Below are positions 1 through 64,000 of a stretch of 64,000 bases of DNA, in pieces. The notes beneath the pieces are model-generated. The model was not told the DNA's origin and ran no database searches. It was given only the letters and a program-made list of their open reading frames with translations. The stretch comes from a virus (lineage: Duplodnaviria > Caudoviricetes). A program made the translations under genes and the position numbers. The DNA lies in IMG/VR virus record IMGVR_UViG_3300032030_002018. The stretch is one strand, 5' to 3'. Each line of letters begins with the position of its first letter. Within the stretch, counting starts at the first letter, position 1.

Positions 1-1283
1 TGATTGTCTTGGGCAGTAGAGAAAGTCTCCGTCTTCTTACAAGGTATTGTCGTATTGGCATCAATAAGTCTTGTCATAACACCACCCAAAGTCTCAATTC
101 CTAAAGACAAAGGAGTTACATCAAGCAACACTATATCCCCAACATTTTCATCCTTGTTCAATATTGCACCTTGAATTGCAGCACCCAATGCAACAGCTTC
201 GTCTGGATTAACACCCTTTGAAGGCTCTTTGTCAAATACTGTCTTAGCCGCTTCTATAACCTTTGGAATCCTTGTCGAACCACCAACAAGAATTATCTCA
301 TCAATATCCTTCTTATCAAGTTTTGATAATGACAAAGCATCTTCGCATAACTTAACCAACTTATTATATAGGTGAGAAGTCAACTGCTCAAACTTTGCTC
401 TTGTCAAAGTAAGGTTCAAATGTCTTGGAACATCTCCTACAGGACATAGATAAGGAAGACTTATGTCTGTTGACAGTGTTGACGACAACTCAATCTTTGC
501 TTTTTCAGCCGCTTCCCTTATCCTCTGCATTGCCATCGCGTCAGAACTTATATCAACACCATTCTCATTCTTGAATTCATCAACCATCCAATTAACAATG
601 CACTGGTCAAAATCATCACCACCAAGATGAGAATCTCCATTCGTTGAAATAACTTCAAACACACCACTTCCAAAATTCAATATTGATACATCACTTGTAC
701 CACCACCGATGTCGTACACCACGACATTCATATCCTTATCTGACTTGTCAATTCCATATGCAAGTGCGGCTGCTGTTGGTTCATTGACAATCCTCAACAC
801 ATTCAATCCGGCAATTTCACCAGCTTCCTTTGTTGCTTGCCTCTGTGAATCAGAGAAATATGCAGGTACAGTAATAACAGCATCCTTTACTTCTTCTCCA
901 AGATAATCCTCTGCTGTTTTCTTCATCTTTTGAAGAATCATTGCACTAATCTCCTGAGGTGTGTAAGTTCTGTCACCAATTGACACACGAGGATACCCGC
1001 TCTCATTGATAACCTTGAAGGTTACTCTTTCAGCTTCATCCTTTACTTGTTCAAACGTTTCACCCATAAACCTCTTTATAGAATAAACTGTGTTTACAGG
1101 ATTCATTACAGCTTGTCTCTTACCAGACTCACCAACTTTTCTTTCACCTTCGCTAGTGAAACCAACGATTGAAGGGGTTGTTCTCCTTCCCTCACTGTTA
1201 ACAATGACCACAGGCTCACCACCCTCATATACAGATACACAAGAGTTGGTTGTACCAAGGTCAATACCAATTACTTTTTTCAT
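1..1283 (-). CDS. dnaK: Molecular chaperone DnaK (Hsp70), 3' end truncated by window edge
   Basis: Not in the ORF track because it has no stop in the window. Manual translation from ATG at 1283 gives [18 protein letters not shown]...TTPS...[44 protein letters not shown]...[11 protein letters not shown]...[11 protein letters not shown]...[16 protein letters not shown]. Confidence 0.97.
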
Positions 1284-1340
1284 TTTAACAATCTCCTTAT
1301 TTTATAAAATAATATTTTTTTTATTTACTACATTTAATAC

Positions 1341-1358
1341 AACAAAAACCGTGCCAAA
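1341..1358 (-). promoter_or_regulatory. Candidate sigma54 (-24/-12) promoter upstream of dnaK
   Basis: Minus strand reads TTTGGCACGGTTTTTGTT, matching TGGCAC-N5-TTG(C/T), about 60 nt upstream of the dnaK ATG. Confidence 0.6.
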
Positions 1359-1377
1359 GTAGCAAAAAAATACGATT

Positions 1378-1989
1378 TTATTCAATAATTTTCAATTTTT
1401 CTTTATTTTTTATATAAACTACAATCCATCCAAGGTCGTCTATTATGCATCCTGTTCCCCATAGGAACAGTGCGAGTTTAAGTGATGGAAGGAACAGCAT
1501 TGCCATCAGGAATCCTGTGATACTGAATATACCGTCGGCAATTGATATATTATTCTCATATATTTCCCTTGCTCTTTCGTTCCATAATTTTGTTCTGAAA
1601 TACATAACGCATTTTGCAACAAATTGGCATACAAGGTTTGTATATATCAAAGACACTATTGCGTATATCCATACATTATATTGAACAAAACATAAGTATA
1701 ATGCCAATAAAAAGCCACATATTGATTCTGTTATGCAGAATATAAGGAAATATTTGATTACATTATATCTTACTTTTCCTTTCCATATAAGTCCGATTAT
1801 AAATCCAACAATTGATGTGAACAATGCTTGGAACGCAATCCATTGCGCAGGTAATGATGAATATATTTCCTTAACGAGTGTTGGACTCACATATGTTATT
1901 ATAAGGCAACTTACGCACATACTACCCAGAATCCATTTTTGATTGGAATCTGGGTGTAAGTTCAGAAATTTAAGTATTTTTCTCAGCAT
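1378..1989 (-). CDS. Multi-pass membrane protein (about 6 TM), unknown function
   Basis: 203 aa, alternating hydrophobic segments, in operon. Confidence 0.75.
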   Translation of the reverse strand: MLRKILKFLNLHPDSNQKWILGSMCVSCLIITYVSPTLVKEIYSSLPAQWIAFQALFTSIVGFIIGLIWKGKVRYNVIKYFLIFCITESICGFLLALYLCFVQYNVWIYAIVSLIYTNLVCQFVAKCVMYFRTKLWNERAREIYENNISIADGIFSITGFLMAMLFLPSLKLALFLWGTGCIIDDLGWIVVYIKNKEKLKIIE

Positions 1990-1991
1990 TA

Positions 1992-2405
1992 TTATTTCTT
2001 ACCAATATACTTGTCAATATTTTTAGCAATATAGCTTATCTTTCCAAGTAGTTCATAATAACAAAGGTCTTCTGTTAGCATTGTCACGTTATTAGTCATA
2101 ACGCTTCCAATATCATCGCCTTTCTCAATTCGCTTTTTAGCAATCTCAATTCCCTTTTCCTCATTGAATTCATCTTCAGGGCTGCATATTGCATAAGCAA
2201 CCGTGAATTTACGTTCAAGAGTCCGTTTCTTGAATGACAATTCTCCCCTAACAAATCTACCTTCGTAGATTTCAACTGGAACATCTTCCTTGATTTCCTC
2301 CTTTATATACTTCTGTTCCCACTTTCCAACAACCGTGATGGTATGTTTTTCCTTATTGGAATCATAAGCATCAAGAGTTAAATGATAATACCTGATTTTT
2401 GACAT
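1992..2405 (-). CDS. Hypothetical phage protein
   Basis: 137 aa in operon; AICSPEDEFNEEKGIEIAKKR motif of a type common in phage proteins. Confidence 0.75.
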   Translation of the reverse strand: MSKIRYYHLTLDAYDSNKEKHTITVVGKWEQKYIKEEIKEDVPVEIYEGRFVRGELSFKKRTLERKFTVAYAICSPEDEFNEEKGIEIAKKRIEKGDDIGSVMTNNVTMLTEDLCYYELLGKISYIAKNIDKYIGKK

Positions 2406-2410
2406 AATCT

Positions 2411-2620
2411 TTAAACTTTATTTTCTATTATTTTTTTCTTCGTAAGATACTCTTCACAAATTTCTTTGTTGTTAATGATTTCCCTAAGTAGTTTTGCATA
2501 AGCTGGTAATACCATTCCACCATTGAAATAAATGGTTTGCCTTACCTCTCTTATAGTACTACCTTTTTCGATTGTTCCCATATCACAAGTATATGGTTTC
2601 TTAAAAATGTACTCAATCAT
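2411..2620 (-). CDS. Hypothetical protein
   Basis: 69 aa, operon spacing. Confidence 0.65.
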   Translation of the reverse strand: MIEYIFKKPYTCDMGTIEKGSTIREVRQTIYFNGGMVLPAYAKLLREIINNKEICEEYLTKKKIIENKV

Positions 2621-2708
2621 AATGTATGTATTTATTTCTTTTTTTATAAGCAGAATATATTATACCCAGCGTATATAAGTGCTGACATAATGAACATCCC
2701 GAATAATG

Positions 2709-3227
2709 TTATTGATATTGTCTCGATTTTACTTCTGTGCATATCTCATTAAGTATTGGTGACATAATCTCATCTATCTTTTTCCAATCAACATATGGTC
2801 TTTTTCCTTCCTCGCATATCATTGGTGTGCCGACATTCTTATCATCTATATCAAACACAGAGAATATTTTGCAGGACAAATCTTCCTTATCTTCTTGTGT
2901 TGGATTCCTTCCAATGCCATAAAACTCTATCCCTTTGTCCTTTATTACATTGACAGCCTTTGATAAATTATCTCCACACCTCATAGTGTTCAATATAAAA
3001 CCAACATTATAGTTTTTTTTCCACTTTTTCATAACATCTATACAGTCATCATTCACATCAATATGACCACTAATCCAATCAGACGCCGATGTTATTGTGA
3101 AATCAAAATCAATTGATATGGGTATCACATATCTACCGTCAGATGTTTTTTCTGAATAGTAAATTATCTCATTTACAATTGGTTTTACATTGATTATTTT
3201 ATCATCCATATATGTTATATTTTTCAA
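2709..3227 (-). CDS. HAD-superfamily hydrolase (BT0820-like)
   Basis: ISIDFDFTI (DxD motif I), ILNTMR, GIEFYGIGRNP, DIDDKN (motif IV). Confidence 0.75.
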   Translation of the reverse strand: MKNITYMDDKIINVKPIVNEIIYYSEKTSDGRYVIPISIDFDFTITSASDWISGHIDVNDDCIDVMKKWKKNYNVGFILNTMRCGDNLSKAVNVIKDKGIEFYGIGRNPTQEDKEDLSCKIFSVFDIDDKNVGTPMICEEGKRPYVDWKKIDEIMSPILNEICTEVKSRQYQ

Positions 3228-3690
3228 TAAACGCTCTTTTCAACCCAATCAAAACTGCAATATTAGCAGTCCAAAACACATCCAAATTATCTTCATAAAA
3301 CTTTGGGTAGCATTCTTTTATAAATCTACCAACAGCCCTAGACCTTGAAACACCGGCTCGACAATGTATGTAGAAATCTTTTCCAATGTTACCATCAACA
3401 AATTCCAATACCTCCTTACATTGTTCAGGTGTTATTGCTCTTGCCTTTATTCCTTTAAATTCAATATCTTCACTAACATCATCAAATTCAAGATTAAGGA
3501 CATTTGTATGATTTGTCCTGAAATAATGTTGTGTATCAGGTTCATCCAAATATTTTTCAATAATGTCTTTTGTTCCTATGATAGATATAAACGCTTTATT
3601 ATCAAGCTTTTCAACATTATCATCATTTATACCGTTATTAACACAGTATTCATCAAATGCTTCGTGTGAGAATATCTTTATTTCCGCCAT
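3202..3690 (-). CDS. Protein tyrosine/dual-specificity phosphatase
   Basis: IHCRAGVSRS = HC(X)5R P-loop; LEFDD acid loop. Confidence 0.85.
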   Translation of the reverse strand: MAEIKIFSHEAFDEYCVNNGINDDNVEKLDNKAFISIIGTKDIIEKYLDEPDTQHYFRTNHTNVLNLEFDDVSEDIEFKGIKARAITPEQCKEVLEFVDGNIGKDFYIHCRAGVSRSRAVGRFIKECYPKFYEDNLDVFWTANIAVLIGLKRAFIEKYNIYG

Positions 3691-4526
3691 AATACTTTCC
3701 TTAATTGTCGTGTTACATCTTGTACTGGTATTAATATATAATCGCCAGTATCCCTAACCCATACTATTCTCCTCGCTATTACTTTCAATCCTATATCTTC
3801 AAGTGGTATCTGATATGCCGAAAGTTGCAATGTGTACATAGACTTCGGTTCATCATAGAAATCATCAAATGGTGGCAACAGCATTTTATCAACGCTCCTT
3901 GAATATTCCTTCTCTATTTCCTTGTTTGTCTTCCAATCAAATATTACAAGTCCGCTCTTACTGTCGTCATTCGGATGTTTATAATAGAACAATATGTCGA
4001 ATGTACCTGCATAATCCTGTTCAAGGTCTGTAAGTATCTTGTTTTTGCCAGTATAAACTTTAGTCTCTGCAAGTACAAAATGTAAGTTGGGGTCAAGATT
4101 ATCGTAGAACTTAACCATCGCCTCTTCCTTCTTTCTAGTTGGAACAAGCCAACCCTTATCAGGTATGTACTTGCATTTGTTGTCAGGCGTTATAAGTTCA
4201 GGGTGACCATTCCTTAACCACCCCAATGATTCTCCGAATGAATGACACAATGTACCCTTTATGGTTGCCATAAGGTTTGTCATCTTCCACTTGTCAAGCC
4301 AATATTCTTTTGTTTCCCCGTGCTTTTCAGCATATCTCTCAGCTTCTAATTCAGAATTGAATTCTGTTGCGAACTGATGTGTAACGTGTGACACAGATGG
4401 AAGATTGATACCGTTCAGCGTATATAAGTGTCTTTCCTCTTCAAACTGTAAGTCAGCAAACGCGTCTAATATCTTCCTCCTAATTTCAGTTACTTCATTT
4501 GGTTCTCCATTGATTACTATATCCAT
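3678..4526 (-). CDS. PD-(D/E)XK exonuclease
   Basis: HLYTLNG..LPSVS, GTLCH, AETKV, AGTFD, DWKT, LQLSAY motifs. Confidence 0.85.
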   Translation of the reverse strand: MDIVINGEPNEVTEIRRKILDAFADLQFEEERHLYTLNGINLPSVSHVTHQFATEFNSELEAERYAEKHGETKEYWLDKWKMTNLMATIKGTLCHSFGESLGWLRNGHPELITPDNKCKYIPDKGWLVPTRKKEEAMVKFYDNLDPNLHFVLAETKVYTGKNKILTDLEQDYAGTFDILFYYKHPNDDSKSGLVIFDWKTNKEIEKEYSRSVDKMLLPPFDDFYDEPKSMYTLQLSAYQIPLEDIGLKVIARRIVWVRDTGDYILIPVQDVTRQLRKVLWRK

Positions 4527-4545
4527 TTATTTTTTTTCTTTGTGA

Positions 4546-4576
4546 CAAATATATATAATTTTTTATTGATTTCAAA
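4546..4576 (-). promoter_or_regulatory. Bacteroidota sigmaA-type promoter (-33 TTTG / -7 TAnnTTTG)
   Basis: Minus strand TTTG-N19-TATATTTG just upstream of the 4526 start. Confidence 0.65.
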
Positions 4577-4604
4577 ATTTTTAAGAATATTTTTTCTAAA
4601 AAAA

Positions 4605-4916
4605 GTGGGAAATATATATTTGATTAGGGAAAATAATGAATCGAGCAATTATAAAATTGGCTCAACAAGACATAATGACATATCAAGGAGATTAAAAGGA
4701 TTACAAACAGGTAATCCAAATGAATTGATGTTAGTTAAGTCATTTAGTACAAATGAACAGTTTAAATTGGAGCATATGTTACATAGACATTATAAATATA
4801 AAAGAGAAAATGGAGAATGGTTTATATTAAATGAAGATGATGTCAAACATTTTGATGACGTATGCAAAAAATATCAAAGAGTAATTGATTCTTTGAAAAA
4901 TAATCCTTTTTGGTAA
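4605..4916 (+). CDS. GIY-YIG / T5orf172-type nuclease
   Basis: IYLIRE..YKIGST..RLKGLQTGNP..LEHMLHRHY..NGEWF; GTG at 4605 is the likelier start (track start 4542). Confidence 0.85.
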   Translation: MGNIYLIRENNESSNYKIGSTRHNDISRRLKGLQTGNPNELMLVKSFSTNEQFKLEHMLHRHYKYKRENGEWFILNEDDVKHFDDVCKKYQRVIDSLKNNPFW

Positions 4917-4924
4917 TTTGGTTA

Positions 4925-4932
4925 TATTTATA
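4925..4932 (+). promoter_or_regulatory. Candidate phage late promoter TATTTATA
   Basis: Recurrent motif 13 nt before the 4946 ATG. Confidence 0.55.
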
Positions 4933-4945
4933 TTAAAAAAAAGTT

Positions 4946-5215
4946 ATGATATATCAATTAAATGAAAATAAGTTAAGAAAAGTAATTAACAGTTCAATTA
5001 AACAGGTTTTAAATGAAAGCATTAACCCAGATTTATTGAAATCAATAGAAAACATTATGATTTGTAGTCAAGATGCTTATAAATTGGCGCAAAAAGACAA
5101 TATTGATGTATGGAAAGGACAGATTGCACGTCTACTTAAAGACATCAGGTTTTATCTTGATAAAATTGACTCTAAATTTTCTGGCATATCACAATCGATT
5201 GAAAGTGAATATTAA
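4946..5215 (+). CDS. Small head-type protein with LNE..LR.VI..SI..VLNE leader
   Basis: MIYQLNENKLRKVINSSIKQVLNES; own promoter and terminator. Confidence 0.75.
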   Translation: MIYQLNENKLRKVINSSIKQVLNESINPDLLKSIENIMICSQDAYKLAQKDNIDVWKGQIARLLKDIRFYLDKIDSKFSGISQSIESEY

Positions 5216-5256
5216 AAAAACACACAGTCAAGTCATCATTGACTGTGTGTTTTTTT
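5214..5256. terminator. Bidirectional intrinsic terminator
   Basis: aaaaaaaCACACAGTCA-agtcatcat-TGACTGTGTGttttttt between convergent genes. Confidence 0.85.
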
Positions 5257-5273
5257 CTTTCATTAATTTATTT

Positions 5274-6131
5274 TTAGTAGTTTGTTATCAGTACCTCGTC
5301 ACTTTTAGACACTTTGTCTTTAGTGTGATAATTGCAATTGCTATATGTATAATCAAGGTGATTCACGTTGTATTTTTCAGACCATTCAATCAATATATCA
5401 TTAGCCTTTCCTTTGCTTTCCAATACATTGGATAATGCGAATTTTATATGATTGTCATTTAATCTATCTAGAATTGACAGTAATGACTTCTCCTCATTCT
5501 CATTCCAACCGTCCCTTTCATTATAAGACGCACAGGTAATTAAATACGGAGGGTCACAATATATAAAATCATTGTATGACAGTTTGTCTATTTTTATTTC
5601 CTTGAAATCATAGTTTGTAAATATGATATTCTTTTCCGTAATGGCTTTATGGAAGTTTATCAAGTTTCCTTTCATCCTGTCAGTAAACATACTCCTGTCC
5701 TTTCCAAACGGCATATTATATTCACCTTTTGAATTAAACCTAATCTGATTGTTGAATGAATAACATATCAATACATATAATAAGATACTCTTAAATTTAT
5801 CATTGTTATGTGTGGCGTTATAATCATTCCTTAATTTCAAGAAACCTTCACTGTTGGTTTTTGACAAATCATATTTATTTATAACATCATTTATATCACT
5901 TATTAAATCATCTACATTCTCAAATCCTTGAAACATTTTATATATATTAATGACTTCACTGGAAAAATCATTTGCTATGATTCTATCAGCGTCAACATTG
6001 ACAGCGACATTGCCGCCACCTGTAAATAAATCAACAAATGTTCCAATATCTTTCGGAAACAACGGTAGTATTTGACTCAATAACTTGAATTTACCACCTG
6101 TATAATTCATTGGAGATTTAACAAAATCCAT
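5274..6131 (-). CDS. DNA adenine methyltransferase, D12/Dam family
   Basis: SPMNYTGGK, FVDLFTGGGNV, RFNSKGEYNMPFG, YCDPPY, EVLITNY. Confidence 0.93.
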   Translation of the reverse strand: MDFVKSPMNYTGGKFKLLSQILPLFPKDIGTFVDLFTGGGNVAVNVDADRIIANDFSSEVINIYKMFQGFENVDDLISDINDVINKYDLSKTNSEGFLKLRNDYNATHNNDKFKSILLYVLICYSFNNQIRFNSKGEYNMPFGKDRSMFTDRMKGNLINFHKAITEKNIIFTNYDFKEIKIDKLSYNDFIYCDPPYLITCASYNERDGWNENEEKSLLSILDRLNDNHIKFALSNVLESKGKANDILIEWSEKYNVNHLDYTYSNCNYHTKDKVSKSDEVLITNY

Positions 6132-6147
6132 AAAATACTTTTAAAAT

Positions 6148-6519
6148 CTAATGTTCTTTTTTTCTTTCCTTAATTAATCTCTTTTGCAACTCCTCAGCAA
6201 TCACATCACCGTGACAGGGTAATGGTTTACAGAAACATTGTAGATAAACATCCTCTCCGCTCTTATAGGCTTCATATATCCTGTCAAAAGCGTCTGTAAG
6301 TTCCTTGTTCTTACCATAAGACTGCTCAAAGTATAACCTGTAAGCCTCTATTGCTTCCTCTCTTGTCTTAAAAGACAATTTGGCAAGGCTCGTCTTGACA
6401 CCATTGTGAGTAAATGGGTTGCCCAAAGGATTTCCATCCTTCGACCTTCCTATGTAAAAATTGTTTTTCTCATTTGTATGGTCTTCATTCTTAACATTAT
6501 AGACAATAATACGCCCCAT
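6148..6519 (-). CDS. DUF4326-family protein
   Basis: YIGR..LGNPF..REEAIEAY..LQCFCKPLPCHGDVIA. Confidence 0.85.
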   Translation of the reverse strand: MGRIIVYNVKNEDHTNEKNNFYIGRSKDGNPLGNPFTHNGVKTSLAKLSFKTREEAIEAYRLYFEQSYGKNKELTDAFDRIYEAYKSGEDVYLQCFCKPLPCHGDVIAEELQKRLIKERKKEH

Positions 6520-6531
6520 TATAAAAATGTT

Positions 6532-6720
6532 TTACATAATTCCACTTTCATTAATATCATCACGTATTTTTTCCAGACCTTTTAGCAAATCACAAAGCTG
6601 GTCCTTACGGACATTCACTTCTTCCTCGTAATGCCCGTGCAAATCATAAAACACAATAGTGTAACCACCTTTGTCTGATTTTACTAATGTAATCCCTTCA
6701 GTATCTACTATATATTCCAT
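6532..6720 (-). CDS. Hypothetical protein
   Basis: 62 aa, operon spacing. Confidence 0.65.
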   Translation of the reverse strand: MEYIVDTEGITLVKSDKGGYTIVFYDLHGHYEEEVNVRKDQLCDLLKGLEKIRDDINESGIM

Positions 6721-6777
6721 TACTCAACATATTTTCTTTATAATTACGTCGTAATAATGGAAAAGTTAAAATATACC

Positions 6778-6912
6778 TCAATATATTTCTCTTCTTATAA
6801 TCCTCCTACTAACAAGACCATTCTTCTTTGGTGGAACTTTCGTTACAGTTTTTGCCTTTGGTATAGAATTACTACTTACATTCTGTGTCTTGTTCTTACA
6901 GCTACATCCCAT
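6778..6912 (-). CDS. Small basic CxC protein (44 aa), below ORF-track cutoff
   Basis: MGCSCKNKTQNVSSNSIPKAKTVTKVPPKKNGLVSRRIIRREIY*; preceded by TATTTATA at 6934-6941. Confidence 0.7.
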   Translation of the reverse strand: MGCSCKNKTQNVSSNSIPKAKTVTKVPPKKNGLVSRRIIRREIY

Positions 6913-6956
6913 TTTTTCCTATATATTTTTCTTTATAAATATATCATCGTCCAAAA

Positions 6957-7751
6957 TTATTCACTTGGTTCAGAACATATTGTAAGTTCTTCAATCCTAT
7001 CCCTGGACATTTTGCAATATTCCTCACTTATGTCTATGCCTATATAATTGCGTTTCATATCAATACAAACAAGTGCCGTTGTACCGCTTCCAATAAACGG
7101 GTCTAATACTATGTCACCTTTATTTGTCCAAGTCTTTATGTGGTCTAATACAACATCATATGGATAGACAGCAGGATGACCGCTCTTGTTTTGAGCAACA
7201 GCGAAATCCCATACATTACCTTTTACTTTCTTCTCACTGACATTATAGTAAACCTTTCTCCTACCACTCTCGCCTCCAATCATCTTGGCTGTTGACTTGT
7301 ACAATTTTCCTGCATTCTTGCAATCAACCATAATTGGATTGAATGTCTTCGGTTTTCCCTTGCTGAATACCATCATATAGTCAAATGTATCAGTGTATCT
7401 GGGTTGTGCGACAACAGGACAAGGATTCGTCTTGTTCCAAATCATAACATCATTTACATTAAAACCAATTTCATTGAAATACAAAGCCTGCTTAAAACTG
7501 GTCAATGTCTTACTGCCTTTCATTGTTCTGTCATTTACAATCCATACAACAACACCACCTGGTTTTATTACCCTATATAATTCATCAGCCACTCCTTTGA
7601 ACACATCGAAATTCCAAGGATTATCAGGATTATTATAAGTCCTGAGATTATCATATGGCGGACTTGTGATGACCATATCAACACTTTCATCGTCAATATC
7701 CTTCATCACAAGCCTCGCATCACCACAGTATATGTTATTCAATTCAAGCAT
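6957..7751 (-). CDS. DNA methyltransferase, N4-cytosine/N6-adenine beta class
   Basis: ITSPPY before HPAVYP and DPFIGSGTT; SPPY favours m4C; likely start MLELNNIYCGD (track start 7784). Confidence 0.92.
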   Translation of the reverse strand: MLELNNIYCGDARLVMKDIDDESVDMVITSPPYDNLRTYNNPDNPWNFDVFKGVADELYRVIKPGGVVVWIVNDRTMKGSKTLTSFKQALYFNEIGFNVNDVMIWNKTNPCPVVAQPRYTDTFDYMMVFSKGKPKTFNPIMVDCKNAGKLYKSTAKMIGGESGRRKVYYNVSEKKVKGNVWDFAVAQNKSGHPAVYPYDVVLDHIKTWTNKGDIVLDPFIGSGTTALVCIDMKRNYIGIDISEEYCKMSRDRIEELTICSEPSE

Positions 7752-8211
7752 TCTTATTCTTTCTTTTGGATTCTTTTTCAGCAAGTTTATGCTCCTTCTC
7801 CTCTTCCTCTATCTCTTCCATTACAATCTTAGCCGTTTCAATAAGGTTGATATATTTATCGCCATACTTACTACGCATCCTTAATAACTCACCATATTGG
7901 GAAGAATCTACATTTATCTTGTCCTTCTCACTGTCATACGATACATTGGATAAAGCACCTTCAAGAATCATATTCTTGTATTCATCACTCAGCCTGTCAA
8001 AGGCTTCCTCATATAGGAACATATGAATTGTGTCTTGTTCCTTTGTCAAAAACTCTGTTGTAGCACTTGCCTTACTTACCTTTGCAATAGTGTTAGCCTT
8101 TGTAAGTGACATAACCTTTAGCCTAATTCCGACCTGTGCTAATCCAGTATTCTCAAAAATAAGGTCTGCCAACTTTACATTGGCTTCATCAGTCTTAAAA
8201 ATCTTTGCCAT
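7744..8211 (-). CDS. Hypothetical phage protein
   Basis: 155 aa, directly downstream of a sigmaA-type promoter. Confidence 0.8.
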   Translation of the reverse strand: MAKIFKTDEANVKLADLIFENTGLAQVGIRLKVMSLTKANTIAKVSKASATTEFLTKEQDTIHMFLYEEAFDRLSDEYKNMILEGALSNVSYDSEKDKINVDSSQYGELLRMRSKYGDKYINLIETAKIVMEEIEEEEKEHKLAEKESKRKNKNA

Positions 8212-8231
8212 AACTTCTAATATTTTTTTAA

Positions 8232-8263
8232 CAAATATATATTTATTTTAGTAGAAAACCAAA
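8232..8263 (-). promoter_or_regulatory. Bacteroidota sigmaA-type promoter
   Basis: Minus strand TTTG-N20-TATATTTG. Confidence 0.7.
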
Positions 8264-8282
8264 TAAATCATTAGGAAAAATT

Positions 8283-8969
8283 ATGTCTAAACCAAAGAAA
8301 ATGCTGTATCACATAATCTTGACAAGTTTTGGAAAACAAAAGGAAGATTTATGTTGGGCGGCTTCAGAGAAAAGCATATACAAGAAATTGGACAAGATAA
8401 CAGAACAATGCGGTAAAGTTGTATTCCCATTGAAATATGTAAACACAAAAGCAATAAAACCAGCTGATTTTGAATTACTTGTAATTAAATATAAGGATGA
8501 TGCCAATCAAGTTTCAGAGGTTAAAGATGATTATGGGAGATATGTGAAATACGAATCCAACAGTCCTAATTGGGAAATCATAGACAGAAGACCCTATGAA
8601 AAAGAGGAAACATTCTGGGTATATGGATACAATCCAATACATCAAAGGAAAAACTTTATGTGGATATATAACGAATTTGTCAAGAAGGAGTCTGAAAACA
8701 AATATAACTTCAAAGAGGTTCTTATATTGAAGAATAAGGTTATATTTCACAATGCAGGACATATAGATATGGTCTTATGCAAATGCAAGGAAGACGCAAT
8801 AAGAATGTACAACCTGATTGAGAAAATGGCAACAGAAGACGGAATAAAATATATCGTCTTCAACGGTGAGATAAAACAAGGAAAAATGAGATATAACTGG
8901 TATAGGAAACTAATGGACTTTACAGGTTGGAATCTACGTAAAGTTACAAGATATTGTCTTAGACCATAA
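8283..8969 (+). CDS. Hypothetical protein
   Basis: 228 aa ORF with phage-typical composition. Confidence 0.8.
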   Translation: MSKPKKMLYHIILTSFGKQKEDLCWAASEKSIYKKLDKITEQCGKVVFPLKYVNTKAIKPADFELLVIKYKDDANQVSEVKDDYGRYVKYESNSPNWEIIDRRPYEKEETFWVYGYNPIHQRKNFMWIYNEFVKKESENKYNFKEVLILKNKVIFHNAGHIDMVLCKCKEDAIRMYNLIEKMATEDGIKYIVFNGEIKQGKMRYNWYRKLMDFTGWNLRKVTRYCLRP

Positions 8970-8986
8970 AACGATACAAAAAAATT

Positions 8987-9100
8987 ATGAATATTAATAA
9001 CATTAACATAATAAGAATTATACGACAAGTCATCAACGAATCAATCATACTTAACGAAGGTGACACCAGATTGAACCAAGTATATAAAATTAGGCGTTAA
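8987..9100 (+). CDS. 37-aa leader-only ORF (possible truncated head-cargo gene)
   Basis: MNINNINIIRIIRQVINESIILNEGDTRLNQVYKIRR*; stop lies inside the terminator stem. Confidence 0.45.
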   Translation: MNINNINIIRIIRQVINESIILNEGDTRLNQVYKIRR

Positions 9101-9118
9101 ATTAAAATAACGCCTTTT
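9092..9118. terminator. Intrinsic terminator between convergent genes
   Basis: AGGCGTTA-aattaaaa-TAACGCCT-ttt. Confidence 0.75.
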
Positions 9119-9941
9119 AATAGTTCAATATGATTTCCTTATCATTTGTTATATCCTCTGAATCATTTATCTCTATTTTATATATACCGTAATCTGTGTC
9201 AATATCAACAAACTCAAATGATTTATCCTGAATATTCCATACAACAAATCCGTGTTGTGTTACCTTCTCTCCCATATTCTGCTGTATCAATGACCCAGGA
9301 TATACAATATCTGTATCACCTCTTTTTAGATGCTGTCTCTTATGAATATGTCCAGCCATAACAACATCACACCCTTCAAAGAAATCATCATCAGTACCGG
9401 CATCCAATATGATACCAGAATTTAATGTAGCACCTTTAACTATTCCGTGATATAACCCTACTGTAACATTGTCAGGGTTTTCCCTTATTACATCCTTTAT
9501 ATACGGTCTGTTATATTCGTCGTGTATTGAATACAATACCCAAGTAATATTGTCGTCAATAACCACACCACTTTTGTAATCAAGGAATTTGTCAAGGAAT
9601 ATGGAATTATCAAACTGTGCTGTTTCAAACAACGCGCTTATGGTATCAGTTCTATTGTTGTTATTAACAAGCATATCGTGATTACCACTTATCACGAGAA
9701 CCTTACAGATTTCTTCAAGTCTTCTTATGAAATTACCCATTATGACAAATAGTTCATTTGACACTGTTGTCTTCTGATGCGCAATATCACCACATACGAC
9801 AATTCTCATTTCATCCTTATCATACCCTTGTGACAATTCCTTAATCTTTTCTATTGTCTTACAAATCTGTTCCTCATACTCTTCGTGACGTTGTACATTC
9901 CTTATATGAACGTCACTTATTTGAAAAACCCTCTTTATCAT
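9117..9941 (-). CDS. SbcD/Mre11-like metallophosphoesterase nuclease (T4 gp47-like)
   Basis: SDVH, CGDIAH, SGNHD, YHG, AGHIH, YPGSLIQQNMGE. Confidence 0.9.
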   Translation of the reverse strand: MIKRVFQISDVHIRNVQRHEEYEEQICKTIEKIKELSQGYDKDEMRIVVCGDIAHQKTTVSNELFVIMGNFIRRLEEICKVLVISGNHDMLVNNNNRTDTISALFETAQFDNSIFLDKFLDYKSGVVIDDNITWVLYSIHDEYNRPYIKDVIRENPDNVTVGLYHGIVKGATLNSGIILDAGTDDDFFEGCDVVMAGHIHKRQHLKRGDTDIVYPGSLIQQNMGEKVTQHGFVVWNIQDKSFEFVDIDTDYGIYKIEINDSEDITNDKEIILNY

Positions 9942-10945
9942 AGCAAACTCTCTCTAATTTTTGTTGATTTACTCATATGTTCCAATATCAATTTCCTTCC
10001 ACCAATCTCATATATCTTTGACGGGTCAAGTTCATTATCTACTGGAATATATCTTATTTTACCATACAACCTATCACTGTTTAATGTCTTATATAATGTC
10101 TTAACGCTCTCATAAGCGTCTCCGTCAAGGAATATGTTTACATTAGATGAAGCCATCTTTCTTATCTGCCAAAGAAGATAAAACTCATCATTCAGAACCT
10201 TTCCTAATAACGGTATTGAATTTGGAACTACTATATGGTCAAAAGGTCCTTCAACCAGTGTTATATCAGCATCCCACTCAACTTTATTCTCGTTGAATAT
10301 TATGTTTTTCCTCTCAACTTTTGGATTGTAATACTTTTGTCTTTTCTTAATTCCTGTATAATCCCTACCAGTCCAATAATTCAATTCACAACACTTGTCA
10401 TAAGACGGTATCACTATCCTGTTCGACAATATCCTTTTATCTGTATCCTCTCCTATGAACCCAATATCATACTTCTCTATAATATCACGTCCTACACCCC
10501 TGTCAGTAAGATATTTCAAAGCTTTATCATTGTTGTGTTCACTAAATGACTTGAACCCATTTGGAAGCGTTATTTTCTCATTATCAAGGATAATATCGTC
10601 CTTATCAAAGAACATATCATATAACCTACTCTCTTTCAACGACTTGATATTCTCATCAAATTCTCTTAAATGATTTTGATTTCCATATGTTTTTATAAGT
10701 TTCCTTACATTGCCTTTCATATTGGAATCACATTCAGCACTGCATTTCCAACAGTTGAATATCATTCTTCTCAATGATATTGACAGGTTGTATTTGGCGA
10801 TTTCTCCCTGTCCATATTTTTCAATACAGGAAGGGCAAGGATATTCAAGTTGCAATGTGTCGTCAATATCTTGTTTGGGGCTACCCAATATTTCGTCAAG
10901 TATGTTCTTTATCCTAGTAATCTCTATTGGAATCATAGTACGCAA
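9938..10945 (-). CDS. DNA primase-like protein (Zn finger + TOPRIM)
   Basis: CPSC..NCWKC zinc-binding domain, YLTDRG, RIVIPS, WTGR, LVEGPFD, FLDGD. Confidence 0.88.
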   Translation of the reverse strand: MRTMIPIEITRIKNILDEILGSPKQDIDDTLQLEYPCPSCIEKYGQGEIAKYNLSISLRRMIFNCWKCSAECDSNMKGNVRKLIKTYGNQNHLREFDENIKSLKESRLYDMFFDKDDIILDNEKITLPNGFKSFSEHNNDKALKYLTDRGVGRDIIEKYDIGFIGEDTDKRILSNRIVIPSYDKCCELNYWTGRDYTGIKKRQKYYNPKVERKNIIFNENKVEWDADITLVEGPFDHIVVPNSIPLLGKVLNDEFYLLWQIRKMASSNVNIFLDGDAYESVKTLYKTLNSDRLYGKIRYIPVDNELDPSKIYEIGGRKLILEHMSKSTKIRESLL

Positions 10946-11151
10946 TGTCCTAATATAACTGAAACATACAGTATTAACATACCAAGAATGAAATAGAACA
11001 ATAACCCTGTATAAACTGACTGTATAAACACTGTTATTATTTTCTCATAATTCTTAAAAGCGAATTTTTTGTCTTTTTCTTTAAAAAATAATAGAAAAAA
11101 ACATTGTATAATTGCAAAAACAGCAAAAAATGTTATAAAAATTTTCATCAT
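10933..11151 (-). CDS. Small 2-TM membrane protein
   Basis: 72 aa, two hydrophobic stretches; variant sigmaA promoter (TTTG-N20-TATCTTTA) at 11165-11196. Confidence 0.6.
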   Translation of the reverse strand: MMKIFITFFAVFAIIQCFFLLFFKEKDKKFAFKNYEKIITVFIQSVYTGLLFYFILGMLILYVSVILGHCVL

Positions 11152-11221
11152 AATATTTTTTGTTTAAAGATATATTTTTATTTTCTAAAAACCAAACTAT
11201 TTATATTAAAAAAACATAGAT

Positions 11222-11434
11222 ATGGATGAAAAAAAGAAAATATATGACAGTGATTTACTATATATGATGATAGAACGCATTGACCACGATATATTTGCGT
11301 GGGGACAATGCGCTCGCTATGCGATAAGGGAAGGCTATCTTGTAGAAAATGATGGCTTCACTATTGATTTGAAGGAAATTGAAGAGAAAAACAACTGTCC
11401 TGAACCGGATGGTATGTGGATGGCTGAAATTTAA
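11222..11434 (+). CDS. Small late hypothetical protein
   Basis: 70 aa, preceded by TATTTATA at 11198-11205; contains AIREGYLVE. Confidence 0.65.
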   Translation: MDEKKKIYDSDLLYMMIERIDHDIFAWGQCARYAIREGYLVENDGFTIDLKEIEEKNNCPEPDGMWMAEI

Positions 11435-12195
11435 AAGAACATTTTTCTGTTAATCTTATTGTTCCAGAAGGTAACTTCGAATTCAACAAATTCTTCTTTC
11501 TCATTTATATTCAGCGATTTGAATTTCGGCTCTCCGTTTTTCTCTTTATGTATTTCACCAAGGCAAGCTACGTATGCGTCAACCGCATCGTAGTTTTCCT
11601 TTTTTAATTCCCCTGACTTATCATAAAGCCAAGGTATCTCAGGGAATATCTTCGCAACTTTCTGTTGGAGTATTGTTTTCTTGTCGGTACACCAAGGATA
11701 TTCTCCGAACAAAACAAATTTGTTCTTTCTTATATTGTTGACAATTTTGTCTTTCGGATATTTCTCATCATCCCTGTGATATTTTCTTGGAGACATAAGC
11801 TCAGGGAACGAATACTTCCTGGCATCATAACTTGATATGTATATTGGAACAATATTCAATATGTCATATATACAGCTTGACACCATACCGTTGAATCGCA
11901 ATAAAGTTGACACAGTTACAGCGTTGTTGCTTTGTATCAAAGGTTCTTCTATTATAACCTTTGTTATACCCATATCCTTGTACTTGGATATGAATTCCTC
12001 AAATATCTTTTTCTTGACAAATAACTGTTCATTTACATCCTTGATTTTATTAGGTACTTTTGGCTTAATATGAGTCAATTCTATAATCTTACCGTACTCA
12101 GAACCGTCATCGTATAACAAACAAACACCAATACACGATGTACTAACGTCTAGTCCTAAGTATATATTATTGTTATTCTTAATATTATCCATCAT
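11431..12195 (-). CDS. RuvC-like (RNase H fold) Holliday junction resolvase
   Basis: YLGLDVSTSCIG, VIIEEP, LLRFNG, DAVDAY catalytic acidic residues. Confidence 0.8.
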   Translation of the reverse strand: MMDNIKNNNNIYLGLDVSTSCIGVCLLYDDGSEYGKIIELTHIKPKVPNKIKDVNEQLFVKKKIFEEFISKYKDMGITKVIIEEPLIQSNNAVTVSTLLRFNGMVSSCIYDILNIVPIYISSYDARKYSFPELMSPRKYHRDDEKYPKDKIVNNIRKNKFVLFGEYPWCTDKKTILQQKVAKIFPEIPWLYDKSGELKKENYDAVDAYVACLGEIHKEKNGEPKFKSLNINEKEEFVEFEVTFWNNKINRKMFF

Positions 12196-12333
12196 ATATA
12201 TTATTAATATTGTTATTCCGGTTAATATTATCCGGACGTTTTATATAAAATATATTATTATATGTAAAAAAGTGAATGAAATTTTTGGTTTTTTAAAATA
12301 TTTTATATATATTTCTTAAAATTTCTAAAAATA

Positions 12334-12657
12334 ATGAAAAATTTAGATGAATTAATTAAGGAATATTGTTCATTGAATAATCTGAAATACCGTGAGTTTA
12401 AGGAAAAATGCCTTGAAACTGGATTTAACATAATAAGATTCGGAAATTCTCCAATAGAGAAATTCAGGATGGAAAAAATGATTGAGAGAAATGATACAGA
12501 AGAAAAACCTAGAACAGTTGTTAAAGTCGAGGAAAGAACAGAAGACAACAAAGATATCGGAAAAAAAGAAGAAGAAATCAAACGAGTTGAAAAAGATGAT
12601 GTCAAGGTAAAAGAAGATAACAAACCAAAAAAGAGAGTCAGAATACTGAAAAAATAA
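12334..12657 (+). CDS. Hypothetical charged protein
   Basis: 107 aa, TAATG overlap with sbcC-like gene; variant promoter at 12284-12315. Confidence 0.7.
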   Translation: MKNLDELIKEYCSLNNLKYREFKEKCLETGFNIIRFGNSPIEKFRMEKMIERNDTEEKPRTVVKVEERTEDNKDIGKKEEEIKRVEKDDVKVKEDNKPKKRVRILKK

Positions 12658-15038
12658 TGAAGAAACTAAAAGATAAATCAAAGGCAATAATATGTTGGAA
12701 TGTATCTCCATATGACTATTCCAACGACAAGGTGCGTGATATCATATCAATAGCTTCATCAAAATACGGATTACCAAAATCATCAATCAAGGTGATACCT
12801 CAATTCACAACACAAGACAAGGATGGAAAGGATGTCACAATAACAAGCGATATAACGTCAAATATACAAAATCCTGATTTCCAAAAGAAGTTGTTTAGAG
12901 AATACATTGATATTAATAAAATTGAGGGGTATGATTGGGATTTGATATGCGGTATTGACGATGATATCAATAACAATATAAATTATTCTGTATACGATAA
13001 ATACAGGAGATATAAGATTAAATGGGTAAAATGGAGTAATTTCCTTTCATATGGAAGTGATAATTTCCTTGATTTCTCCAATATGAGAGGTCTTGTATTG
13101 CTTAATGGTAGAAATCAAAGTGGAAAGACAACACTCGCATTAGACTTGATTAGATTCCTGTTATTCGGCAGTATAACGAAATACCAAACACAGGACAAGA
13201 TATTCAACAAGTTTATACCAGAGGCAACATCAGTAACTGTTGAGGGGTGTATATGCGTTGACGATGAGGATTATGTCATTAAAAGGACGTTATCGAGACC
13301 TTCTCTTAATAAGAGAACAGCAAAGAGCAGGGTGAGTCAGAAAGTTGAGTATTTCAAGATTGTAGGTGATAATGTTGAGGAACTTGAAGACTACACTGAA
13401 AATAAACAGGAAGATTCAACGAAAAATACAAATAAGAGAATAAAGGAAGTTATTGGTATTGAAGACGATTTCGACCTTGTTATGTCTGTAACAGACGCAT
13501 CACTTGATTCATTGATAGAAAAGAAAGATACTGAGAGAGGTAGATTATTCTCACGATGGATTGGGTTATTACCAATAGAAGAAAAGGGTGTCATCGCAAG
13601 AGAGAAATTCAATCAATCAATAAAACCTTCATTGTTGTCAAACAAATACAACATAGAAGACCTGAATAACGAAATAACAACAATAGCAACCAACATTAAT
13701 GATATTCTTGAACGTAACAGTGTAATACATAATAAGATAAACAATATAACAAAGGAAATCAATAAATTAGAAAGGAAGAAGGAAAAACTTCTTTTATCAA
13801 AACAAAACATTGATAATGAATTACTTAAAATTGATATTACAACTCTTAACAGGTCTATTGAAGATGTAACGGCATTAGGCAAGAGAAAGAAAGAGGAATT
13901 GGATGCTGTTGTAAAAGAGATTGATTATATTGGCGATATTGATTTCTCAATTGAAGACTATGACAATATCATATCAAAGACAAATGATATGAATGTCGAT
14001 AAGAGTGTTATGGCAGAGAAATACAAGTTGTTGTCTATGAGTATCAATGAATTGAAGAACAGCGAATACTGTCCTACTTGTGGAAGGAAATTCGATAATA
14101 TTGACAACAGTAAGAAAATATCAGAAATAGAGGCTGAATTGGAAACAATCAAAAATAAAGGAATTGAGTTAAAGAAACAGATTGATTCAAATAATTCCCT
14201 GATTGAGTCTATGAAAGTAAAGAGGGAACAGTATTACAGGAAAGGAAACCTTACAGTTCAAAAGTCCGCGTATGAACTTAATATTGAACAACTTAGGAAC
14301 AGACTGATTGAACTAAGGAATACCCTAAAAGAATACAATAAGAATAGTGACGCTATTGATGCCAACAATAAACTTGATATTGAAATTGCAAATGTTGATA
14401 TATTATTAAACAACAAAAGAGAAGAAAAAACACTCAATGAAAAATATATAATAAACAATGAGTCCACAATATCATTGTATAAAGAAGAAATATCAAGGAG
14501 GGAAGATATTATCAATGAAATAAACAAGGAGGTAGAATTAGTCAAGAACTGGAAAATTTACCTTGATATGGTTGGAAAGAACGGTATATCTAAGATGGTT
14601 TTAAGAAAGACATTGCCAATTATAAACGCAAGGTTATCACAACTTCTTAATGATGTATGCGACTTTGATGTTGAGGTAAGGATGAATGACAAGAATGAGG
14701 TGTCGTTCAATATAATCAAGGATGGTGTTCTTTCTGATTTAAGTGGTGGTAGTGGATTTGAGAAAACAGCGTCTTCATTGGCTTTAAGAGCTGTGTTGGC
14801 TGATATATCCACAATACCAAAATCGTCATTCATACTGTTTGATGAGATACTTGGAAGAGTTGATGAGGAGAATTACGATAATATGCATAACTTATTCAAC
14901 AAGATACTCACAGGATATGATTTCATAATATCAGTGAACCATATAAAGGAATGTAAGGACTGGTTCAATAAGATTATAAATGTTACAAAGAAAGACAACA
15001 TATCGGTTGTTGAGATAGATAATAGAGAAAATGTTTAA
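12657..15038 (+). CDS. SbcC/Rad50-like recombination ATPase (T4 gp46-like)
   Basis: WSNFLSYG, Walker A GRNQSGKT, coiled coils, zinc hook CPTC, signature SGFE, Walker B LFDE, H-loop VNH. Confidence 0.93.
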   Translation: MKKLKDKSKAIICWNVSPYDYSNDKVRDIISIASSKYGLPKSSIKVIPQFTTQDKDGKDVTITSDITSNIQNPDFQKKLFREYIDINKIEGYDWDLICGIDDDINNNINYSVYDKYRRYKIKWVKWSNFLSYGSDNFLDFSNMRGLVLLNGRNQSGKTTLALDLIRFLLFGSITKYQTQDKIFNKFIPEATSVTVEGCICVDDEDYVIKRTLSRPSLNKRTAKSRVSQKVEYFKIVGDNVEELEDYTENKQEDSTKNTNKRIKEVIGIEDDFDLVMSVTDASLDSLIEKKDTERGRLFSRWIGLLPIEEKGVIAREKFNQSIKPSLLSNKYNIEDLNNEITTIATNINDILERNSVIHNKINNITKEINKLERKKEKLLLSKQNIDNELLKIDITTLNRSIEDVTALGKRKKEELDAVVKEIDYIGDIDFSIEDYDNIISKTNDMNVDKSVMAEKYKLLSMSINELKNSEYCPTCGRKFDNIDNSKKISEIEAELETIKNKGIELKKQIDSNNSLIESMKVKREQYYRKGNLTVQKSAYELNIEQLRNRLIELRNTLKEYNKNSDAIDANNKLDIEIANVDILLNNKREEKTLNEKYIINNESTISLYKEEISRREDIINEINKEVELVKNWKIYLDMVGKNGISKMVLRKTLPIINARLSQLLNDVCDFDVEVRMNDKNEVSFNIIKDGVLSDLSGGSGFEKTASSLALRAVLADISTIPKSSFILFDEILGRVDEENYDNMHNLFNKILTGYDFIISVNHIKECKDWFNKIINVTKKDNISVVEIDNRENV

Positions 15039-15046
15039 CCTTTTAA

Positions 15047-15769
15047 ATGAGCGATTATGTAAATGATTTCAATGAATGTGTAAAATATTATTTCGAAGAA
15101 TTGAAGAAATACAAGCCGTTGAAACGAGAGGAAGAGAGAGAATTTATAATAAAGGCTAAAAATGGGGATATTGAAGCAAGGAATAAAGTGATATCATCGA
15201 ACCTGAGGTTTGTTTTTGAAATGGCTAAAAGATACAAGGGTTCAGGAATATCAATAGACGAACTTATTGCAGAAGGCAATCTTGGAATGATGAAAGCAAT
15301 TGATAAGTTCAATGTTGACTATGATATAAAATTCTACTCATATGCCGTATGGTGGATTAAGCAGTATATGAAATCAGCCATAAAGAAGAATATGGAGAAA
15401 AGCAACATTGAAGGCAATGAAGACGAAATTGCTCACAGTATCATAAGCAATACAATTCCTGATGATGAAGACGAAAAAGTCAACAAGTCAGAAACCATAA
15501 TGTCAAATGAAGAAGACGAATACAACGCTGAATTAGAAGCGAACAAAAAGGTTGTTGTTGAGAATTTATTGGTGAAACTTGATGATAGAGAAAGAGTCAT
15601 AATAGAAAATTATTATGGAATAAACGGCAAAAAAGAAAAAAACCTTGAAGAAATAGGAGTTATGTTAGACATAAGCAAAGAGAGGGTAAGACAAATAAAA
15701 ATGTCTTCAATAAAGAAAATGAGATGCGAGATACTCACTATGGACAAGGCTGAATTTATGTTTACCTGA
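15047..15769 (+). CDS. Phage sigma70-family RNA polymerase sigma factor (RpoD/RpoS-like)
   Basis: SNLRFV..AKRY, ELIAEGNLGMMKAIDKF, KFYSYAVWWIKQ (region 2); NLEEIG..ISKERVRQI (region 4). Confidence 0.95.
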   Translation: MSDYVNDFNECVKYYFEELKKYKPLKREEEREFIIKAKNGDIEARNKVISSNLRFVFEMAKRYKGSGISIDELIAEGNLGMMKAIDKFNVDYDIKFYSYAVWWIKQYMKSAIKKNMEKSNIEGNEDEIAHSIISNTIPDDEDEKVNKSETIMSNEEDEYNAELEANKKVVVENLLVKLDDRERVIIENYYGINGKKEKNLEEIGVMLDISKERVRQIKMSSIKKMRCEILTMDKAEFMFT

Positions 15770-15777
15770 TATTTATA
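15768..15777 (+). promoter_or_regulatory. Candidate phage late promoter GATATTTATA
   Basis: Recurrent motif 14 nt before the 15792 ATG. Confidence 0.6.
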
Positions 15778-15791
15778 TTTAAAATAATCAT

Positions 15792-16157
15792 ATGGAAGAG
15801 AAAAAGAAACCTGGAAGACCAAAAAAGAATGCTGACAAGAAGAAAACAGTAAAAGTGTCAGCGAAAAAGAATGTGGTAGTAAAAGAAACAAATGTTGAAC
15901 CAATATCACTTTCAACAAGCGAAGTTGAAGAAATAAAGAATGAATCCACAGGAAAAACACTTGAAACAAATCCTGTATATAATTCATTAGTATCAAAAGA
16001 AGAAGAAACAGTTAAAGTTGAGAGTGAAGTAAATGAAATATCTGGGGAAAATAAAACTGAGCCAGATAAAAAAGAAGAAATAAATGAAATAAGCCATAAA
16101 AACAAGAGAGTGTATTTCACTTCTGTTTGGAATGGCATTGAAATGGATTCATATTAA
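15792..16157 (+). CDS. Low-complexity K/E-rich protein
   Basis: 121 aa; KKPGRPKK N-terminus, acidic middle, C-terminal VWNGIEMD. Confidence 0.75.
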   Translation: MEEKKKPGRPKKNADKKKTVKVSAKKNVVVKETNVEPISLSTSEVEEIKNESTGKTLETNPVYNSLVSKEEETVKVESEVNEISGENKTEPDKKEEINEISHKNKRVYFTSVWNGIEMDSY

Positions 16158-16160
16158 AAA

Positions 16161-17459
16161 ATGGCAATCAAGAAGAAAAACAATATCGACTTTACAAGGA
16201 AAATGTTAGAAAGAATAAGGTTAGTCAATGAAGTGAAATTCACTAACAGTCCTTTACTAACAGAGGAAAATGGTTTCGTTATAAAGAAAAACGACACTAA
16301 ATTTGGTAATATACGACAATCACAGGAAGAACAGTTGCGACAAACCATTGGAGACGTTGAACTTGATGATGATGGTGTTGTGTTTTTCCCTGATAACAGC
16401 AATATCGTGCTTAACGGTTATATCAAGGGTATGAATGTTAAGTTCCAATTTAAATATAACGACCAGTCAGGTGATGGATGTTATATAACTGGCGCAGATG
16501 TGCAAATGACAGACTCAAATACAAAGACATTGCAAAAGATTAGGGCGGCTTATGAGAATTGGAAAACATCATTAGACCAAGACGCTACGATTATCAGAGA
16601 CCTTGAAAACGCTGTTAAAAATAATAATAACAACGTTTCAGAATCATCAATTGATAATAGACGAATTATTAAAGAGGAATTTAGGAGGAGACACAGTAAA
16701 GCGCATTCAATTAAAGAAGATGTTATGGCAAGATTTTACAACATCACTACAAACAGAAATAAACCTGTTTTAGTTGAAGGTGTTACTATAGACCGAATAA
16801 TAAAGAAACACGGAGATAAAGGACTTGTAATTGTTAGTGCCAACAGAAGCGATATGGATAGTGATTATAATGACAATAAAACCAGGGAATTAATTCACGA
16901 TATAAAAGATTCAGGATATTCGTATTTACCAGTATATGGCGGCTACCGTGGAACTGATGGAGTTGAAGACGATTACGAACCTTCATTTATAATATTCAAT
17001 TACGACAATAATGGAGATGAAAGAGATTTTGATGAATTACGTGATTTTGCTTTATATTGCTGTGGTAAATTCAACCAAAATTCAGTATTGATTAAAGCAC
17101 CGTCAACGCCTCCAATATATGTTAACAAAGAAGGAAACAAGGTGAATTCTAAAGAAAGCGATGAAGTTATAAAGAATGACCCAAAACAGCAATTTTTTTC
17201 TTCTCTAAAATCAAAAGAAGATGTTGACAACGAAATAAGAGAAAAACTTATGGGAAAGTACAAGACATTTTGCCATATAAGTAATATACCTGTAACTAAA
17301 AGCGGATTTGAGAAATTTTGCAAAGAAAACCTTACTAATATTGATAGTATCGGTAAAAGATGGACTTATGACATACAGTTTGAATGTTACGTCAATCCAA
17401 TGCCTTGCCAATTATCAGAAAGAATGAGGAGAAAAGGCGAGATTATGATTTGGGATTAA
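16161..17459 (+). CDS. Head-type protein fused to a putative SAM-lyase (T3 SAMase-like) domain
   Basis: N-half has repeated L/I/V-x-E sites; C-half has VIVSANRS..N..GGYR..E..FNQNSVL, resembling T3 SAMase motifs. Confidence 0.65.
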   Translation: MAIKKKNNIDFTRKMLERIRLVNEVKFTNSPLLTEENGFVIKKNDTKFGNIRQSQEEQLRQTIGDVELDDDGVVFFPDNSNIVLNGYIKGMNVKFQFKYNDQSGDGCYITGADVQMTDSNTKTLQKIRAAYENWKTSLDQDATIIRDLENAVKNNNNNVSESSIDNRRIIKEEFRRRHSKAHSIKEDVMARFYNITTNRNKPVLVEGVTIDRIIKKHGDKGLVIVSANRSDMDSDYNDNKTRELIHDIKDSGYSYLPVYGGYRGTDGVEDDYEPSFIIFNYDNNGDERDFDELRDFALYCCGKFNQNSVLIKAPSTPPIYVNKEGNKVNSKESDEVIKNDPKQQFFSSLKSKEDVDNEIREKLMGKYKTFCHISNIPVTKSGFEKFCKENLTNIDSIGKRWTYDIQFECYVNPMPCQLSERMRRKGEIMIWD

Positions 17460-17728
17460 ACATTATAATCTGTTGGTTTTCTTATATTTATAACCAAATT
17501 ATCAAACTTAACGATAATTACATTATCGGACGGTACGAATTCGTTACCGTCCTTTTTTTCATTTAATCTGTAAAACAAATCCTCATCTATTTTTGAAAAT
17601 GATTCATTGTCAACAGTTATTGATAATGTGTTCCCACTTGAATAAACCCCATCTGCCCTAAGTTTTTCTGAAACAAGTTTTCCAAGTTCATATATATTAT
17701 AAGCTGTCAATTTTAAATCGCTTTTCAT
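17456..17728 (-). CDS. Hypothetical protein
   Basis: 90 aa, operon. Confidence 0.7.
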   Translation of the reverse strand: MKSDLKLTAYNIYELGKLVSEKLRADGVYSSGNTLSITVDNESFSKIDEDLFYRLNEKKDGNEFVPSDNVIIVKFDNLVINIRKPTDYNV

Positions 17729-17731
17729 TTC

Positions 17732-17962
17732 TTAAAACATCCTTAATATCTTATCTATAAAATACCTTGTTCTCTCCCTTAAAGACAGTTTCACCTTTTT
17801 TCTTCCACTTAACACATCATCAATGTCGTTACCAAGTTCTCCCCTCAACCTTTCAGCATACATATTCCTGGTTGATTCCAACATCTTCTTGGATATGTTT
17901 CTGTCACTCTTTAAAAGTTCAAGTTCAACTCCAACTGTTGCTCCTTCTTGTAATTCCTCCAT
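17732..17962 (-). CDS. Hypothetical protein
   Basis: 76 aa, overlaps the 3' end of the methyltransferase gene. Confidence 0.65.
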   Translation of the reverse strand: MEELQEGATVGVELELLKSDRNISKKMLESTRNMYAERLRGELGNDIDDVLSGRKKVKLSLRERTRYFIDKILRMF

Positions 17963-18762
17963 AATGTCTCTATCTTTTCCGTTGAATTGTTTTTAGTGTC
18001 ATATACGTGAGATGTAAATTGATATTTCTCAAATCCGTTGTCTGTCAGTATTTTGTATCTGTCACAATCATATCCGCTTATCAAAATCTTCGCCTTGCTG
18101 TTTATTACAGCATCAAGAAACTCATCCTGTTTGTCACCATCCATATCAACAGCGTATCTTGTACTGGTTCTTGTACTCCAATCATAAGGCGGGTCGCAAT
18201 AGAAAAACACTTTCTCATCATCATATTTCTTTATCAACTCAACAGCATCACGGTTCAATACAATCGTCTTTGACAACCTGTCGTGAAGTTCTGGTAACCT
18301 TTCAACTGCTGAAAGAAAATCTGACACACTCTTTGACATACCCCTTCTAACAGAATATCCATTTATAGAAATACCGCCTATAGAATTACGGCTAGTTCTG
18401 TTCACATAGAAATACATAAAAGCACGGTCAACAATAGATATACTGTCATCATCTTTCCTTAATACATTTATATATTCTTTCCTTAAGTCCTCACTATAAT
18501 AAGTCAATTCACATTTTTTTCTGAATTCATCAAATAACTCACTATCATTCAATACTTTATAAAAAGAATACACATTTTTGTACAAATCATTGTATATTTC
18601 TATTTCTGGTATATATTCCATACCAAGACCTACGCCATAAGAACCCCCGAATGGTTCAATATATGTTGTATAACTACCTTTGTCAGGAAATAGTTCATAT
18701 ATCTTGTTTCTCATCACATTCTTGCCTCCGAAATATTTAATAGGTGCTAATAGTTTTCTCAT
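17911..18762 (-). CDS. DNA adenine methyltransferase, D12/Dam family
   Basis: PIKYFGGK, YIEPFGGS, YNDL, FYCDPPY, ETLWRNY. Confidence 0.93.
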   Translation of the reverse strand: MRKLLAPIKYFGGKNVMRNKIYELFPDKGSYTTYIEPFGGSYGVGLGMEYIPEIEIYNDLYKNVYSFYKVLNDSELFDEFRKKCELTYYSEDLRKEYINVLRKDDDSISIVDRAFMYFYVNRTSRNSIGGISINGYSVRRGMSKSVSDFLSAVERLPELHDRLSKTIVLNRDAVELIKKYDDEKVFFYCDPPYDWSTRTSTRYAVDMDGDKQDEFLDAVINSKAKILISGYDCDRYKILTDNGFEKYQFTSHVYDTKNNSTEKIETLWRNYKKEQQLELNLNF

Positions 18763-19112
18763 TCCCTACCCTCTATATTGTTTTGTATTGTGTCAATTAG
18801 ATATACAGATGAAGCTGTTGCTACCATATCCAACATTGTTATGTACACAACATTAAGTTCCCCTCCATACAACATATGAAAAGGTGTTACATTTGTTCCG
18901 AAAATATTGTCAATAATTGATAATCCAAAACCAACCCAGGTTGGCGTGCAGAACATACAGGAAAGCATTTCCTCAAAATGCGGATGTATCTTCGGCGCAT
19001 ATTTCCTTATTTTCTCAAATATATGGAATGGACCGTTGGAATACACAAGCATAAATGAAATTCCATACGCGACAAGTATATATACAATAAGCCTAACCCA
19101 CATTGTCAACAA
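18759..19112 (-). CDS. DUF1360-like membrane protein
   Basis: GPFHIFEKIR..LSCMFCTPTWVG plus TM segments. Confidence 0.7.
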   Translation of the reverse strand: MLTMWVRLIVYILVAYGISFMLVYSNGPFHIFEKIRKYAPKIHPHFEEMLSCMFCTPTWVGFGLSIIDNIFGTNVTPFHMLYGGELNVVYITMLDMVATASSVYLIDTIQNNIEGRE

Positions 19113-19527
19113 CCTCTACTGTATTATTTACTTCAACAGATTTCTTCTTCCTTGGTTTCTTTGCTTTCTTCTTTGGCTCATCAATAACGAATTGAAGATT
19201 GTATAAACTTTCAATCGGTGTGGTTGAGAACAACTCCTTCAATTCCTCAATCTTAACCTTCAGAAGCTCTATTTTCAAAGCAACATTCTTGTTTGTTGAA
19301 ATCGTGTCGTTAATCAAATCAAACACTTCTTCAAGTGTGACACCCTGTTCTGAATCACCATAGTAGAATATAAAACCATCATCAGACTTCGCAGGCTTAA
19401 CCATACCATTATCAGAAGGATACACTTTCCACCCCTGTGGGAACTTAACCTTTACAATCAAAGCCTTTCCATAATATTCAATTGACTGAAAATACTCTGA
19501 TATCTTTAAAATCTCATCCTGTAACAT
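19093..19527 (-). CDS. Hypothetical protein
   Basis: 144 aa with C-terminal coiled coil and basic tail. Confidence 0.75.
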   Translation of the reverse strand: MLQDEILKISEYFQSIEYYGKALIVKVKFPQGWKVYPSDNGMVKPAKSDDGFIFYYGDSEQGVTLEEVFDLINDTISTNKNVALKIELLKVKIEELKELFSTTPIESLYNLQFVIDEPKKKAKKPRKKKSVEVNNTVEVVDNVG

Positions 19528-19535
19528 AGTGTGAT

Positions 19536-19721
19536 TTAAATAATTAAAACAGTTATAATATATGATATGGCAAGACCAATTGACAATGTTGTCAATAAAC
19601 TTGTATCTACCTTACCCTCACGCAACCTTATCACCTTAATAAAGTTAAACAACCTGTTCAATAAGAACAATATACAGAAAATGAAAACAAAAGTTTTCAA
19701 ACCAATTAAAAACGTAAACAT
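19536..19721 (-). CDS. Small 2-TM membrane protein
   Basis: 61 aa, two hydrophobic helices. Confidence 0.6.
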   Translation of the reverse strand: MFTFLIGLKTFVFIFCILFLLNRLFNFIKVIRLREGKVDTSLLTTLSIGLAISYIITVLII

Positions 19722-19790
19722 TTTTATTAAAAAATAGTGTTAAAATGTTTTAAATAAAGAATTAACAAAGGTTCAAAAAAATAATCTAAT

Positions 19791-19820
19791 AAAAAAACCA
19801 CAAATTTCAATTTGTGGTTT
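19791..19820 (-). terminator. Intrinsic terminator
   Basis: AAACCACAAA/TTTGTGGTTT stem with U-tract on minus strand, immediately after the 19826 stop. Confidence 0.8.
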
Positions 19821-19825
19821 GTTCA

Positions 19826-20218
19826 CTACTGTTGCATTTTGTACTTGTTGTATTCGTCTTCAAGTTCTTTGATACTCATACAGGGTTTTGTAATTATTTC
19901 ACCTGTATCGTAGTTTTTGAGTACCATCACAGAACCGTCTCCATTCGGATAATATATACCGATATTATTGTTTCTCCCTAATTTATCATTGCGATATTTC
20001 AAAAATCTCTCACCTTGCAAGTATTTCTTACCGTGCGGTGAATCAAAAGGTATTTCATTTGATGGTTCATATTTTCCAAAACCTTCTCTACCAATACTAT
20101 AAGCCTTATTCGCAGCTCTGTCAGCCAAGTCTGCCGATATTTCATTCAATACTCTATTTACAGATTTATTCACAATCCTGTGCAAGTCACTCTCTGTTAA
20201 TCTAATTCTCGTTTTCAT
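19826..20218 (-). CDS. Small head-type protein with LTESDLHRIV leader
   Basis: MKTRIRLTESDLHRIVNKSVNRVLNE; GATATTTATA at 20242-20251; own terminator. Confidence 0.8.
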   Translation of the reverse strand: MKTRIRLTESDLHRIVNKSVNRVLNEISADLADRAANKAYSIGREGFGKYEPSNEIPFDSPHGKKYLQGERFLKYRNDKLGRNNNIGIYYPNGDGSVMVLKNYDTGEIITKPCMSIKELEDEYNKYKMQQ

Positions 20219-20259
20219 ATTATATTTTCTTATTTTTTCTTTATAAATATCACGATATT

Positions 20260-20291
20260 TTTGCTTTTGTCAAAATATTTGTGTATATTTG
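20260..20291 (+). promoter_or_regulatory. Bacteroidota sigmaA-type promoter
   Basis: TTTG-N20-TATATTTG upstream of 20311. Confidence 0.7.
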
Positions 20292-20310
20292 TTAAAAAAA
20301 TAATTATGCT

Positions 20311-20919
20311 ATGTGTGTTCTTGGGTATATATACAGTAATAAGAATATAAAGGGTATAAACAAATATATATCGTTAATAAACGACATATCTGATTATAAT
20401 GGCGATAAGCCGTTATTGATAATAGGCTTGGAGAATGCAAGAAAATATTCTGCAAAATTCTCAATATTGAACAAAAGAATAAGTCAAAATGTATTTTGGA
20501 CATTCGATAAAAGCGAGAACCGGGAAGATTATGATAACGACATAAATAAATTTCACAAATTTGTCATATCCAACATATCAAGCCAAATTAAATATTATTA
20601 TGTTAATTTCATTGGTATAAGTTTGAAGAGGATAAAGCATTTCATTAATATGATGAATGACAATACGATGAAATACGCGTATATCAATAACAGTATGGCT
20701 TATATAATGTATGGTAGTGATGTGTTTGGGATATCATTTGATATATTGGATTATTGTGGGATATCAAGGGATAAAATAATAGATAAAATCATAAAGAACA
20801 AAAAGATAAGGATACAGTTTGAAAACAAGGAAATAAGGGATAAAATCAAATATGAATATAATGGAAATAATAAAATAATACCATATTTAATATCGCAAAT
20901 AAATGAATACAGAAATTGA
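20311..20919 (+). CDS. Hypothetical protein
   Basis: 202 aa downstream of promoter. Confidence 0.75.
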   Translation: MCVLGYIYSNKNIKGINKYISLINDISDYNGDKPLLIIGLENARKYSAKFSILNKRISQNVFWTFDKSENREDYDNDINKFHKFVISNISSQIKYYYVNFIGISLKRIKHFINMMNDNTMKYAYINNSMAYIMYGSDVFGISFDILDYCGISRDKIIDKIIKNKKIRIQFENKEIRDKIKYEYNGNNKIIPYLISQINEYRN

Positions 20920-21199
20920 AATACTGATAAGAAGGCTATTAAAATCTTTGGTGAAAAATATAAAATCAAAATATCCATACGTTGAAACAAACGAAGAAGA
21001 TATAACGTTTTTTTTAGAAAGGACAAGAAGGAATTATTCAGTTACAATGGATTGTCACGATTTTTTCAATACATTTTTCTGTCCAATAAAAGATATTGAA
21101 TTTATTGAAAGTTTCTCAGGAAATCCATTTTTAAAGATGATTCTAAAATTGTTGGCTGTTGACAACCCAAAAAAAATAGAAGATTTAGGATTGTATTAA
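20903..21199 (+). CDS. Hypothetical protein
   Basis: 98 aa, followed by terminator. Confidence 0.7.
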   Translation: MNTEIEILIRRLLKSLVKNIKSKYPYVETNEEDITFFLERTRRNYSVTMDCHDFFNTFFCPIKDIEFIESFSGNPFLKMILKLLAVDNPKKIEDLGLY

Positions 21200-21206
21200 T
21201 ACAACA

Positions 21207-21241
21207 AATGAGGAGCCGATTTGACTCCTCATTCTCTTTTT
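21207..21241. terminator. Bidirectional terminator
   Basis: AATGAGGAG-ccgatttga-CTCCTCATT between convergent genes. Confidence 0.8.
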
Positions 21242-22002
21242 CACCTTTCAAGGTTAAGATGTTCGGTAAGTTTGTATTTTTCAGAAGGATTGTAATTCAT
21301 AAGTGACTTAACCCTGTCAAGTTGTTCGTTTATTACCTTTGAACCTAATCTCTTCTGTATGTCTGGTTTTTCTAAATCGTGCCATTCAACAAAATACTTT
21401 GTCTTATCAGCATCCTCCATTATAAACCTACACCCTTCGTACTTATACATATCTGGTACCTTGGAAAGCATATGGTTTTCAGACAGGAATTTCAAATGCT
21501 TGAACCTTATTCTGTCAATGTTTCTTGATTCTCCGTACATAGTCTTCTTTCCATAAGACTTCTTGTCATAATGCTGCGATACAAGACCTTGGAATTGCAT
21601 ATCCTTCTTTATCTTATTTGAATCAACAGCGTGCTTCTTGAAATAAGGTGAAATACCGAAATCAGCGTTTCCAAACTCATCGTTTTTGTGGTTTTTCTTT
21701 GCCAATGCAGATGTCCACCCTTCTGCTTGCGCTTGAAGACGCTCAGTGTCTGGGTCATTGTCATAACGTATGTCAGACATACCCTGATTCTCTTCTGGTG
21801 TTACAGGACCAGTTTTCTTGTCGTCACCATCCTTAATTCCTTTGTAAACGGACTTGACTTCTTTCTCAATATCAGAATAAGCCTTGCCGTTTATATCCTT
21901 GTTCTTTTCGTTGCCAACAACTGGTTTGAATTCATTCTTCTCGTTAATGAATCTCCTTAATTCTCCAACCTTGAAAGTTCTTTCCATTGTAATTATTGCC
22001 AT
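21241..22002 (-). CDS. Putative head core/internal protein
   Basis: 253 aa, charged; ELRRFINE, FLSE, VINEQLDRVKSLMNY, KLTE sites. Confidence 0.6.
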   Translation of the reverse strand: MAIITMERTFKVGELRRFINEKNEFKPVVGNEKNKDINGKAYSDIEKEVKSVYKGIKDGDDKKTGPVTPEENQGMSDIRYDNDPDTERLQAQAEGWTSALAKKNHKNDEFGNADFGISPYFKKHAVDSNKIKKDMQFQGLVSQHYDKKSYGKKTMYGESRNIDRIRFKHLKFLSENHMLSKVPDMYKYEGCRFIMEDADKTKYFVEWHDLEKPDIQKRLGSKVINEQLDRVKSLMNYNPSEKYKLTEHLNLER

Positions 22003-22176
22003 TTAATATAGTGGATATTGAGATAAGTACAACCCTCTAAGTAATTGTTCAAACCTCAATTTTGTTATTTTATTCTTGTCGATTTTCTCTTTACCAATTT
22101 CTTCTTTGAGCATATTGTCAACCTCAATTACACTTTTGATGTTCTCATTCTGCTCTTGGTTAGCATAATCTATCAT
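22003..22176 (-). CDS. Hypothetical protein (57 aa), below ORF-track cutoff
   Basis: MIDYANQEQNENIKSVIEVDNMLKEEIGKEKIDKNKITKLRFEQLLRGLYLSQYPLY*; ATGA overlap upstream, stop abuts next ATG. Confidence 0.7.
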   Translation of the reverse strand: MIDYANQEQNENIKSVIEVDNMLKEEIGKEKIDKNKITKLRFEQLLRGLYLSQYPLY

Positions 22177-22457
22177 TTCTTTCTCTTGTTAACCTCATCA
22201 GTTCCTTCCTCATCAGCGTGCTTTGTGGTCATATTCTTCCTTCCCATAGCAGGAGCGTAGAAACCACGTGTAATTGGCTTTCCCTTGCTCATAGGAGCAT
22301 CATAGTAAGGATAACTGCCATCATTACCAAGACCACAGGTATTTGTAGCACCTCCGCCACCCATAGCACCTTCTCCTTCTTCTCTAATTATCCTCCTGAC
22401 ACTTTCCATTACCATACGGTGAATGTCACTCTCTGTTAATTTAATTCTTCTTTTCAT
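22173..22457 (-). CDS. Small head-type protein with LTESDIHRMV leader
   Basis: MKRRIKLTESDIHRMVMESVRRIIREE followed by a Gly-rich segment. Confidence 0.8.
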   Translation of the reverse strand: MKRRIKLTESDIHRMVMESVRRIIREEGEGAMGGGGATNTCGLGNDGSYPYYDAPMSKGKPITRGFYAPAMGRKNMTTKHADEEGTDEVNKRKK

Positions 22458-22801
22458 TTGAAATAATCATATAAACGATGCATCTTATCTTCAAAGTTCT
22501 TTGAGCATACGGTGTATTTAAGATGATGAATTGATTTCTTCTTCTTTGATTCAGCATCATATCTCTCATCGAACCCTTCTTTCTTTATGACAATACCCCT
22601 ATCAAGCATCCTGTTAAGTATGTCATTCCTACTTATGCCCCTTCCTTTAAGATAATCTGTTGTATCAGCATTGATAGGATTTGACAAAAGTTCCCTTAGG
22701 AATTTCTTGACCTCTGTTTGGAACTTGAAATAAGTCATCTCATCCTTGGAAGAAGACAGAACACCAATCTTATCCTCAGATATGTATATTCTCCTACCCA
22801 T
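22454..22801 (-). CDS. Hypothetical late protein
   Basis: 115 aa, MGRRIYISE leader variant. Confidence 0.75.
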   Translation of the reverse strand: MGRRIYISEDKIGVLSSSKDEMTYFKFQTEVKKFLRELLSNPINADTTDYLKGRGISRNDILNRMLDRGIVIKKEGFDERYDAESKKKKSIHHLKYTVCSKNFEDKMHRLYDYFK

Positions 22802-23003
22802 TCTTCAATGTGCTTGACCACATATTATCTTTCTGCCACAGAATCTTAAACAAATCCTTGATAACATCTGTGGTTATAGCCTTAACAGCCTTTTTGAAAT
22901 CACGTGAAGAATACATACTGTCAATCTCACTTGATACAACAGAACGCACATCAGACTTATTCAACTCCTCCCTAATTATACTACGTATTCTCCTATTATT
23001 CAT
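22794..23003 (-). CDS. Small head-type protein
   Basis: MNNRRIRSIIREELNKSDVRSVVSSE; GATATTTATA at 23024-23033. Confidence 0.75.
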   Translation of the reverse strand: MNNRRIRSIIREELNKSDVRSVVSSEIDSMYSSRDFKKAVKAITTDVIKDLFKILWQKDNMWSSTLKNG

Positions 23004-23042
23004 ATATAAAGACTATTTTTTAATATAAATATCACAATTATC

Positions 23043-24137
23043 CTAAAATGTGTAATTTACGACAATTTTTCTTTCTTTATCGTTTTTCAATATAACAGTT
23101 CCAAACTGTGTTTCCTCTTTAGTTTCCGCTATAAGTTGTATTTCACACATATCATTATGTAAATTCACTGAAACTTCATCAGGGTTGTAATAATCCACAC
23201 TATATCCGTATTCATCATTAGTTGTTATATTCCTTGACACTATATCAAGCATATATATAATGCCATCAGTGAATCCTGTTGAACAATCAGTGTATCCGTT
23301 GTCAAAATACCCATATTTACGTCCGTCAATGATACAATAGAACTCATCATATTCAACATCGTCGTATTCCTTTTCCAAAACAACATCAACAGCGTCATAA
23401 TCATTCTCTATTGTTATGACGCATTTATCAGTATTCAAATTAAACAACCCTACATTCAATGTGTCGTTATTAGGTTTTACAACCACTATATTATCCTTTG
23501 TTGAATACCTGAAATCAATAAACCTGTCATTTACAGACGATGTGACCTTAATAGTATATAAGTTCTTTCCACTATGTATTATAGATACAGATAAATATTG
23601 GCTGTTATCTTCCTCTTTCTGCCTTACGTATATCTTCTTGTCTTCCAACTCAGATGAAATTACAAAGTAATAAGAATCATCAGGACTACCAGAAAAATCA
23701 TAGCCAATTGTAAAATTACATTTTGAAACAACCATTATCTTATTATCTCCAATATCAAAAGCCGCGAACTTGTCAATAAAATAATTGGAAATCCTGTATT
23801 CAACATCAGCTGAAACAGATACAATATCAATAGTTCCGTCACCATACAAATCAACACTATCCCTGTCACACATTAATGACTTCTTACTTGATGAACCAAT
23901 ATAAATGACTTTTATACAGTTAGTTAAACCATAATAGAATGTAACGGAACCGGTTGTATATTTCAACAACCCGTCCGTTATCACATCTATTGTATCTGAT
24001 ATCAACTCACCATTTGATTGTGGTTCTCCACAGCCTTTGCTTAATCTGAAATTACCGTTTACGACAGCGTACCATTTAGTGTTTGTTGATATAGATATCA
24101 CACCATTATTATTATATGTAGCGTTAAAATATTCCAT
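23043..24137 (-). CDS. Putative tail accessory protein with Ig/BACON-like beta domains
   Basis: 364 aa, beta-rich, ISISTNTKW start resembles BACON; last gene of the tail operon. Confidence 0.55.
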   Translation of the reverse strand: MEYFNATYNNNGVISISTNTKWYAVVNGNFRLSKGCGEPQSNGELISDTIDVITDGLLKYTTGSVTFYYGLTNCIKVIYIGSSSKKSLMCDRDSVDLYGDGTIDIVSVSADVEYRISNYFIDKFAAFDIGDNKIMVVSKCNFTIGYDFSGSPDDSYYFVISSELEDKKIYVRQKEEDNSQYLSVSIIHSGKNLYTIKVTSSVNDRFIDFRYSTKDNIVVVKPNNDTLNVGLFNLNTDKCVITIENDYDAVDVVLEKEYDDVEYDEFYCIIDGRKYGYFDNGYTDCSTGFTDGIIYMLDIVSRNITTNDEYGYSVDYYNPDEVSVNLHNDMCEIQLIAETKEETQFGTVILKNDKERKIVVNYTF

Positions 24138-27100
24138 TAGTAATTGATTTGTAAGAATGGTCTTGCTCTTAAATGCTCAACCCTATCTTTTTTATGTATT
24201 CTACCGTGTTCAAAATCAACTGCCCAACAATGAGATTCATTTTTATCACGCCTCCAGTTTGGAGTTGATGTCCAATATTCACCTCCGTTAACATTAATCT
24301 GTGATTCAACTCCCTTTTCCTTGACTATTTGATTATTAATCAACAGCAAATTATATATAACACATCCCATCTCGCCAACACTCGGTAAGTACCAATCACC
24401 CTTCTTTGTGTTCTTTGTCTTATACTCGTGACAAGCTCGCAATGGATATATTTCATTTGCAAGTATTTCACGGCAAGAATCACCGTTGAATATTCTGTTG
24501 TCTTCTCTGCATTTTGAAGCGATACTTCCATCAATATGAGCAAGACAGTTATCCTCATCGACAATCCAATGATATTTTACCGAACCATTATTCTTGCATT
24601 CTTCATCGTTAAAATCAGAATCAGACCTTTGATAATGCTTTATATACCCATCATTTATCTTACCGTTAGACTTGAATGGAATTGGGGAGTTATTCGCCCC
24701 ACCATTATAGTAAATAGGAATGCCTCCTTCAGAACCTACATATGTCGTCATACCATAAGCTGGTGAACCTTTATGGCCTAAATGAGAACTTCCTTTACTT
24801 TCACGGTTTCCGTCTACTCCTGTACAAGTTTTAATATCACTACCTGTAATAGTTCCTATTACAAGACTGTAATCATATAATCCACCAACCATTGTATGCC
24901 AATCGTGGTCATTGTATCTTGAAGAAGTAAACTTTCCTACCACAGAATTATTATCATACCTTGCATCTTCAAGCGATACAACCCTTGCCTTTGAATCGCT
25001 GCTTATAGCACCCTGTGGTATTACAAGAATACCAACAGCACTCGCATTTGAAGGTGTGTCATCTCCATTTACCCTATCAACGAAGTATTGCGTAACTCCA
25101 TCATTTCCAACATAATATACGTCACCAATATTAGGCTCTACCTGTTCCTGTGTTATGAACAGTTTTATCTCCTTACCAGATTCATCCTGTTTAAATATAA
25201 CATATCCATTCCTTGTTCCCCTCTTGGTGTTCTTGTCAATGAACAATGTATAATATCCATTATCACTTGAAGGTGACGTTATACTTACCTTAATCCAATT
25301 TGCAGAAGTGCTTTTAACTTTGAATGATTGACGTTTGTCACCAAATTTACTTATAATCTTATACTCCTCAGTGCCATTGTTTTTGACTTGTTTTTCAGTC
25401 TTATGATAACTAATGCCGTCAATACTGCACTCGGTTATATTATCCCTAAATGTGAATGTGTAATCAGAAGGAGTCTGCCTTATCTCATACACAAATGAAC
25501 CGACATTGGCAAGACCGTCAAAAGCGGTGAATGTTATAAACCCAGTTCTCTTTGATTTGCTCTCGTTCTCTAAAACAACAATGTTGTATTGAGTTGAAGT
25601 CAAAGATGAAGAAACAACACTCTCATTAATCCAACTTAATCCCTGGTCACTGACAGTTACAGTTAGACCATTTATCACACTTCTCTCAACTCCCAATATT
25701 GAAGATTCATCATTGACTGGTATCGAAGTTGAATTAGCGTTCAATTCATAACTAACAGTAGTTTTCTGACGTATCACATTAATTTGCGCATTACCACCAT
25801 TATCATCAAAATCATATGAATACTCGTCGTCACCGTCAATCCTGAAATCATATGTAACGTCTCCTTCTATACCATCACCGTCAACAGTTGCTGTGATTGC
25901 ATCAGGTGCGTTGTAAGCCATTCTTGTGTATGTTATGACATATTCATTGCCTTCGTATTTATCCACTGTCAGAGTGCCTGTATCGCAATTATATGTATCA
26001 TTGTCAATATCTCCTGATGCTATCAGTGTATCGCCGTCTTTCAATTCAAATGTCCTTAATATGAAGTAATTCGTATTCAATGTGTAAGACACTGTTTCCT
26101 CATCGAACCTCTGTGCGAATTTGACGATATCTGAATTGTCTTCCGATGACACTTTGAATGTTGCGTATTTAAATCCTTGAAGTGTATTAGGACTTATATC
26201 AAACCTTATATCCCAATCATTCGTGCCAAGAATCCTTGATGGTTGATAATAATTCTCAACCATATTTTTATCGTCTTCAAGTACTTCAAGATAAGGTGTC
26301 GGACTAGTTACTGTTTCAATTGTCTCAAACACTATCTCACCGCCATTATGCACAATACCCGTTTCTGCATTGTTTGTCTTATACTGTGTCGTTGTTTTCT
26401 GTGAGTTAACAGTAACTGTAACTGTTCCTCCACTGTAATCAATATCAACGTATCGGTTGCTTCTGATATTAAGGTCTGATGCAGAAGATTCCTCTCCAAC
26501 CTTAACAACATAGCTTGGCTCTGCGTTCTTTTTGTCCATCTTCACCTTGCAAAAACCTTGTTCAATTCTACCCATAACTTTCCAACTGTCATTAATGAAG
26601 AACATAACTGGTTGGTCTTCACAACCTTCATCACCTTTAACGATGAATATGTACTCTTCTTGTCCTGCATATCTATATTCAACCTCGCATATTGCGTCTG
26701 ATGGAATCATCTGTTCAACATAAGGCATTACAATGGAATCAATATATTTTATTTCCTCCAATGAACCCTTGTCATAATGTGTATCAGGATTCTTTATATT
26801 GAACGTTATCTTCATTCTTTTTGTGTTGATTATTTGATTTGTAATGCCATCAACCTCTCTCTCTTCTCCAAACTTATTATAAGGTGGAATTACTTGGAGA
26901 TTGTACTTACTTGAATCATTGACATCAATATGCTCATTCTCATATTCATAATTAATGCCGTCAACACCAATTTTATTTCCGAAATAATGAGTCTTGGTAT
27001 CTTCAACAAGAAAATCATCATAGTTAACATTACATATGTCATCATTTATAATTCCCTTGAAACCAACGTCATATAATTCACTTACATCAATACCATAAGC

Positions 27101-30100
27101 ATTCAGATAATCATAATTGAACAAATCAGAGTCGTAAGAATGCCTGAACAATCGTCTGAAATATGTAAGATATTCGTGTCCGTTATCATAAGACATATTA
27201 CCCTTATGTGGATTGTTTCCAAGATTATCGTCTTGAACTGTATTCAACAGGTAATAGTAATAATCGCTGTCTGAAAGCTGTTGCCATCCGTTTGCGCTTA
27301 TCTCGTCAATATAGTCAATGCTGTTAAGTTTGAAATAATGTGTGTAATTATCTCCAGGCATATATTTACCATCCTTGAACAATGTGAATGTTGTTATTGA
27401 ATAAGCGTCAGAATATGCCTTTATGACATAATTGTCATTTTCTTCCATTATATAAACCCTTATGTCAATTCCATTGAAATCTCCGTTTCCTATGTTATAC
27501 CTTATCTCGCCGCTTGGTGAATAAGGCGTGCTGACAATTATGTAATCTTCGAACAACGCTTTTCCAATTGACACTGTATTGTAGTATGGAGTTATTGATA
27601 CATAATGATATACATAGTCATCAACAGTTTCCTCCTGTATGTCGTATACAATACCGTCTATTATTGCATAAGGTTTTGACAAGTCTTTGACATAATATAT
27701 GATATTATCGTGCAGTGATGAAGCGTATAGAGATAAAAGTTCATTTATTCCTTCAACACTTTTGATAGTATTGACCGTTTCCTTGTTGAGTGACCTGTTA
27801 TCTATGCTTTCCCTTGTAAGTATATTATTGTCATTATCAAACACGAAAGGCGTGGAACTAATCCATCCACCGTTCATCTGATAATACACATTGCCGTCGT
27901 ATATGTTGTATTGGTTGAAATCAGGGTATATATATCTTGTATGTACAGGATTACCATTTGATTTGTCAACATAAGCTTCTTCAGGGTCTGTTGTTGTACC
28001 TTCCCCATCGTTCTTATCATATTCTATGTCTGACAATCTGAAAGAAGCCATAAGACCCTGATATGGAACATATTCTCCATTCTTGCTCTCTATTGTGTCA
28101 TATGATATGGTTTTAGCCTTATTGCAGGAATCATATTCATAACCATTGATGAGGCTATTCCAGGGGTCTCTTATCCTGTGTGTGAATAATGTGTACTCAC
28201 TTATATCATAATCCCATTTACCATATGACAATGAATCGTATTTCTTCTTCTCATATTCAGGCAATGCGTCGTACCACCTCTTGCTCTTCATTCCGAACAT
28301 AGCGAGAATCATCTCAACACCTTCAATTGTTCCCTTATGTCTCAATATATATGGTGAATTTATTATAAGGCGTTTGTAGAACTCATTGTTTACATCATTC
28401 ATATTCCAATGCAAGTCGGAAGAATAGTTCTTTATCCTCTTTAGAATTCTCTTTTCGTGTGATGACTTCCTTCCGCATATTGGACATTCGTCAAACTTTT
28501 CCTTGTTGAAATACCCACACCAATTGCACTTATAATAATCAGACGTGTAATAATCTCCTTCAATATCTTTCTCAACACAATCACCGTCAATATCCACATA
28601 GTCCTTGTCAAACTTTATTATACCATATTCATCACTGCACACCAAACCAGAAGATGATTCCGACGGTATCACTATTGAAGATTGGTTTTGTCCACCAATG
28701 TTAATTGTCTGAATATCTTCGTTTACATCAAGTTTGCAGTCAACGCCTGATAAGTTGTGGCATCCATAGAAATATCCGTTTTTCCACACGTCAAGTTCCC
28801 TTGAATAAGGTTTCACTTCCAAGTCAGTCATTTGATAGAAATCCCTGTTCAGTTTCATCCCTTGGAAAGCGTTACTTTTCTCTTCTTCCTCTGTTGCACC
28901 AGATACCTCATTCTTATAATCACCTGCATATTCATACAATTTCAATGGGGTTACATTCCTCAAATCCCAACCGAAATCATCAAGTTTATCAGTAAAGAAG
29001 TAGTCAGGCAAGTTGTTTGAATTATCATATGTTATGGTATTGAAATGGGAAAGGCTGTCAGCATATCCCTTTATCTCATCGAATTCCCTTCCGAACAACC
29101 TTATTGTGTCAGTAATCTTTGAGTTTCCATAATATAGTTCCTCCTCTTCTGTATCAACCCTCTTTTCATATGTCCAGTCGAAATTCTTGATTGCCTCGTG
29201 AGTCAAGGAACGATAAAGGTTGTCTGAGAAACGCTCATCATAGAAAGAAGCCAATGAAGACAAACGTGAAACATACGTCTCAAACTCCATACCACTGCTT
29301 CCCAAGTTATACCCACCGTAAGAAGTAGGGAATGTAAACCTCTCTATTGTGTTCATATACCCTTCTTCATTCTCAACGGCAACATTGAAAAGAACAGTGT
29401 ATTTAGGTTCTGACTTGTCATTAAGGAGAACTTTCTCAAAAGAATCCAAACTATCAACAAACGCGTCGTAGAACTTTTCCTTTGGACGAGCGAAAGCAAT
29501 GTATTTCTTGGATATGTCACCTGCTGTTTCATAATCCATAAAGTACAGATATTCAGAACCTTCACCCTTATATACCTTTATGTTGAATTTATCCTCACTG
29601 GTCACTTCTGAAGAAGTTACATCAAGACTGAAATTTTCAGTACTGGCACTTATGTCAATTGACTGCGTTTCAGGAAATTCACAGGATGAGTCAATCACGC
29701 CAATACCAACTTCTCCAATCTTGTCACCAAGACAGGGAACAAAGTCAGCAGATATCATATCCACTAATGCTTCCAATGGTTCTACAACATATTCCTCACC
29801 AGGAGATAATACAACTGTTTTAACTCCTTCATAATGAACTTCATCGTTTCCTTCAACTGTGCCGTAGGATATGCTGTATTTTACAGATATAGGACTTGTA
29901 TGTGAAGAACCTGATATATGCCTTATTGTATTATTTTGTCTATCTATATCTATATATGATTCAGCGTTATCTAACGGTTTATAAGATATGTTATGTGTGT
30001 TTCCGCTGTTGTCTATCGCCTCATAGTTGTTAAAACCGACATTTGTGAAATACTTCAATGGATTTTTAGACGTAATCTCAGTTGAAATATCAACATCGTG

Positions 30101-30844
30101 TATGTTAATTCCAAAAGGATTTGAAACAAGACACAATCCACCATCTATCATAATCATACGCCCCTCATTGTCAATGATATATCCATAAGGAACTTCCCTT
30201 GTTCCGCCACTGAGTACAAATTGTTTATAGTCGTATGTCTTATGTATTCCACCTATTTCACCAAGGTTATGCCAATTTGTGTCACCTTCGTCGTATCCAT
30301 CCCTTATAGCGTCTTCTGTACTGTAGTAGTGTACTTCATCAGTATACAATCTTGGTTCTTCAGGATTGTCAGGGTTGTCGTATATTGCCTTTGTTATTGT
30401 ATGCGTATAAGCACTTTCTGTATTGTAATATATTGCAAGTTCCCCTGGAAATTTTGACAATATTCCATTTATAGAACCCCTTACAAGTTCAGAGCAAGAG
30501 CCGAAATACGCAAAATCAGTTATATTGTATATGTCTTTCTTTATCTCAATATCCTCATCAGAAGAAGAAACATTGTCCTTTACCTGTGACTTTATAATAT
30601 CATAGTTCCAAATCTCACCGCTATCATTCCTCTCCCATTGTGTTCCATTATATCTTTTTGCGAATTTCTCATTGTTATTTATAGTTATTACAAAGTTACC
30701 GCTCTGATATACTGGCACTTGCCCAGGGGCAAAGTTGTTTCTTCCGCCAATTGTTGTTATATCCCTTTCGAATATAGTTCCATTGACGGTGTTCTTATGT
30801 TTAGTTCTCTCAACGTAATTACTATATGACTTAATGTATGGCAT
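24137..30844 (-). CDS. Large baseplate/tail fibre protein with BACON repeats and C-terminal C-type-lectin-like (DUF1566/Lcl-like) domain
   Basis: 2235 aa; LRHKGTIEGVEMILAMFG (tail P2-I/gp7-like motif); BACON-like SWI..ENESKSKRTGFITF and NWI..KNTKRGTRNGYVIFKQ..ITQ; C-terminal WYLPSVGEM..YWTST..WAVDF..RARP. Confidence 0.75.
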   Translation of the reverse strand: MPYIKSYSNYVERTKHKNTVNGTIFERDITTIGGRNNFAPGQVPVYQSGNFVITINNNEKFAKRYNGTQWERNDSGEIWNYDIIKSQVKDNVSSSDEDIEIKKDIYNITDFAYFGSCSELVRGSINGILSKFPGELAIYYNTESAYTHTITKAIYDNPDNPEEPRLYTDEVHYYSTEDAIRDGYDEGDTNWHNLGEIGGIHKTYDYKQFVLSGGTREVPYGYIIDNEGRMIMIDGGLCLVSNPFGINIHDVDISTEITSKNPLKYFTNVGFNNYEAIDNSGNTHNISYKPLDNAESYIDIDRQNNTIRHISGSSHTSPISVKYSISYGTVEGNDEVHYEGVKTVVLSPGEEYVVEPLEALVDMISADFVPCLGDKIGEVGIGVIDSSCEFPETQSIDISASTENFSLDVTSSEVTSEDKFNIKVYKGEGSEYLYFMDYETAGDISKKYIAFARPKEKFYDAFVDSLDSFEKVLLNDKSEPKYTVLFNVAVENEEGYMNTIERFTFPTSYGGYNLGSSGMEFETYVSRLSSLASFYDERFSDNLYRSLTHEAIKNFDWTYEKRVDTEEEELYYGNSKITDTIRLFGREFDEIKGYADSLSHFNTITYDNSNNLPDYFFTDKLDDFGWDLRNVTPLKLYEYAGDYKNEVSGATEEEEKSNAFQGMKLNRDFYQMTDLEVKPYSRELDVWKNGYFYGCHNLSGVDCKLDVNEDIQTINIGGQNQSSIVIPSESSSGLVCSDEYGIIKFDKDYVDIDGDCVEKDIEGDYYTSDYYKCNWCGYFNKEKFDECPICGRKSSHEKRILKRIKNYSSDLHWNMNDVNNEFYKRLIINSPYILRHKGTIEGVEMILAMFGMKSKRWYDALPEYEKKKYDSLSYGKWDYDISEYTLFTHRIRDPWNSLINGYEYDSCNKAKTISYDTIESKNGEYVPYQGLMASFRLSDIEYDKNDGEGTTTDPEEAYVDKSNGNPVHTRYIYPDFNQYNIYDGNVYYQMNGGWISSTPFVFDNDNNILTRESIDNRSLNKETVNTIKSVEGINELLSLYASSLHDNIIYYVKDLSKPYAIIDGIVYDIQEETVDDYVYHYVSITPYYNTVSIGKALFEDYIIVSTPYSPSGEIRYNIGNGDFNGIDIRVYIMEENDNYVIKAYSDAYSITTFTLFKDGKYMPGDNYTHYFKLNSIDYIDEISANGWQQLSDSDYYYYLLNTVQDDNLGNNPHKGNMSYDNGHEYLTYFRRLFRHSYDSDLFNYDYLNAYGIDVSELYDVGFKGIINDDICNVNYDDFLVEDTKTHYFGNKIGVDGINYEYENEHIDVNDSSKYNLQVIPPYNKFGEEREVDGITNQIINTKRMKITFNIKNPDTHYDKGSLEEIKYIDSIVMPYVEQMIPSDAICEVEYRYAGQEEYIFIVKGDEGCEDQPVMFFINDSWKVMGRIEQGFCKVKMDKKNAEPSYVVKVGEESSASDLNIRSNRYVDIDYSGGTVTVTVNSQKTTTQYKTNNAETGIVHNGGEIVFETIETVTSPTPYLEVLEDDKNMVENYYQPSRILGTNDWDIRFDISPNTLQGFKYATFKVSSEDNSDIVKFAQRFDEETVSYTLNTNYFILRTFELKDGDTLIASGDIDNDTYNCDTGTLTVDKYEGNEYVITYTRMAYNAPDAITATVDGDGIEGDVTYDFRIDGDDEYSYDFDDNGGNAQINVIRQKTTVSYELNANSTSIPVNDESSILGVERSVINGLTVTVSDQGLSWINESVVSSSLTSTQYNIVVLENESKSKRTGFITFTAFDGLANVGSFVYEIRQTPSDYTFTFRDNITECSIDGISYHKTEKQVKNNGTEEYKIISKFGDKRQSFKVKSTSANWIKVSITSPSSDNGYYTLFIDKNTKRGTRNGYVIFKQDESGKEIKLFITQEQVEPNIGDVYYVGNDGVTQYFVDRVNGDDTPSNASAVGILVIPQGAISSDSKARVVSLEDARYDNNSVVGKFTSSRYNDHDWHTMVGGLYDYSLVIGTITGSDIKTCTGVDGNRESKGSSHLGHKGSPAYGMTTYVGSEGGIPIYYNGGANNSPIPFKSNGKINDGYIKHYQRSDSDFNDEECKNNGSVKYHWIVDEDNCLAHIDGSIASKCREDNRIFNGDSCREILANEIYPLRACHEYKTKNTKKGDWYLPSVGEMGCVIYNLLLINNQIVKEKGVESQINVNGGEYWTSTPNWRRDKNESHCWAVDFEHGRIHKKDRVEHLRARPFLQINY

Positions 30845-30855
30845 AAATCAAGATT

Positions 30856-31758
30856 TTAAATTTTGTCTTCAAGTGTTTGTGTATAATCAATATTGTTAAC
30901 TCTCTTGTTCTTAACCTCGTAAACAGGTCTTCCTGTTTCACTGTTCTTCAATGTGAAGTGTTCTGTCTGATGATATATCTCATTGTCGTCATTGTATGTT
31001 GTAACAATACCATTATCAAGATTTCTCAACTGGCTTCCTTCCAACATATTTGAGATTGTGTCAGCATCGTGGTCAACCATTTCAATGTCAAGCATAACTG
31101 GTTCAAAATCAGTGTTTACGAACAATATCCTCTGTGCTACGTTACCTATATAAGGAGAAGCACTTGCCTTGAAACTTGGTGCTGATGACGGTGTGAGCGT
31201 AATGAACACAAGTGATGAACTTTCGTTATACCTATATGTATATGACTTATTTGATGAGTTATCAGAAGCTTGTATCACAGGTTCACATTTATTGTTGCTG
31301 GTTACAAGTCTGAAATAATTCATTCTACTCCCAAAATTATCTATATATATGATTCTATATCCAACTAACGAGTTATTGCTCAATAACTTATTCCTGAATC
31401 CTTCGTCAGTTATAGTTGATGAATCAATAACAATACCCCTGACATTTGGATGAGCTGCAAGTGTGCTTACATCTCCAATAACAGCACTAACTTCCCTTGG
31501 TTTAATGTAAACAGTATAAAACCCCTTGTTATTGAAATAATTAAGAGGCAATTTAAGGTTATACAATCCTTCTATAACATTGTCAGTTGATTCTGTATTG
31601 TTATACAAAGCCTTTGATAGTATGTTTGAAGGCAGTTTTGTGAAAACTGACCTTTCAGTGCTATCACTGTTCCTTGTTTCGTGATAAGAATAATATATAT
31701 CAACCATAGAACTGTCAACAGTGCTAGGTATGTTCGTTCCGTATACTCCTACTCCCAT
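30856..31758 (-). CDS. Putative virion structural protein
   Basis: 300 aa inside the baseplate operon. Confidence 0.65.
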   Translation of the reverse strand: MGVGVYGTNIPSTVDSSMVDIYYSYHETRNSDSTERSVFTKLPSNILSKALYNNTESTDNVIEGLYNLKLPLNYFNNKGFYTVYIKPREVSAVIGDVSTLAAHPNVRGIVIDSSTITDEGFRNKLLSNNSLVGYRIIYIDNFGSRMNYFRLVTSNNKCEPVIQASDNSSNKSYTYRYNESSSLVFITLTPSSAPSFKASASPYIGNVAQRILFVNTDFEPVMLDIEMVDHDADTISNMLEGSQLRNLDNGIVTTYNDDNEIYHQTEHFTLKNSETGRPVYEVKNKRVNNIDYTQTLEDKI

Positions 31759-31774
31759 TTATATATTGTTTTTT

Positions 31775-34700
31775 TCATTCCATAATCTTAAAGCTTGAAT
31801 TTCCGTAATTCTCCAAAGCTTCCATTGTCATTATCTCTTGTAGTTTCAGGTGTTTGTCCAATGACTTGAAAATACCCCTGTCAACATAAATATCCGTATC
31901 TATTGTATTTGGGAACACAATACCGTTATTGTACTCCTCCCTGTATGTTGGAAGCATTGTGGTATTGTTGTCCTTGCTCATACCGTTTTCTTCATAATAT
32001 ATCCTGTTTGCAACGTCACCATTGCTGTCATATGTCATAACAGGCATTGAGAACTTGGATTCATTGAAAGTGAGAACAGTTCCGTCTTCACTGTTAGTGT
32101 ATCCGGTATTATAATTAAGTCTATGATACCTCAAATTATAACAAGCTCCATCACCAAGCATATATTGACATAAATCATCTATAATTTCAGCCGTATCAGA
32201 ATACATAACACCCGGATGATATTTAGTACCATTTGTCGTCTTGCTCTTCTCTATCTCATACCCATTGAATGTATAGGTTATATCTTCTCCTTCCTCATTG
32301 ACATCAATCCTCTTGTGTAATATCGCACCTATATTGTATTCTATGGTGCAATACATATTATCTGACACATTCACATTTTCAATACCTACGTAATCAATGT
32401 TAACGCTTCCACAATTAGGACAAGTTCCCAAATCAGTGATAGACTCGCTCTTGAACAGCATTCCGCAGTTGGCACATTCATAAATATCCAACAAAATACT
32501 TTTAACAATCTTGCATATGTCAATAACTTTCAATACATCATAATAATTGACATCAGGCAATTTAATGTTATTATCCTCACAATATTTGTTAAAATACGCG
32601 TTATGGACTCTGTAATATTTTCCGTCAGAAAACTTGTCATTAGATAGTTCTACAATAGAATCATCAATTATTTTACCATTCAATGTATCTATATAGTAAA
32701 ACTTAATCTTCTGTATTATATTACCGTCATAATACTGTTTGAATAAGTTATTATTATCTGTAAGTTTTTCATTTACAGTTAATTCTGATGTATCGCCAAC
32801 TTTAAAATACCAATCGAGCAACACTCCGTCGTATGGTTGTGAAGTCTTTGAGTTTATTCTGTTGTTATCAGGCATATCATTGTTAAACCATTCTTTTTCA
32901 GCCTTGTAATCGACATTAAAGTCGTAATATCCAGGCATAACATTACCGAAATCATCAACTGTGAATCTTTTTGGATAAAAACAGCCAAGCATAGAAGATG
33001 ATGTACCCGTTATCTTATCACACGTTACCTTGTTATAAGGATATAACACCTCAACATAATCGTCAGAAACATAAGGATACCTTGTGTCATTTATCCAATT
33101 AGCGTCAGGTTCATTATAATTAACTATGAAAACACCGTCATTGTCATTATAATTTGAAAACACAGCATCGCCAACAATAACTTCCCTTGTGTCACCTGTT
33201 ATATAATATTTCACATCATCTATATACGTGTATCCATTCACCTTCTTATATAGAATATCCTGTTTTCCATCGAATATATCAACAACCTCAACTGTACTGT
33301 TTCCCTGATTTACAAATTCAGTCTTTATCAATCTGTCACCATATATTATACACCTTGTAGGAGAAACCATCTTACAGATATAATCCTCGGGGTGATTACA
33401 CTCCTTTGCAATGTTGAAATTAAAATAATACCAACCGTTTTTCTTCATTGCATAATATGTATTACCCTCTATTTCAGTATAATACACATCATCAGAGTCA
33501 CTATAAACAGGAAAATCAACACCATTATTAGGACTATCTACGTTTTTATTGAAATATGTTACATATGGTATCATAAGTATTTCATATTCAACACCTTTTA
33601 TTGGTATGAAACCATTATCGCTTCTATATACGTTGTATTTGACCGTCATAGTTTTGTCTGTTGGGTTATATATTACAACATTGTTATGGTTTACAGCATA
33701 TGAATTGATATAACTGTAAAAATCATTTATGTTGTTTTTCCTGAAATTGTCATAATAATCTCCCCATTGTTCTTCGTCAAACACGTTTTTCATAGTGTCC
33801 TTGTCATATTTATGTCCAGTATATTGAAGGCTTGACGCATATGAGTTTCCTCCGCTTATGACATATCCGTTATTGTCATTTATCACAACAGTTCCGCCAT
33901 TCGAACTGTCACCGTTTATTGTGCTGTGATAGTCTTCATCGTTATCATACCTTTCTGAAAAGATACTCATTTGTCCAATATCGTAAATACTTGTTTGAAG
34001 AAGCAAAGGAATCGTGAAAGATGCCGAATTTGTCACATATTTATTAGGAACAACGCTGTCAATCCATTCATTCAGAGCAAAATACATTTCGTCTCCACCT
34101 CTGTTCACGTATTCCTCACAATTACAACACCCACTATATTCAGAACATTCGTAAACATTCTCAACACCGCTATACATCCTATACATACCGTCAAACCAGG
34201 CAGCCCATTTTGAAGCGTCAGGATAATATAGATACTTAACACCCCAATAACCAACATATTGTTTAGGTATCTCAAACCTTGCAAAAGAGGTTGATGATAT
34301 GTAATCATAAAAATCCTTACCACCTCTTGCAATGAATAAAGCGTCCATATCAGCACACTCCTGCTCTGTTAATTCCAATAATGAAGGATTGGACGTCTTC
34401 ATATCATATAATGTTTCATATTTTGTATCAGATGAATTAAGATAACCATAATATTCAACAAAGAAATGATACCACTTCTTCAATGTATGATACGTTATGT
34501 ATTTCCTTTTCTCAAAACATCCATCTATATCGCCATTGACAATATCATCAACATAAGGCAATATGTCGTCACAATAATATATGTCATTACCGATATAACA
34601 ATAAAACTCTAATTTTTCAACATCATATGTATTTGATTTATAAGTAGTTATTGTTTTTAATATATTATCGACTGAAAAATTTTCCAATTGATAGTATTCA

Positions 34701-35044
34701 TCTCCTTTTTTTCTGTAATATGAATCTACTGGTGTTGGTATGTTTATAATCAGGTCTGTATTGTATGATATTTGGAATGTTTTCAAGTCGAGTTCCATAT
34801 CGCTTGGCATATGGTTATAGTTTCCGTTTACGAAATACTCTGTCTTGTCAATGAAATCGACGAATTCTGATTTTTTATATATGTTTTCAGGTGGTAATCC
34901 GTGTTTTGAAGCATATTCAACAGCTTCTGAATACTTGTAGAATCTATTTCCTTCAATATACCACACATCAGATATGGATGCCATTGTTCCTGGCATTCTT
35001 GACTTTAATTGTTCTGATGATATTTTTCTGATATATGTTTTCAT
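31775..35044 (-). CDS. Large putative baseplate/tail structural protein
   Basis: 1089 aa, D/N/Y-rich, in baseplate operon; internal CANC..CPNC ribbon; C-terminal DIYVDRG. Confidence 0.65.
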   Translation of the reverse strand: MKTYIRKISSEQLKSRMPGTMASISDVWYIEGNRFYKYSEAVEYASKHGLPPENIYKKSEFVDFIDKTEYFVNGNYNHMPSDMELDLKTFQISYNTDLIINIPTPVDSYYRKKGDEYYQLENFSVDNILKTITTYKSNTYDVEKLEFYCYIGNDIYYCDDILPYVDDIVNGDIDGCFEKRKYITYHTLKKWYHFFVEYYGYLNSSDTKYETLYDMKTSNPSLLELTEQECADMDALFIARGGKDFYDYISSTSFARFEIPKQYVGYWGVKYLYYPDASKWAAWFDGMYRMYSGVENVYECSEYSGCCNCEEYVNRGGDEMYFALNEWIDSVVPNKYVTNSASFTIPLLLQTSIYDIGQMSIFSERYDNDEDYHSTINGDSSNGGTVVINDNNGYVISGGNSYASSLQYTGHKYDKDTMKNVFDEEQWGDYYDNFRKNNINDFYSYINSYAVNHNNVVIYNPTDKTMTVKYNVYRSDNGFIPIKGVEYEILMIPYVTYFNKNVDSPNNGVDFPVYSDSDDVYYTEIEGNTYYAMKKNGWYYFNFNIAKECNHPEDYICKMVSPTRCIIYGDRLIKTEFVNQGNSTVEVVDIFDGKQDILYKKVNGYTYIDDVKYYITGDTREVIVGDAVFSNYNDNDGVFIVNYNEPDANWINDTRYPYVSDDYVEVLYPYNKVTCDKITGTSSSMLGCFYPKRFTVDDFGNVMPGYYDFNVDYKAEKEWFNNDMPDNNRINSKTSQPYDGVLLDWYFKVGDTSELTVNEKLTDNNNLFKQYYDGNIIQKIKFYYIDTLNGKIIDDSIVELSNDKFSDGKYYRVHNAYFNKYCEDNNIKLPDVNYYDVLKVIDICKIVKSILLDIYECANCGMLFKSESITDLGTCPNCGSVNIDYVGIENVNVSDNMYCTIEYNIGAILHKRIDVNEEGEDITYTFNGYEIEKSKTTNGTKYHPGVMYSDTAEIIDDLCQYMLGDGACYNLRYHRLNYNTGYTNSEDGTVLTFNESKFSMPVMTYDSNGDVANRIYYEENGMSKDNNTTMLPTYREEYNNGIVFPNTIDTDIYVDRGIFKSLDKHLKLQEIMTMEALENYGNSSFKIME

Positions 35045-35050
35045 TGATAT

Positions 35051-38000
35051 TTATTGATATGATTCGTTTTGTAATTTAAGTTCAAACAGGTTGAATTCCA
35101 TTATATTATCGTCAACTCCTGTCACAATGTTTTCCCTATAATTATCTGGTAGGTAATAAACATACCTGTTGTTTTTAATATCATAAATCAATTTAACTGG
35201 TATATACAACCTCTTTCCTATCTCATCTATTGATATACCCCTTTTCATTACATCCCTATCAGCACCACTTGTTATTATGCAAGGTCTTGTTATGTTGCCC
35301 TCATCGACAGTTGGAATATAGAAAGGAAAACTCCTTCCAATACCGGCGTGAAAGAAATCAACTCTCATATAAACAGTAACAGGCTCAATTCCATTTGAAT
35401 ACTCCTTGAACATATATATGTAAAATCCATCAGAAGATGACTTGGTATTATATTTGTTTGTTATGCTTACCCTACTGCTTAATCTGAAATTATCGTTAAA
35501 TTCATTGTCGTCTTTCTCACTTAATACATTTATTGAATTTCCACTGTCAACATAATAATCATCAATATTATCCAACGATGTGTTTATAGTTCCATAAATA
35601 TATTGTGAATCAGCGTATTGAGTGTATTTTTGATATAATTGGTTCTCATCAAGAAATATTGTTGATGTATATAGCAGCATTTGTGTCATAGGGTCATTTG
35701 TGCTATAAAAAGAGAGTCTTATGAATGATTTCGACAACCTTTTCTTCCTGTACTTGACATCAGCATCATCAAAATTGAGCAACCCGATAAGGTCTGATGT
35801 GTTTTGCAATACAACAGTTTCGCCTGACTCAACTACATTCTTATATAAGGCGAGGTCAAGAACAAACCAATTTGAATTGAACCTATTTACGTCTGAAACG
35901 AATGAGTAAGTATCGTCAGAACTTGTTACCTCTCTTGTTGTGCTATTAACATTAACGCCATTCCATATACCGACTTCCTCAGATTCATCATTTATAATAT
36001 TCCACTCACTATCCCTTGTTCTGAAGTGAAAATTAAACCTTATCTCATCAATCAAATTATATTTATCACCATCTAAAAACACAGGGTAATAAATGTCTTT
36101 CTCCATATCAACAAATCCATTGATATTATCCTCAATTACATCATTCGTGTAATAATTCTGTACAAGGTCATCAAGTTGAAGTCTGCTTGAAGACTTACTG
36201 GACAATTCAATTGGCATAACCATAGATGTGCCTACGGCAAACACCCTCAACCCATCAGTTATATCGTACAAATCATTGCTTGACAACGGACTTGTTGAAT
36301 TCAACGCCGCATAAATACCATTTTCAGGATATTTCTCGCTGAATGCGAATATATTACCTGATTTATAAAATCTGAAATCGCTGAAATTCTTTGAAATATC
36401 AGAACATATCGTGTTCCTATAATTTGCAAGATTAACCGCATTACTGTAATTAATTTCATTTCCAATTGATTCTGATATAACCGGTTCACATATAAGCGTA
36501 CTTGGACCGTATATGTCACTAATATACAGACTGTATTCCCTTTTTCCACTTATAGTAGCATAATAAGCCTCAAAAGACCTTATATTATCACCTTCAACTA
36601 TATTGTCATCTATGTGCGTTATCCTGAAATTCCTTCCGTCAATAGTAACTCCACTATATTGAATTATTGGATATGATTTAATTGTATCTGATTCAGATTG
36701 TTTTGCATAATCAGTCAATACAGTTTCATACACATCCTTTTCTGTATAGCCATTCATCAACGCAACATTATAAGCCTCCTCAAAAGAAGCATATGTTGTC
36801 ATATAATCAAGCTTAGGTATGTACCACTTCTTCTTGCTGACTATTATAACATTGTCCTTATATTGTGCGCTCCAACCATCATCACCCTTTATGACTTTAA
36901 AAACAATCTCCTTGTCGTTCACAAAAGCTATGCATTGTGTCATATCATCAACAGTATATGTTATATCATACTCAATACCGTTTATTTCAACGACATCACA
37001 CAAATGCTCAACAGCATAATATCTCTTGCCATTATAAGTCAAATAAAGACTAGTATATCCAGATACTGAACTTTCATCAATATAATATACTATATCACCA
37101 GTCTCAGTTTCAGCACTTAAATACTCAGCTTTACTTTCATCAACTGGTGGGTTATCCTCAATGTAAAGCATATATGTTTCGTTATATGTATATGCTGAAC
37201 ATCTTATGATATCTCCTATATTAAGCATTATGCTTGTATCCGAAACATCAATAGCAATTAATGCTCCTTCTGCGTCGTAGTCAAGTCTTTGAAATACATT
37301 ATAATATTCATCTCCTATCTGTATTTTTGTTAAATCTTCAAGTGCCTGGTTTCCAATCGTATATATATAAGATTTAACAGGCATTATTCCGTCAACATAA
37401 AACTCATCAGCCTTATATACATTATCGTCTATTTTAACGCCAAACACATATTCATCATCACTGTTTCTGTAATAATTCAAATCATATGTGTTATCACCGT
37501 ATTCAATATAAGGAGAATAAGAAACAATTCTTGCCGAATTTACACCAATAGTTTCAAAATTCGGACCATATATCTCAAATTTATTTACATAATGCCACCT
37601 TTCGCTCTCATAATCAAAGAATTGTATCGGTTTGTTGTCAATATATGAAATTGGGTCATATACACCTTCCTGCCTTATAACAGGCATATCATTCTCATTC
37701 TTATAAGTTGGGTTGTATGAGTAATCTATGTCAACATCGTATTCAACACCCTTAATCACAACCTTTCTGTCTTCAATATAATGTTTTGTCGGTATCCTTA
37801 CATAACCGTCAGATGTTTCCTCATAAAACTTGTTATTAATCAGGAAACCACTTACAAAATCATTAGAGAACCTGTAATAATAAACACCATCGTATTCAAT
37901 ATACTTGACTTCTTCCTCAACTAAAAGAGTGCCATCACCAGGATTGAAATTATATATATATCCATTAACTGTGAAAGTATCAGTATTATAATCCTTATAT

Positions 38001-38323
38001 ATTATATTTCCATTATAATCAATATAATATGTATCGCCTGAAGGGTTTATTACATAAGTGCTGTATCCGTGTATGGTATTAATTGCGTATAATTCGTTAG
38101 TCAATACGTATCCCTGTCTTATAACTGACTTGACAGTTATAGGAAGCAATACATCAGTACCGTTATATGGTGAACGAACAATAACATTGTCACCGCTATG
38201 TATATCATATTTATAATCTGTCACACCAGACATATAAGAAAGGTCATCACTTACGTAAACCTCTCTGCAATCAAGCTCAACAGAACTTGTAGTATTGTCT
38301 AACAAGAATTTATACCTTAACAT
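35051..38323 (-). CDS. Large putative baseplate/tail structural protein
   Basis: 1090 aa, in operon; C-terminal KSFIRLSFYS domain. Confidence 0.65.
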   Translation of the reverse strand: MLRYKFLLDNTTSSVELDCREVYVSDDLSYMSGVTDYKYDIHSGDNVIVRSPYNGTDVLLPITVKSVIRQGYVLTNELYAINTIHGYSTYVINPSGDTYYIDYNGNIIYKDYNTDTFTVNGYIYNFNPGDGTLLVEEEVKYIEYDGVYYYRFSNDFVSGFLINNKFYEETSDGYVRIPTKHYIEDRKVVIKGVEYDVDIDYSYNPTYKNENDMPVIRQEGVYDPISYIDNKPIQFFDYESERWHYVNKFEIYGPNFETIGVNSARIVSYSPYIEYGDNTYDLNYYRNSDDEYVFGVKIDDNVYKADEFYVDGIMPVKSYIYTIGNQALEDLTKIQIGDEYYNVFQRLDYDAEGALIAIDVSDTSIMLNIGDIIRCSAYTYNETYMLYIEDNPPVDESKAEYLSAETETGDIVYYIDESSVSGYTSLYLTYNGKRYYAVEHLCDVVEINGIEYDITYTVDDMTQCIAFVNDKEIVFKVIKGDDGWSAQYKDNVIIVSKKKWYIPKLDYMTTYASFEEAYNVALMNGYTEKDVYETVLTDYAKQSESDTIKSYPIIQYSGVTIDGRNFRITHIDDNIVEGDNIRSFEAYYATISGKREYSLYISDIYGPSTLICEPVISESIGNEINYSNAVNLANYRNTICSDISKNFSDFRFYKSGNIFAFSEKYPENGIYAALNSTSPLSSNDLYDITDGLRVFAVGTSMVMPIELSSKSSSRLQLDDLVQNYYTNDVIEDNINGFVDMEKDIYYPVFLDGDKYNLIDEIRFNFHFRTRDSEWNIINDESEEVGIWNGVNVNSTTREVTSSDDTYSFVSDVNRFNSNWFVLDLALYKNVVESGETVVLQNTSDLIGLLNFDDADVKYRKKRLSKSFIRLSFYSTNDPMTQMLLYTSTIFLDENQLYQKYTQYADSQYIYGTINTSLDNIDDYYVDSGNSINVLSEKDDNEFNDNFRLSSRVSITNKYNTKSSSDGFYIYMFKEYSNGIEPVTVYMRVDFFHAGIGRSFPFYIPTVDEGNITRPCIITSGADRDVMKRGISIDEIGKRLYIPVKLIYDIKNNRYVYYLPDNYRENIVTGVDDNIMEFNLFELKLQNESYQ

Positions 38324-41145
38324 CTGTTTTTATCTATATTGGTGTAGTTATCTATATCCTCATCAAAATATATGTCATATGTCTGACCATTAGGCTCATA
38401 TTCAGGCACATTACCGTCTTGGCTTTCTTTTCCAACAACCCTGGGACCATAATATCCATATGGATTTTGCCTTCTAAGGAAGAAATTTATATTGTGTGTC
38501 ACATATATCGCCCCATTTGCAAACGGATGCTCATATCCACCTATTCCATTACTGTCTCCGTGGTCTAAAACCTCTCTCCACACATATTTGCAAGAACCGT
38601 CCTTTGAAAGTTCCGCATAATATGGTGTTGTTTCAGCATCCCTGACACACAATTTAAGGTTTCGTATGTCTGTATAGTCTATAACCTTGTTGTTTTTGTT
38701 GGTTATTGTCACAAGCAATCTTGTGTCACTCAATATGTCATAAACCTCGCATACATAGGTTTCAGAATCATTGAAAGAATATATGTCAAAAACACTACCC
38801 TTTCCAAGGTAACATTCTTCCTTTACACAAACCTCAAACAAAGGCTTACCTTCATTATCATTCCAATATGTTTGTGTTATATATTTCAATGTGTATGTTA
38901 TAGGCTCAGAATTATAAAGGTCGGCGGATAATGTCCTGAATGGTATCCTGTGATGCATCTGATGATAATATCCTTCAATACGCGCATTAGTATTTGCAGT
39001 TATAATACTAAAAGTTTTAACCTCCTTTCTACCGTTCTTTTTTATGCCGAAATCATCGTATTCTATGGTTGACAAGTACTTTTTCGCCTTATCATTTTTT
39101 TTAAGTTCCCTCTGCGCCGTATTGAACCTGTTCTGCATAGTCTGCAATACCTGTTCAAATTTCATATCATCATTATAACAGCATATATCACCGTAGAAAT
39201 TAACAGTATTGTCAAATTCTATCTCATAATTGCTGTCAGCATCCTTATATCCATCCTTGTTTATCCTTCCGATATTATATCCATTCTTCCCTTCGAATGT
39301 GTTTATTGTCCTGATATCAGTAACTCTGCAATGATAAGCCTGGTCTGAAAGCCTGAAAGAACACATATTCGCTCCGAAACAATGCGAATACTCCACATTG
39401 TCAGATTGTATTTCTATTTCCCTGTTATTTATTCCATACCATTCCTTATATCCCTTGTTTCTCTTTGTAACGGTAAGATACAAATCTGTCAAAGGTCTTC
39501 CAAGATTGTCTTTCAATCCGCTTACATCGATATCGTCAGTGAACACTATCTCACTTACACTGTCACCATAAGCATTTGTAGAGAATGACAATTTACTGTT
39601 ATGATTTTCAAACTGATATATCATACTGTCATCCTTTCCAACATATTTCTTATTTGGAATCTTTGAGAATACCCTAACATAATACTTGCATTCAACACCA
39701 TTGTCATCTATTTTCTTAAATGACAAATTCTGTGTCTTGTAATCAACATTTATGTTATTCTCGCCTATATTAACACAATAAGTATTGTTGTTTTTATCAT
39801 ACCAGGAATAATAATCCCTTCTTGTAATTGTTATATCTTCCTTTCCGTTATTGCAATCTATTGACTCAACATCAACACCATCTATTGAAACCCATCTATC
39901 ACTTATTGTGTTATTGTTCTTATATATACAGAATGTATATCTGTCAATAACACTGAACACCTCACAACCATTTATCAATATTTCATCTATATTCTCGTTT
40001 TCCTCATTGATATAACTTGAATATATATTGATTATATCGCCTTCATTCAACCCGTGTTGGCATACACAAAAGAACAATGTCAATTCATCTCCATTCTCAT
40101 TCTTATAGAACGGATTGAAATACAATATTTTAAGAGAATCAATATCACTGTTCAGAAAATCATCAAAACCAACAGTAGTTGAAGAACTTGGATATGTGAT
40201 AGAATAATCCCAGTTATTCTCAACCCTATGTCTTATACTGTTATATTTTGGCACAAAGGAAAACAATGTCCTGTCAGGATACATATCAATGAACTTGTCC
40301 TTGTTTTTTTTACCGTTTATAACACTGTATATATCCAAAGACTCTTCCTCAAAATTATCGAAATTAACATAGTTGGAAGGCATTGAAGACTTGTTGTTAA
40401 ACCCAAACCATCCATTGCTCTCAATCATATTTTTTTCAATTGATTCGTTGAATGTAAGTATGTCGTTTGTTTTGTCATACAACTGAGATGGTGACGGCAC
40501 AAAATACCCACCACTTTCAGGATTCCATTTATTCGTTAACGCACCGTTAACAGCAAGTCCTTCTGAATCCCTTAGGTAATCCCTTATTGTGTTAAAGAAT
40601 CTAGGATTGAATATGTATTCTCCATCTTCATTTTTTTCATATTTTGTCTTACTGGTATATCTGACAGCCTTTGTTGTAATATTTCTCAATATATGGTTGC
40701 TGAATATATCAATTCCACAATGATAATCATATCCACAAGCATCATCCTCTTCATCATCTTTAAGTAATTTAGAATCCCTTGACAATTGTGTGTCTCTTAT
40801 TATGTCAAGATACTTCCAAATATAGTCAGTTCCCTTTCCTATTGAGGTGTTAAATTTTTTTCCATTTGCAAAATAATTAAGACATTCAACTTTATCACTA
40901 CCCTCATTCTTAACAACTTCTGTTATAGGGTTGAACAATGCATTGGTACACACTGAATTAACTGACAAAACAAGCCTTATCCGTTCACACTCATTCCTCT
41001 CCTTAATGTATCTTTCATATATATTCAGAGTATCATAAACGTCAACGGTAGGCATTATTTCCCCATTTCTGCCAAGTGATACGGGAATAAACTTGTTCTT
41101 ATTCACCGACTTCTTGCTCGTCTGTTTGTCCAGTAGAAGTTTCAT
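38317..41145 (-). CDS. Large putative baseplate/tail structural protein
   Basis: 942 aa, in operon; LKDNLGRPLTDLYLT, HPFANG, FFLRRQNP. Confidence 0.65.
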   Translation of the reverse strand: MKLLLDKQTSKKSVNKNKFIPVSLGRNGEIMPTVDVYDTLNIYERYIKERNECERIRLVLSVNSVCTNALFNPITEVVKNEGSDKVECLNYFANGKKFNTSIGKGTDYIWKYLDIIRDTQLSRDSKLLKDDEEDDACGYDYHCGIDIFSNHILRNITTKAVRYTSKTKYEKNEDGEYIFNPRFFNTIRDYLRDSEGLAVNGALTNKWNPESGGYFVPSPSQLYDKTNDILTFNESIEKNMIESNGWFGFNNKSSMPSNYVNFDNFEEESLDIYSVINGKKNKDKFIDMYPDRTLFSFVPKYNSIRHRVENNWDYSITYPSSSTTVGFDDFLNSDIDSLKILYFNPFYKNENGDELTLFFCVCQHGLNEGDIINIYSSYINEENENIDEILINGCEVFSVIDRYTFCIYKNNNTISDRWVSIDGVDVESIDCNNGKEDITITRRDYYSWYDKNNNTYCVNIGENNINVDYKTQNLSFKKIDDNGVECKYYVRVFSKIPNKKYVGKDDSMIYQFENHNSKLSFSTNAYGDSVSEIVFTDDIDVSGLKDNLGRPLTDLYLTVTKRNKGYKEWYGINNREIEIQSDNVEYSHCFGANMCSFRLSDQAYHCRVTDIRTINTFEGKNGYNIGRINKDGYKDADSNYEIEFDNTVNFYGDICCYNDDMKFEQVLQTMQNRFNTAQRELKKNDKAKKYLSTIEYDDFGIKKNGRKEVKTFSIITANTNARIEGYYHQMHHRIPFRTLSADLYNSEPITYTLKYITQTYWNDNEGKPLFEVCVKEECYLGKGSVFDIYSFNDSETYVCEVYDILSDTRLLVTITNKNNKVIDYTDIRNLKLCVRDAETTPYYAELSKDGSCKYVWREVLDHGDSNGIGGYEHPFANGAIYVTHNINFFLRRQNPYGYYGPRVVGKESQDGNVPEYEPNGQTYDIYFDEDIDNYTNIDKNRC

Positions 41146-44100
41146 CCTCCATTTCCTCCTTGTTAATTTTTATAGTGAAAGTCCTCGTGTCTTTATTATC
41201 TCCACATTCTCTTGTTAACGTGATTTCATACTCACCTTCTTCTTCTATATGGAAAGTCAACACTTTATTAACATAATCAAAATCATACGGTTTCGCACCA
41301 GTTTCCTCATCTATCTCACACAATCCATCAATTGGTGATATATCCAATGTGAATGTGGAATCCTCCAAAGACGTGCTTAATATACTTTCGTCAAAATCAA
41401 AATCCGTTAAAGTGACAAACTCAGATTCAACATATAGTCCTGATATTGATATTTTACCATAATAAGGATTTTCCTGTTCCTGACATATGGTATCACCAGT
41501 GTCTGACGGTTCACTTATGTTCTTTGTTGCAAACTCCATAGCCATTTCTATACGATTCAATGGTATATATACCTTTTGTGTATTTCCATATATATCAGAT
41601 ACATATAGTTCGTAATTGCCGAAATCCAAATCGCTGAATTGATGATTTATTTTATCTACTTCATCTGTCGGTACCTCATAAAAACCGTCCATAATAAGTT
41701 TAACGCTATTGTAATCAACTTCTCCGCTTGATATACACTTAACGTCCCAGGATATAACACCCTTATCGCCACATAATGTAGGATTTCGTTCAATTTTATA
41801 TGTTATTCCAAAAGGAAACGAATAGTCAACCTTGCAATCATCAGAGAAATTCTGTTTCAATTCATCCATTGCTGTTGCACCATTATTCAACCCAAAGAAG
41901 AAATAAAACGAGTTCTCATACAAAGGAAACTTATATTTATTATCATTTTTTGTATAAAAATGACGTTTGTTTATGAAATGGTCGTAATATGAATCTTTGT
42001 TATTCCAAGATTTTTTCGCCTTATTCCCACTCCTGTATTGATACAATGCACTATCTTTAAATTCAGAATACACTAAATCATAGTCTTCATCTTCCCAAAA
42101 TTTGCTGCTTAATCCGCCAGTTCTGAACAATAAATAATCATTATCCCTGTTCTCAGTTATCAATATATCATCTTTATAATCTGATACTGCGTTTCCATCT
42201 ATAAATGAACGCAATCTGGCATCAAAATTAACCTGGTAATTATATCCAATGTTATACCTTTTATATCCAGTGAATTTATCATTAGCGATACCAACTAATC
42301 TTGAACTATTCAATGATGCAAACATAGAACGTATGTCGCTGTTTGATATTTCATCAGATGTAATCAAACCATCAACAACACGTCTGTTTTTATTTTCACC
42401 CGTATTATTAATTTCATCTGAATTTTTTGGCAAATACATCTGTGTATCATTCGTAACACCAAGTTCACATATCCTTTCAACATTTACGCAAGTTTTCCTA
42501 ACCGTTCTCACAACTAATGTATGACTTGCATCACCATAGTTATAAGACTCCCATCTAACAGCAACGCCAAAAAATAAACCCGTGTCAAATTTAACCCTGT
42601 TCCATTCAGTTTTTTCTGTATCTCCCCAGTTCATACCATTTATAATGCTTTCATAAACATCATAAGTACTGCTACCACTTGTTCTATCTTCAGGTTTAGG
42701 TGATGTTGAATGTACGGAAATAGAAGGTGGTATATTGCTTGTTGAAGACGGCATTTGATTATTGAACTTTGGTATTCCAAATATGTTGTATTCTGACAAA
42801 TTGCCCAACAATATTATATCTGTTGAAAACAAACGAACGTAAGAATTTTCACCATTTGTCCCACAAGAATAATAATAACATATTGTGCCATCTGAATTTT
42901 GATGCAACTGTATTATTCCATTCTTAATATTTATTGTTTCTTTTTCAAGGTCAAATCTCTTTTTGTCATCACTATCACTGGTGTATTGAAAATCATCATT
43001 GTCGTAACCAATAGAACAAGAATCAATAAGGACAATATTCATATTTTTGTCGGGTTGCTTCTGACATTCACAGAACTTTTCCTCAAATGTTTTTTCTCCT
43101 TCATTATAGTTTTTCTTAAGCCTATTCCTGAAATACCATAACGGAAAATATAAACAGCCATTCACCCAATCATTGTAGAAATCAAGACCAACAGAATCTG
43201 ATTCATTCATAACAGACGAAAAAATCTCATTTGTATTATAACCAAATGAACTGTAATTCATTACGTCCCATCGGTCTTCTTTTGTTGCTGGTGGTCTATT
43301 TCCTTGGTAAGCATCCCATATGTTGTTAGCGACATTCCTATAATACTCCCTGTGTATGTTATTCAACCTTATCCTATTAAAAGGGAATGGATTCTTGTCT
43401 TCTGTAACTCCAATGTTTATATCCTTTATACCAGTTCTTTCAGGAGTTACTGTTTTATTTCCGCTTTGAACACGTGGGATATAACTTTTGACAGAATATA
43501 CATTGTTCCAATACAAATCCCTGAAGCAATTGTCTGGTGTTGCCGAACCGAAATGATACAAATCCTCAAGTGAATAATCGTCATACAGTTTAGGTATGAC
43601 CTCATTCTCTTTCAAAAAAGGATTGCAAGGAACAAGGTATCTAGCCTGATGATGCGTCGAAAGTTCATCACCATTCTCACTCAATGTTATTCTGAACCTT
43701 ACAGAAGTCCTTGTCGGTATTCCTTTTGTAGGGTCATTAACAGGAACAATATTACCATATTCATCCATACCGACATAATCAAGGTTCATAGGTATCTGAT
43801 AACACCATACACCGTTTGAATCAATAAGTTGGTTTCCCTTGATTGAAAACTCCTCTATATTACCATAAGGTGTTTTCCTTATCATCTCGATAGTACCCTC
43901 AGATGTTGTGAGCTGCGAGAAAATACCACAATTCGCATTTGGTACACAGTCCTGTGATATGAAGTTATCACTGTTATCAGTTACAATAGAACCCATAAAC
44001 ACACAGGTTGTCTCAAAAGAATACTGTATGTCAATGTCCTTCCTTGTGATAGCGACATCATCAGACGATTCATCTCCACAGAACGGATATACATTGATAG

Positions 44101-44755
44101 CCTCATTCTGAGAGAACACCTGCGCAAGTGATGACAAATCCGTTGCGCTTTTGAATTTTGACGGACTTTCAAATTGATTTATATTATACCCCTTGTATAT
44201 TAAATCACGAGGTTTTTGAGATAACAGTCCGATATCAGACAAATCAATGTCAATATGGATTGTATAATTTCCAGTTGGAACTCCAAAAATCATATAATCA
44301 CCTGATTTATTGGTAGTTGTAGTATATTTCCAATATTTTTCATATATTTCAATGACGGTATCATTATCCAATACCATTCTCTTGCTTGGAAATGTTCCAA
44401 CTGGTTGAAAACAGGCATCTGAATTGTTTTCCATTGGAAGTAGATTATATGCTATCCCACTTCCGTCCCTATCTGTAACAGAGTGATATGGATAATAATG
44501 GACAATATCACTTCTTACAGAATCAGCATCAGACAATGGAACGAATATGGACACTTTTGCATTTGGTATTCCAAACGCCTTGTTTGCAAGCACTCTACCG
44601 ACGACAATTCCATATCCAGACCTTTGCGCTTGATAAGCTTGTGATTGTCTGAGAGTTAATGAAAGCATTTCGTATAGATTAACGCCTTGTTTAAGTTGAA
44701 ATCTAACTGCTTGGTTTTCTCCTATTCTTGTATGTATCCTAATATTCTTTTCCAT
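41099..44755 (-). CDS. Large putative baseplate protein with N-terminal carboxypeptidase-regulatory/Cna-B-like beta sandwich
   Basis: 1218 aa; GIVVGRV..GIPNAKVSIF..TTTNKSGDYMIFGVPTGNY; follows the gp6-like gene. Confidence 0.7.
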   Translation of the reverse strand: MEKNIRIHTRIGENQAVRFQLKQGVNLYEMLSLTLRQSQAYQAQRSGYGIVVGRVLANKAFGIPNAKVSIFVPLSDADSVRSDIVHYYPYHSVTDRDGSGIAYNLLPMENNSDACFQPVGTFPSKRMVLDNDTVIEIYEKYWKYTTTTNKSGDYMIFGVPTGNYTIHIDIDLSDIGLLSQKPRDLIYKGYNINQFESPSKFKSATDLSSLAQVFSQNEAINVYPFCGDESSDDVAITRKDIDIQYSFETTCVFMGSIVTDNSDNFISQDCVPNANCGIFSQLTTSEGTIEMIRKTPYGNIEEFSIKGNQLIDSNGVWCYQIPMNLDYVGMDEYGNIVPVNDPTKGIPTRTSVRFRITLSENGDELSTHHQARYLVPCNPFLKENEVIPKLYDDYSLEDLYHFGSATPDNCFRDLYWNNVYSVKSYIPRVQSGNKTVTPERTGIKDINIGVTEDKNPFPFNRIRLNNIHREYYRNVANNIWDAYQGNRPPATKEDRWDVMNYSSFGYNTNEIFSSVMNESDSVGLDFYNDWVNGCLYFPLWYFRNRLKKNYNEGEKTFEEKFCECQKQPDKNMNIVLIDSCSIGYDNDDFQYTSDSDDKKRFDLEKETINIKNGIIQLHQNSDGTICYYYSCGTNGENSYVRLFSTDIILLGNLSEYNIFGIPKFNNQMPSSTSNIPPSISVHSTSPKPEDRTSGSSTYDVYESIINGMNWGDTEKTEWNRVKFDTGLFFGVAVRWESYNYGDASHTLVVRTVRKTCVNVERICELGVTNDTQMYLPKNSDEINNTGENKNRRVVDGLITSDEISNSDIRSMFASLNSSRLVGIANDKFTGYKRYNIGYNYQVNFDARLRSFIDGNAVSDYKDDILITENRDNDYLLFRTGGLSSKFWEDEDYDLVYSEFKDSALYQYRSGNKAKKSWNNKDSYYDHFINKRHFYTKNDNKYKFPLYENSFYFFFGLNNGATAMDELKQNFSDDCKVDYSFPFGITYKIERNPTLCGDKGVISWDVKCISSGEVDYNSVKLIMDGFYEVPTDEVDKINHQFSDLDFGNYELYVSDIYGNTQKVYIPLNRIEMAMEFATKNISEPSDTGDTICQEQENPYYGKISISGLYVESEFVTLTDFDFDESILSTSLEDSTFTLDISPIDGLCEIDEETGAKPYDFDYVNKVLTFHIEEEGEYEITLTRECGDNKDTRTFTIKINKEEMEDETSTGQTDEQEVGE

Positions 44756-44975
44756 TCATAAAACAGTCTATTTTGTTTAGAACCCACTTTGGAATTGAGG
44801 GTCTAAGCTCATTTTTCCTGATGAAATTATACAATGCTGTGAATGTGAAAAATGTTTGGAATACCAAATATCCAATCACAACTTTAGTCTTATAAAACCA
44901 TCCAATTCCTTGTTTTTTCTTTAATTCACTTTCAAGTTCATTCACCGTATTTACTTTCTTACAGTTACAGGACAT
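44739..44975 (-). CDS. Small CxC protein with one TM segment
   Basis: MSCNCKK..; 78 aa; tight operon spacing. Confidence 0.65.
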   Translation of the reverse strand: MSCNCKKVNTVNELESELKKKQGIGWFYKTKVVIGYLVFQTFFTFTALYNFIRKNELRPSIPKWVLNKIDCFMNGKEY

Positions 44976-44976
44976 A

Positions 44977-46977
44977 TTATTTAACTTTCACTCTAATACT
45001 TATGTCATTTGGATTAAGAATCTCAAACATTGAGTTATATTCTCCATATAGCACTCTGTCTATCGCGTCAAGGTCAATCTCATATGACTTCGCACCTTCA
45101 GGCGTCTTGAAATCGCTGTCAACATAAGGCATACACCCATCATTGTAAACCTTCTCCGGGAATGGACATCTGTCACTGCTGTAACTTCCGTCGTATATGT
45201 TGAACACCTTTATTGAAATCAAACTTATCACACCGTCAATCATAGTAATCTCCTTCTCCAAATCACCTATGAATATATCGTCACCCATATCCCTTCTGTT
45301 TATGTCCATATAGTTCCTTATTGTAGCCACAATTGTAGAAAGGACTGTCGCTGAATCATAATTCTTGCTTATGAACACGTCAACGAAGAAACCTATGTTG
45401 TATATCTTTCCGCTTCTTATCTCAATATAATCATTGATTGACTTGTAATGTGACATCCATTCCACTATATTGTCAGCAAGCGTAGAAGGAAGGTACTTGT
45501 TCAGTTTTCCTGTAGGTGTTATACCTAACAAACTGAACAATATCTTATTATTGTCCTCAATAACACTGTTTCTGAATGGCGCACCGTATTTTGGCGGCAT
45601 CTGCATCATCTTAACCTTATAATCCTTCAATGTCACGCATCTATCTTGTGCAGATGTGTTGTACTTCATAAGATATTTAATCTCATCATTTGAAGGGAAA
45701 CTCTTGCCGGCTACTGATGGACTTGCGTTATATACCCTCAAAGAGTTGATTACCTGCCCCTTTTTCCTTGAATTAAGCCCTATGTCATTCTTGAATTCAT
45801 AGGTTATTAGACCAAATCCGTTTATTGAGCCAGCAGCTAAATTAGTTTCAATTCCACCCCCAACACGATACATTATATACATTGTCCATCCTTCTCTAGG
45901 GATAACACCCAACATATCATTGTTGACAATCTTTGATACCCTGTATTGAGCGTATTTTGACAAATCAGATGGCATCTCATCGTAAGCAACTCCACTTCCG
46001 AATATAACTTTCAGATAACCGTTATCAGTATATTCTGTTATGAATTTCTGTTTCAATGGTTTCCATTCGCCTCTGTAAATCCTTGTTGTTCTTGTACTTC
46101 CACTATCATAAGATTCTGTAAAGTCATCATATATTTCCGGATTGTATATATCTTTAATAATGGTATCATCAATATTAGTTGCGCTTCCAAAACGATATTG
46201 GTCAGCCAAAGAATCTGTTTCAAAGAATCTATATGTCGTTATGTCCTCAGATGATAACTTATACTCCTCTGCGTCAAAATAAAAGTCTTGAATCATAGGG
46301 TCTTCCGATATGTTCGCTGATTCCTTACATATAACAGATTCAACATTCATAACATTTTCGTCAGGCAATACAATCTCCATAAAAGGCTTTATGTCGTTAC
46401 GCATAAGAACCTTCTTGTATATCTTTGTGGTACCATTGACAGCCACAACGCTTTTTGTTATTGTATAACTTGTTATTGAGCCGTTGTTATTTCTGTTAGG
46501 CGCAAAAGTCCTGTTCGAAAATCCCTCTGAGTTGAACTGTGAGCCAAAATCAACGTCCTCTGATAGTTGGAAGTTATAATTGCCTGCCGTTACAACTGTT
46601 GCCCTCTTTAATATTGGAGCATAAGACCAATCAGGTTGTGATATATTCTTACTGTTCACGTCAACGACACAACTTATCCTAACCTCACACATACTTGCCT
46701 TTGGACCTGGTATTTTGAAACCATTAGTACGTGCTATGTTCATAACAGAACTCCTCAAATTAGCACTGTTTATGTTTGTTTCCTGCGCCATTCTGTCTAT
46801 GTGATAACTAAGGTTGTCCGCAACAGATGAGACCAAATCAATAAACCACGAACCGACACTGCTGTCGTTGAATGTGGTTGCCATATTAGGATAATACTTG
46901 TTGCTGAAATTAATCAACTCAGATTTATAATCATCAAACGTCCTTGCCAAATAATTTATCTTCTTGTTCATTTTCAA
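44977..46977 (-). CDS. Baseplate wedge protein (T4 gp6 / baseplate J-like)
   Basis: INYLARTFDDYKSELI, VADNLSYHID..QE, FGSG, YRVGGG, AQDRCVTLKDY. Confidence 0.9.
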   Translation of the reverse strand: MKMNKKINYLARTFDDYKSELINFSNKYYPNMATTFNDSSVGSWFIDLVSSVADNLSYHIDRMAQETNINSANLRSSVMNIARTNGFKIPGPKASMCEVRISCVVDVNSKNISQPDWSYAPILKRATVVTAGNYNFQLSEDVDFGSQFNSEGFSNRTFAPNRNNNGSITSYTITKSVVAVNGTTKIYKKVLMRNDIKPFMEIVLPDENVMNVESVICKESANISEDPMIQDFYFDAEEYKLSSEDITTYRFFETDSLADQYRFGSATNIDDTIIKDIYNPEIYDDFTESYDSGSTRTTRIYRGEWKPLKQKFITEYTDNGYLKVIFGSGVAYDEMPSDLSKYAQYRVSKIVNNDMLGVIPREGWTMYIMYRVGGGIETNLAAGSINGFGLITYEFKNDIGLNSRKKGQVINSLRVYNASPSVAGKSFPSNDEIKYLMKYNTSAQDRCVTLKDYKVKMMQMPPKYGAPFRNSVIEDNNKILFSLLGITPTGKLNKYLPSTLADNIVEWMSHYKSINDYIEIRSGKIYNIGFFVDVFISKNYDSATVLSTIVATIRNYMDINRRDMGDDIFIGDLEKEITMIDGVISLISIKVFNIYDGSYSSDRCPFPEKVYNDGCMPYVDSDFKTPEGAKSYEIDLDAIDRVLYGEYNSMFEILNPNDISIRVKVK

Positions 46978-46986
46978 ATGTTTTTT

Positions 46987-47376
46987 TTATAGTTCAACTG
47001 AAATACTGTCGCTTTCAGATGAATTTCCATTTATCAATTTATAATCAATCCTGACATATATCAAGTGGTCATTGCTCTCATCCTGAATGACTTTTACGTC
47101 ATCGATAGCAACATTGTTCACATATTTTGCCACAGATTCCTTAATCTCATTCTTTACACCCTCCCAGCTGTCACTGTTATTGTTGTCAAATATATACTTT
47201 ATCAAATCCGTTCCAAATTCAGGATTCCTTAGCCTCTGACCTTTTGGAGTGAATATGACGTGCATAATCTGACCTCTTACACGACTTTTCATAGTGTTGC
47301 ATAAGTCAACAAAGTAATTCTCTTCATTCTTCGCAGTGAAAGGATATTTTATACCATAATATTGTTTTTGCGCCAT
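46987..47376 (-). CDS. Baseplate wedge protein gp25-like (GPW_gp25)
   Basis: GIKYPF..IFTPKGQRLRNPEFGTDLIKYIFD. Confidence 0.92.
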   Translation of the reverse strand: MAQKQYYGIKYPFTAKNEENYFVDLCNTMKSRVRGQIMHVIFTPKGQRLRNPEFGTDLIKYIFDNNNSDSWEGVKNEIKESVAKYVNNVAIDDVKVIQDESNDHLIYVRIDYKLINGNSSESDSISVEL

Positions 47377-47441
47377 CCTAATTAAAAAGATTTATCACAT
47401 ATAATTACCTAAAAAATAACTTTTTTATCATTTTTTTAAAC

Positions 47442-47468
47442 AAAAAAAGGTGACTATGCAGCCACCTT
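47442..47468 (-). terminator. Intrinsic terminator after LRR gene
   Basis: Minus strand AAGGTGGCT-GCAT-AGTCACCTTTTTTT. Confidence 0.8.
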
Positions 47469-47489
47469 GTTAAAATCACACTAAAATAT

Positions 47490-50400
47490 TCACGAACCAT
47501 ATCCTTCAATATAGTCAGCGTACACACTCCATCCTTCTGCTTGCTTATAAGCGTCAACAGCTTCATAAGGCACTAATATCCTCATACCTTCCACACTTGT
47601 ATCAAAAGTTCCACTTCCAACAGTAACAGAATCTGGTTCATCTGATACCATCCTTATATTCACAAGATGCGAACAACCATTGAAGGCATTGTCACCAATA
47701 CTTGTAACACTGTTTGGTATTGTAACGTCTGTTATTCCTTCACATCCTTGGAATGCTGCGTTATTTATCGTAACTAATCCATCAGCAAGAGACAACGACG
47801 TTAATGTTGCGATATCCTTAAAAGCTGATACACCAATACTCTTAGCCTTTATGTTAACTCCACGCAATTTTGTCCCAACAAACACGCTTTCTCCAATACC
47901 GTTTGAAACCATTCCATTGAATGTAACAGAAGAAAGACTATCGCATCCGTTAAACGCATAATTTCCTATTGTTGTAGTTCCATTCGGTATCACAACGCTT
48001 TTTATTCCAATACATCCATCAAACGCGTTGTTTCCAATTGTTGAAACTTTACCAGCTAATGTCAGTGATGATATTCCTGTACATCCGCTGAATACTCCAT
48101 TACTTATAGAATGGCTTGATATGCTCACTGATTTCAATGACGTTCTGCCTTGAAGTGTATTTCCGCTTATAATTCCAGGGTCATTGTCTTTTCCTGATAC
48201 AGTAAAAGCCGACAATCCCGTCATAGGTGCAAGAACCCCAATATTGAAACCACTGTCACCACTGATTTTAAGGTTTGTACTAAATCTCTTGACATTGTTA
48301 CATCCGTTAAACGCCGATGTTGAGATTTGCCTTGAATTATAATAACTAGACGCATTCAGAGTTATAGAAGAAATATTTGTGCAATTAGCGAACGCATTGC
48401 TGTCTATTTTCTTTATATGAGGCAAATTCAAAGTTGTTATAGTATTATTATTGGCGAAAGCATTTGAACTTATACTTGAAACACTTGACAATGAACCACT
48501 TGTGAAAACAGCGTTTGTATCACCTGAAAATGCGGCGTTTCCAATGCTTATGTATTTATTTTGCGGCACGGATATTGTTACACTTGAAAGGTTATTACAG
48601 TTACTGAAAGCAGCATTTCCTATTTCATTTGAAATGTTTGTGATAACCATTGATGTCAATGAGGAGCAGTTACTGAACGCTCCTTCCCCAATAGTACTTG
48701 CCTGTGTCGTTGCGCTTACGATACCATTACATCCTTTGAATGCGTTTCTTCCAATACCGCCTGTAACGCCTGATATATCAGGTTTGACAAGGCTTGTACA
48801 ACCTTCAAACGCTGATTCATTTACATTTATTCTACCAGTAATTCTTAGATAGTCAATTTCAGTACATCCACTAAAAGCAGACTTTCCAATATTTTGGTTG
48901 CCAACTGTAACTTTCTGTATTGAAGTGTTTCCCTTGAATGCGTTCTGATTGATACTACCACTACCACCGATAAATACCGTGTTAAGCCGTGTCATCGCTG
49001 AAAATGAGTTCTCCGCGAAAGAAGACATATCGCTATAACAAGTAAACGATGTGACACCGCTACATCCGTGGAACACTCCTGACCCAACAGTTGTTAATTT
49101 GTCACCTACATATATATTATTAACACCGCTACAGTTATAGAAAGCACCCTCTTTTAGACTGCTTATATTGTGCAAGTTTAAATCAGTCAATTTAGAACAA
49201 TCTTCAAACGCCCTTTCGTTAATCCATTGAATCTGTTCAAAATCGAATATTTCAAGATTTACACATCCTGCAAATGCGGCTGTATCCACACCAACAAGTG
49301 TATTGTTCTTTTTATTTACACTTGGGGTTATGTCAACTTCTGTAAGTGCTGTGCATCCGCTGAATGAATTTGCACCGAATTTCCTTAACGGATTTTCAAA
49401 TGAATCTGTATATTTGTTCACAAAATCCCAATCACCTCCGTTTGAGTCAAATGGAACTGTGACTTTTGTTACGCCAGTGTTTCCTTTGAAACACACGTCC
49501 TTTACCTCGTTCTCTGTAAGGCAGAAATTAACACAATTGCTGCCGCTTTGTGGGAACTTGAAATACGTGCTGCCAGTTTCAGACGGTGTATGCGCAACCC
49601 TATTAAGGCTGTATTTCCATACATTTGTATTTGCGTTGTTATTAAGTATGAGATAGTCAACGTTTTTTGTCGGAACATTATATGTAATGCCAATCAAAGA
49701 CATCTTCATAACATCTGATTCAGATATTGTGATAGGTGATTTCAAGTGTTCCTCAATAAGTGACAACTGTGAATTAGCACAAGATGTCGCGTCGTTTCCA
49801 CTACCACCTATAAGAAGTGTGTTGTATTTATCATCCAGGTCTATGAGAAGCGATTCTATTCCACCTTGTACTGTTTCATTTGTAGTTACAGATTCTGCAA
49901 CACCCTTTATCATCCAATTTGGTATAATCTTTTTAGCCTTCAACACGAATTCATCATACGAAAGGTCTTCTTTGCCAATTATGTTCCTCAATGCGTTGTC
50001 AGCCAATGCGAAAAGATACTCAGTATATGTCATACTTATGTTTGGCGCAATCACCTTATATGGTTTCAACCCTTCCATCTTGTCACCGTCAGAAATCAGT
50101 GTGTCAAGATAATATGTTGTATTTGGAGAACATTCATTGTCCATAACAACAGTTATCTGTGGCATAAAATCCTCATCTGAAATCGCCCAAATACCGCATT
50201 CGTCATTGTCCTGAGATGTTGAAATTCTGTATATCACATCACCCCTGACAAAATAGAACCTCTTCATAACATTGGTTGAAAGTGTCGGCATATAAGCCTT
50301 GCCGTATGAAATAGAAGGTTCTATACCAGGTTCTCTGTTGTTCTCATCCTCTATAAATTGTCTTATCTTGTCCTCGCCGCTTTTCTTCAACATCTTGTTG

Positions 50401-50957
50401 TCAACAGAAAGACTCTTGTTTGCACAATATATCGCACTTTCAACTGCAAGCTCAATAACAGAATCGTTGAAAACCTTATCAACATCAATCTGCATTTCGT
50501 TTATGTTTGTAAACGCTGTGCTTGTAGGTGTAATAGTTCCGCTTATAGAATACCCATTTCCACTTATCATATATTCAGGTATTATTTTATGCACATCATT
50601 TCTGAACCTGTCAAGTGATGGACGTTTGCTGTTTATATACTTCTGTATTTCTTCTTTGGCAAGTTCAAAATAATAATCCACAAAGTTTATCTCAGTAGCG
50701 GCTCCGTCGTGCAATATCTTCGTTGGCAAATGCCTTGTCTCCCATAAATCTCCATCATCAATAAGTTCGCTCAAATATACATCATAAGGTTCTTCACTAC
50801 CTTTTTGAACCTTTATCTTCGGCGTATAATATTCTTCTGTACCTATTGACGGTATCTCCTTACCAATACCACCTGCATTATAATCGATTATGGAATAAAT
50901 AACTTTGTTCCTAATGAAGTAAAAATGTGTCCTGTTTAAGTTATCCACAAATTTCAT
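47490..50957 (-). CDS. BspA-type leucine-rich repeat (LRR_5) protein with duplicated N-terminal domain
   Basis: Many IGxxAFxGCxxLxSVTIP repeats; cap ILVPYEAVDAYKQAEGWS; two homologous N-terminal blocks; no signal peptide. Confidence 0.93.
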   Translation of the reverse strand: MKFVDNLNRTHFYFIRNKVIYSIIDYNAGGIGKEIPSIGTEEYYTPKIKVQKGSEEPYDVYLSELIDDGDLWETRHLPTKILHDGAATEINFVDYYFELAKEEIQKYINSKRPSLDRFRNDVHKIIPEYMISGNGYSISGTITPTSTAFTNINEMQIDVDKVFNDSVIELAVESAIYCANKSLSVDNKMLKKSGEDKIRQFIEDENNREPGIEPSISYGKAYMPTLSTNVMKRFYFVRGDVIYRISTSQDNDECGIWAISDEDFMPQITVVMDNECSPNTTYYLDTLISDGDKMEGLKPYKVIAPNISMTYTEYLFALADNALRNIIGKEDLSYDEFVLKAKKIIPNWMIKGVAESVTTNETVQGGIESLLIDLDDKYNTLLIGGSGNDATSCANSQLSLIEEHLKSPITISESDVMKMSLIGITYNVPTKNVDYLILNNNANTNVWKYSLNRVAHTPSETGSTYFKFPQSGSNCVNFCLTENEVKDVCFKGNTGVTKVTVPFDSNGGDWDFVNKYTDSFENPLRKFGANSFSGCTALTEVDITPSVNKKNNTLVGVDTAAFAGCVNLEIFDFEQIQWINERAFEDCSKLTDLNLHNISSLKEGAFYNCSGVNNIYVGDKLTTVGSGVFHGCSGVTSFTCYSDMSSFAENSFSAMTRLNTVFIGGSGSINQNAFKGNTSIQKVTVGNQNIGKSAFSGCTEIDYLRITGRINVNESAFEGCTSLVKPDISGVTGGIGRNAFKGCNGIVSATTQASTIGEGAFSNCSSLTSMVITNISNEIGNAAFSNCNNLSSVTISVPQNKYISIGNAAFSGDTNAVFTSGSLSSVSSISSNAFANNNTITTLNLPHIKKIDSNAFANCTNISSITLNASSYYNSRQISTSAFNGCNNVKRFSTNLKISGDSGFNIGVLAPMTGLSAFTVSGKDNDPGIISGNTLQGRTSLKSVSISSHSISNGVFSGCTGISSLTLAGKVSTIGNNAFDGCIGIKSVVIPNGTTTIGNYAFNGCDSLSSVTFNGMVSNGIGESVFVGTKLRGVNIKAKSIGVSAFKDIATLTSLSLADGLVTINNAAFQGCEGITDVTIPNSVTSIGDNAFNGCSHLVNIRMVSDEPDSVTVGSGTFDTSVEGMRILVPYEAVDAYKQAEGWSVYADYIEGYGS

Positions 50958-50966
50958 TTTATGCCT

Positions 50967-51488
50967 TTATTTTTTAACCTTTATCTCATCACATTCCTCC
51001 TGCAACTTATTCACTTGCTTATAATTGGAATATGCGTTGTTTGTTATATCAATCAAATGAAATGTCTCGTCAGGCATCTCAAATGATTCAATTACCTTGT
51101 TGTTCCCTACATTCCATAATTGTATGCTGTATTTGTTATTAACAATGTCAAGGACAAATTTATAGTTATCAGAACCATATAACCAATATCTGAAACTATG
51201 TATGTTCTTGTCAAAGTTCTTGTTCTGTATGTTATACCCAAATCTTACACTGTTATTCACATTTGAAACAAAATCAGGTATATCATCAGACAATAACGAC
51301 CAACTCTTCTTTCCATCAGTTCTGAAAAACACATTGAAATTATCATATTTCTGCTCAATCCTCACATTATTTATATTATATAATGTGACACCATCACTGT
51401 CGGACACTATTGAAAAGTCCTTTTGAGCCAATGCGCTTGAATTAAACAAGCAAAATGACATTAATAAAAAAACAAATAATTTTCTCAT
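50967..51488 (-). CDS. Secreted hypothetical protein (Sec signal peptide)
   Basis: Likely start MRKLFVFLLMSFCLFNSSALA|QKDF (A-x-A then Q); GATATTTATA at 51507-51516; track start 51545. Confidence 0.75.
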   Translation of the reverse strand: MRKLFVFLLMSFCLFNSSALAQKDFSIVSDSDGVTLYNINNVRIEQKYDNFNVFFRTDGKKSWSLLSDDIPDFVSNVNNSVRFGYNIQNKNFDKNIHSFRYWLYGSDNYKFVLDIVNNKYSIQLWNVGNNKVIESFEMPDETFHLIDITNNAYSNYKQVNKLQEECDEIKVKK

Positions 51489-51588
51489 ATTTTTTCCACT
51501 TTTTACTATAAATATCAAAGATGAATCAAAAATCTTTACTGTCAAACCATATCTTTAACGTTCTTTAACAAAAAATGTTGTGAAAATA

Positions 51589-51620
51589 TTTGGTGGAATA
51601 AAATAAATAGCTTACATTTG
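51589..51620 (+). promoter_or_regulatory. Bacteroidota sigmaA-type promoter (consensus match)
   Basis: TTTG-N20-TACATTTG(C). Confidence 0.8.
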
Positions 51621-51674
51621 CAATGTTTCAAACAAAAATCAAAATTAATAACCAATAAAAAAATTCACAACATT

Positions 51675-52775
51675 ATGGCACACAATCTTGAAATGATTAA
51701 TGGAGTAGCATCTTTCGTAGAGAACGGTAAGAAGGAAATCGCTTGGCACGGTCTTGGAAAACAGTTTGACAGACCACTGTTTGTCGCAGAGGCAATCAAA
51801 GAGTGTAGGGCTGACTACAATGTATCCCTCCAACCAATCGTGGCACTCACACCTGAATTGGTGGAAGCAATGAGCAACGAGAAAATGATTAACGCGGGTG
51901 ACCTCTTCAACTACCTCATCGCAGGCAAGAGGGCAACAATGAGAACAGACCAAAACAAGGCTCTTGGAATTGTTGGGGATTCATATGGAATCGTACAGAA
52001 CATTGACGCGTTCAAGTTCGTTGACCTTATTTGCACTGGAAAACTCGCAGACAGAGACCATACACCTGTCATCGAAACCGCCGGTGTACTTGGACACGGT
52101 GAGAGGGTTTTCGTTTCCGCCAAGTTCCCACAAGACATCATTCTTGACAACAAGGGAGATGACAGAGTTGAAATGTACGTAATGTTCACAACATCTCACG
52201 ATGGAACTGGCGCTGTCAATTGCATTGTAACCCCTGTAAGGGTTGTGTGCAACAACACATTGAGATACGCAATGCAGCACAACTTTGGCAAGTTGTCATT
52301 CAAGCACACAGTGAATGTAATGTCAAGACTTGACCTTGTTGACAAGGAGAACGCTTCTTTCGCTTATCGTGCGCTCAATATGTACGACATCTATAAGAAG
52401 AGCCTTGAGGATTCATTCAACCACCTGAAAGAGGTTAGAATCTCTGACAAGATTCTCCAAAACATCGTTGCAGAGACAATCCTTCCAGAAGAGGCTTGGA
52501 AGGTGTATGTCAACAACAACTTCAACATCGAACACGATGAAATCAGCACAAGGGGAAAGAACCTCTTCAACAATGTGCTTAACTGCATCGAAAACGGTGT
52601 CGGACAAGAGATTGGGGAAAGAGGCACAGGTCTTTGGGCAATCAATGGTATCACATCATACTTCCAAAACGAGGCAAACTTCAAGGATGATGAAATCAAA
52701 ATGGATTCAATCATCAATGGAAATGTTGCAAAGAAGGTTCAAAAGGCTTATGACCTTATAAGTATGGCTGCATAA
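51675..52775 (+). CDS. DUF932/DUF945 family phage/plasmid protein
   Basis: MAHNLE..AWHGLG..LGIVGDSYGIVQNIDAF..ETAGVLGHGERVF..SHDGTG..TPVRVVCNNTL; ATG 51675 likelier than track TTG 51618. Confidence 0.9.
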   Translation: MAHNLEMINGVASFVENGKKEIAWHGLGKQFDRPLFVAEAIKECRADYNVSLQPIVALTPELVEAMSNEKMINAGDLFNYLIAGKRATMRTDQNKALGIVGDSYGIVQNIDAFKFVDLICTGKLADRDHTPVIETAGVLGHGERVFVSAKFPQDIILDNKGDDRVEMYVMFTTSHDGTGAVNCIVTPVRVVCNNTLRYAMQHNFGKLSFKHTVNVMSRLDLVDKENASFAYRALNMYDIYKKSLEDSFNHLKEVRISDKILQNIVAETILPEEAWKVYVNNNFNIEHDEISTRGKNLFNNVLNCIENGVGQEIGERGTGLWAINGITSYFQNEANFKDDEIKMDSIINGNVAKKVQKAYDLISMAA

Positions 52776-52792
52776 CATACAATAACAAAAAG

Positions 52793-52830
52793 AAAAGCAC
52801 CCCAAAAACGGGGTGCTTTTTATTTTTTTT
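52793..52830 (+). terminator. Intrinsic terminator
   Basis: AAAAGCACCCC-aaaaac-GGGGTGCTTTT plus T-tract. Confidence 0.9.
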
Positions 52831-52839
52831 CTTAAAAAA

Positions 52840-52871
52840 TTTGGTTTTTACAAATATTTCATATATCTTTG
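52840..52871 (+). promoter_or_regulatory. Bacteroidota sigmaA-type promoter (consensus match)
   Basis: TTTG-N20-TATCTTTG(C). Confidence 0.8.
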
Positions 52872-52903
52872 CATTGATAATTTTATAAAAACAATAATAT
52901 ATA

Positions 52904-53137
52904 ATGCCAAAATGTTGGAGATGTGACCAAGAATTAATATGTTCAGGTAATTTTATGGCAAGCGAATGTGGATTCTCTGATTCAGAAGAAGAAGATAGAG
53001 ATGCAATAGTGACAGACTATTCCTGTCCTTATTGCGGTGCATATTATCAAGTTGTTGATACGCCAGAATCAGAAAAAGAACACTATAAATACTGGAACGA
53101 ATATTGGAAAAATCAAGAAAATAATGAAAATGAATGA
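52904..53137 (+). CDS. Small zinc-ribbon protein
   Basis: CWRC...CPYC. Confidence 0.8.
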   Translation: MPKCWRCDQELICSGNFMASECGFSDSEEEDRDAIVTDYSCPYCGAYYQVVDTPESEKEHYKYWNEYWKNQENNENE

Positions 53138-53204
53138 TTTTTTGAATTTTATGTGATATTTATTAGAGATATATAAATTTTTTATTATTTAAATTGAGAG
53201 AGAA

Positions 53205-53381
53205 ATGAAAAAGTTAGTTTTAGTTGCATTTGCGCTTGTTGCATTTGCATTTTCTTCTTGTGAAGGATGCGGTGGTACCGCAGTAGTAGAGAACGATACT
53301 GTAAGTGTTGATACAGTTGTTGTAGAAGACACAGTTGATACAGTTGAATTTGACACAGTTGAAGTTGATTCTGTTCTTTAA
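53205..53381 (+). CDS. Small lipoprotein with six D(S/T)V motifs (58 aa), below ORF-track cutoff
   Basis: MKKLVLVAFALVAFAFSS|CEGCGGTAVVENDTVSVDTVVVEDTVDTVEFDTVEVDSVL*; GATATTTATT at 53155-53164. Confidence 0.85.
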   Translation: MKKLVLVAFALVAFAFSSCEGCGGTAVVENDTVSVDTVVVEDTVDTVEFDTVEVDSVL

Positions 53382-53489
53382 TTCACAAAGAAGAATTCAA
53401 CATTGATGTTGGAAGGACGCCTGATAAATTATTAACAGACGCCCTTTGTTTTTTTATGTGGGTATATTTGAACAAAAATATTTGAAAAA

Positions 53490-53651
53490 ATGAATTATTT
53501 AATCAATACAGCAATATTTGTTAGAAACATTGTTGGTAATGTTTTTCACTACAAAAGACTTGAAAAAAATGGATTTGGATTTAAACGTATGCTTCAATAT
53601 GAATGGAAAAATTTCAAAAAAAGAAATACCTACGAATATTATGAGACGTGA
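53490..53651 (+). CDS. Hypothetical protein (53 aa), below ORF-track cutoff
   Basis: MNYLINTAIFVRNIVGNVFHYKRLEKNGFGFKRMLQYEWKNFKKRNTYEYYET*; TATATTTG upstream and terminator right after the stop. Confidence 0.55.
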   Translation: MNYLINTAIFVRNIVGNVFHYKRLEKNGFGFKRMLQYEWKNFKKRNTYEYYET

Positions 53652-53652
53652 A

Positions 53653-53684
53653 AATGAGCAGTCAATATTATGGCTGCTCATTTT
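53653..53684. terminator. Bidirectional terminator
   Basis: AATGAGCAGTCA-atatta-TGGCTGCTCATT. Confidence 0.8.
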
Positions 53685-53686
53685 CC

Positions 53687-54640
53687 TTATGATATTCTCA
53701 CATATTCTGACAATATATCATTTATCTTATTCTGTGCCTCATACAGTTCCTCAACCTTGCCACAGACAATTGGCGGACTATAATGTGGATGATGTTCGTG
53801 TGTCATAAACGCCGCAACAAACAAATTGAGAAAATCAACCAATTTATCGCCAAGCGGCACCTGATGCAAATTGTCCATTAATTTTGATAGGTCTTCTGTC
53901 TTTATTAATGTATTTCTATCTGTCCTATTAACGTCAATAGTGTCGTCAGAAATACCAATAAGGTTAATCTTGTCAGCAGCAATGTTGACCATACTGTTTG
54001 CGAACTTTGACTTTCCTTTCTTATCACTTCCAGAAGACAACCCCCATCCATATTTCAATTGAATGTAAGCAGGGTCAATGTCATTGAAAATAACCCTTCC
54101 TTTCAACCCTTTGTCAAGTTCTTCATTTCCTGTTGTCGTATCACTATATCCCCTTATACCACAACGCAATGTAAGTTCCTCTGCATTAGCACCATATGAA
54201 GGTTTCATTGTAATGTCCTGTCCTTCCCTTCCGACCATTGAAACACTTCCCTTTTCAGGAAATGAACCGTCAGTCATCTCTCCATAATTGGATAATCTCG
54301 GTAATATATGATATCCAATACCTTTTTGGAATAAAGAAGTTGCTGGACCGGTATCATTGTTATGGCTGCACATATCCTGATATTGTGGCTGGGATATTAC
54401 AGGTCCGATATAGAACCTATCACTGTTCTTGTTGTCAGAATTAGCCAATATAACAAGAACACACTCGCCAATCTTTGGAACACATTGGAATACCTTTGGT
54501 AACAAAGGAAATGCCCAACAAGAAGGCGGTTCTTTCTTGTCACCATCCTGAGATAATTTAACCTTTACCCTAAGACCATCATATTCGTCGTCAATATCCT
54601 CTACTTCTCCGAATTTGATTATGTTATGCTTGTTTACCAT
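53687..54640 (-). CDS. Baseplate hub/central spike (gp5/gpV-like)
   Basis: N-terminal OB fold GEVEDIDD..RVKV..WAFPLLP..PKIGECV..RFYIGP; C-terminal LGDKL..THEH metal-binding apex. Confidence 0.8.
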   Translation of the reverse strand: MVNKHNIIKFGEVEDIDDEYDGLRVKVKLSQDGDKKEPPSCWAFPLLPKVFQCVPKIGECVLVILANSDNKNSDRFYIGPVISQPQYQDMCSHNNDTGPATSLFQKGIGYHILPRLSNYGEMTDGSFPEKGSVSMVGREGQDITMKPSYGANAEELTLRCGIRGYSDTTTGNEELDKGLKGRVIFNDIDPAYIQLKYGWGLSSGSDKKGKSKFANSMVNIAADKINLIGISDDTIDVNRTDRNTLIKTEDLSKLMDNLHQVPLGDKLVDFLNLFVAAFMTHEHHPHYSPPIVCGKVEELYEAQNKINDILSEYVRIS

Positions 54641-54840
54641 TGTCTACGATTGTTTATTTCTTCCTTTATCAAAAGATATTCGTCGTTTAACTCTTTCAAT
54701 TTCTCCATTATTGACAAAGCTTCTTCCCTTTTTTTATTATAAGCATTTTCCAATTTCAATGACTCAATATTAAGTTCAGCATTTGTCATTTTCTTGTATT
54801 CATTTTTCTTTGCCATTGTTACCTTATAATATTGTAGCAC
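54634..54840 (-). CDS. Small coiled-coil protein
   Basis: 68 aa in operon. Confidence 0.65.
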   Translation of the reverse strand: MLQYYKVTMAKKNEYKKMTNAELNIESLKLENAYNKKREEALSIMEKLKELNDEYLLIKEEINNRRQW

Positions 54841-55216
54841 TACCCCCAGCAGGGTTTATATTAAATCCTTGTATAAACACGGGTCCTCCTGAATTAGCAC
54901 CCCATCCAATAATCCCAATGCCACCAACTGGAATACCAAGTTGTACATTGGTATCCTGTCTTATTGCCCTGAATATCTCTTCCACAATGGCATTAACTAA
55001 CGCAACACCTCTGTTTTGAGAACCATCTGGGGCAGGACCAGTTTCAATGCCAATTTCATTCATCTTAGCAATGATATTACCAGTTGACTTTATTGTCGAA
55101 AGACCTGGTCTACATATCCCTGCAAGCGATATTAGGAAAGGCGGTATTATACTTGTCGGTTTTGTTATACCGTCAAGCAAGTTATTAATTGGTTCAAGAA
55201 TTGACTTAATTAGCAT
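54824..55216 (-). CDS. Putative baseplate spike-associated small protein
   Basis: 130 aa, RPGLS..GANSGGPV, near the spike gene. Confidence 0.55.
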   Translation of the reverse strand: MLIKSILEPINNLLDGITKPTSIIPPFLISLAGICRPGLSTIKSTGNIIAKMNEIGIETGPAPDGSQNRGVALVNAIVEEIFRAIRQDTNVQLGIPVGGIGIIGWGANSGGPVFIQGFNINPAGGSATIL

Positions 55217-55220
55217 AATT

Positions 55221-58163
55221 TCAACAGTTTGTATTTAATGGTTTATCTTCATCTCCGTATAAATCTGTATCAAATATATCAGCATAATTGACATTATCAA
55301 GTACAGTTGGAAGGTCTGTATTCGTATTCTTTATAAGTTTTCTCAGTTTCTTGAAAATTGAACCCACAATAGGAGCATAAGCACCGAATAAGTTCTTCGC
55401 ACAATTGAAAGAGCTGTATAATTGTAATAACAACCTATACACATCCATAAATGCCTGTAATTGCTCCATAACTATCTTTTTAGACAGTTCTAATACTATT
55501 TGTCTGATATAATCAAGAATAAGTTCTGTAAGTTTCCTGATTATCATCTCAACAATTTCCCTCGCAATAGCAACAACAACACCCTTCATAGCATTAAGAA
55601 GGTTCTCAACTGTAATGTCAGATATGGAATCCGTTAAATTGTTTATCGTTAATTCCTCTCTTCCTCTCAATGTGTCGTTGACTTTCTTTCCGCCTAAAAG
55701 ACGTTGATTGACATATAATATAAGAAGCATTTTTGGAGTTATCAACGATTCCATAAGTATTGACGTGAGATTTGTTACAAGTGACAATACAAATTTAATC
55801 CTTATCTGCCTTCTGTCCTGTAACGCAACACTGCTTTGGTCAATAACATTAGCCATCGAAGCCTCTATGGCATTGTGTATCACAGTTTTCTGCATATCAA
55901 GAGTTGCAGAATCATCATATAATGAATCTAATAGAGAATCAATATTTGTATTTCCATTGTATTCATTATAATTATAATCAGTTCCAAAATACCTTGCATT
56001 CTCAGAGTCGCGTAACATTCTGTCATAATCATCATTTGAGAAACGATAGAAACAACTGTAGATTTCCTCATCCTCTTCCATAATGATTTGTCTTACAATA
56101 TTTTGTATTCTTTGAGATTGATTATTATAACTATATTTGTTATGGTCGTTATGCACTTCCAAAGACAACCCAGGATAGATTTCAACCCTGACAGCGTTTA
56201 ACAGTCTTTTTGCCACAACACCTGGTTCAAATAACCTCTGACTCATTATATAGTCATAATTGAACTCATATACTGTCAAACCATTATAACATTCAACAAA
56301 ATGTTTTGAGAAATTATTAGGTAATATATTCTTTGTTTCCTCTGTGTCACCACCAAGATTATATTCGCCAGTTTTTTTATTAACATACAACATACAATGG
56401 TCGTCGTCTTCTCCAACCATATATTTTGCATATATTTCTGATTCTGATGCCGTTGACGCTTCCTCTTCTTCCTTTTCACTCAACCATCTTGTCAATAACG
56501 CGCATAATCTTATGTCAGAATCATTCATTATATCATTAACATCATCGTTTCTGGCGTATGCTATCAACGCATTCAAATATGCCGTTGACTGTTCTTCCTC
56601 TGTTGTCAGATAAGCGTTTTTTAACGCCTTTAAAATATCATCATCTGTAAATGATTTATATTCTTCTTCATCAGCGTCCGTCCTGTTTAAGAACGCTGTT
56701 ATATCAAGATATTTTATAATTACCTCTGGATGTTCATCAATGTAATCTTTTGTGGATTGCTCCATCATAGTAACTTGTACTCTTCTCACATATGGTGTGC
56801 CAGAAGATGTTGTAGCATCGGTTGGTAATGAGAATCTTCCTTTCTTATCCTGAACGCCAAATTTATTGAATAGTATTTTCTTTATCTTACCTGTTAATCC
56901 TCCATATGGAGCATACACAAATGGTTTTGGTAAAACTGTAACCCTCAACATTTCCTCTGTGTATCTATTTCCGTTAGAACTATCAGCATAAGGTCTTATA
57001 TATTCAACATTACATATACCATCCTCCTTATTGTAATCGTTCTTATCATCTGGCAATCCAAGGTTTCTATTGAAATACTTTGATTTATCCGCATACCAGT
57101 TAAGGCTTGTCCAATCACTCGATATTGGCATAATAAGTTCTGATGTCGGTTGTTTCGTTATACCATTGTCGTATGTTTTGCTATAACACATACTTATAAC
57201 ATTTCCGGCGCCTCTTGAAGTGAACACCTGTCCTTCAGTAATCCTGTCTTCATTATAGTCTTCATTATACACTGGATTTGCGACAATTGAAGACAGTAAT
57301 GTATTGCCATTAACCTTATACTTAAAATTAGTGTTTGGATAATAAAAGAACGGAGCATCATCACCTTCCGTTTGTATTTCAATGCCAGTAGGTGATGGAA
57401 ATCTCCCCTTATGTATAAGATACCACAGGAATGCGTTGAAATCATCAGCACGAGATAGTTTATGTGTTGATTTTTTCAATCCATTTGCATAATACGCGCC
57501 GAAATAGTTGTCCTTTCCATCTCCCCAAGGACTTGTATGCAATATACCTTCAGGGTCGATTGAATTGACATTAACCAATATTCCCCTACTATAAGCAGGG
57601 TTATTTTCGATGATATCGTATATATAATCCTCAAAATACTTGTTGGTCTTCTTTCTCAATTTCTTTGGAATACGTGGGTCAGCAACACAGGAAATTGTTT
57701 CCTTAAGTTTTGCAAGCAACACTCCCTTCACTCCAATTTCAATTGAAGGTAATGCCACAACCAACATATCACAGAGCCAGTTTATTATTTTCTCATCAGT
57801 AACTCCAACCCTGTTAAGTATTTGCAATAGGACATACATAGGACTCTGCAACAATGCCGATATATCACCGTCAACAAATTCTCCAAGATAATAGTCTATA
57901 GTCGGCAATTTATTCAACACACATATAGCACTGTCCAACTTTGAATAAACCTCAGATTGTGCCTTTCTTGCGGATTCTGTTATTGATTTCTTTTTTGTCG
58001 GAACATTGCTTATTGGATTTGTAACGGGCATATTATTTCCTATCGAAGGACTTTCAGAAGTATTCACATTTGTGAAATTGTTGTTCTCCGATAGTTTTGT
58101 GTTATATTCACCAGTCCAATAATCGCTGCTTCTTTTTGATGTGTCGAGTATTGTTGCCATCAA
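55221..58163 (-). CDS. Large putative virion protein
   Basis: 980 aa in late operon; hydrophobic helical termini. Confidence 0.65.
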   Translation of the reverse strand: MMATILDTSKRSSDYWTGEYNTKLSENNNFTNVNTSESPSIGNNMPVTNPISNVPTKKKSITESARKAQSEVYSKLDSAICVLNKLPTIDYYLGEFVDGDISALLQSPMYVLLQILNRVGVTDEKIINWLCDMLVVALPSIEIGVKGVLLAKLKETISCVADPRIPKKLRKKTNKYFEDYIYDIIENNPAYSRGILVNVNSIDPEGILHTSPWGDGKDNYFGAYYANGLKKSTHKLSRADDFNAFLWYLIHKGRFPSPTGIEIQTEGDDAPFFYYPNTNFKYKVNGNTLLSSIVANPVYNEDYNEDRITEGQVFTSRGAGNVISMCYSKTYDNGITKQPTSELIMPISSDWTSLNWYADKSKYFNRNLGLPDDKNDYNKEDGICNVEYIRPYADSSNGNRYTEEMLRVTVLPKPFVYAPYGGLTGKIKKILFNKFGVQDKKGRFSLPTDATTSSGTPYVRRVQVTMMEQSTKDYIDEHPEVIIKYLDITAFLNRTDADEEEYKSFTDDDILKALKNAYLTTEEEQSTAYLNALIAYARNDDVNDIMNDSDIRLCALLTRWLSEKEEEEASTASESEIYAKYMVGEDDDHCMLYVNKKTGEYNLGGDTEETKNILPNNFSKHFVECYNGLTVYEFNYDYIMSQRLFEPGVVAKRLLNAVRVEIYPGLSLEVHNDHNKYSYNNQSQRIQNIVRQIIMEEDEEIYSCFYRFSNDDYDRMLRDSENARYFGTDYNYNEYNGNTNIDSLLDSLYDDSATLDMQKTVIHNAIEASMANVIDQSSVALQDRRQIRIKFVLSLVTNLTSILMESLITPKMLLILYVNQRLLGGKKVNDTLRGREELTINNLTDSISDITVENLLNAMKGVVVAIAREIVEMIIRKLTELILDYIRQIVLELSKKIVMEQLQAFMDVYRLLLQLYSSFNCAKNLFGAYAPIVGSIFKKLRKLIKNTNTDLPTVLDNVNYADIFDTDLYGDEDKPLNTNC

Positions 58164-58167
58164 TCAA

Positions 58168-58563
58168 TTACTTTTTCAATGTTATCTTTTTTGGCTCTTT
58201 ATTATCAGTATATGACGAATCAACCATTTCCTTTATCTTTGCGAAATCGAAATTCATCTTTCCTCCCTGCTGTTCAGTGACTTGTCCTTTTGATTTCTTA
58301 CCGGATTCAAGTATCTCAGCCAGAAGTTTAGCCACATCCATTTTCTTTCCAATAGCCTTGTCTTTGATTGTCATATAATCATTCATAGCCTTGGAATACT
58401 TTTGCTTTGCATCCATAACTTCCTCTTCAAGTTTTGTCGAGTTTGCCAATTTATCCATCTCGTTCTGCGCCTGAATTAACTGTTCATCTGCAAGTCTGTA
58501 AGCCTCCTGTAACAATTGTTTTATATTATCAGGAGAATATAATTCCACTTTATATTTAGCCAT
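58168..58563 (-). CDS. Hypothetical helical late protein
   Basis: 131 aa; GATATTTATA at 58588-58597. Confidence 0.75.
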   Translation of the reverse strand: MAKYKVELYSPDNIKQLLQEAYRLADEQLIQAQNEMDKLANSTKLEEEVMDAKQKYSKAMNDYMTIKDKAIGKKMDVAKLLAEILESGKKSKGQVTEQQGGKMNFDFAKIKEMVDSSYTDNKEPKKITLKK

Positions 58564-58595
58564 TTTCGTAAAATTGTTTTATACCCATATAAATA

Positions 58596-59324
58596 TCACT
58601 CAGACAATAAATCATTCTTAAATAGATAATACTGTTTCTTGTATATCTTCATACTGTCACGTATCTCCTTTGCCGTCAATAATGTCCTCTCCTTTAAAAA
58701 CAACAATATCGAACTCTTATTGTATTTATTACTACCCATCTGAGTGAATATCTCATCCCAATTTGTAAGCAATTCTATTAACGCCTCCCCGACAATTACT
58801 TGATTATCAGTAAGTTTGTTTTTCTCTTTATCGTTTATTGTTTGTCTTATTCCTTCAACTGTCTTATTTATCAGTTCGGTTAGCATAGACTCACTGCTTT
58901 CTGAATCGTCGTATGAGAACTTTATATTGTCTGATAATCCTCCACTTGACTCATTATAAGCTTCGCTTCTGTTTCTATTCTTATTGAATTGGTTTATTTT
59001 GTATATAAGATAGTTTTTGCATACTGTTCCACAATACGAATAAGACTTATATCCCTTTGACGCGTCGAAGTGGTTTATCTTTGTCAATAAGAATGATATT
59101 GTATCATCAAATGTTTCCTTGAAATTTTCATCAGGTGGATAAAGTTTGTATCTATTAATGATTGATTCAACCATTTTTGAGAAAACAGGATGAAGTATTT
59201 CGTTATATATCTTGTTCTTCTCTTCTTCATCTGTTGAATTTATATAATCAACAACTGCCTGCTCCTCTCTTTCATAAAAATAACCCTTTCTTTTTGCACC
59301 AGGCTTTCTGCCTCTTTTAGCCAT
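58596..59324 (-). CDS. Putative late sigma factor (T4 gp55-like, region 2 only)
   Basis: YF..EEQAVVDY..KMVESII..DTISFLLTKINHFDASKGYKSYSYCGTVCKNYLI resembles sigma region 2; no recognisable region 4. Confidence 0.65.
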   Translation of the reverse strand: MAKRGRKPGAKRKGYFYEREEQAVVDYINSTDEEEKNKIYNEILHPVFSKMVESIINRYKLYPPDENFKETFDDTISFLLTKINHFDASKGYKSYSYCGTVCKNYLIYKINQFNKNRNRSEAYNESSGGLSDNIKFSYDDSESSESMLTELINKTVEGIRQTINDKEKNKLTDNQVIVGEALIELLTNWDEIFTQMGSNKYNKSSILLFLKERTLLTAKEIRDSMKIYKKQYYLFKNDLLSE

Positions 59325-59363
59325 TTTTAAAACTTATTGATTTTTAATATATTATGTTTTAAA

Positions 59364-59439
59364 AGGCTTCACTACGTTATTAAAACGTACTTTCCGAATA
59401 GGCAATTTTTTAATTAAAAAATCTTCACGTCGCCAACCT
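59364..59439 (-). ncRNA. Candidate structured cis-regulatory RNA in the late-sigma leader
   Basis: Nested stems closing a three-way junction (see findings). Confidence 0.35.
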
Positions 59440-59480
59440 AAAAAAACAGACCGACTACCTTATTTATTAAATAATCGGTC
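59440..59480 (-). terminator. Intrinsic terminator after glycosyltransferase operon
   Basis: GACCGATTA...TAGTCGGTC-TGTTTTTTT. Confidence 0.75.
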
Positions 59481-59516
59481 CATAATTTATGATAATTATT
59501 ATGACAACTACTGTTT

Positions 59517-60284
59517 TTATTCTTTATAAGGTTCAATGTCACGTTTCTTGAACATATATTCCTTCCTTGCGACATCAACCCAATATTTAGACTCTTTCTC
59601 ATCAACCGTCTTCTTATATTCCTCAATAAGAGAGTCTTCCCTTCCAAGATAATGTACATAACCAACCTTTGGAATGACAAACACCTTCTTTCCCTTATGT
59701 GTCATCCTCATAAGGAATTCATACCAGAATGTAAGTTTGATATTATCTTTCAGACCTCCTGTTGATTTCCAATCCTTGATATTGAAAACGCCACCAGTAA
59801 GATAGAAGTCAAAGAAATTAGTTAGACAGTCAAGGTCAATGTATCCTATCTCATTTGAGAAAGAACTTGCCCAAGGTGCTTCATTTCCAAACGATATGAA
59901 AGACTTGTTGTTGAAATCAACAATATCCTCAATAGGCAAGAAAACACTTACATCAGGCTTATATTGCAGATATTCATATACATTGCCGAACCATATCTTT
60001 GTGTATTCATCATCATATTCCAAAATGGAGAAATATTCTGTATCAACATTTTCAACAGCATTGTTTACAAGTGTTTGGAAATCAGATTTCTCATCTAATG
60101 ATATCACGTTAATTTCCCTTCCTTCGTATTTTGACGCGAATGATTTGATTTTATCCGCCAAATCTGTTGTGGTTGAGATATTGATTTTTATATCAACATC
60201 AACGGAAGCAATAGCCCTATCCAATAAAGCACTGACACCATCATCGAATTTATGTACTGGTATTATAACTGTTAATTCGCTCAT
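59517..60284 (-). CDS. Glycosyltransferase family 2 (GT-A)-like
   Basis: LTVIIPVH..LLDRAIASV..YFSILEYDD..GGL..YEFLMR. Confidence 0.8.
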   Translation of the reverse strand: MSELTVIIPVHKFDDGVSALLDRAIASVDVDIKINISTTTDLADKIKSFASKYEGREINVISLDEKSDFQTLVNNAVENVDTEYFSILEYDDEYTKIWFGNVYEYLQYKPDVSVFLPIEDIVDFNNKSFISFGNEAPWASSFSNEIGYIDLDCLTNFFDFYLTGGVFNIKDWKSTGGLKDNIKLTFWYEFLMRMTHKGKKVFVIPKVGYVHYLGREDSLIEEYKKTVDEKESKYWVDVARKEYMFKKRDIEPYKE

Positions 60285-60298
60285 TTATATCATATAAT

Positions 60299-61396
60299 TT
60301 AATCCTTCTTATCTTCAAAATTTTTAACCAATTCCTCCATTTCTTTCTTCCTGTCAGATATAACCTTATCAAGATAGTCAACAACAGCATTTTCTGTATC
60401 CTCTTTCTTATACATACTCATAACTTTCTTGTCTTCCTCTATAATCTCTACTGGTATGGTATCTGTTGTCCAAGACCTTACAACATTGGCTATAATCTTA
60501 TGCACACTGTGGAAATCATCAAACCATACACAGTTGTTCTTATATCTGTCCTGTTCATCCAACGCCCATTCAATCTTGTTGTCAGGCATCTTTGCGATAA
60601 CAATGCATCCGCTCTTCAAAGCCTCCAATGCGCTGTATCCAAAACTGGTTTCTTCATCAACCCATACTGTAATAGCAGCCTCACGCATCAATTCTGCGAA
60701 TTGTTTCTTTGGAAAACCTCTTAAATCCCTGAATGATACCCATTTAAACGACGGATATTTCCAATAGAACGGTTTCACAATCTTATTCACATCACTTTGG
60801 TCTCTTGCTACTATATTGACAATCATTTTCTTTGGCTCAGATGTCTTACCGAAATATTCCTTTATATATGGTGGTATTACTGTTGTTTTAACATATGGAT
60901 AGATGTCGTTAAGCACCTCACCATTAGCCTTTGTGTTTGTTATCGCTTCAAGAATACCGAAATCACCCCATTGTCCCGCGAATGGCATTTGCTCTACAAG
61001 GAAATCGTAGTTCTGGAAGATTCCAATCCTCTTGCAAGGCAATTTCTTTGTCTGATTCATAACATTCGCAAAAATCTCAGGTATGAATAGTATATCAGAA
61101 GGACCGATTTCAATGCTGTCATTGTTGATGTTGTGATGAGGAATATTGGCATATTCTTCGCCAAGCCATTCTCCTACACCTACAAAGTCATCATCCTTTG
61201 TTTCCTGATATAGCATAGATACATTGTACCCTTTGTCCTTGGCAATCAAGGCTATGTTGTATATATATTCCAAACTTCCGCTTGGAACGCCTTTGGTATC
61301 AAGAACAAAGAAGAAAACATTGTTCTTTTTGTCGTTAATTTTGGAAATTTCTTCCATTACCCTTTTCAAAGCCTTTTCTTTCTTACTGTCAGCCAT
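60299..61396 (-). CDS. GT-B (GT4-like) glycosyltransferase
   Basis: PSGSLEYIY..DILFIPE..ETSFGYSALEALKSGCIV. Confidence 0.75.
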   Translation of the reverse strand: MADSKKEKALKRVMEEISKINDKKNNVFFFVLDTKGVPSGSLEYIYNIALIAKDKGYNVSMLYQETKDDDFVGVGEWLGEEYANIPHHNINNDSIEIGPSDILFIPEIFANVMNQTKKLPCKRIGIFQNYDFLVEQMPFAGQWGDFGILEAITNTKANGEVLNDIYPYVKTTVIPPYIKEYFGKTSEPKKMIVNIVARDQSDVNKIVKPFYWKYPSFKWVSFRDLRGFPKKQFAELMREAAITVWVDEETSFGYSALEALKSGCIVIAKMPDNKIEWALDEQDRYKNNCVWFDDFHSVHKIIANVVRSWTTDTIPVEIIEEDKKVMSMYKKEDTENAVVDYLDKVISDRKKEMEELVKNFEDKKD

Positions 61397-61399
61397 TAA

Positions 61400-62008
61400 C
61401 TAATTCTTTTTAAAACTTAAAATTATCTTATTTAACATTTCCTTATCTGAAATGAAATCAGACAAACTATCATATGAACAATCAGACATAACATCCTTAT
61501 TCCACTTCCTGTTTATCTTTACCTTTGTTCCTACATTAATGTCAATATTCTCCAATATGTCGTTATTAGCGGTAACAACAACATCAAACTTACCATCAAG
61601 TTCTGATATGTCCTTTGGGAATATTATCTCCCTTACTCTTGTTCCCATTCTACTAAGGAAAAACAATGTTGATTGTATCGTCAACGCCTCCTCTTCCAAA
61701 GAGAACAGGACAACACGAATTTCATCATCCTCAATATTAGTAAGTTCATTGAGCCATCCATTGAACTCAACTTGCAAGTCCTTTGTCATTGTCTTTGCGC
61801 ATCCATAAATCTCATAAGGATAATCAATGTACAAAAATCCCTTTCTTTCCCTTATGCTGTCAAATTTCGCATAAGTTTCAAACACATCGTCATTATCGTC
61901 AATATTATCAGTATCATAATCATTGGCATAGTCACGACCATAATACTTGATAATCTGCTTGTTTATGTTCCTGAACACATTGTTCAATTCAATACCAATA
62001 GTTATCAT
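61400..62008 (-). CDS. HAD-fold 5'(3')-nucleotidase-like protein with degenerate motif I
   Basis: ITIGIELNNVFRN in place of IxIDxDxV; KINRKWN; likely start MITIGIE (track start 62041). Confidence 0.6.
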   Translation of the reverse strand: MITIGIELNNVFRNINKQIIKYYGRDYANDYDTDNIDDNDDVFETYAKFDSIRERKGFLYIDYPYEIYGCAKTMTKDLQVEFNGWLNELTNIEDDEIRVVLFSLEEEALTIQSTLFFLSRMGTRVREIIFPKDISELDGKFDVVVTANNDILENIDINVGTKVKINRKWNKDVMSDCSYDSLSDFISDKEMLNKIILSFKKN

Positions 62009-62010
62009 TT

Positions 62011-63030
62011 CTATTTCTCTCCAATTAATTTCATAAGACAATCAGGACAAATAGCACGTCCATAATCATACTTTGTTATATCTCCGTCATATACAGACAT
62101 TTCCTTACCACACTCTGAACACCTTATAACCCTTTTCATAGGTGTTGCGTCATTACTAACCTCTTTCGGTGCGTTATTCTCGTATTTCAAAGCCATATTA
62201 CTTGAAAAATACTTCTCCATAAGATTCTCATATTTCATCGCCTCCCACTTGAAAGACAATAATATATCCCCTTCTTCATTATATCTTACAGATACAAGTC
62301 TTGGCGATATGAATGTGAATGAAACCATATCAGGAAAATCATTAGACGCATTCATAGTCACAAAAGCCATAACAGACATCGAAGACGCAATCTCATTATG
62401 CTTTATAAACTCAGATTTGTTTTCAGAAGAACTGACACCGTGTTCAAGTTCCTTTAGCGCGTTTATGAATGGCATAGAATTCTCATCGTAAGGATTCGGC
62501 AAAGTGTCAAACCTGAATGTGGTTAAATAATATTCCTCATCAACATTTGCATCAACATCTATGTATTTTACATATTTTTCAAGTTTGAACCTTACAAATT
62601 CATTGATATACAATACATTAAGCGTATAATTTTCAGTACCGTAATCATTAACCCTATTCAATTCCTCCAATACACTTGCATATTGCATCTTGCACCTTTG
62701 TGTGAACTTGAATTTCTTGAAATCAAACTTATTCCTCTTCTTCTTGAAAGCAAATCCATTGCCAGCATAATCGTACCCCTTTGAAGCGTCTGCAACTGTA
62801 TAAGTCCTGTACCTTAAATCCTCAACTTCCTGTGTTACCTCACCGTTCATAAGGTCTTTTGACAGTCTTTTTTCCTCGACAGTCTCAACTACGCCTTCTC
62901 CTGTTTCACTGATATTTCCACTTCCAAGTATCTCTTTATCAGCACCTTTCAAGCCAAAAGGTATTGCATATAGAAATCTTTTTACAATGTTACTTATCTT
63001 CGATATAATCTTCATAAATCTTATTCTCAA
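62011..63030 (-). CDS. Hypothetical protein with C-terminal zinc ribbon
   Basis: 339 aa; CSECG..ICPDC. Confidence 0.75.
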   Translation of the reverse strand: MRIRFMKIISKISNIVKRFLYAIPFGLKGADKEILGSGNISETGEGVVETVEEKRLSKDLMNGEVTQEVEDLRYRTYTVADASKGYDYAGNGFAFKKKRNKFDFKKFKFTQRCKMQYASVLEELNRVNDYGTENYTLNVLYINEFVRFKLEKYVKYIDVDANVDEEYYLTTFRFDTLPNPYDENSMPFINALKELEHGVSSSENKSEFIKHNEIASSMSVMAFVTMNASNDFPDMVSFTFISPRLVSVRYNEEGDILLSFKWEAMKYENLMEKYFSSNMALKYENNAPKEVSNDATPMKRVIRCSECGKEMSVYDGDITKYDYGRAICPDCLMKLIGEK

Positions 63031-63250
63031 CTTTTCTGTTTAATATGATAAGTAATTTGGCGAAATCATTGCGTCTCTCATATGATTTAACCATATCCTT
63101 GTCCATATCGTTAAAATAAGGGTCGTTATGTGTAACAGCATATGTTGTCAATGTATTAGCGTAACCCTTGCAAATAATATCAACCTCATTCCTTAATAGA
63201 ATCAGTTCATCAAATGACAAACCATTTATTTTCTCAATATTTATCTTCAT
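62990..63250 (-). CDS. Hypothetical protein
   Basis: 86 aa, operon overlaps. Confidence 0.7.
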   Translation of the reverse strand: MKINIEKINGLSFDELILLRNEVDIICKGYANTLTTYAVTHNDPYFNDMDKDMVKSYERRNDFAKLLIILNRKVENKIYEDYIEDK

Positions 63251-63939
63251 TTTTTCACTTCGATTGGATAATATTCCTTATATTTTTCATTTATCAATTC
63301 CCTGTTTATATACCATCCCGGTTTTAATTCGCCAACAGACTTATGACACATTCTGATATTTGTTGTCACACCAATCTTTGTCTTGCCGTCAAGATAATTG
63401 TCAAGACAGAATGTGATGTCATAGAAATCAAATCCTTCTAAATCCGGATTAAAACCTTTTGTAATCCTGTCACGATGAACAGCCATAAAAACACCGTCAA
63501 TTACGCAAACCTCTTCAAGGTCTTTATTCAATAACGGGGAAAACGCTGTTAACCAACTCTTTCCGTTACTTCTGTGTAGAATCTGCCCGAATTTCTTGTC
63601 GTATCTCCACCAAGCGGCGTTCTCATCAAACTGAGCAGAACCTGCAACACCTATGATACCGTAATCCTTGTTATCGTTGAACAAACGTATGACTTCTTTT
63701 CCCCATCCGGGTTTAAGGAATTCAACATCATCGTGTATAAAAACAACAATTTTATCGTTAATTTTTCCTGGTTGCATAATGTCATCATATATCTTACTCA
63801 ATCCAACACCGTCTGGGTTTATAAGGTAGAAAAAATGACATTCACAACCGCAGGTTGTCTTAACGTGGTCTATGAAATCTTTGTTATCCTCACTGGTTAA
63901 ACGAGAACAAATAACAATAGCAATGCTTTTTTCTTTCAT
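63247..63939 (-). CDS. Glycosyltransferase-like family 2 (Glyco_tranf_2_5-type)
   Basis: IVICS..LSKIYD..VFIHDDV..GIIGVAG..VIDGVFMA..FDFYDITFC. Confidence 0.85.
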   Translation of the reverse strand: MKEKSIAIVICSRLTSEDNKDFIDHVKTTCGCECHFFYLINPDGVGLSKIYDDIMQPGKINDKIVVFIHDDVEFLKPGWGKEVIRLFNDNKDYGIIGVAGSAQFDENAAWWRYDKKFGQILHRSNGKSWLTAFSPLLNKDLEEVCVIDGVFMAVHRDRITKGFNPDLEGFDFYDITFCLDNYLDGKTKIGVTTNIRMCHKSVGELKPGWYINRELINEKYKEYYPIEVKK

Positions 63940-64000
63940 TTTTATTAAAAAATATCAAAAAAAAATAGTAAATAAATAGTTTATTTTAACAAAAAGACAT

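Follow-up and report, generated by a model that had tools for sequence, protein, structure and literature searches.

Why would a phage that carries several SAM-dependent methyltransferases also encode an enzyme predicted to destroy SAM, and where would that enzyme act? The question is raised by an open reading frame (ORF) in a 64,000-nucleotide stretch of the IMG/VR record IMGVR_UViG_3300032030_002018 (hereafter the window), part of the 335-kb genome of a T4-related gut jumbo phage. A first-pass annotation, made from the letters alone, had proposed a T3-type SAM lyase behind a head-protein leader that a prohead protease could remove inside the capsid. The ORF is real (16161..17459, plus strand, 432 aa), as are all of the strings quoted for it, both in the lyase region (GLVIVSANRS-x6-N at aa 222-237, VYGGYR at 258-263, DYEPSF at 271-276, and CGKFNQNSVLI at 301-311) and in the region before it (LVNE at 21-24, LLTE at 32-35, IIKEE at 169-173, SIKE at 183-186, and VLVE at 203-206, followed by G207). 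In our hands the SAM-lyase domain, its Glu and Gln, and the placement of VLVE/G (the slash marks a candidate cut) held up, while the head-protein leader and the reported abundance of protease sites did not. We consider the chances about even that this two-module protein is a packaged, injected SAM lyase that counters host defences.

The fusion is also found in a sister lineage (69% identity) with the same neighbours. A tblastn comparison of the full-length protein with 50,697 phage records gave no match, so that collection contains no cultured close relative with proteomics. Features of the locus are collected in Table 1, where c1 denotes the family to which the N-terminal module belongs.

Table 1. 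Features of the SAM-lyase locus, in window coordinates.
Feature	Position	Strand	Remarks
D12 methyltransferase	5274-6131		
N6_N4 methyltransferase	6957-7784		
SbcC-like ATPase	12657-15038	+	conserved upstream operon gene
Sigma-70-family factor	15047-15769	+	conserved upstream operon gene
Promoter-like motif GATATTTATA	15768..15777	+	shares nucleotides with the stop codon of the sigma-factor gene; 15 nt upstream of the 121-aa ORF
121-aa basic protein	15792..16157	+	ends 4 nt before the lyase ORF
Whole two-module ORF (c1 module and SAM-lyase module)	16161..17459	+	432 aa
c1 module, aa 1-160	16161..16640	+	homologous to a stand-alone protein of ~150-200 aa
LVNE (aa 21-24), where the prohead protease might cut the c1 module	16221..16232	+	conserved column
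Pre-segment, aa 169-206 (...EDVM.RFY.I..N.NKPVLVE)	16665..16778	+	family-conserved; ends in VLVE206
VLVE (aa 203-206), candidate cut immediately ahead of the first lyase helix	16767..16778	+	homologue alignment
SAM-lyase module, aa 207-432	16779..17456	+	PF23780, AF2 model, fold matches
G260-G261-Y262, equivalent to Svi3-3 G56/Y58 and T3 G55/Y57	16938..16946	+	conservation and Tyr-Glu spacing
E273, the key Glu for orienting the substrate; corresponds to E69 of Svi3-3 and E68 of T3	16977..16979	+	kept in 95/96 homologues
Q306-N307-S308, equivalent to Svi3-3 Q104-E105-S106 and T3 Q94-D95-C96	17076..17084	+	Q306 aligned directly to T3 Q94
Family-specific insertion, mostly helical, aa ~330-397	17148..17351	+	absent from T3 SAMase
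Last strand (RWTYDIQF) and C-terminal tail	17352..17456	+	strongly conserved (E420, R424, E427)
D12-class (Dam-like) DNA adenine methyltransferase	17911..18762	-	convergent with the lyase ORF

The C-terminal module resembles T3-type SAM lyases

Profile, profile-profile, fold, and active-site comparisons agree with the T3-type SAM lyase domain that had been proposed, and place it at aa ~207-432. The protein matches PF23780 (S-AdoMet_lyase) over aa 223-326 with an E-value of 1.6e-10 and 41.4 bits (curated cut-off, 28 bits), and a genome search gave the same result. The lyase family aligned to T3 gp0.3 in hhalign (E 1.3e-5), and T3 SAMase was the only solved structure found by a sequence search. 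An AF2 model of aa 165-432 (pLDDT 86, with 58-64 in the C-terminal tail) has the PII-like alpha/beta fold of the solved SAM lyases. Foldseek ranks 1-7 for this model were all T3 SAMase or Svi3-3, providing the structural check that the first-pass annotation had called for, and in the fold search T3 SAMase (7ock_L) came first with a Z-score of 11.4 (rmsd 3.5 over 139 residues; next-best Z 6.7).

The active-site Glu and Gln said to match those of T3 are confirmed, by conservation and alignment, as E273 and Q306. Across 96 homologues Q306 is invariant (96/96), and the two residues of the G-x-Y motif are retained in 95 (G260) and 92 (Y262). Tyr and Glu lie 11 residues apart, just as in T3 and Svi3-3, and the Glu is expected to orient the substrate as described for Svi3-3 E69 and T3 E68 (PMC7877911). 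Based on these profiles and the model, aa 207-432 would form a T3-type SAM lyase that cleaves SAM to methylthioadenosine and homoserine lactone using G-x-Y, Glu273, and Gln306.

T3 gp0.3 (PDB 7OCK, 8BB1) is the best relative of the module by both fold and sequence. The two have in common the motifs S-A-x-R-S-x6-N, G-x-Y-x10-E, and Q-D/N-S/C and, presumably, the chemistry (SAM to MTA plus homoserine lactone) and the anti-restriction/BREX role. The T3 enzyme, however, is an early, cytoplasmic protein of 152 aa, whereas ours, at 432 aa, has another protein fused to its N-terminus, followed by the conserved pre-segment (38 aa); it also has ~70 inserted aa, a conserved C-terminal tail, and, upstream, a phage-specific promoter motif. 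Svi3-3 (PDB 6ZM9) has the same PII-like fold and, for positioning SAM in a unimolecular lyase reaction, the same conserved Gly, Tyr, Glu, and Gln, but it is a weaker structural match (Z 6.2) and is a minimal trimeric enzyme without extensions.

SAM-AMP lyases have the same fold and the same catalytic Glu and Gln (PMC12255297), and the module could instead degrade the type III-B CRISPR signal SAM-AMP, as the phage protein AcrIIIB4 does, sparing SAM for the phage methyltransferases whether or not the protein is packaged. The conflict with MetK (SAM synthetase) and the methyltransferases of the phage would then disappear. AcrIIIB4 and the C. botulinum enzyme (PDB 9GAB) belong to the same superfamily, and AcrIIIB4 likewise comes from a gut phage and has an extra N-terminal domain; a gut-phage enzyme of that layout cleaves SAM-AMP and not SAM (PMC12255297). 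An extended AMP pocket (W64, F84, T110, and Y122) is a further mark of the SAM-AMP enzymes. The host of our phage is probably a member of the Bacteroidota (one family member was binned with Porphyromonadaceae), and Bacteroides fragilis employs SAM-AMP signalling. Against this, the model is far closer to T3 SAM lyase (Z 11.4) than to the SAM-AMP lyase from C. botulinum (Z 4.8), the family profile matches T3 SAMase but not 9gab even at E <= 10, and the Tyr-to-Glu loop has the length seen in SAM lyases. In addition, AcrIIIB4 was found through its BLAST similarity to the C. botulinum enzyme, a similarity that our lyase family lacks. We regard a SAM-AMP lyase as quite unlikely and SAM as the probable substrate.

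A different role for the same fold would be binding to the host or phage SAM synthetase as a regulator, with catalysis secondary. T3 SAMase, the closest solved relative, binds MetK and inhibits the host enzyme by forming heteropolymers (7ock, 8bb1; PMC8406200). The closest homologues of our lyase adjoin a phage MetK gene, often together with extra lyase-fold paralogues, and the strongly conserved C-terminal tail has no role assigned to it. In our genome, however, MetK lies 54 kb from the lyase, and the 96 homologues preserve the catalytic residues with hardly an exception, which argues for catalysis. We consider a mainly MetK-binding function highly improbable.

The N-terminal module is a fused copy of a stand-alone family

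The region before the lyase had been described as a head-protein leader, a description that our analysis does not bear out: aa 1-160 are a complete copy of a conserved, folded family (c1) with 113 representatives, nearly all of them stand-alone proteins. In its AF2 model (pLDDT 87, ~95 over aa 40-160), a helix at the N-terminus is joined by a disordered linker to an alpha/beta domain. None of our searches linked c1 convincingly to a known fold. The best Z was 6.6, to BPI/Aha1-like half-barrels, Foldseek gave no match at E <= 0.001, and an Atlas look-up returned nothing above background. A search of the phage's own genome for paralogues of the module found only the fused copy, and we therefore rejected the idea that aa 1-170 have a "leader" homology in common with other proteins of the phage. 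As a separate observation from the PHROG scan, one of 72 c1 members matched 'head maturation protease' families, and that member has no similarity to the phage's own protease.

The genomic setting of c1 is constant. At 31 of 31 related jumbo-phage loci the genes before it encode SbcC, a sigma factor, and a basic protein of small size. The 121-aa protein of our phage is the counterpart, by position and length, of the 'c17' slot in the relatives; it had no match in Pfam or PHROG and no sequence match to the c17 cluster. Its ORF and the lyase ORF are probably co-transcribed.

This operon lies ~175 kb away from the head genes, a distance that fits a SAM lyase staying outside the virion, with the fusion protein acting in the cytoplasm in mid or late infection. 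There it might shut off host methylation, block superinfecting phages or SAM-dependent defences, or tune the SAM pool together with the phage MetK. The protein lacks a recognisable address tag, and the T3 enzyme is itself an early cytoplasmic protein (PMC8406200). We find such a purely intracellular enzyme doubtful, though a possibility to be taken seriously.

The first-pass annotation had also placed the lyase behind a late-type motif. The motif GATATTTATA is present and over-represented in the window (5 copies versus 0.67 expected), but it precedes the 121-aa ORF, which begins at 15792, and is 393 nt upstream of the lyase start. The genome contains 22 copies, ~13 of them 14-32 nt before an ORF start. 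With variable ends, the motif reads [AGT]ATATTTAT[AT]. Of 30 related phages, 21 retain the same motif in the corresponding place. The prohead protease gene is preceded, at a distance of 30 nt, by a loose form, and the motif is also common to the genes that carry the LTESDL leader described below; this sharing of one motif between protease and leader genes speaks against a purely intracellular enzyme. In its coding orientation the motif is unlike the T4 late box. Among the large proteins encoded on the minus strand at 24-58 kb, hardly any received a PHROG annotation. From this motif we infer that the lyase is probably transcribed late, from a phage-specific promoter.

Candidate processing sites and address tags

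The N-terminal region had been described as studded with L/I/V-x-E sites, but their density is not above chance. The six sites in 207 aa correspond to 2.9 per 100 aa, compared with a genome mean of 1.86 (sd 1.03), which places the region at the 85th percentile among the phage's own proteins; this ordinary density counts in favour of an unpackaged enzyme. Two of the sites are conserved. VLVE/G does lie directly before the lyase domain, as had been reported, and the site is conserved family-wide: 88 of 96 lyase homologues have [LIV]-x-E where E206 stands, although its Glu moves by one position among them. In the c1 family, [LIVM]-x-E is found at the LVNE24 column in 69 of 72 proteins versus 16% of background windows, and this site borders the disordered linker (aa 26-32).

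The pre-segment that ends at E206 can be read in two ways. It is found in nearly all of the 96 close homologues, is strongly conserved along its 38 aa, and is modelled as ordered (pLDDT 73-85), a combination also consistent with its being structural within the enzyme and not a propeptide that is removed. For a strictly intracellular lyase, the conserved [LIV]-x-E positions would likewise be structural.

More distant homologues point toward processing. Small, minimal PF23780 proteins from cyanophages and marine samples (E 1e-13 to 1e-22) start with MKTY[SA][QE]FIQE/AS, nearly identical to the MKTYQEFIAE/A that begins T4 IPII and IPIII, and this T4-type capsid-targeting tag (MKTYSEFIQE/A) ends at the site aligned with VLVE206. 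The T4-type tag occurs in these distant homologues only; the product of our ORF, which begins MAIKKKNNIDFTRKML..., does not have it. Among the 96 close homologues, ~17-22 carry instead a leader of ~26 aa (the LTESDL leader, MKRRIRLTESDLHRIVN.SVKRVL.E) that also ends in L-x-E. The same leader heads some two dozen unrelated ORFs in our genome. A leader HMM picked out about 30 ORFs there and about 17 of the 96 lyase homologues; it matched neither the lyase ORF product nor any c1 protein. We also considered the N-terminal helix of c1 as a diverged LTESDL leader and rejected this at the HMM level (best E 0.46).

Taken across the branch, these alignments suggest that the lyases of T4-like phages carry removable N-terminal tags ending in [LIV]-x-E before the first domain helix. 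That branch-wide tags, including true T4-type ones, end at the same site argues against a protein that acts only in the cytoplasm.

Head genes and virion evidence

The genome encodes the machinery that such tags would require, with a T4 gp21-type prohead protease (Peptidase_S77, E 3e-15), a gp23-type capsid protein (E 6e-64), and a gp20 portal (E 1e-87). The N-terminus of the major capsid protein is homologous to the T4 gp23 propeptide, although the T4 cleavage Glu is out of register in the alignment; LISE/A near this N-terminus is a candidate site only.

Direct evidence for a packaged family member comes from the Synechococcus phage S-CREM2: when its virions, purified on CsCl, were examined by mass spectrometry, ORF6 was represented by 19 unique peptides (PMC10665884). 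A SAM hydrolase carried in virions has already been put forward in print, and the detection of one homologue there weighs against an exclusively cytoplasmic role for our protein. ORF6 belongs to the same Pfam family (PF23780, E 2e-19; hhalign to our lyase family, 94.5% probability) and to the same T4-like-phage branch. It likewise has L-x-E directly before the first helix, and its gene is near SbcCD and a Dam methylase. It differs from our protein in carrying, in place of a protein fused at the N-terminus, a short tag there and a long C-terminal extension of low complexity, in its cyanobacterial host, and in its sequence (~24% identity over the domain).

The internal proteins IPI, IPII, and IPIII and the Alt protein of T4 provide the model for such cargo. 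They are late proteins that reach the prohead by an N-terminal tag, are trimmed by gp21 after [LI]-x-E, and enter the cell along with the DNA. IPI* counters restriction by inhibiting a nuclease, whereas our cargo would be an enzyme that removes a cofactor. The c1-lyase protein also differs in lacking the 10-aa tag, and any propeptide would span 24 or 206 residues. Relatives of the c1-lyase protein suggest that it is taken up into the capsid and delivered along with the genome against the defences of the host, and we judge packaging of the protein itself to be an evenly balanced proposition.

SAM economy and a proposed mechanism

The coexistence of a putative SAM lyase with SAM-dependent methyltransferases, noted earlier for the window, extends to the whole genome. 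The three methyltransferases in the window are real, the last starting 452 nt past the end of the lyase ORF, and six to eight methyltransferase genes are present in the genome along with that for MetK. The D12 neighbour of the lyase is retained in the sister lineage, and a D12 or DNA adenine methylase gene is also found near the lyase homologue in L008 and S-CREM2. An active cytoplasmic lyase would oppose all of these phage methyltransferases as well as MetK, a further argument against confinement to the cell.

A packaged lyase would act at a different time. We propose that the protein is made from the phage-specific, probably late promoter and enters the prohead, carried by the fused c1 module and/or the conserved pre-segment. 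The gp21-type protease may then trim it at E24 and/or E206. The product would be ejected together with the DNA and would bring down SAM levels just as infection begins, leaving defences that depend on SAM (type I/III restriction, BREX) ineffective. Afterwards the phage SAM synthetase could rebuild SAM for the phage's own methyltransferases.

In a more elaborate and rather unlikely version, the cargo would resemble a zymogen. The pre-segment and c1 would keep the lyase inactive and addressed to the prohead, and a cut at E206 in the capsid would mean that only the injected enzyme is active, with a fixed dose crashing host SAM before MetK rebuilds it. If true, this would amount to a timed 'deplete, then restore' cofactor strategy common to many T4-like phages, marine and intestinal alike.

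The familiar picture of SAM lyases is that of enzymes made early, in the cytoplasm, which act against restriction and BREX, and a family member inside virions has been reported by one proteomics paper only, without a mechanism. The comparison made here suggests a rule, namely that across T4-like phages the head-address tags of this lyase family end at one conserved protease site. If the rule holds, cofactor depletion would precede all phage gene expression, being brought in by a protein that is already made, which would explain how a SAM synthetase and many methyltransferases can be present in the same phages. It would also make packaged anti-defence cargo readable from sequence in uncultured gut jumbo phages.

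A T3-type SAM-lyase module

The window lies at positions 26,645-90,644 of a 334,687-bp viral record with an estimated completeness of 96%, and the lyase ORF, which codes for 432 aa, closes a plus-strand gene run. All strings quoted from this ORF by the first-pass annotation were found in its translation. Residues 223-326 match Pfam PF23780 (S-AdoMet_lyase, E 1.6e-10, over threshold), a domain present in nearly all of about 100 homologues, most of which are 240-305 aa long and equivalent to aa about 165-432. AlphaFold, given 96 sequences, modelled aa 165-432 with a pLDDT of 86. Exhaustive structural comparison placed T3 SAMase first (7ock_L, Z 11.4 over 139 residues), Foldseek concurred, and T3 SAMase was the sole match of the family profile in a sequence search of solved proteins (E 1.3e-5 against T3 gp0.3 by hhalign).

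Gly56, Tyr58, Glu69, and Gln104 of Svi3-3, and Glu68 of T3, are conserved and bind substrate (Guo et al., PMC7877911). The four Svi3-3 residues correspond to G260, Y262, E273, and Q306 here (conserved in 95, 92, 95, and 96 of 96 homologues, respectively), and Tyr and Glu lie 11 residues apart in all three proteins. With the Pfam match, the fold, and these residues in agreement, the T3-SAMase-like domain proposed at first pass stands, and the C-terminal module is very probably an enzyme of the T3-type SAM-lyase fold whose active site is intact. The substrate could instead be SAM-AMP, as for AcrIIIB4 (PMC12255297), but the lyase is far nearer to T3 in structure and sequence, and we consider SAM itself a likely substrate.

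Three family features are additions relative to T3 SAMase: a pre-segment (aa 169-206) that is conserved, a largely helical insertion (aa about 330-397), and a conserved C-terminal tail. Given its high conservation and its ordered model, the pre-segment ahead of E206 may belong to the enzyme. In a 330-aa protein on a 1.6-kb ENA contig (P0103), the N-terminus of an AAA/SMC-type ATPase is joined to the final 75 aa of the lyase family (71% identity); recombination, insertion into the gene, or chimeric assembly could each account for it.

The best PHROG match, phrog_2226, is named "SAM-dependent methyltransferase", probably by inheritance from T3, since RefSeq gives T3 SAMase gene 0.3 (L020:901-1359) the identical product name. 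This is a wrong description for a SAM-destroying enzyme.

Features of the lyase region and of related genes elsewhere in the genome
Feature	Coordinates	Strand	Remark
SbcC-like ATPase	window 12657-15038	+	same run as lyase ORF
Sigma-70-family factor	window 15047-15769	+	same run as lyase ORF
Basic 121-aa protein	window 15792-16157	+	same run; stop 4 nt before lyase ORF start
Lyase ORF	window 16161-17459	+	last gene of run
D12 (Dam-type) methyltransferase	452 nt downstream of lyase ORF		convergent
Clusters c4, c13, c6	window about 21241-22801 (region 17456-22801)	-	inverted
Leader ORFs in window	19826-20218; 22173-22457	-	remainder elsewhere in genome
MetK	genome 97596-98750 (L009)	-	outside window; S-AdoMet_synt_C E 7e-52
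Leader-tagged genes	genome 98969-99472; 99747-100229		both directly beside MetK
Prohead protease	genome 221939-223093 (L003:874-2028)	+	outside window

A complete protein at the N-terminus

The N-terminal region had been described as a head-protein leader. It is instead a complete protein: searched exhaustively, aa 1-168 gave 113 representatives (family c1), nearly all stand-alone and about 140-200 aa long. In the c1 model (pLDDT 87, about 95 across aa 40-160), an N-terminal helix is followed by a disordered linker and then an alpha/beta domain; structural searches gave the model no convincing known fold. All 31 related IMG/VR c1 loci, many on contigs of 200-410 kb, show the same order: SbcC (about 790 aa), a sigma factor of about 240 aa, a small protein, c1 itself, and two further conserved genes. 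The operon does not form a head module. In relatives too, the small protein sits behind the promoter-like motif GATATTTATA, and the 121-aa protein in this slot here has a very basic N-terminus and carries an AT-hook-like motif, KPGRPKK.

A search for a separate c1 in the phage's own genome found none, leaving the fused copy as the only one. Because a sister lineage (69% identity) keeps both the fusion and its neighbours, including the Dam gene, the fusion is real and maintained. The slot directly after c1 varies among relatives, one of which (L023) has a lyase gene between sigma and c1. The genes normally 3' of c1 (c4, c13, c6) occur here in inverted orientation, which places the fusion at a break point of synteny or a hot spot for insertion.

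Candidate processing sites, tags, and possible packaging

The six [LIV]-x-E sites in the N-terminal 207 aa fall at the 85th percentile of the genome's own proteins, an unremarkable number that does not bear out the proposed enrichment. LVNE24 directly precedes the c1 disordered linker, and its column reads [LIVM]-x-E in 69/72 c1 members versus 16% of background windows. VLVE206|G207, in a coil directly ahead of the first lyase-domain helix, is matched in 88/96 homologues, many with the Glu one position off. This site had been correctly singled out at first pass and is family-conserved; cleavage at E206 is a tentative proposal.

The phage is T4-related, with a gp23-type capsid protein, gp20-type portal, and gp21-type (S77) prohead protease. 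An intein-like insertion (Intein_splicing E 3.9e-6, Hint_2 E 0.005, both under Pfam threshold) interrupts the protease gene, whose S77 match falls in two pieces. Both uncultured viral contigs and cultured T4-like cyanophages (e.g., P-TIM68, S-H34, S-N03, S-CREM2) carry distant PF23780 homologues, 160-180 aa long (E 1e-13 to 1e-22), in which the motifs G-x-Y, E, and KYxQDSVLIK are retained. Their N-terminus reads MKTYSEFIQE|ASLNRI...; that of T4 IPII and IPIII reads MKTYQEFIAE|A, the capsid-targeting sequence removed by gp21 (PMC5694885). In alignment, the tag end falls exactly at VLVE206|G. S-CREM2 ORF6, of the same branch (PF23780 E 2e-19; hhalign 94.5%), was detected in CsCl-purified virions (19 unique peptides, 26% coverage), and its authors proposed host entry together with DNA (PMC10665884).

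Among the 96 close jumbo-phage homologues, 17 (HMM) to 22 (pattern) open with a leader about 26 aa long, MKRRIRLTESDLHRIVN.SVKRVL.E, with L-x-E at its end. Since both groups end their tags at such sites, tags with a gp21-type end site appear to be the rule in this T4-like-phage branch of the lyase family. The same leader starts some two dozen unrelated ORFs of the phage's own genome, with a few further matches internal. About 30 ORFs match the near-identical MKRRIRLTESDLHRIVN.SVKRVL[NRK]E, mostly N-terminally and followed by unrelated sequence, and about ten have an upstream [AGT]ATATTTAT[AT] motif. Some matches lie inside longer ORFs (e.g., aa 222-247 of a 362-aa frame) and could be polyprotein joints or misplaced start codons. 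At the lyase protein's own N-terminus, neither a T4-type tag nor the leader (by HMM) was found. We put its packaging in the capsid at even chances or marginally better. The earlier reading of a virion-packaged lyase is partly supported: it keeps its domain, the site ahead of it, and probably its logic, and its account of the N-terminus and the site enrichment fall away.

The motif GATATTTATA is over-represented in the window and genome, usually 14-45 nt upstream of start codons. In the lyase run it stands ahead of the 121-aa ORF rather than of the lyase ORF, and its copy at the sigma stop codon is kept in 21/30 relatives. Genome-wide, a loose GATATTTATA form is also found upstream of about ten leader genes, the genes of several very large proteins, and that of the prohead protease, a distribution that would fit a late class.

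SAM economy of the phage

The genome has a SAM synthetase gene and between six and eight for DNA methyltransferases; three of the latter lie inside the window. A phage MetK adjoins the closest lyase homologues, often with more lyase-fold paralogues, among them DUF3293 genes and a protein of 984 aa that holds several such domains. In related jumbo phages, one locus (L005:3898-8528) runs MetK, a DUF3293 protein, a SAM-lyase homologue, and a 530-aa protein whose lyase domain is weak; in another (L056:about 4600-8792), MetK is followed by one 984-aa protein that combines DUF3293 and S-AdoMet_lyase domains. From this order and fusion, DUF3293 looks like a diverged SAM-lyase fold. The L005 neighbourhood also holds NAPRTase, Macro, and Tad2-like genes. 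In a further locus (L060), a protein of 546 aa (6001-7641) bearing a Cas12f1-like TNB domain (TnpB-type) lies directly upstream of a lyase homologue and a Metallophos phosphoesterase downstream.

The SAM-lyase observation is confirmed. A virion-borne SAM hydrolase is already published; new here are the jumbo-phage variant fused to a conserved protein, the link with phage MetK, and an address-and-cut site that, judged by alignment, appears conserved throughout the lyase family. If the lyase were held in the head and given as a fixed dose, with phage-driven SAM resynthesis following, its presence would be reconciled with that of MetK and the methyltransferases.
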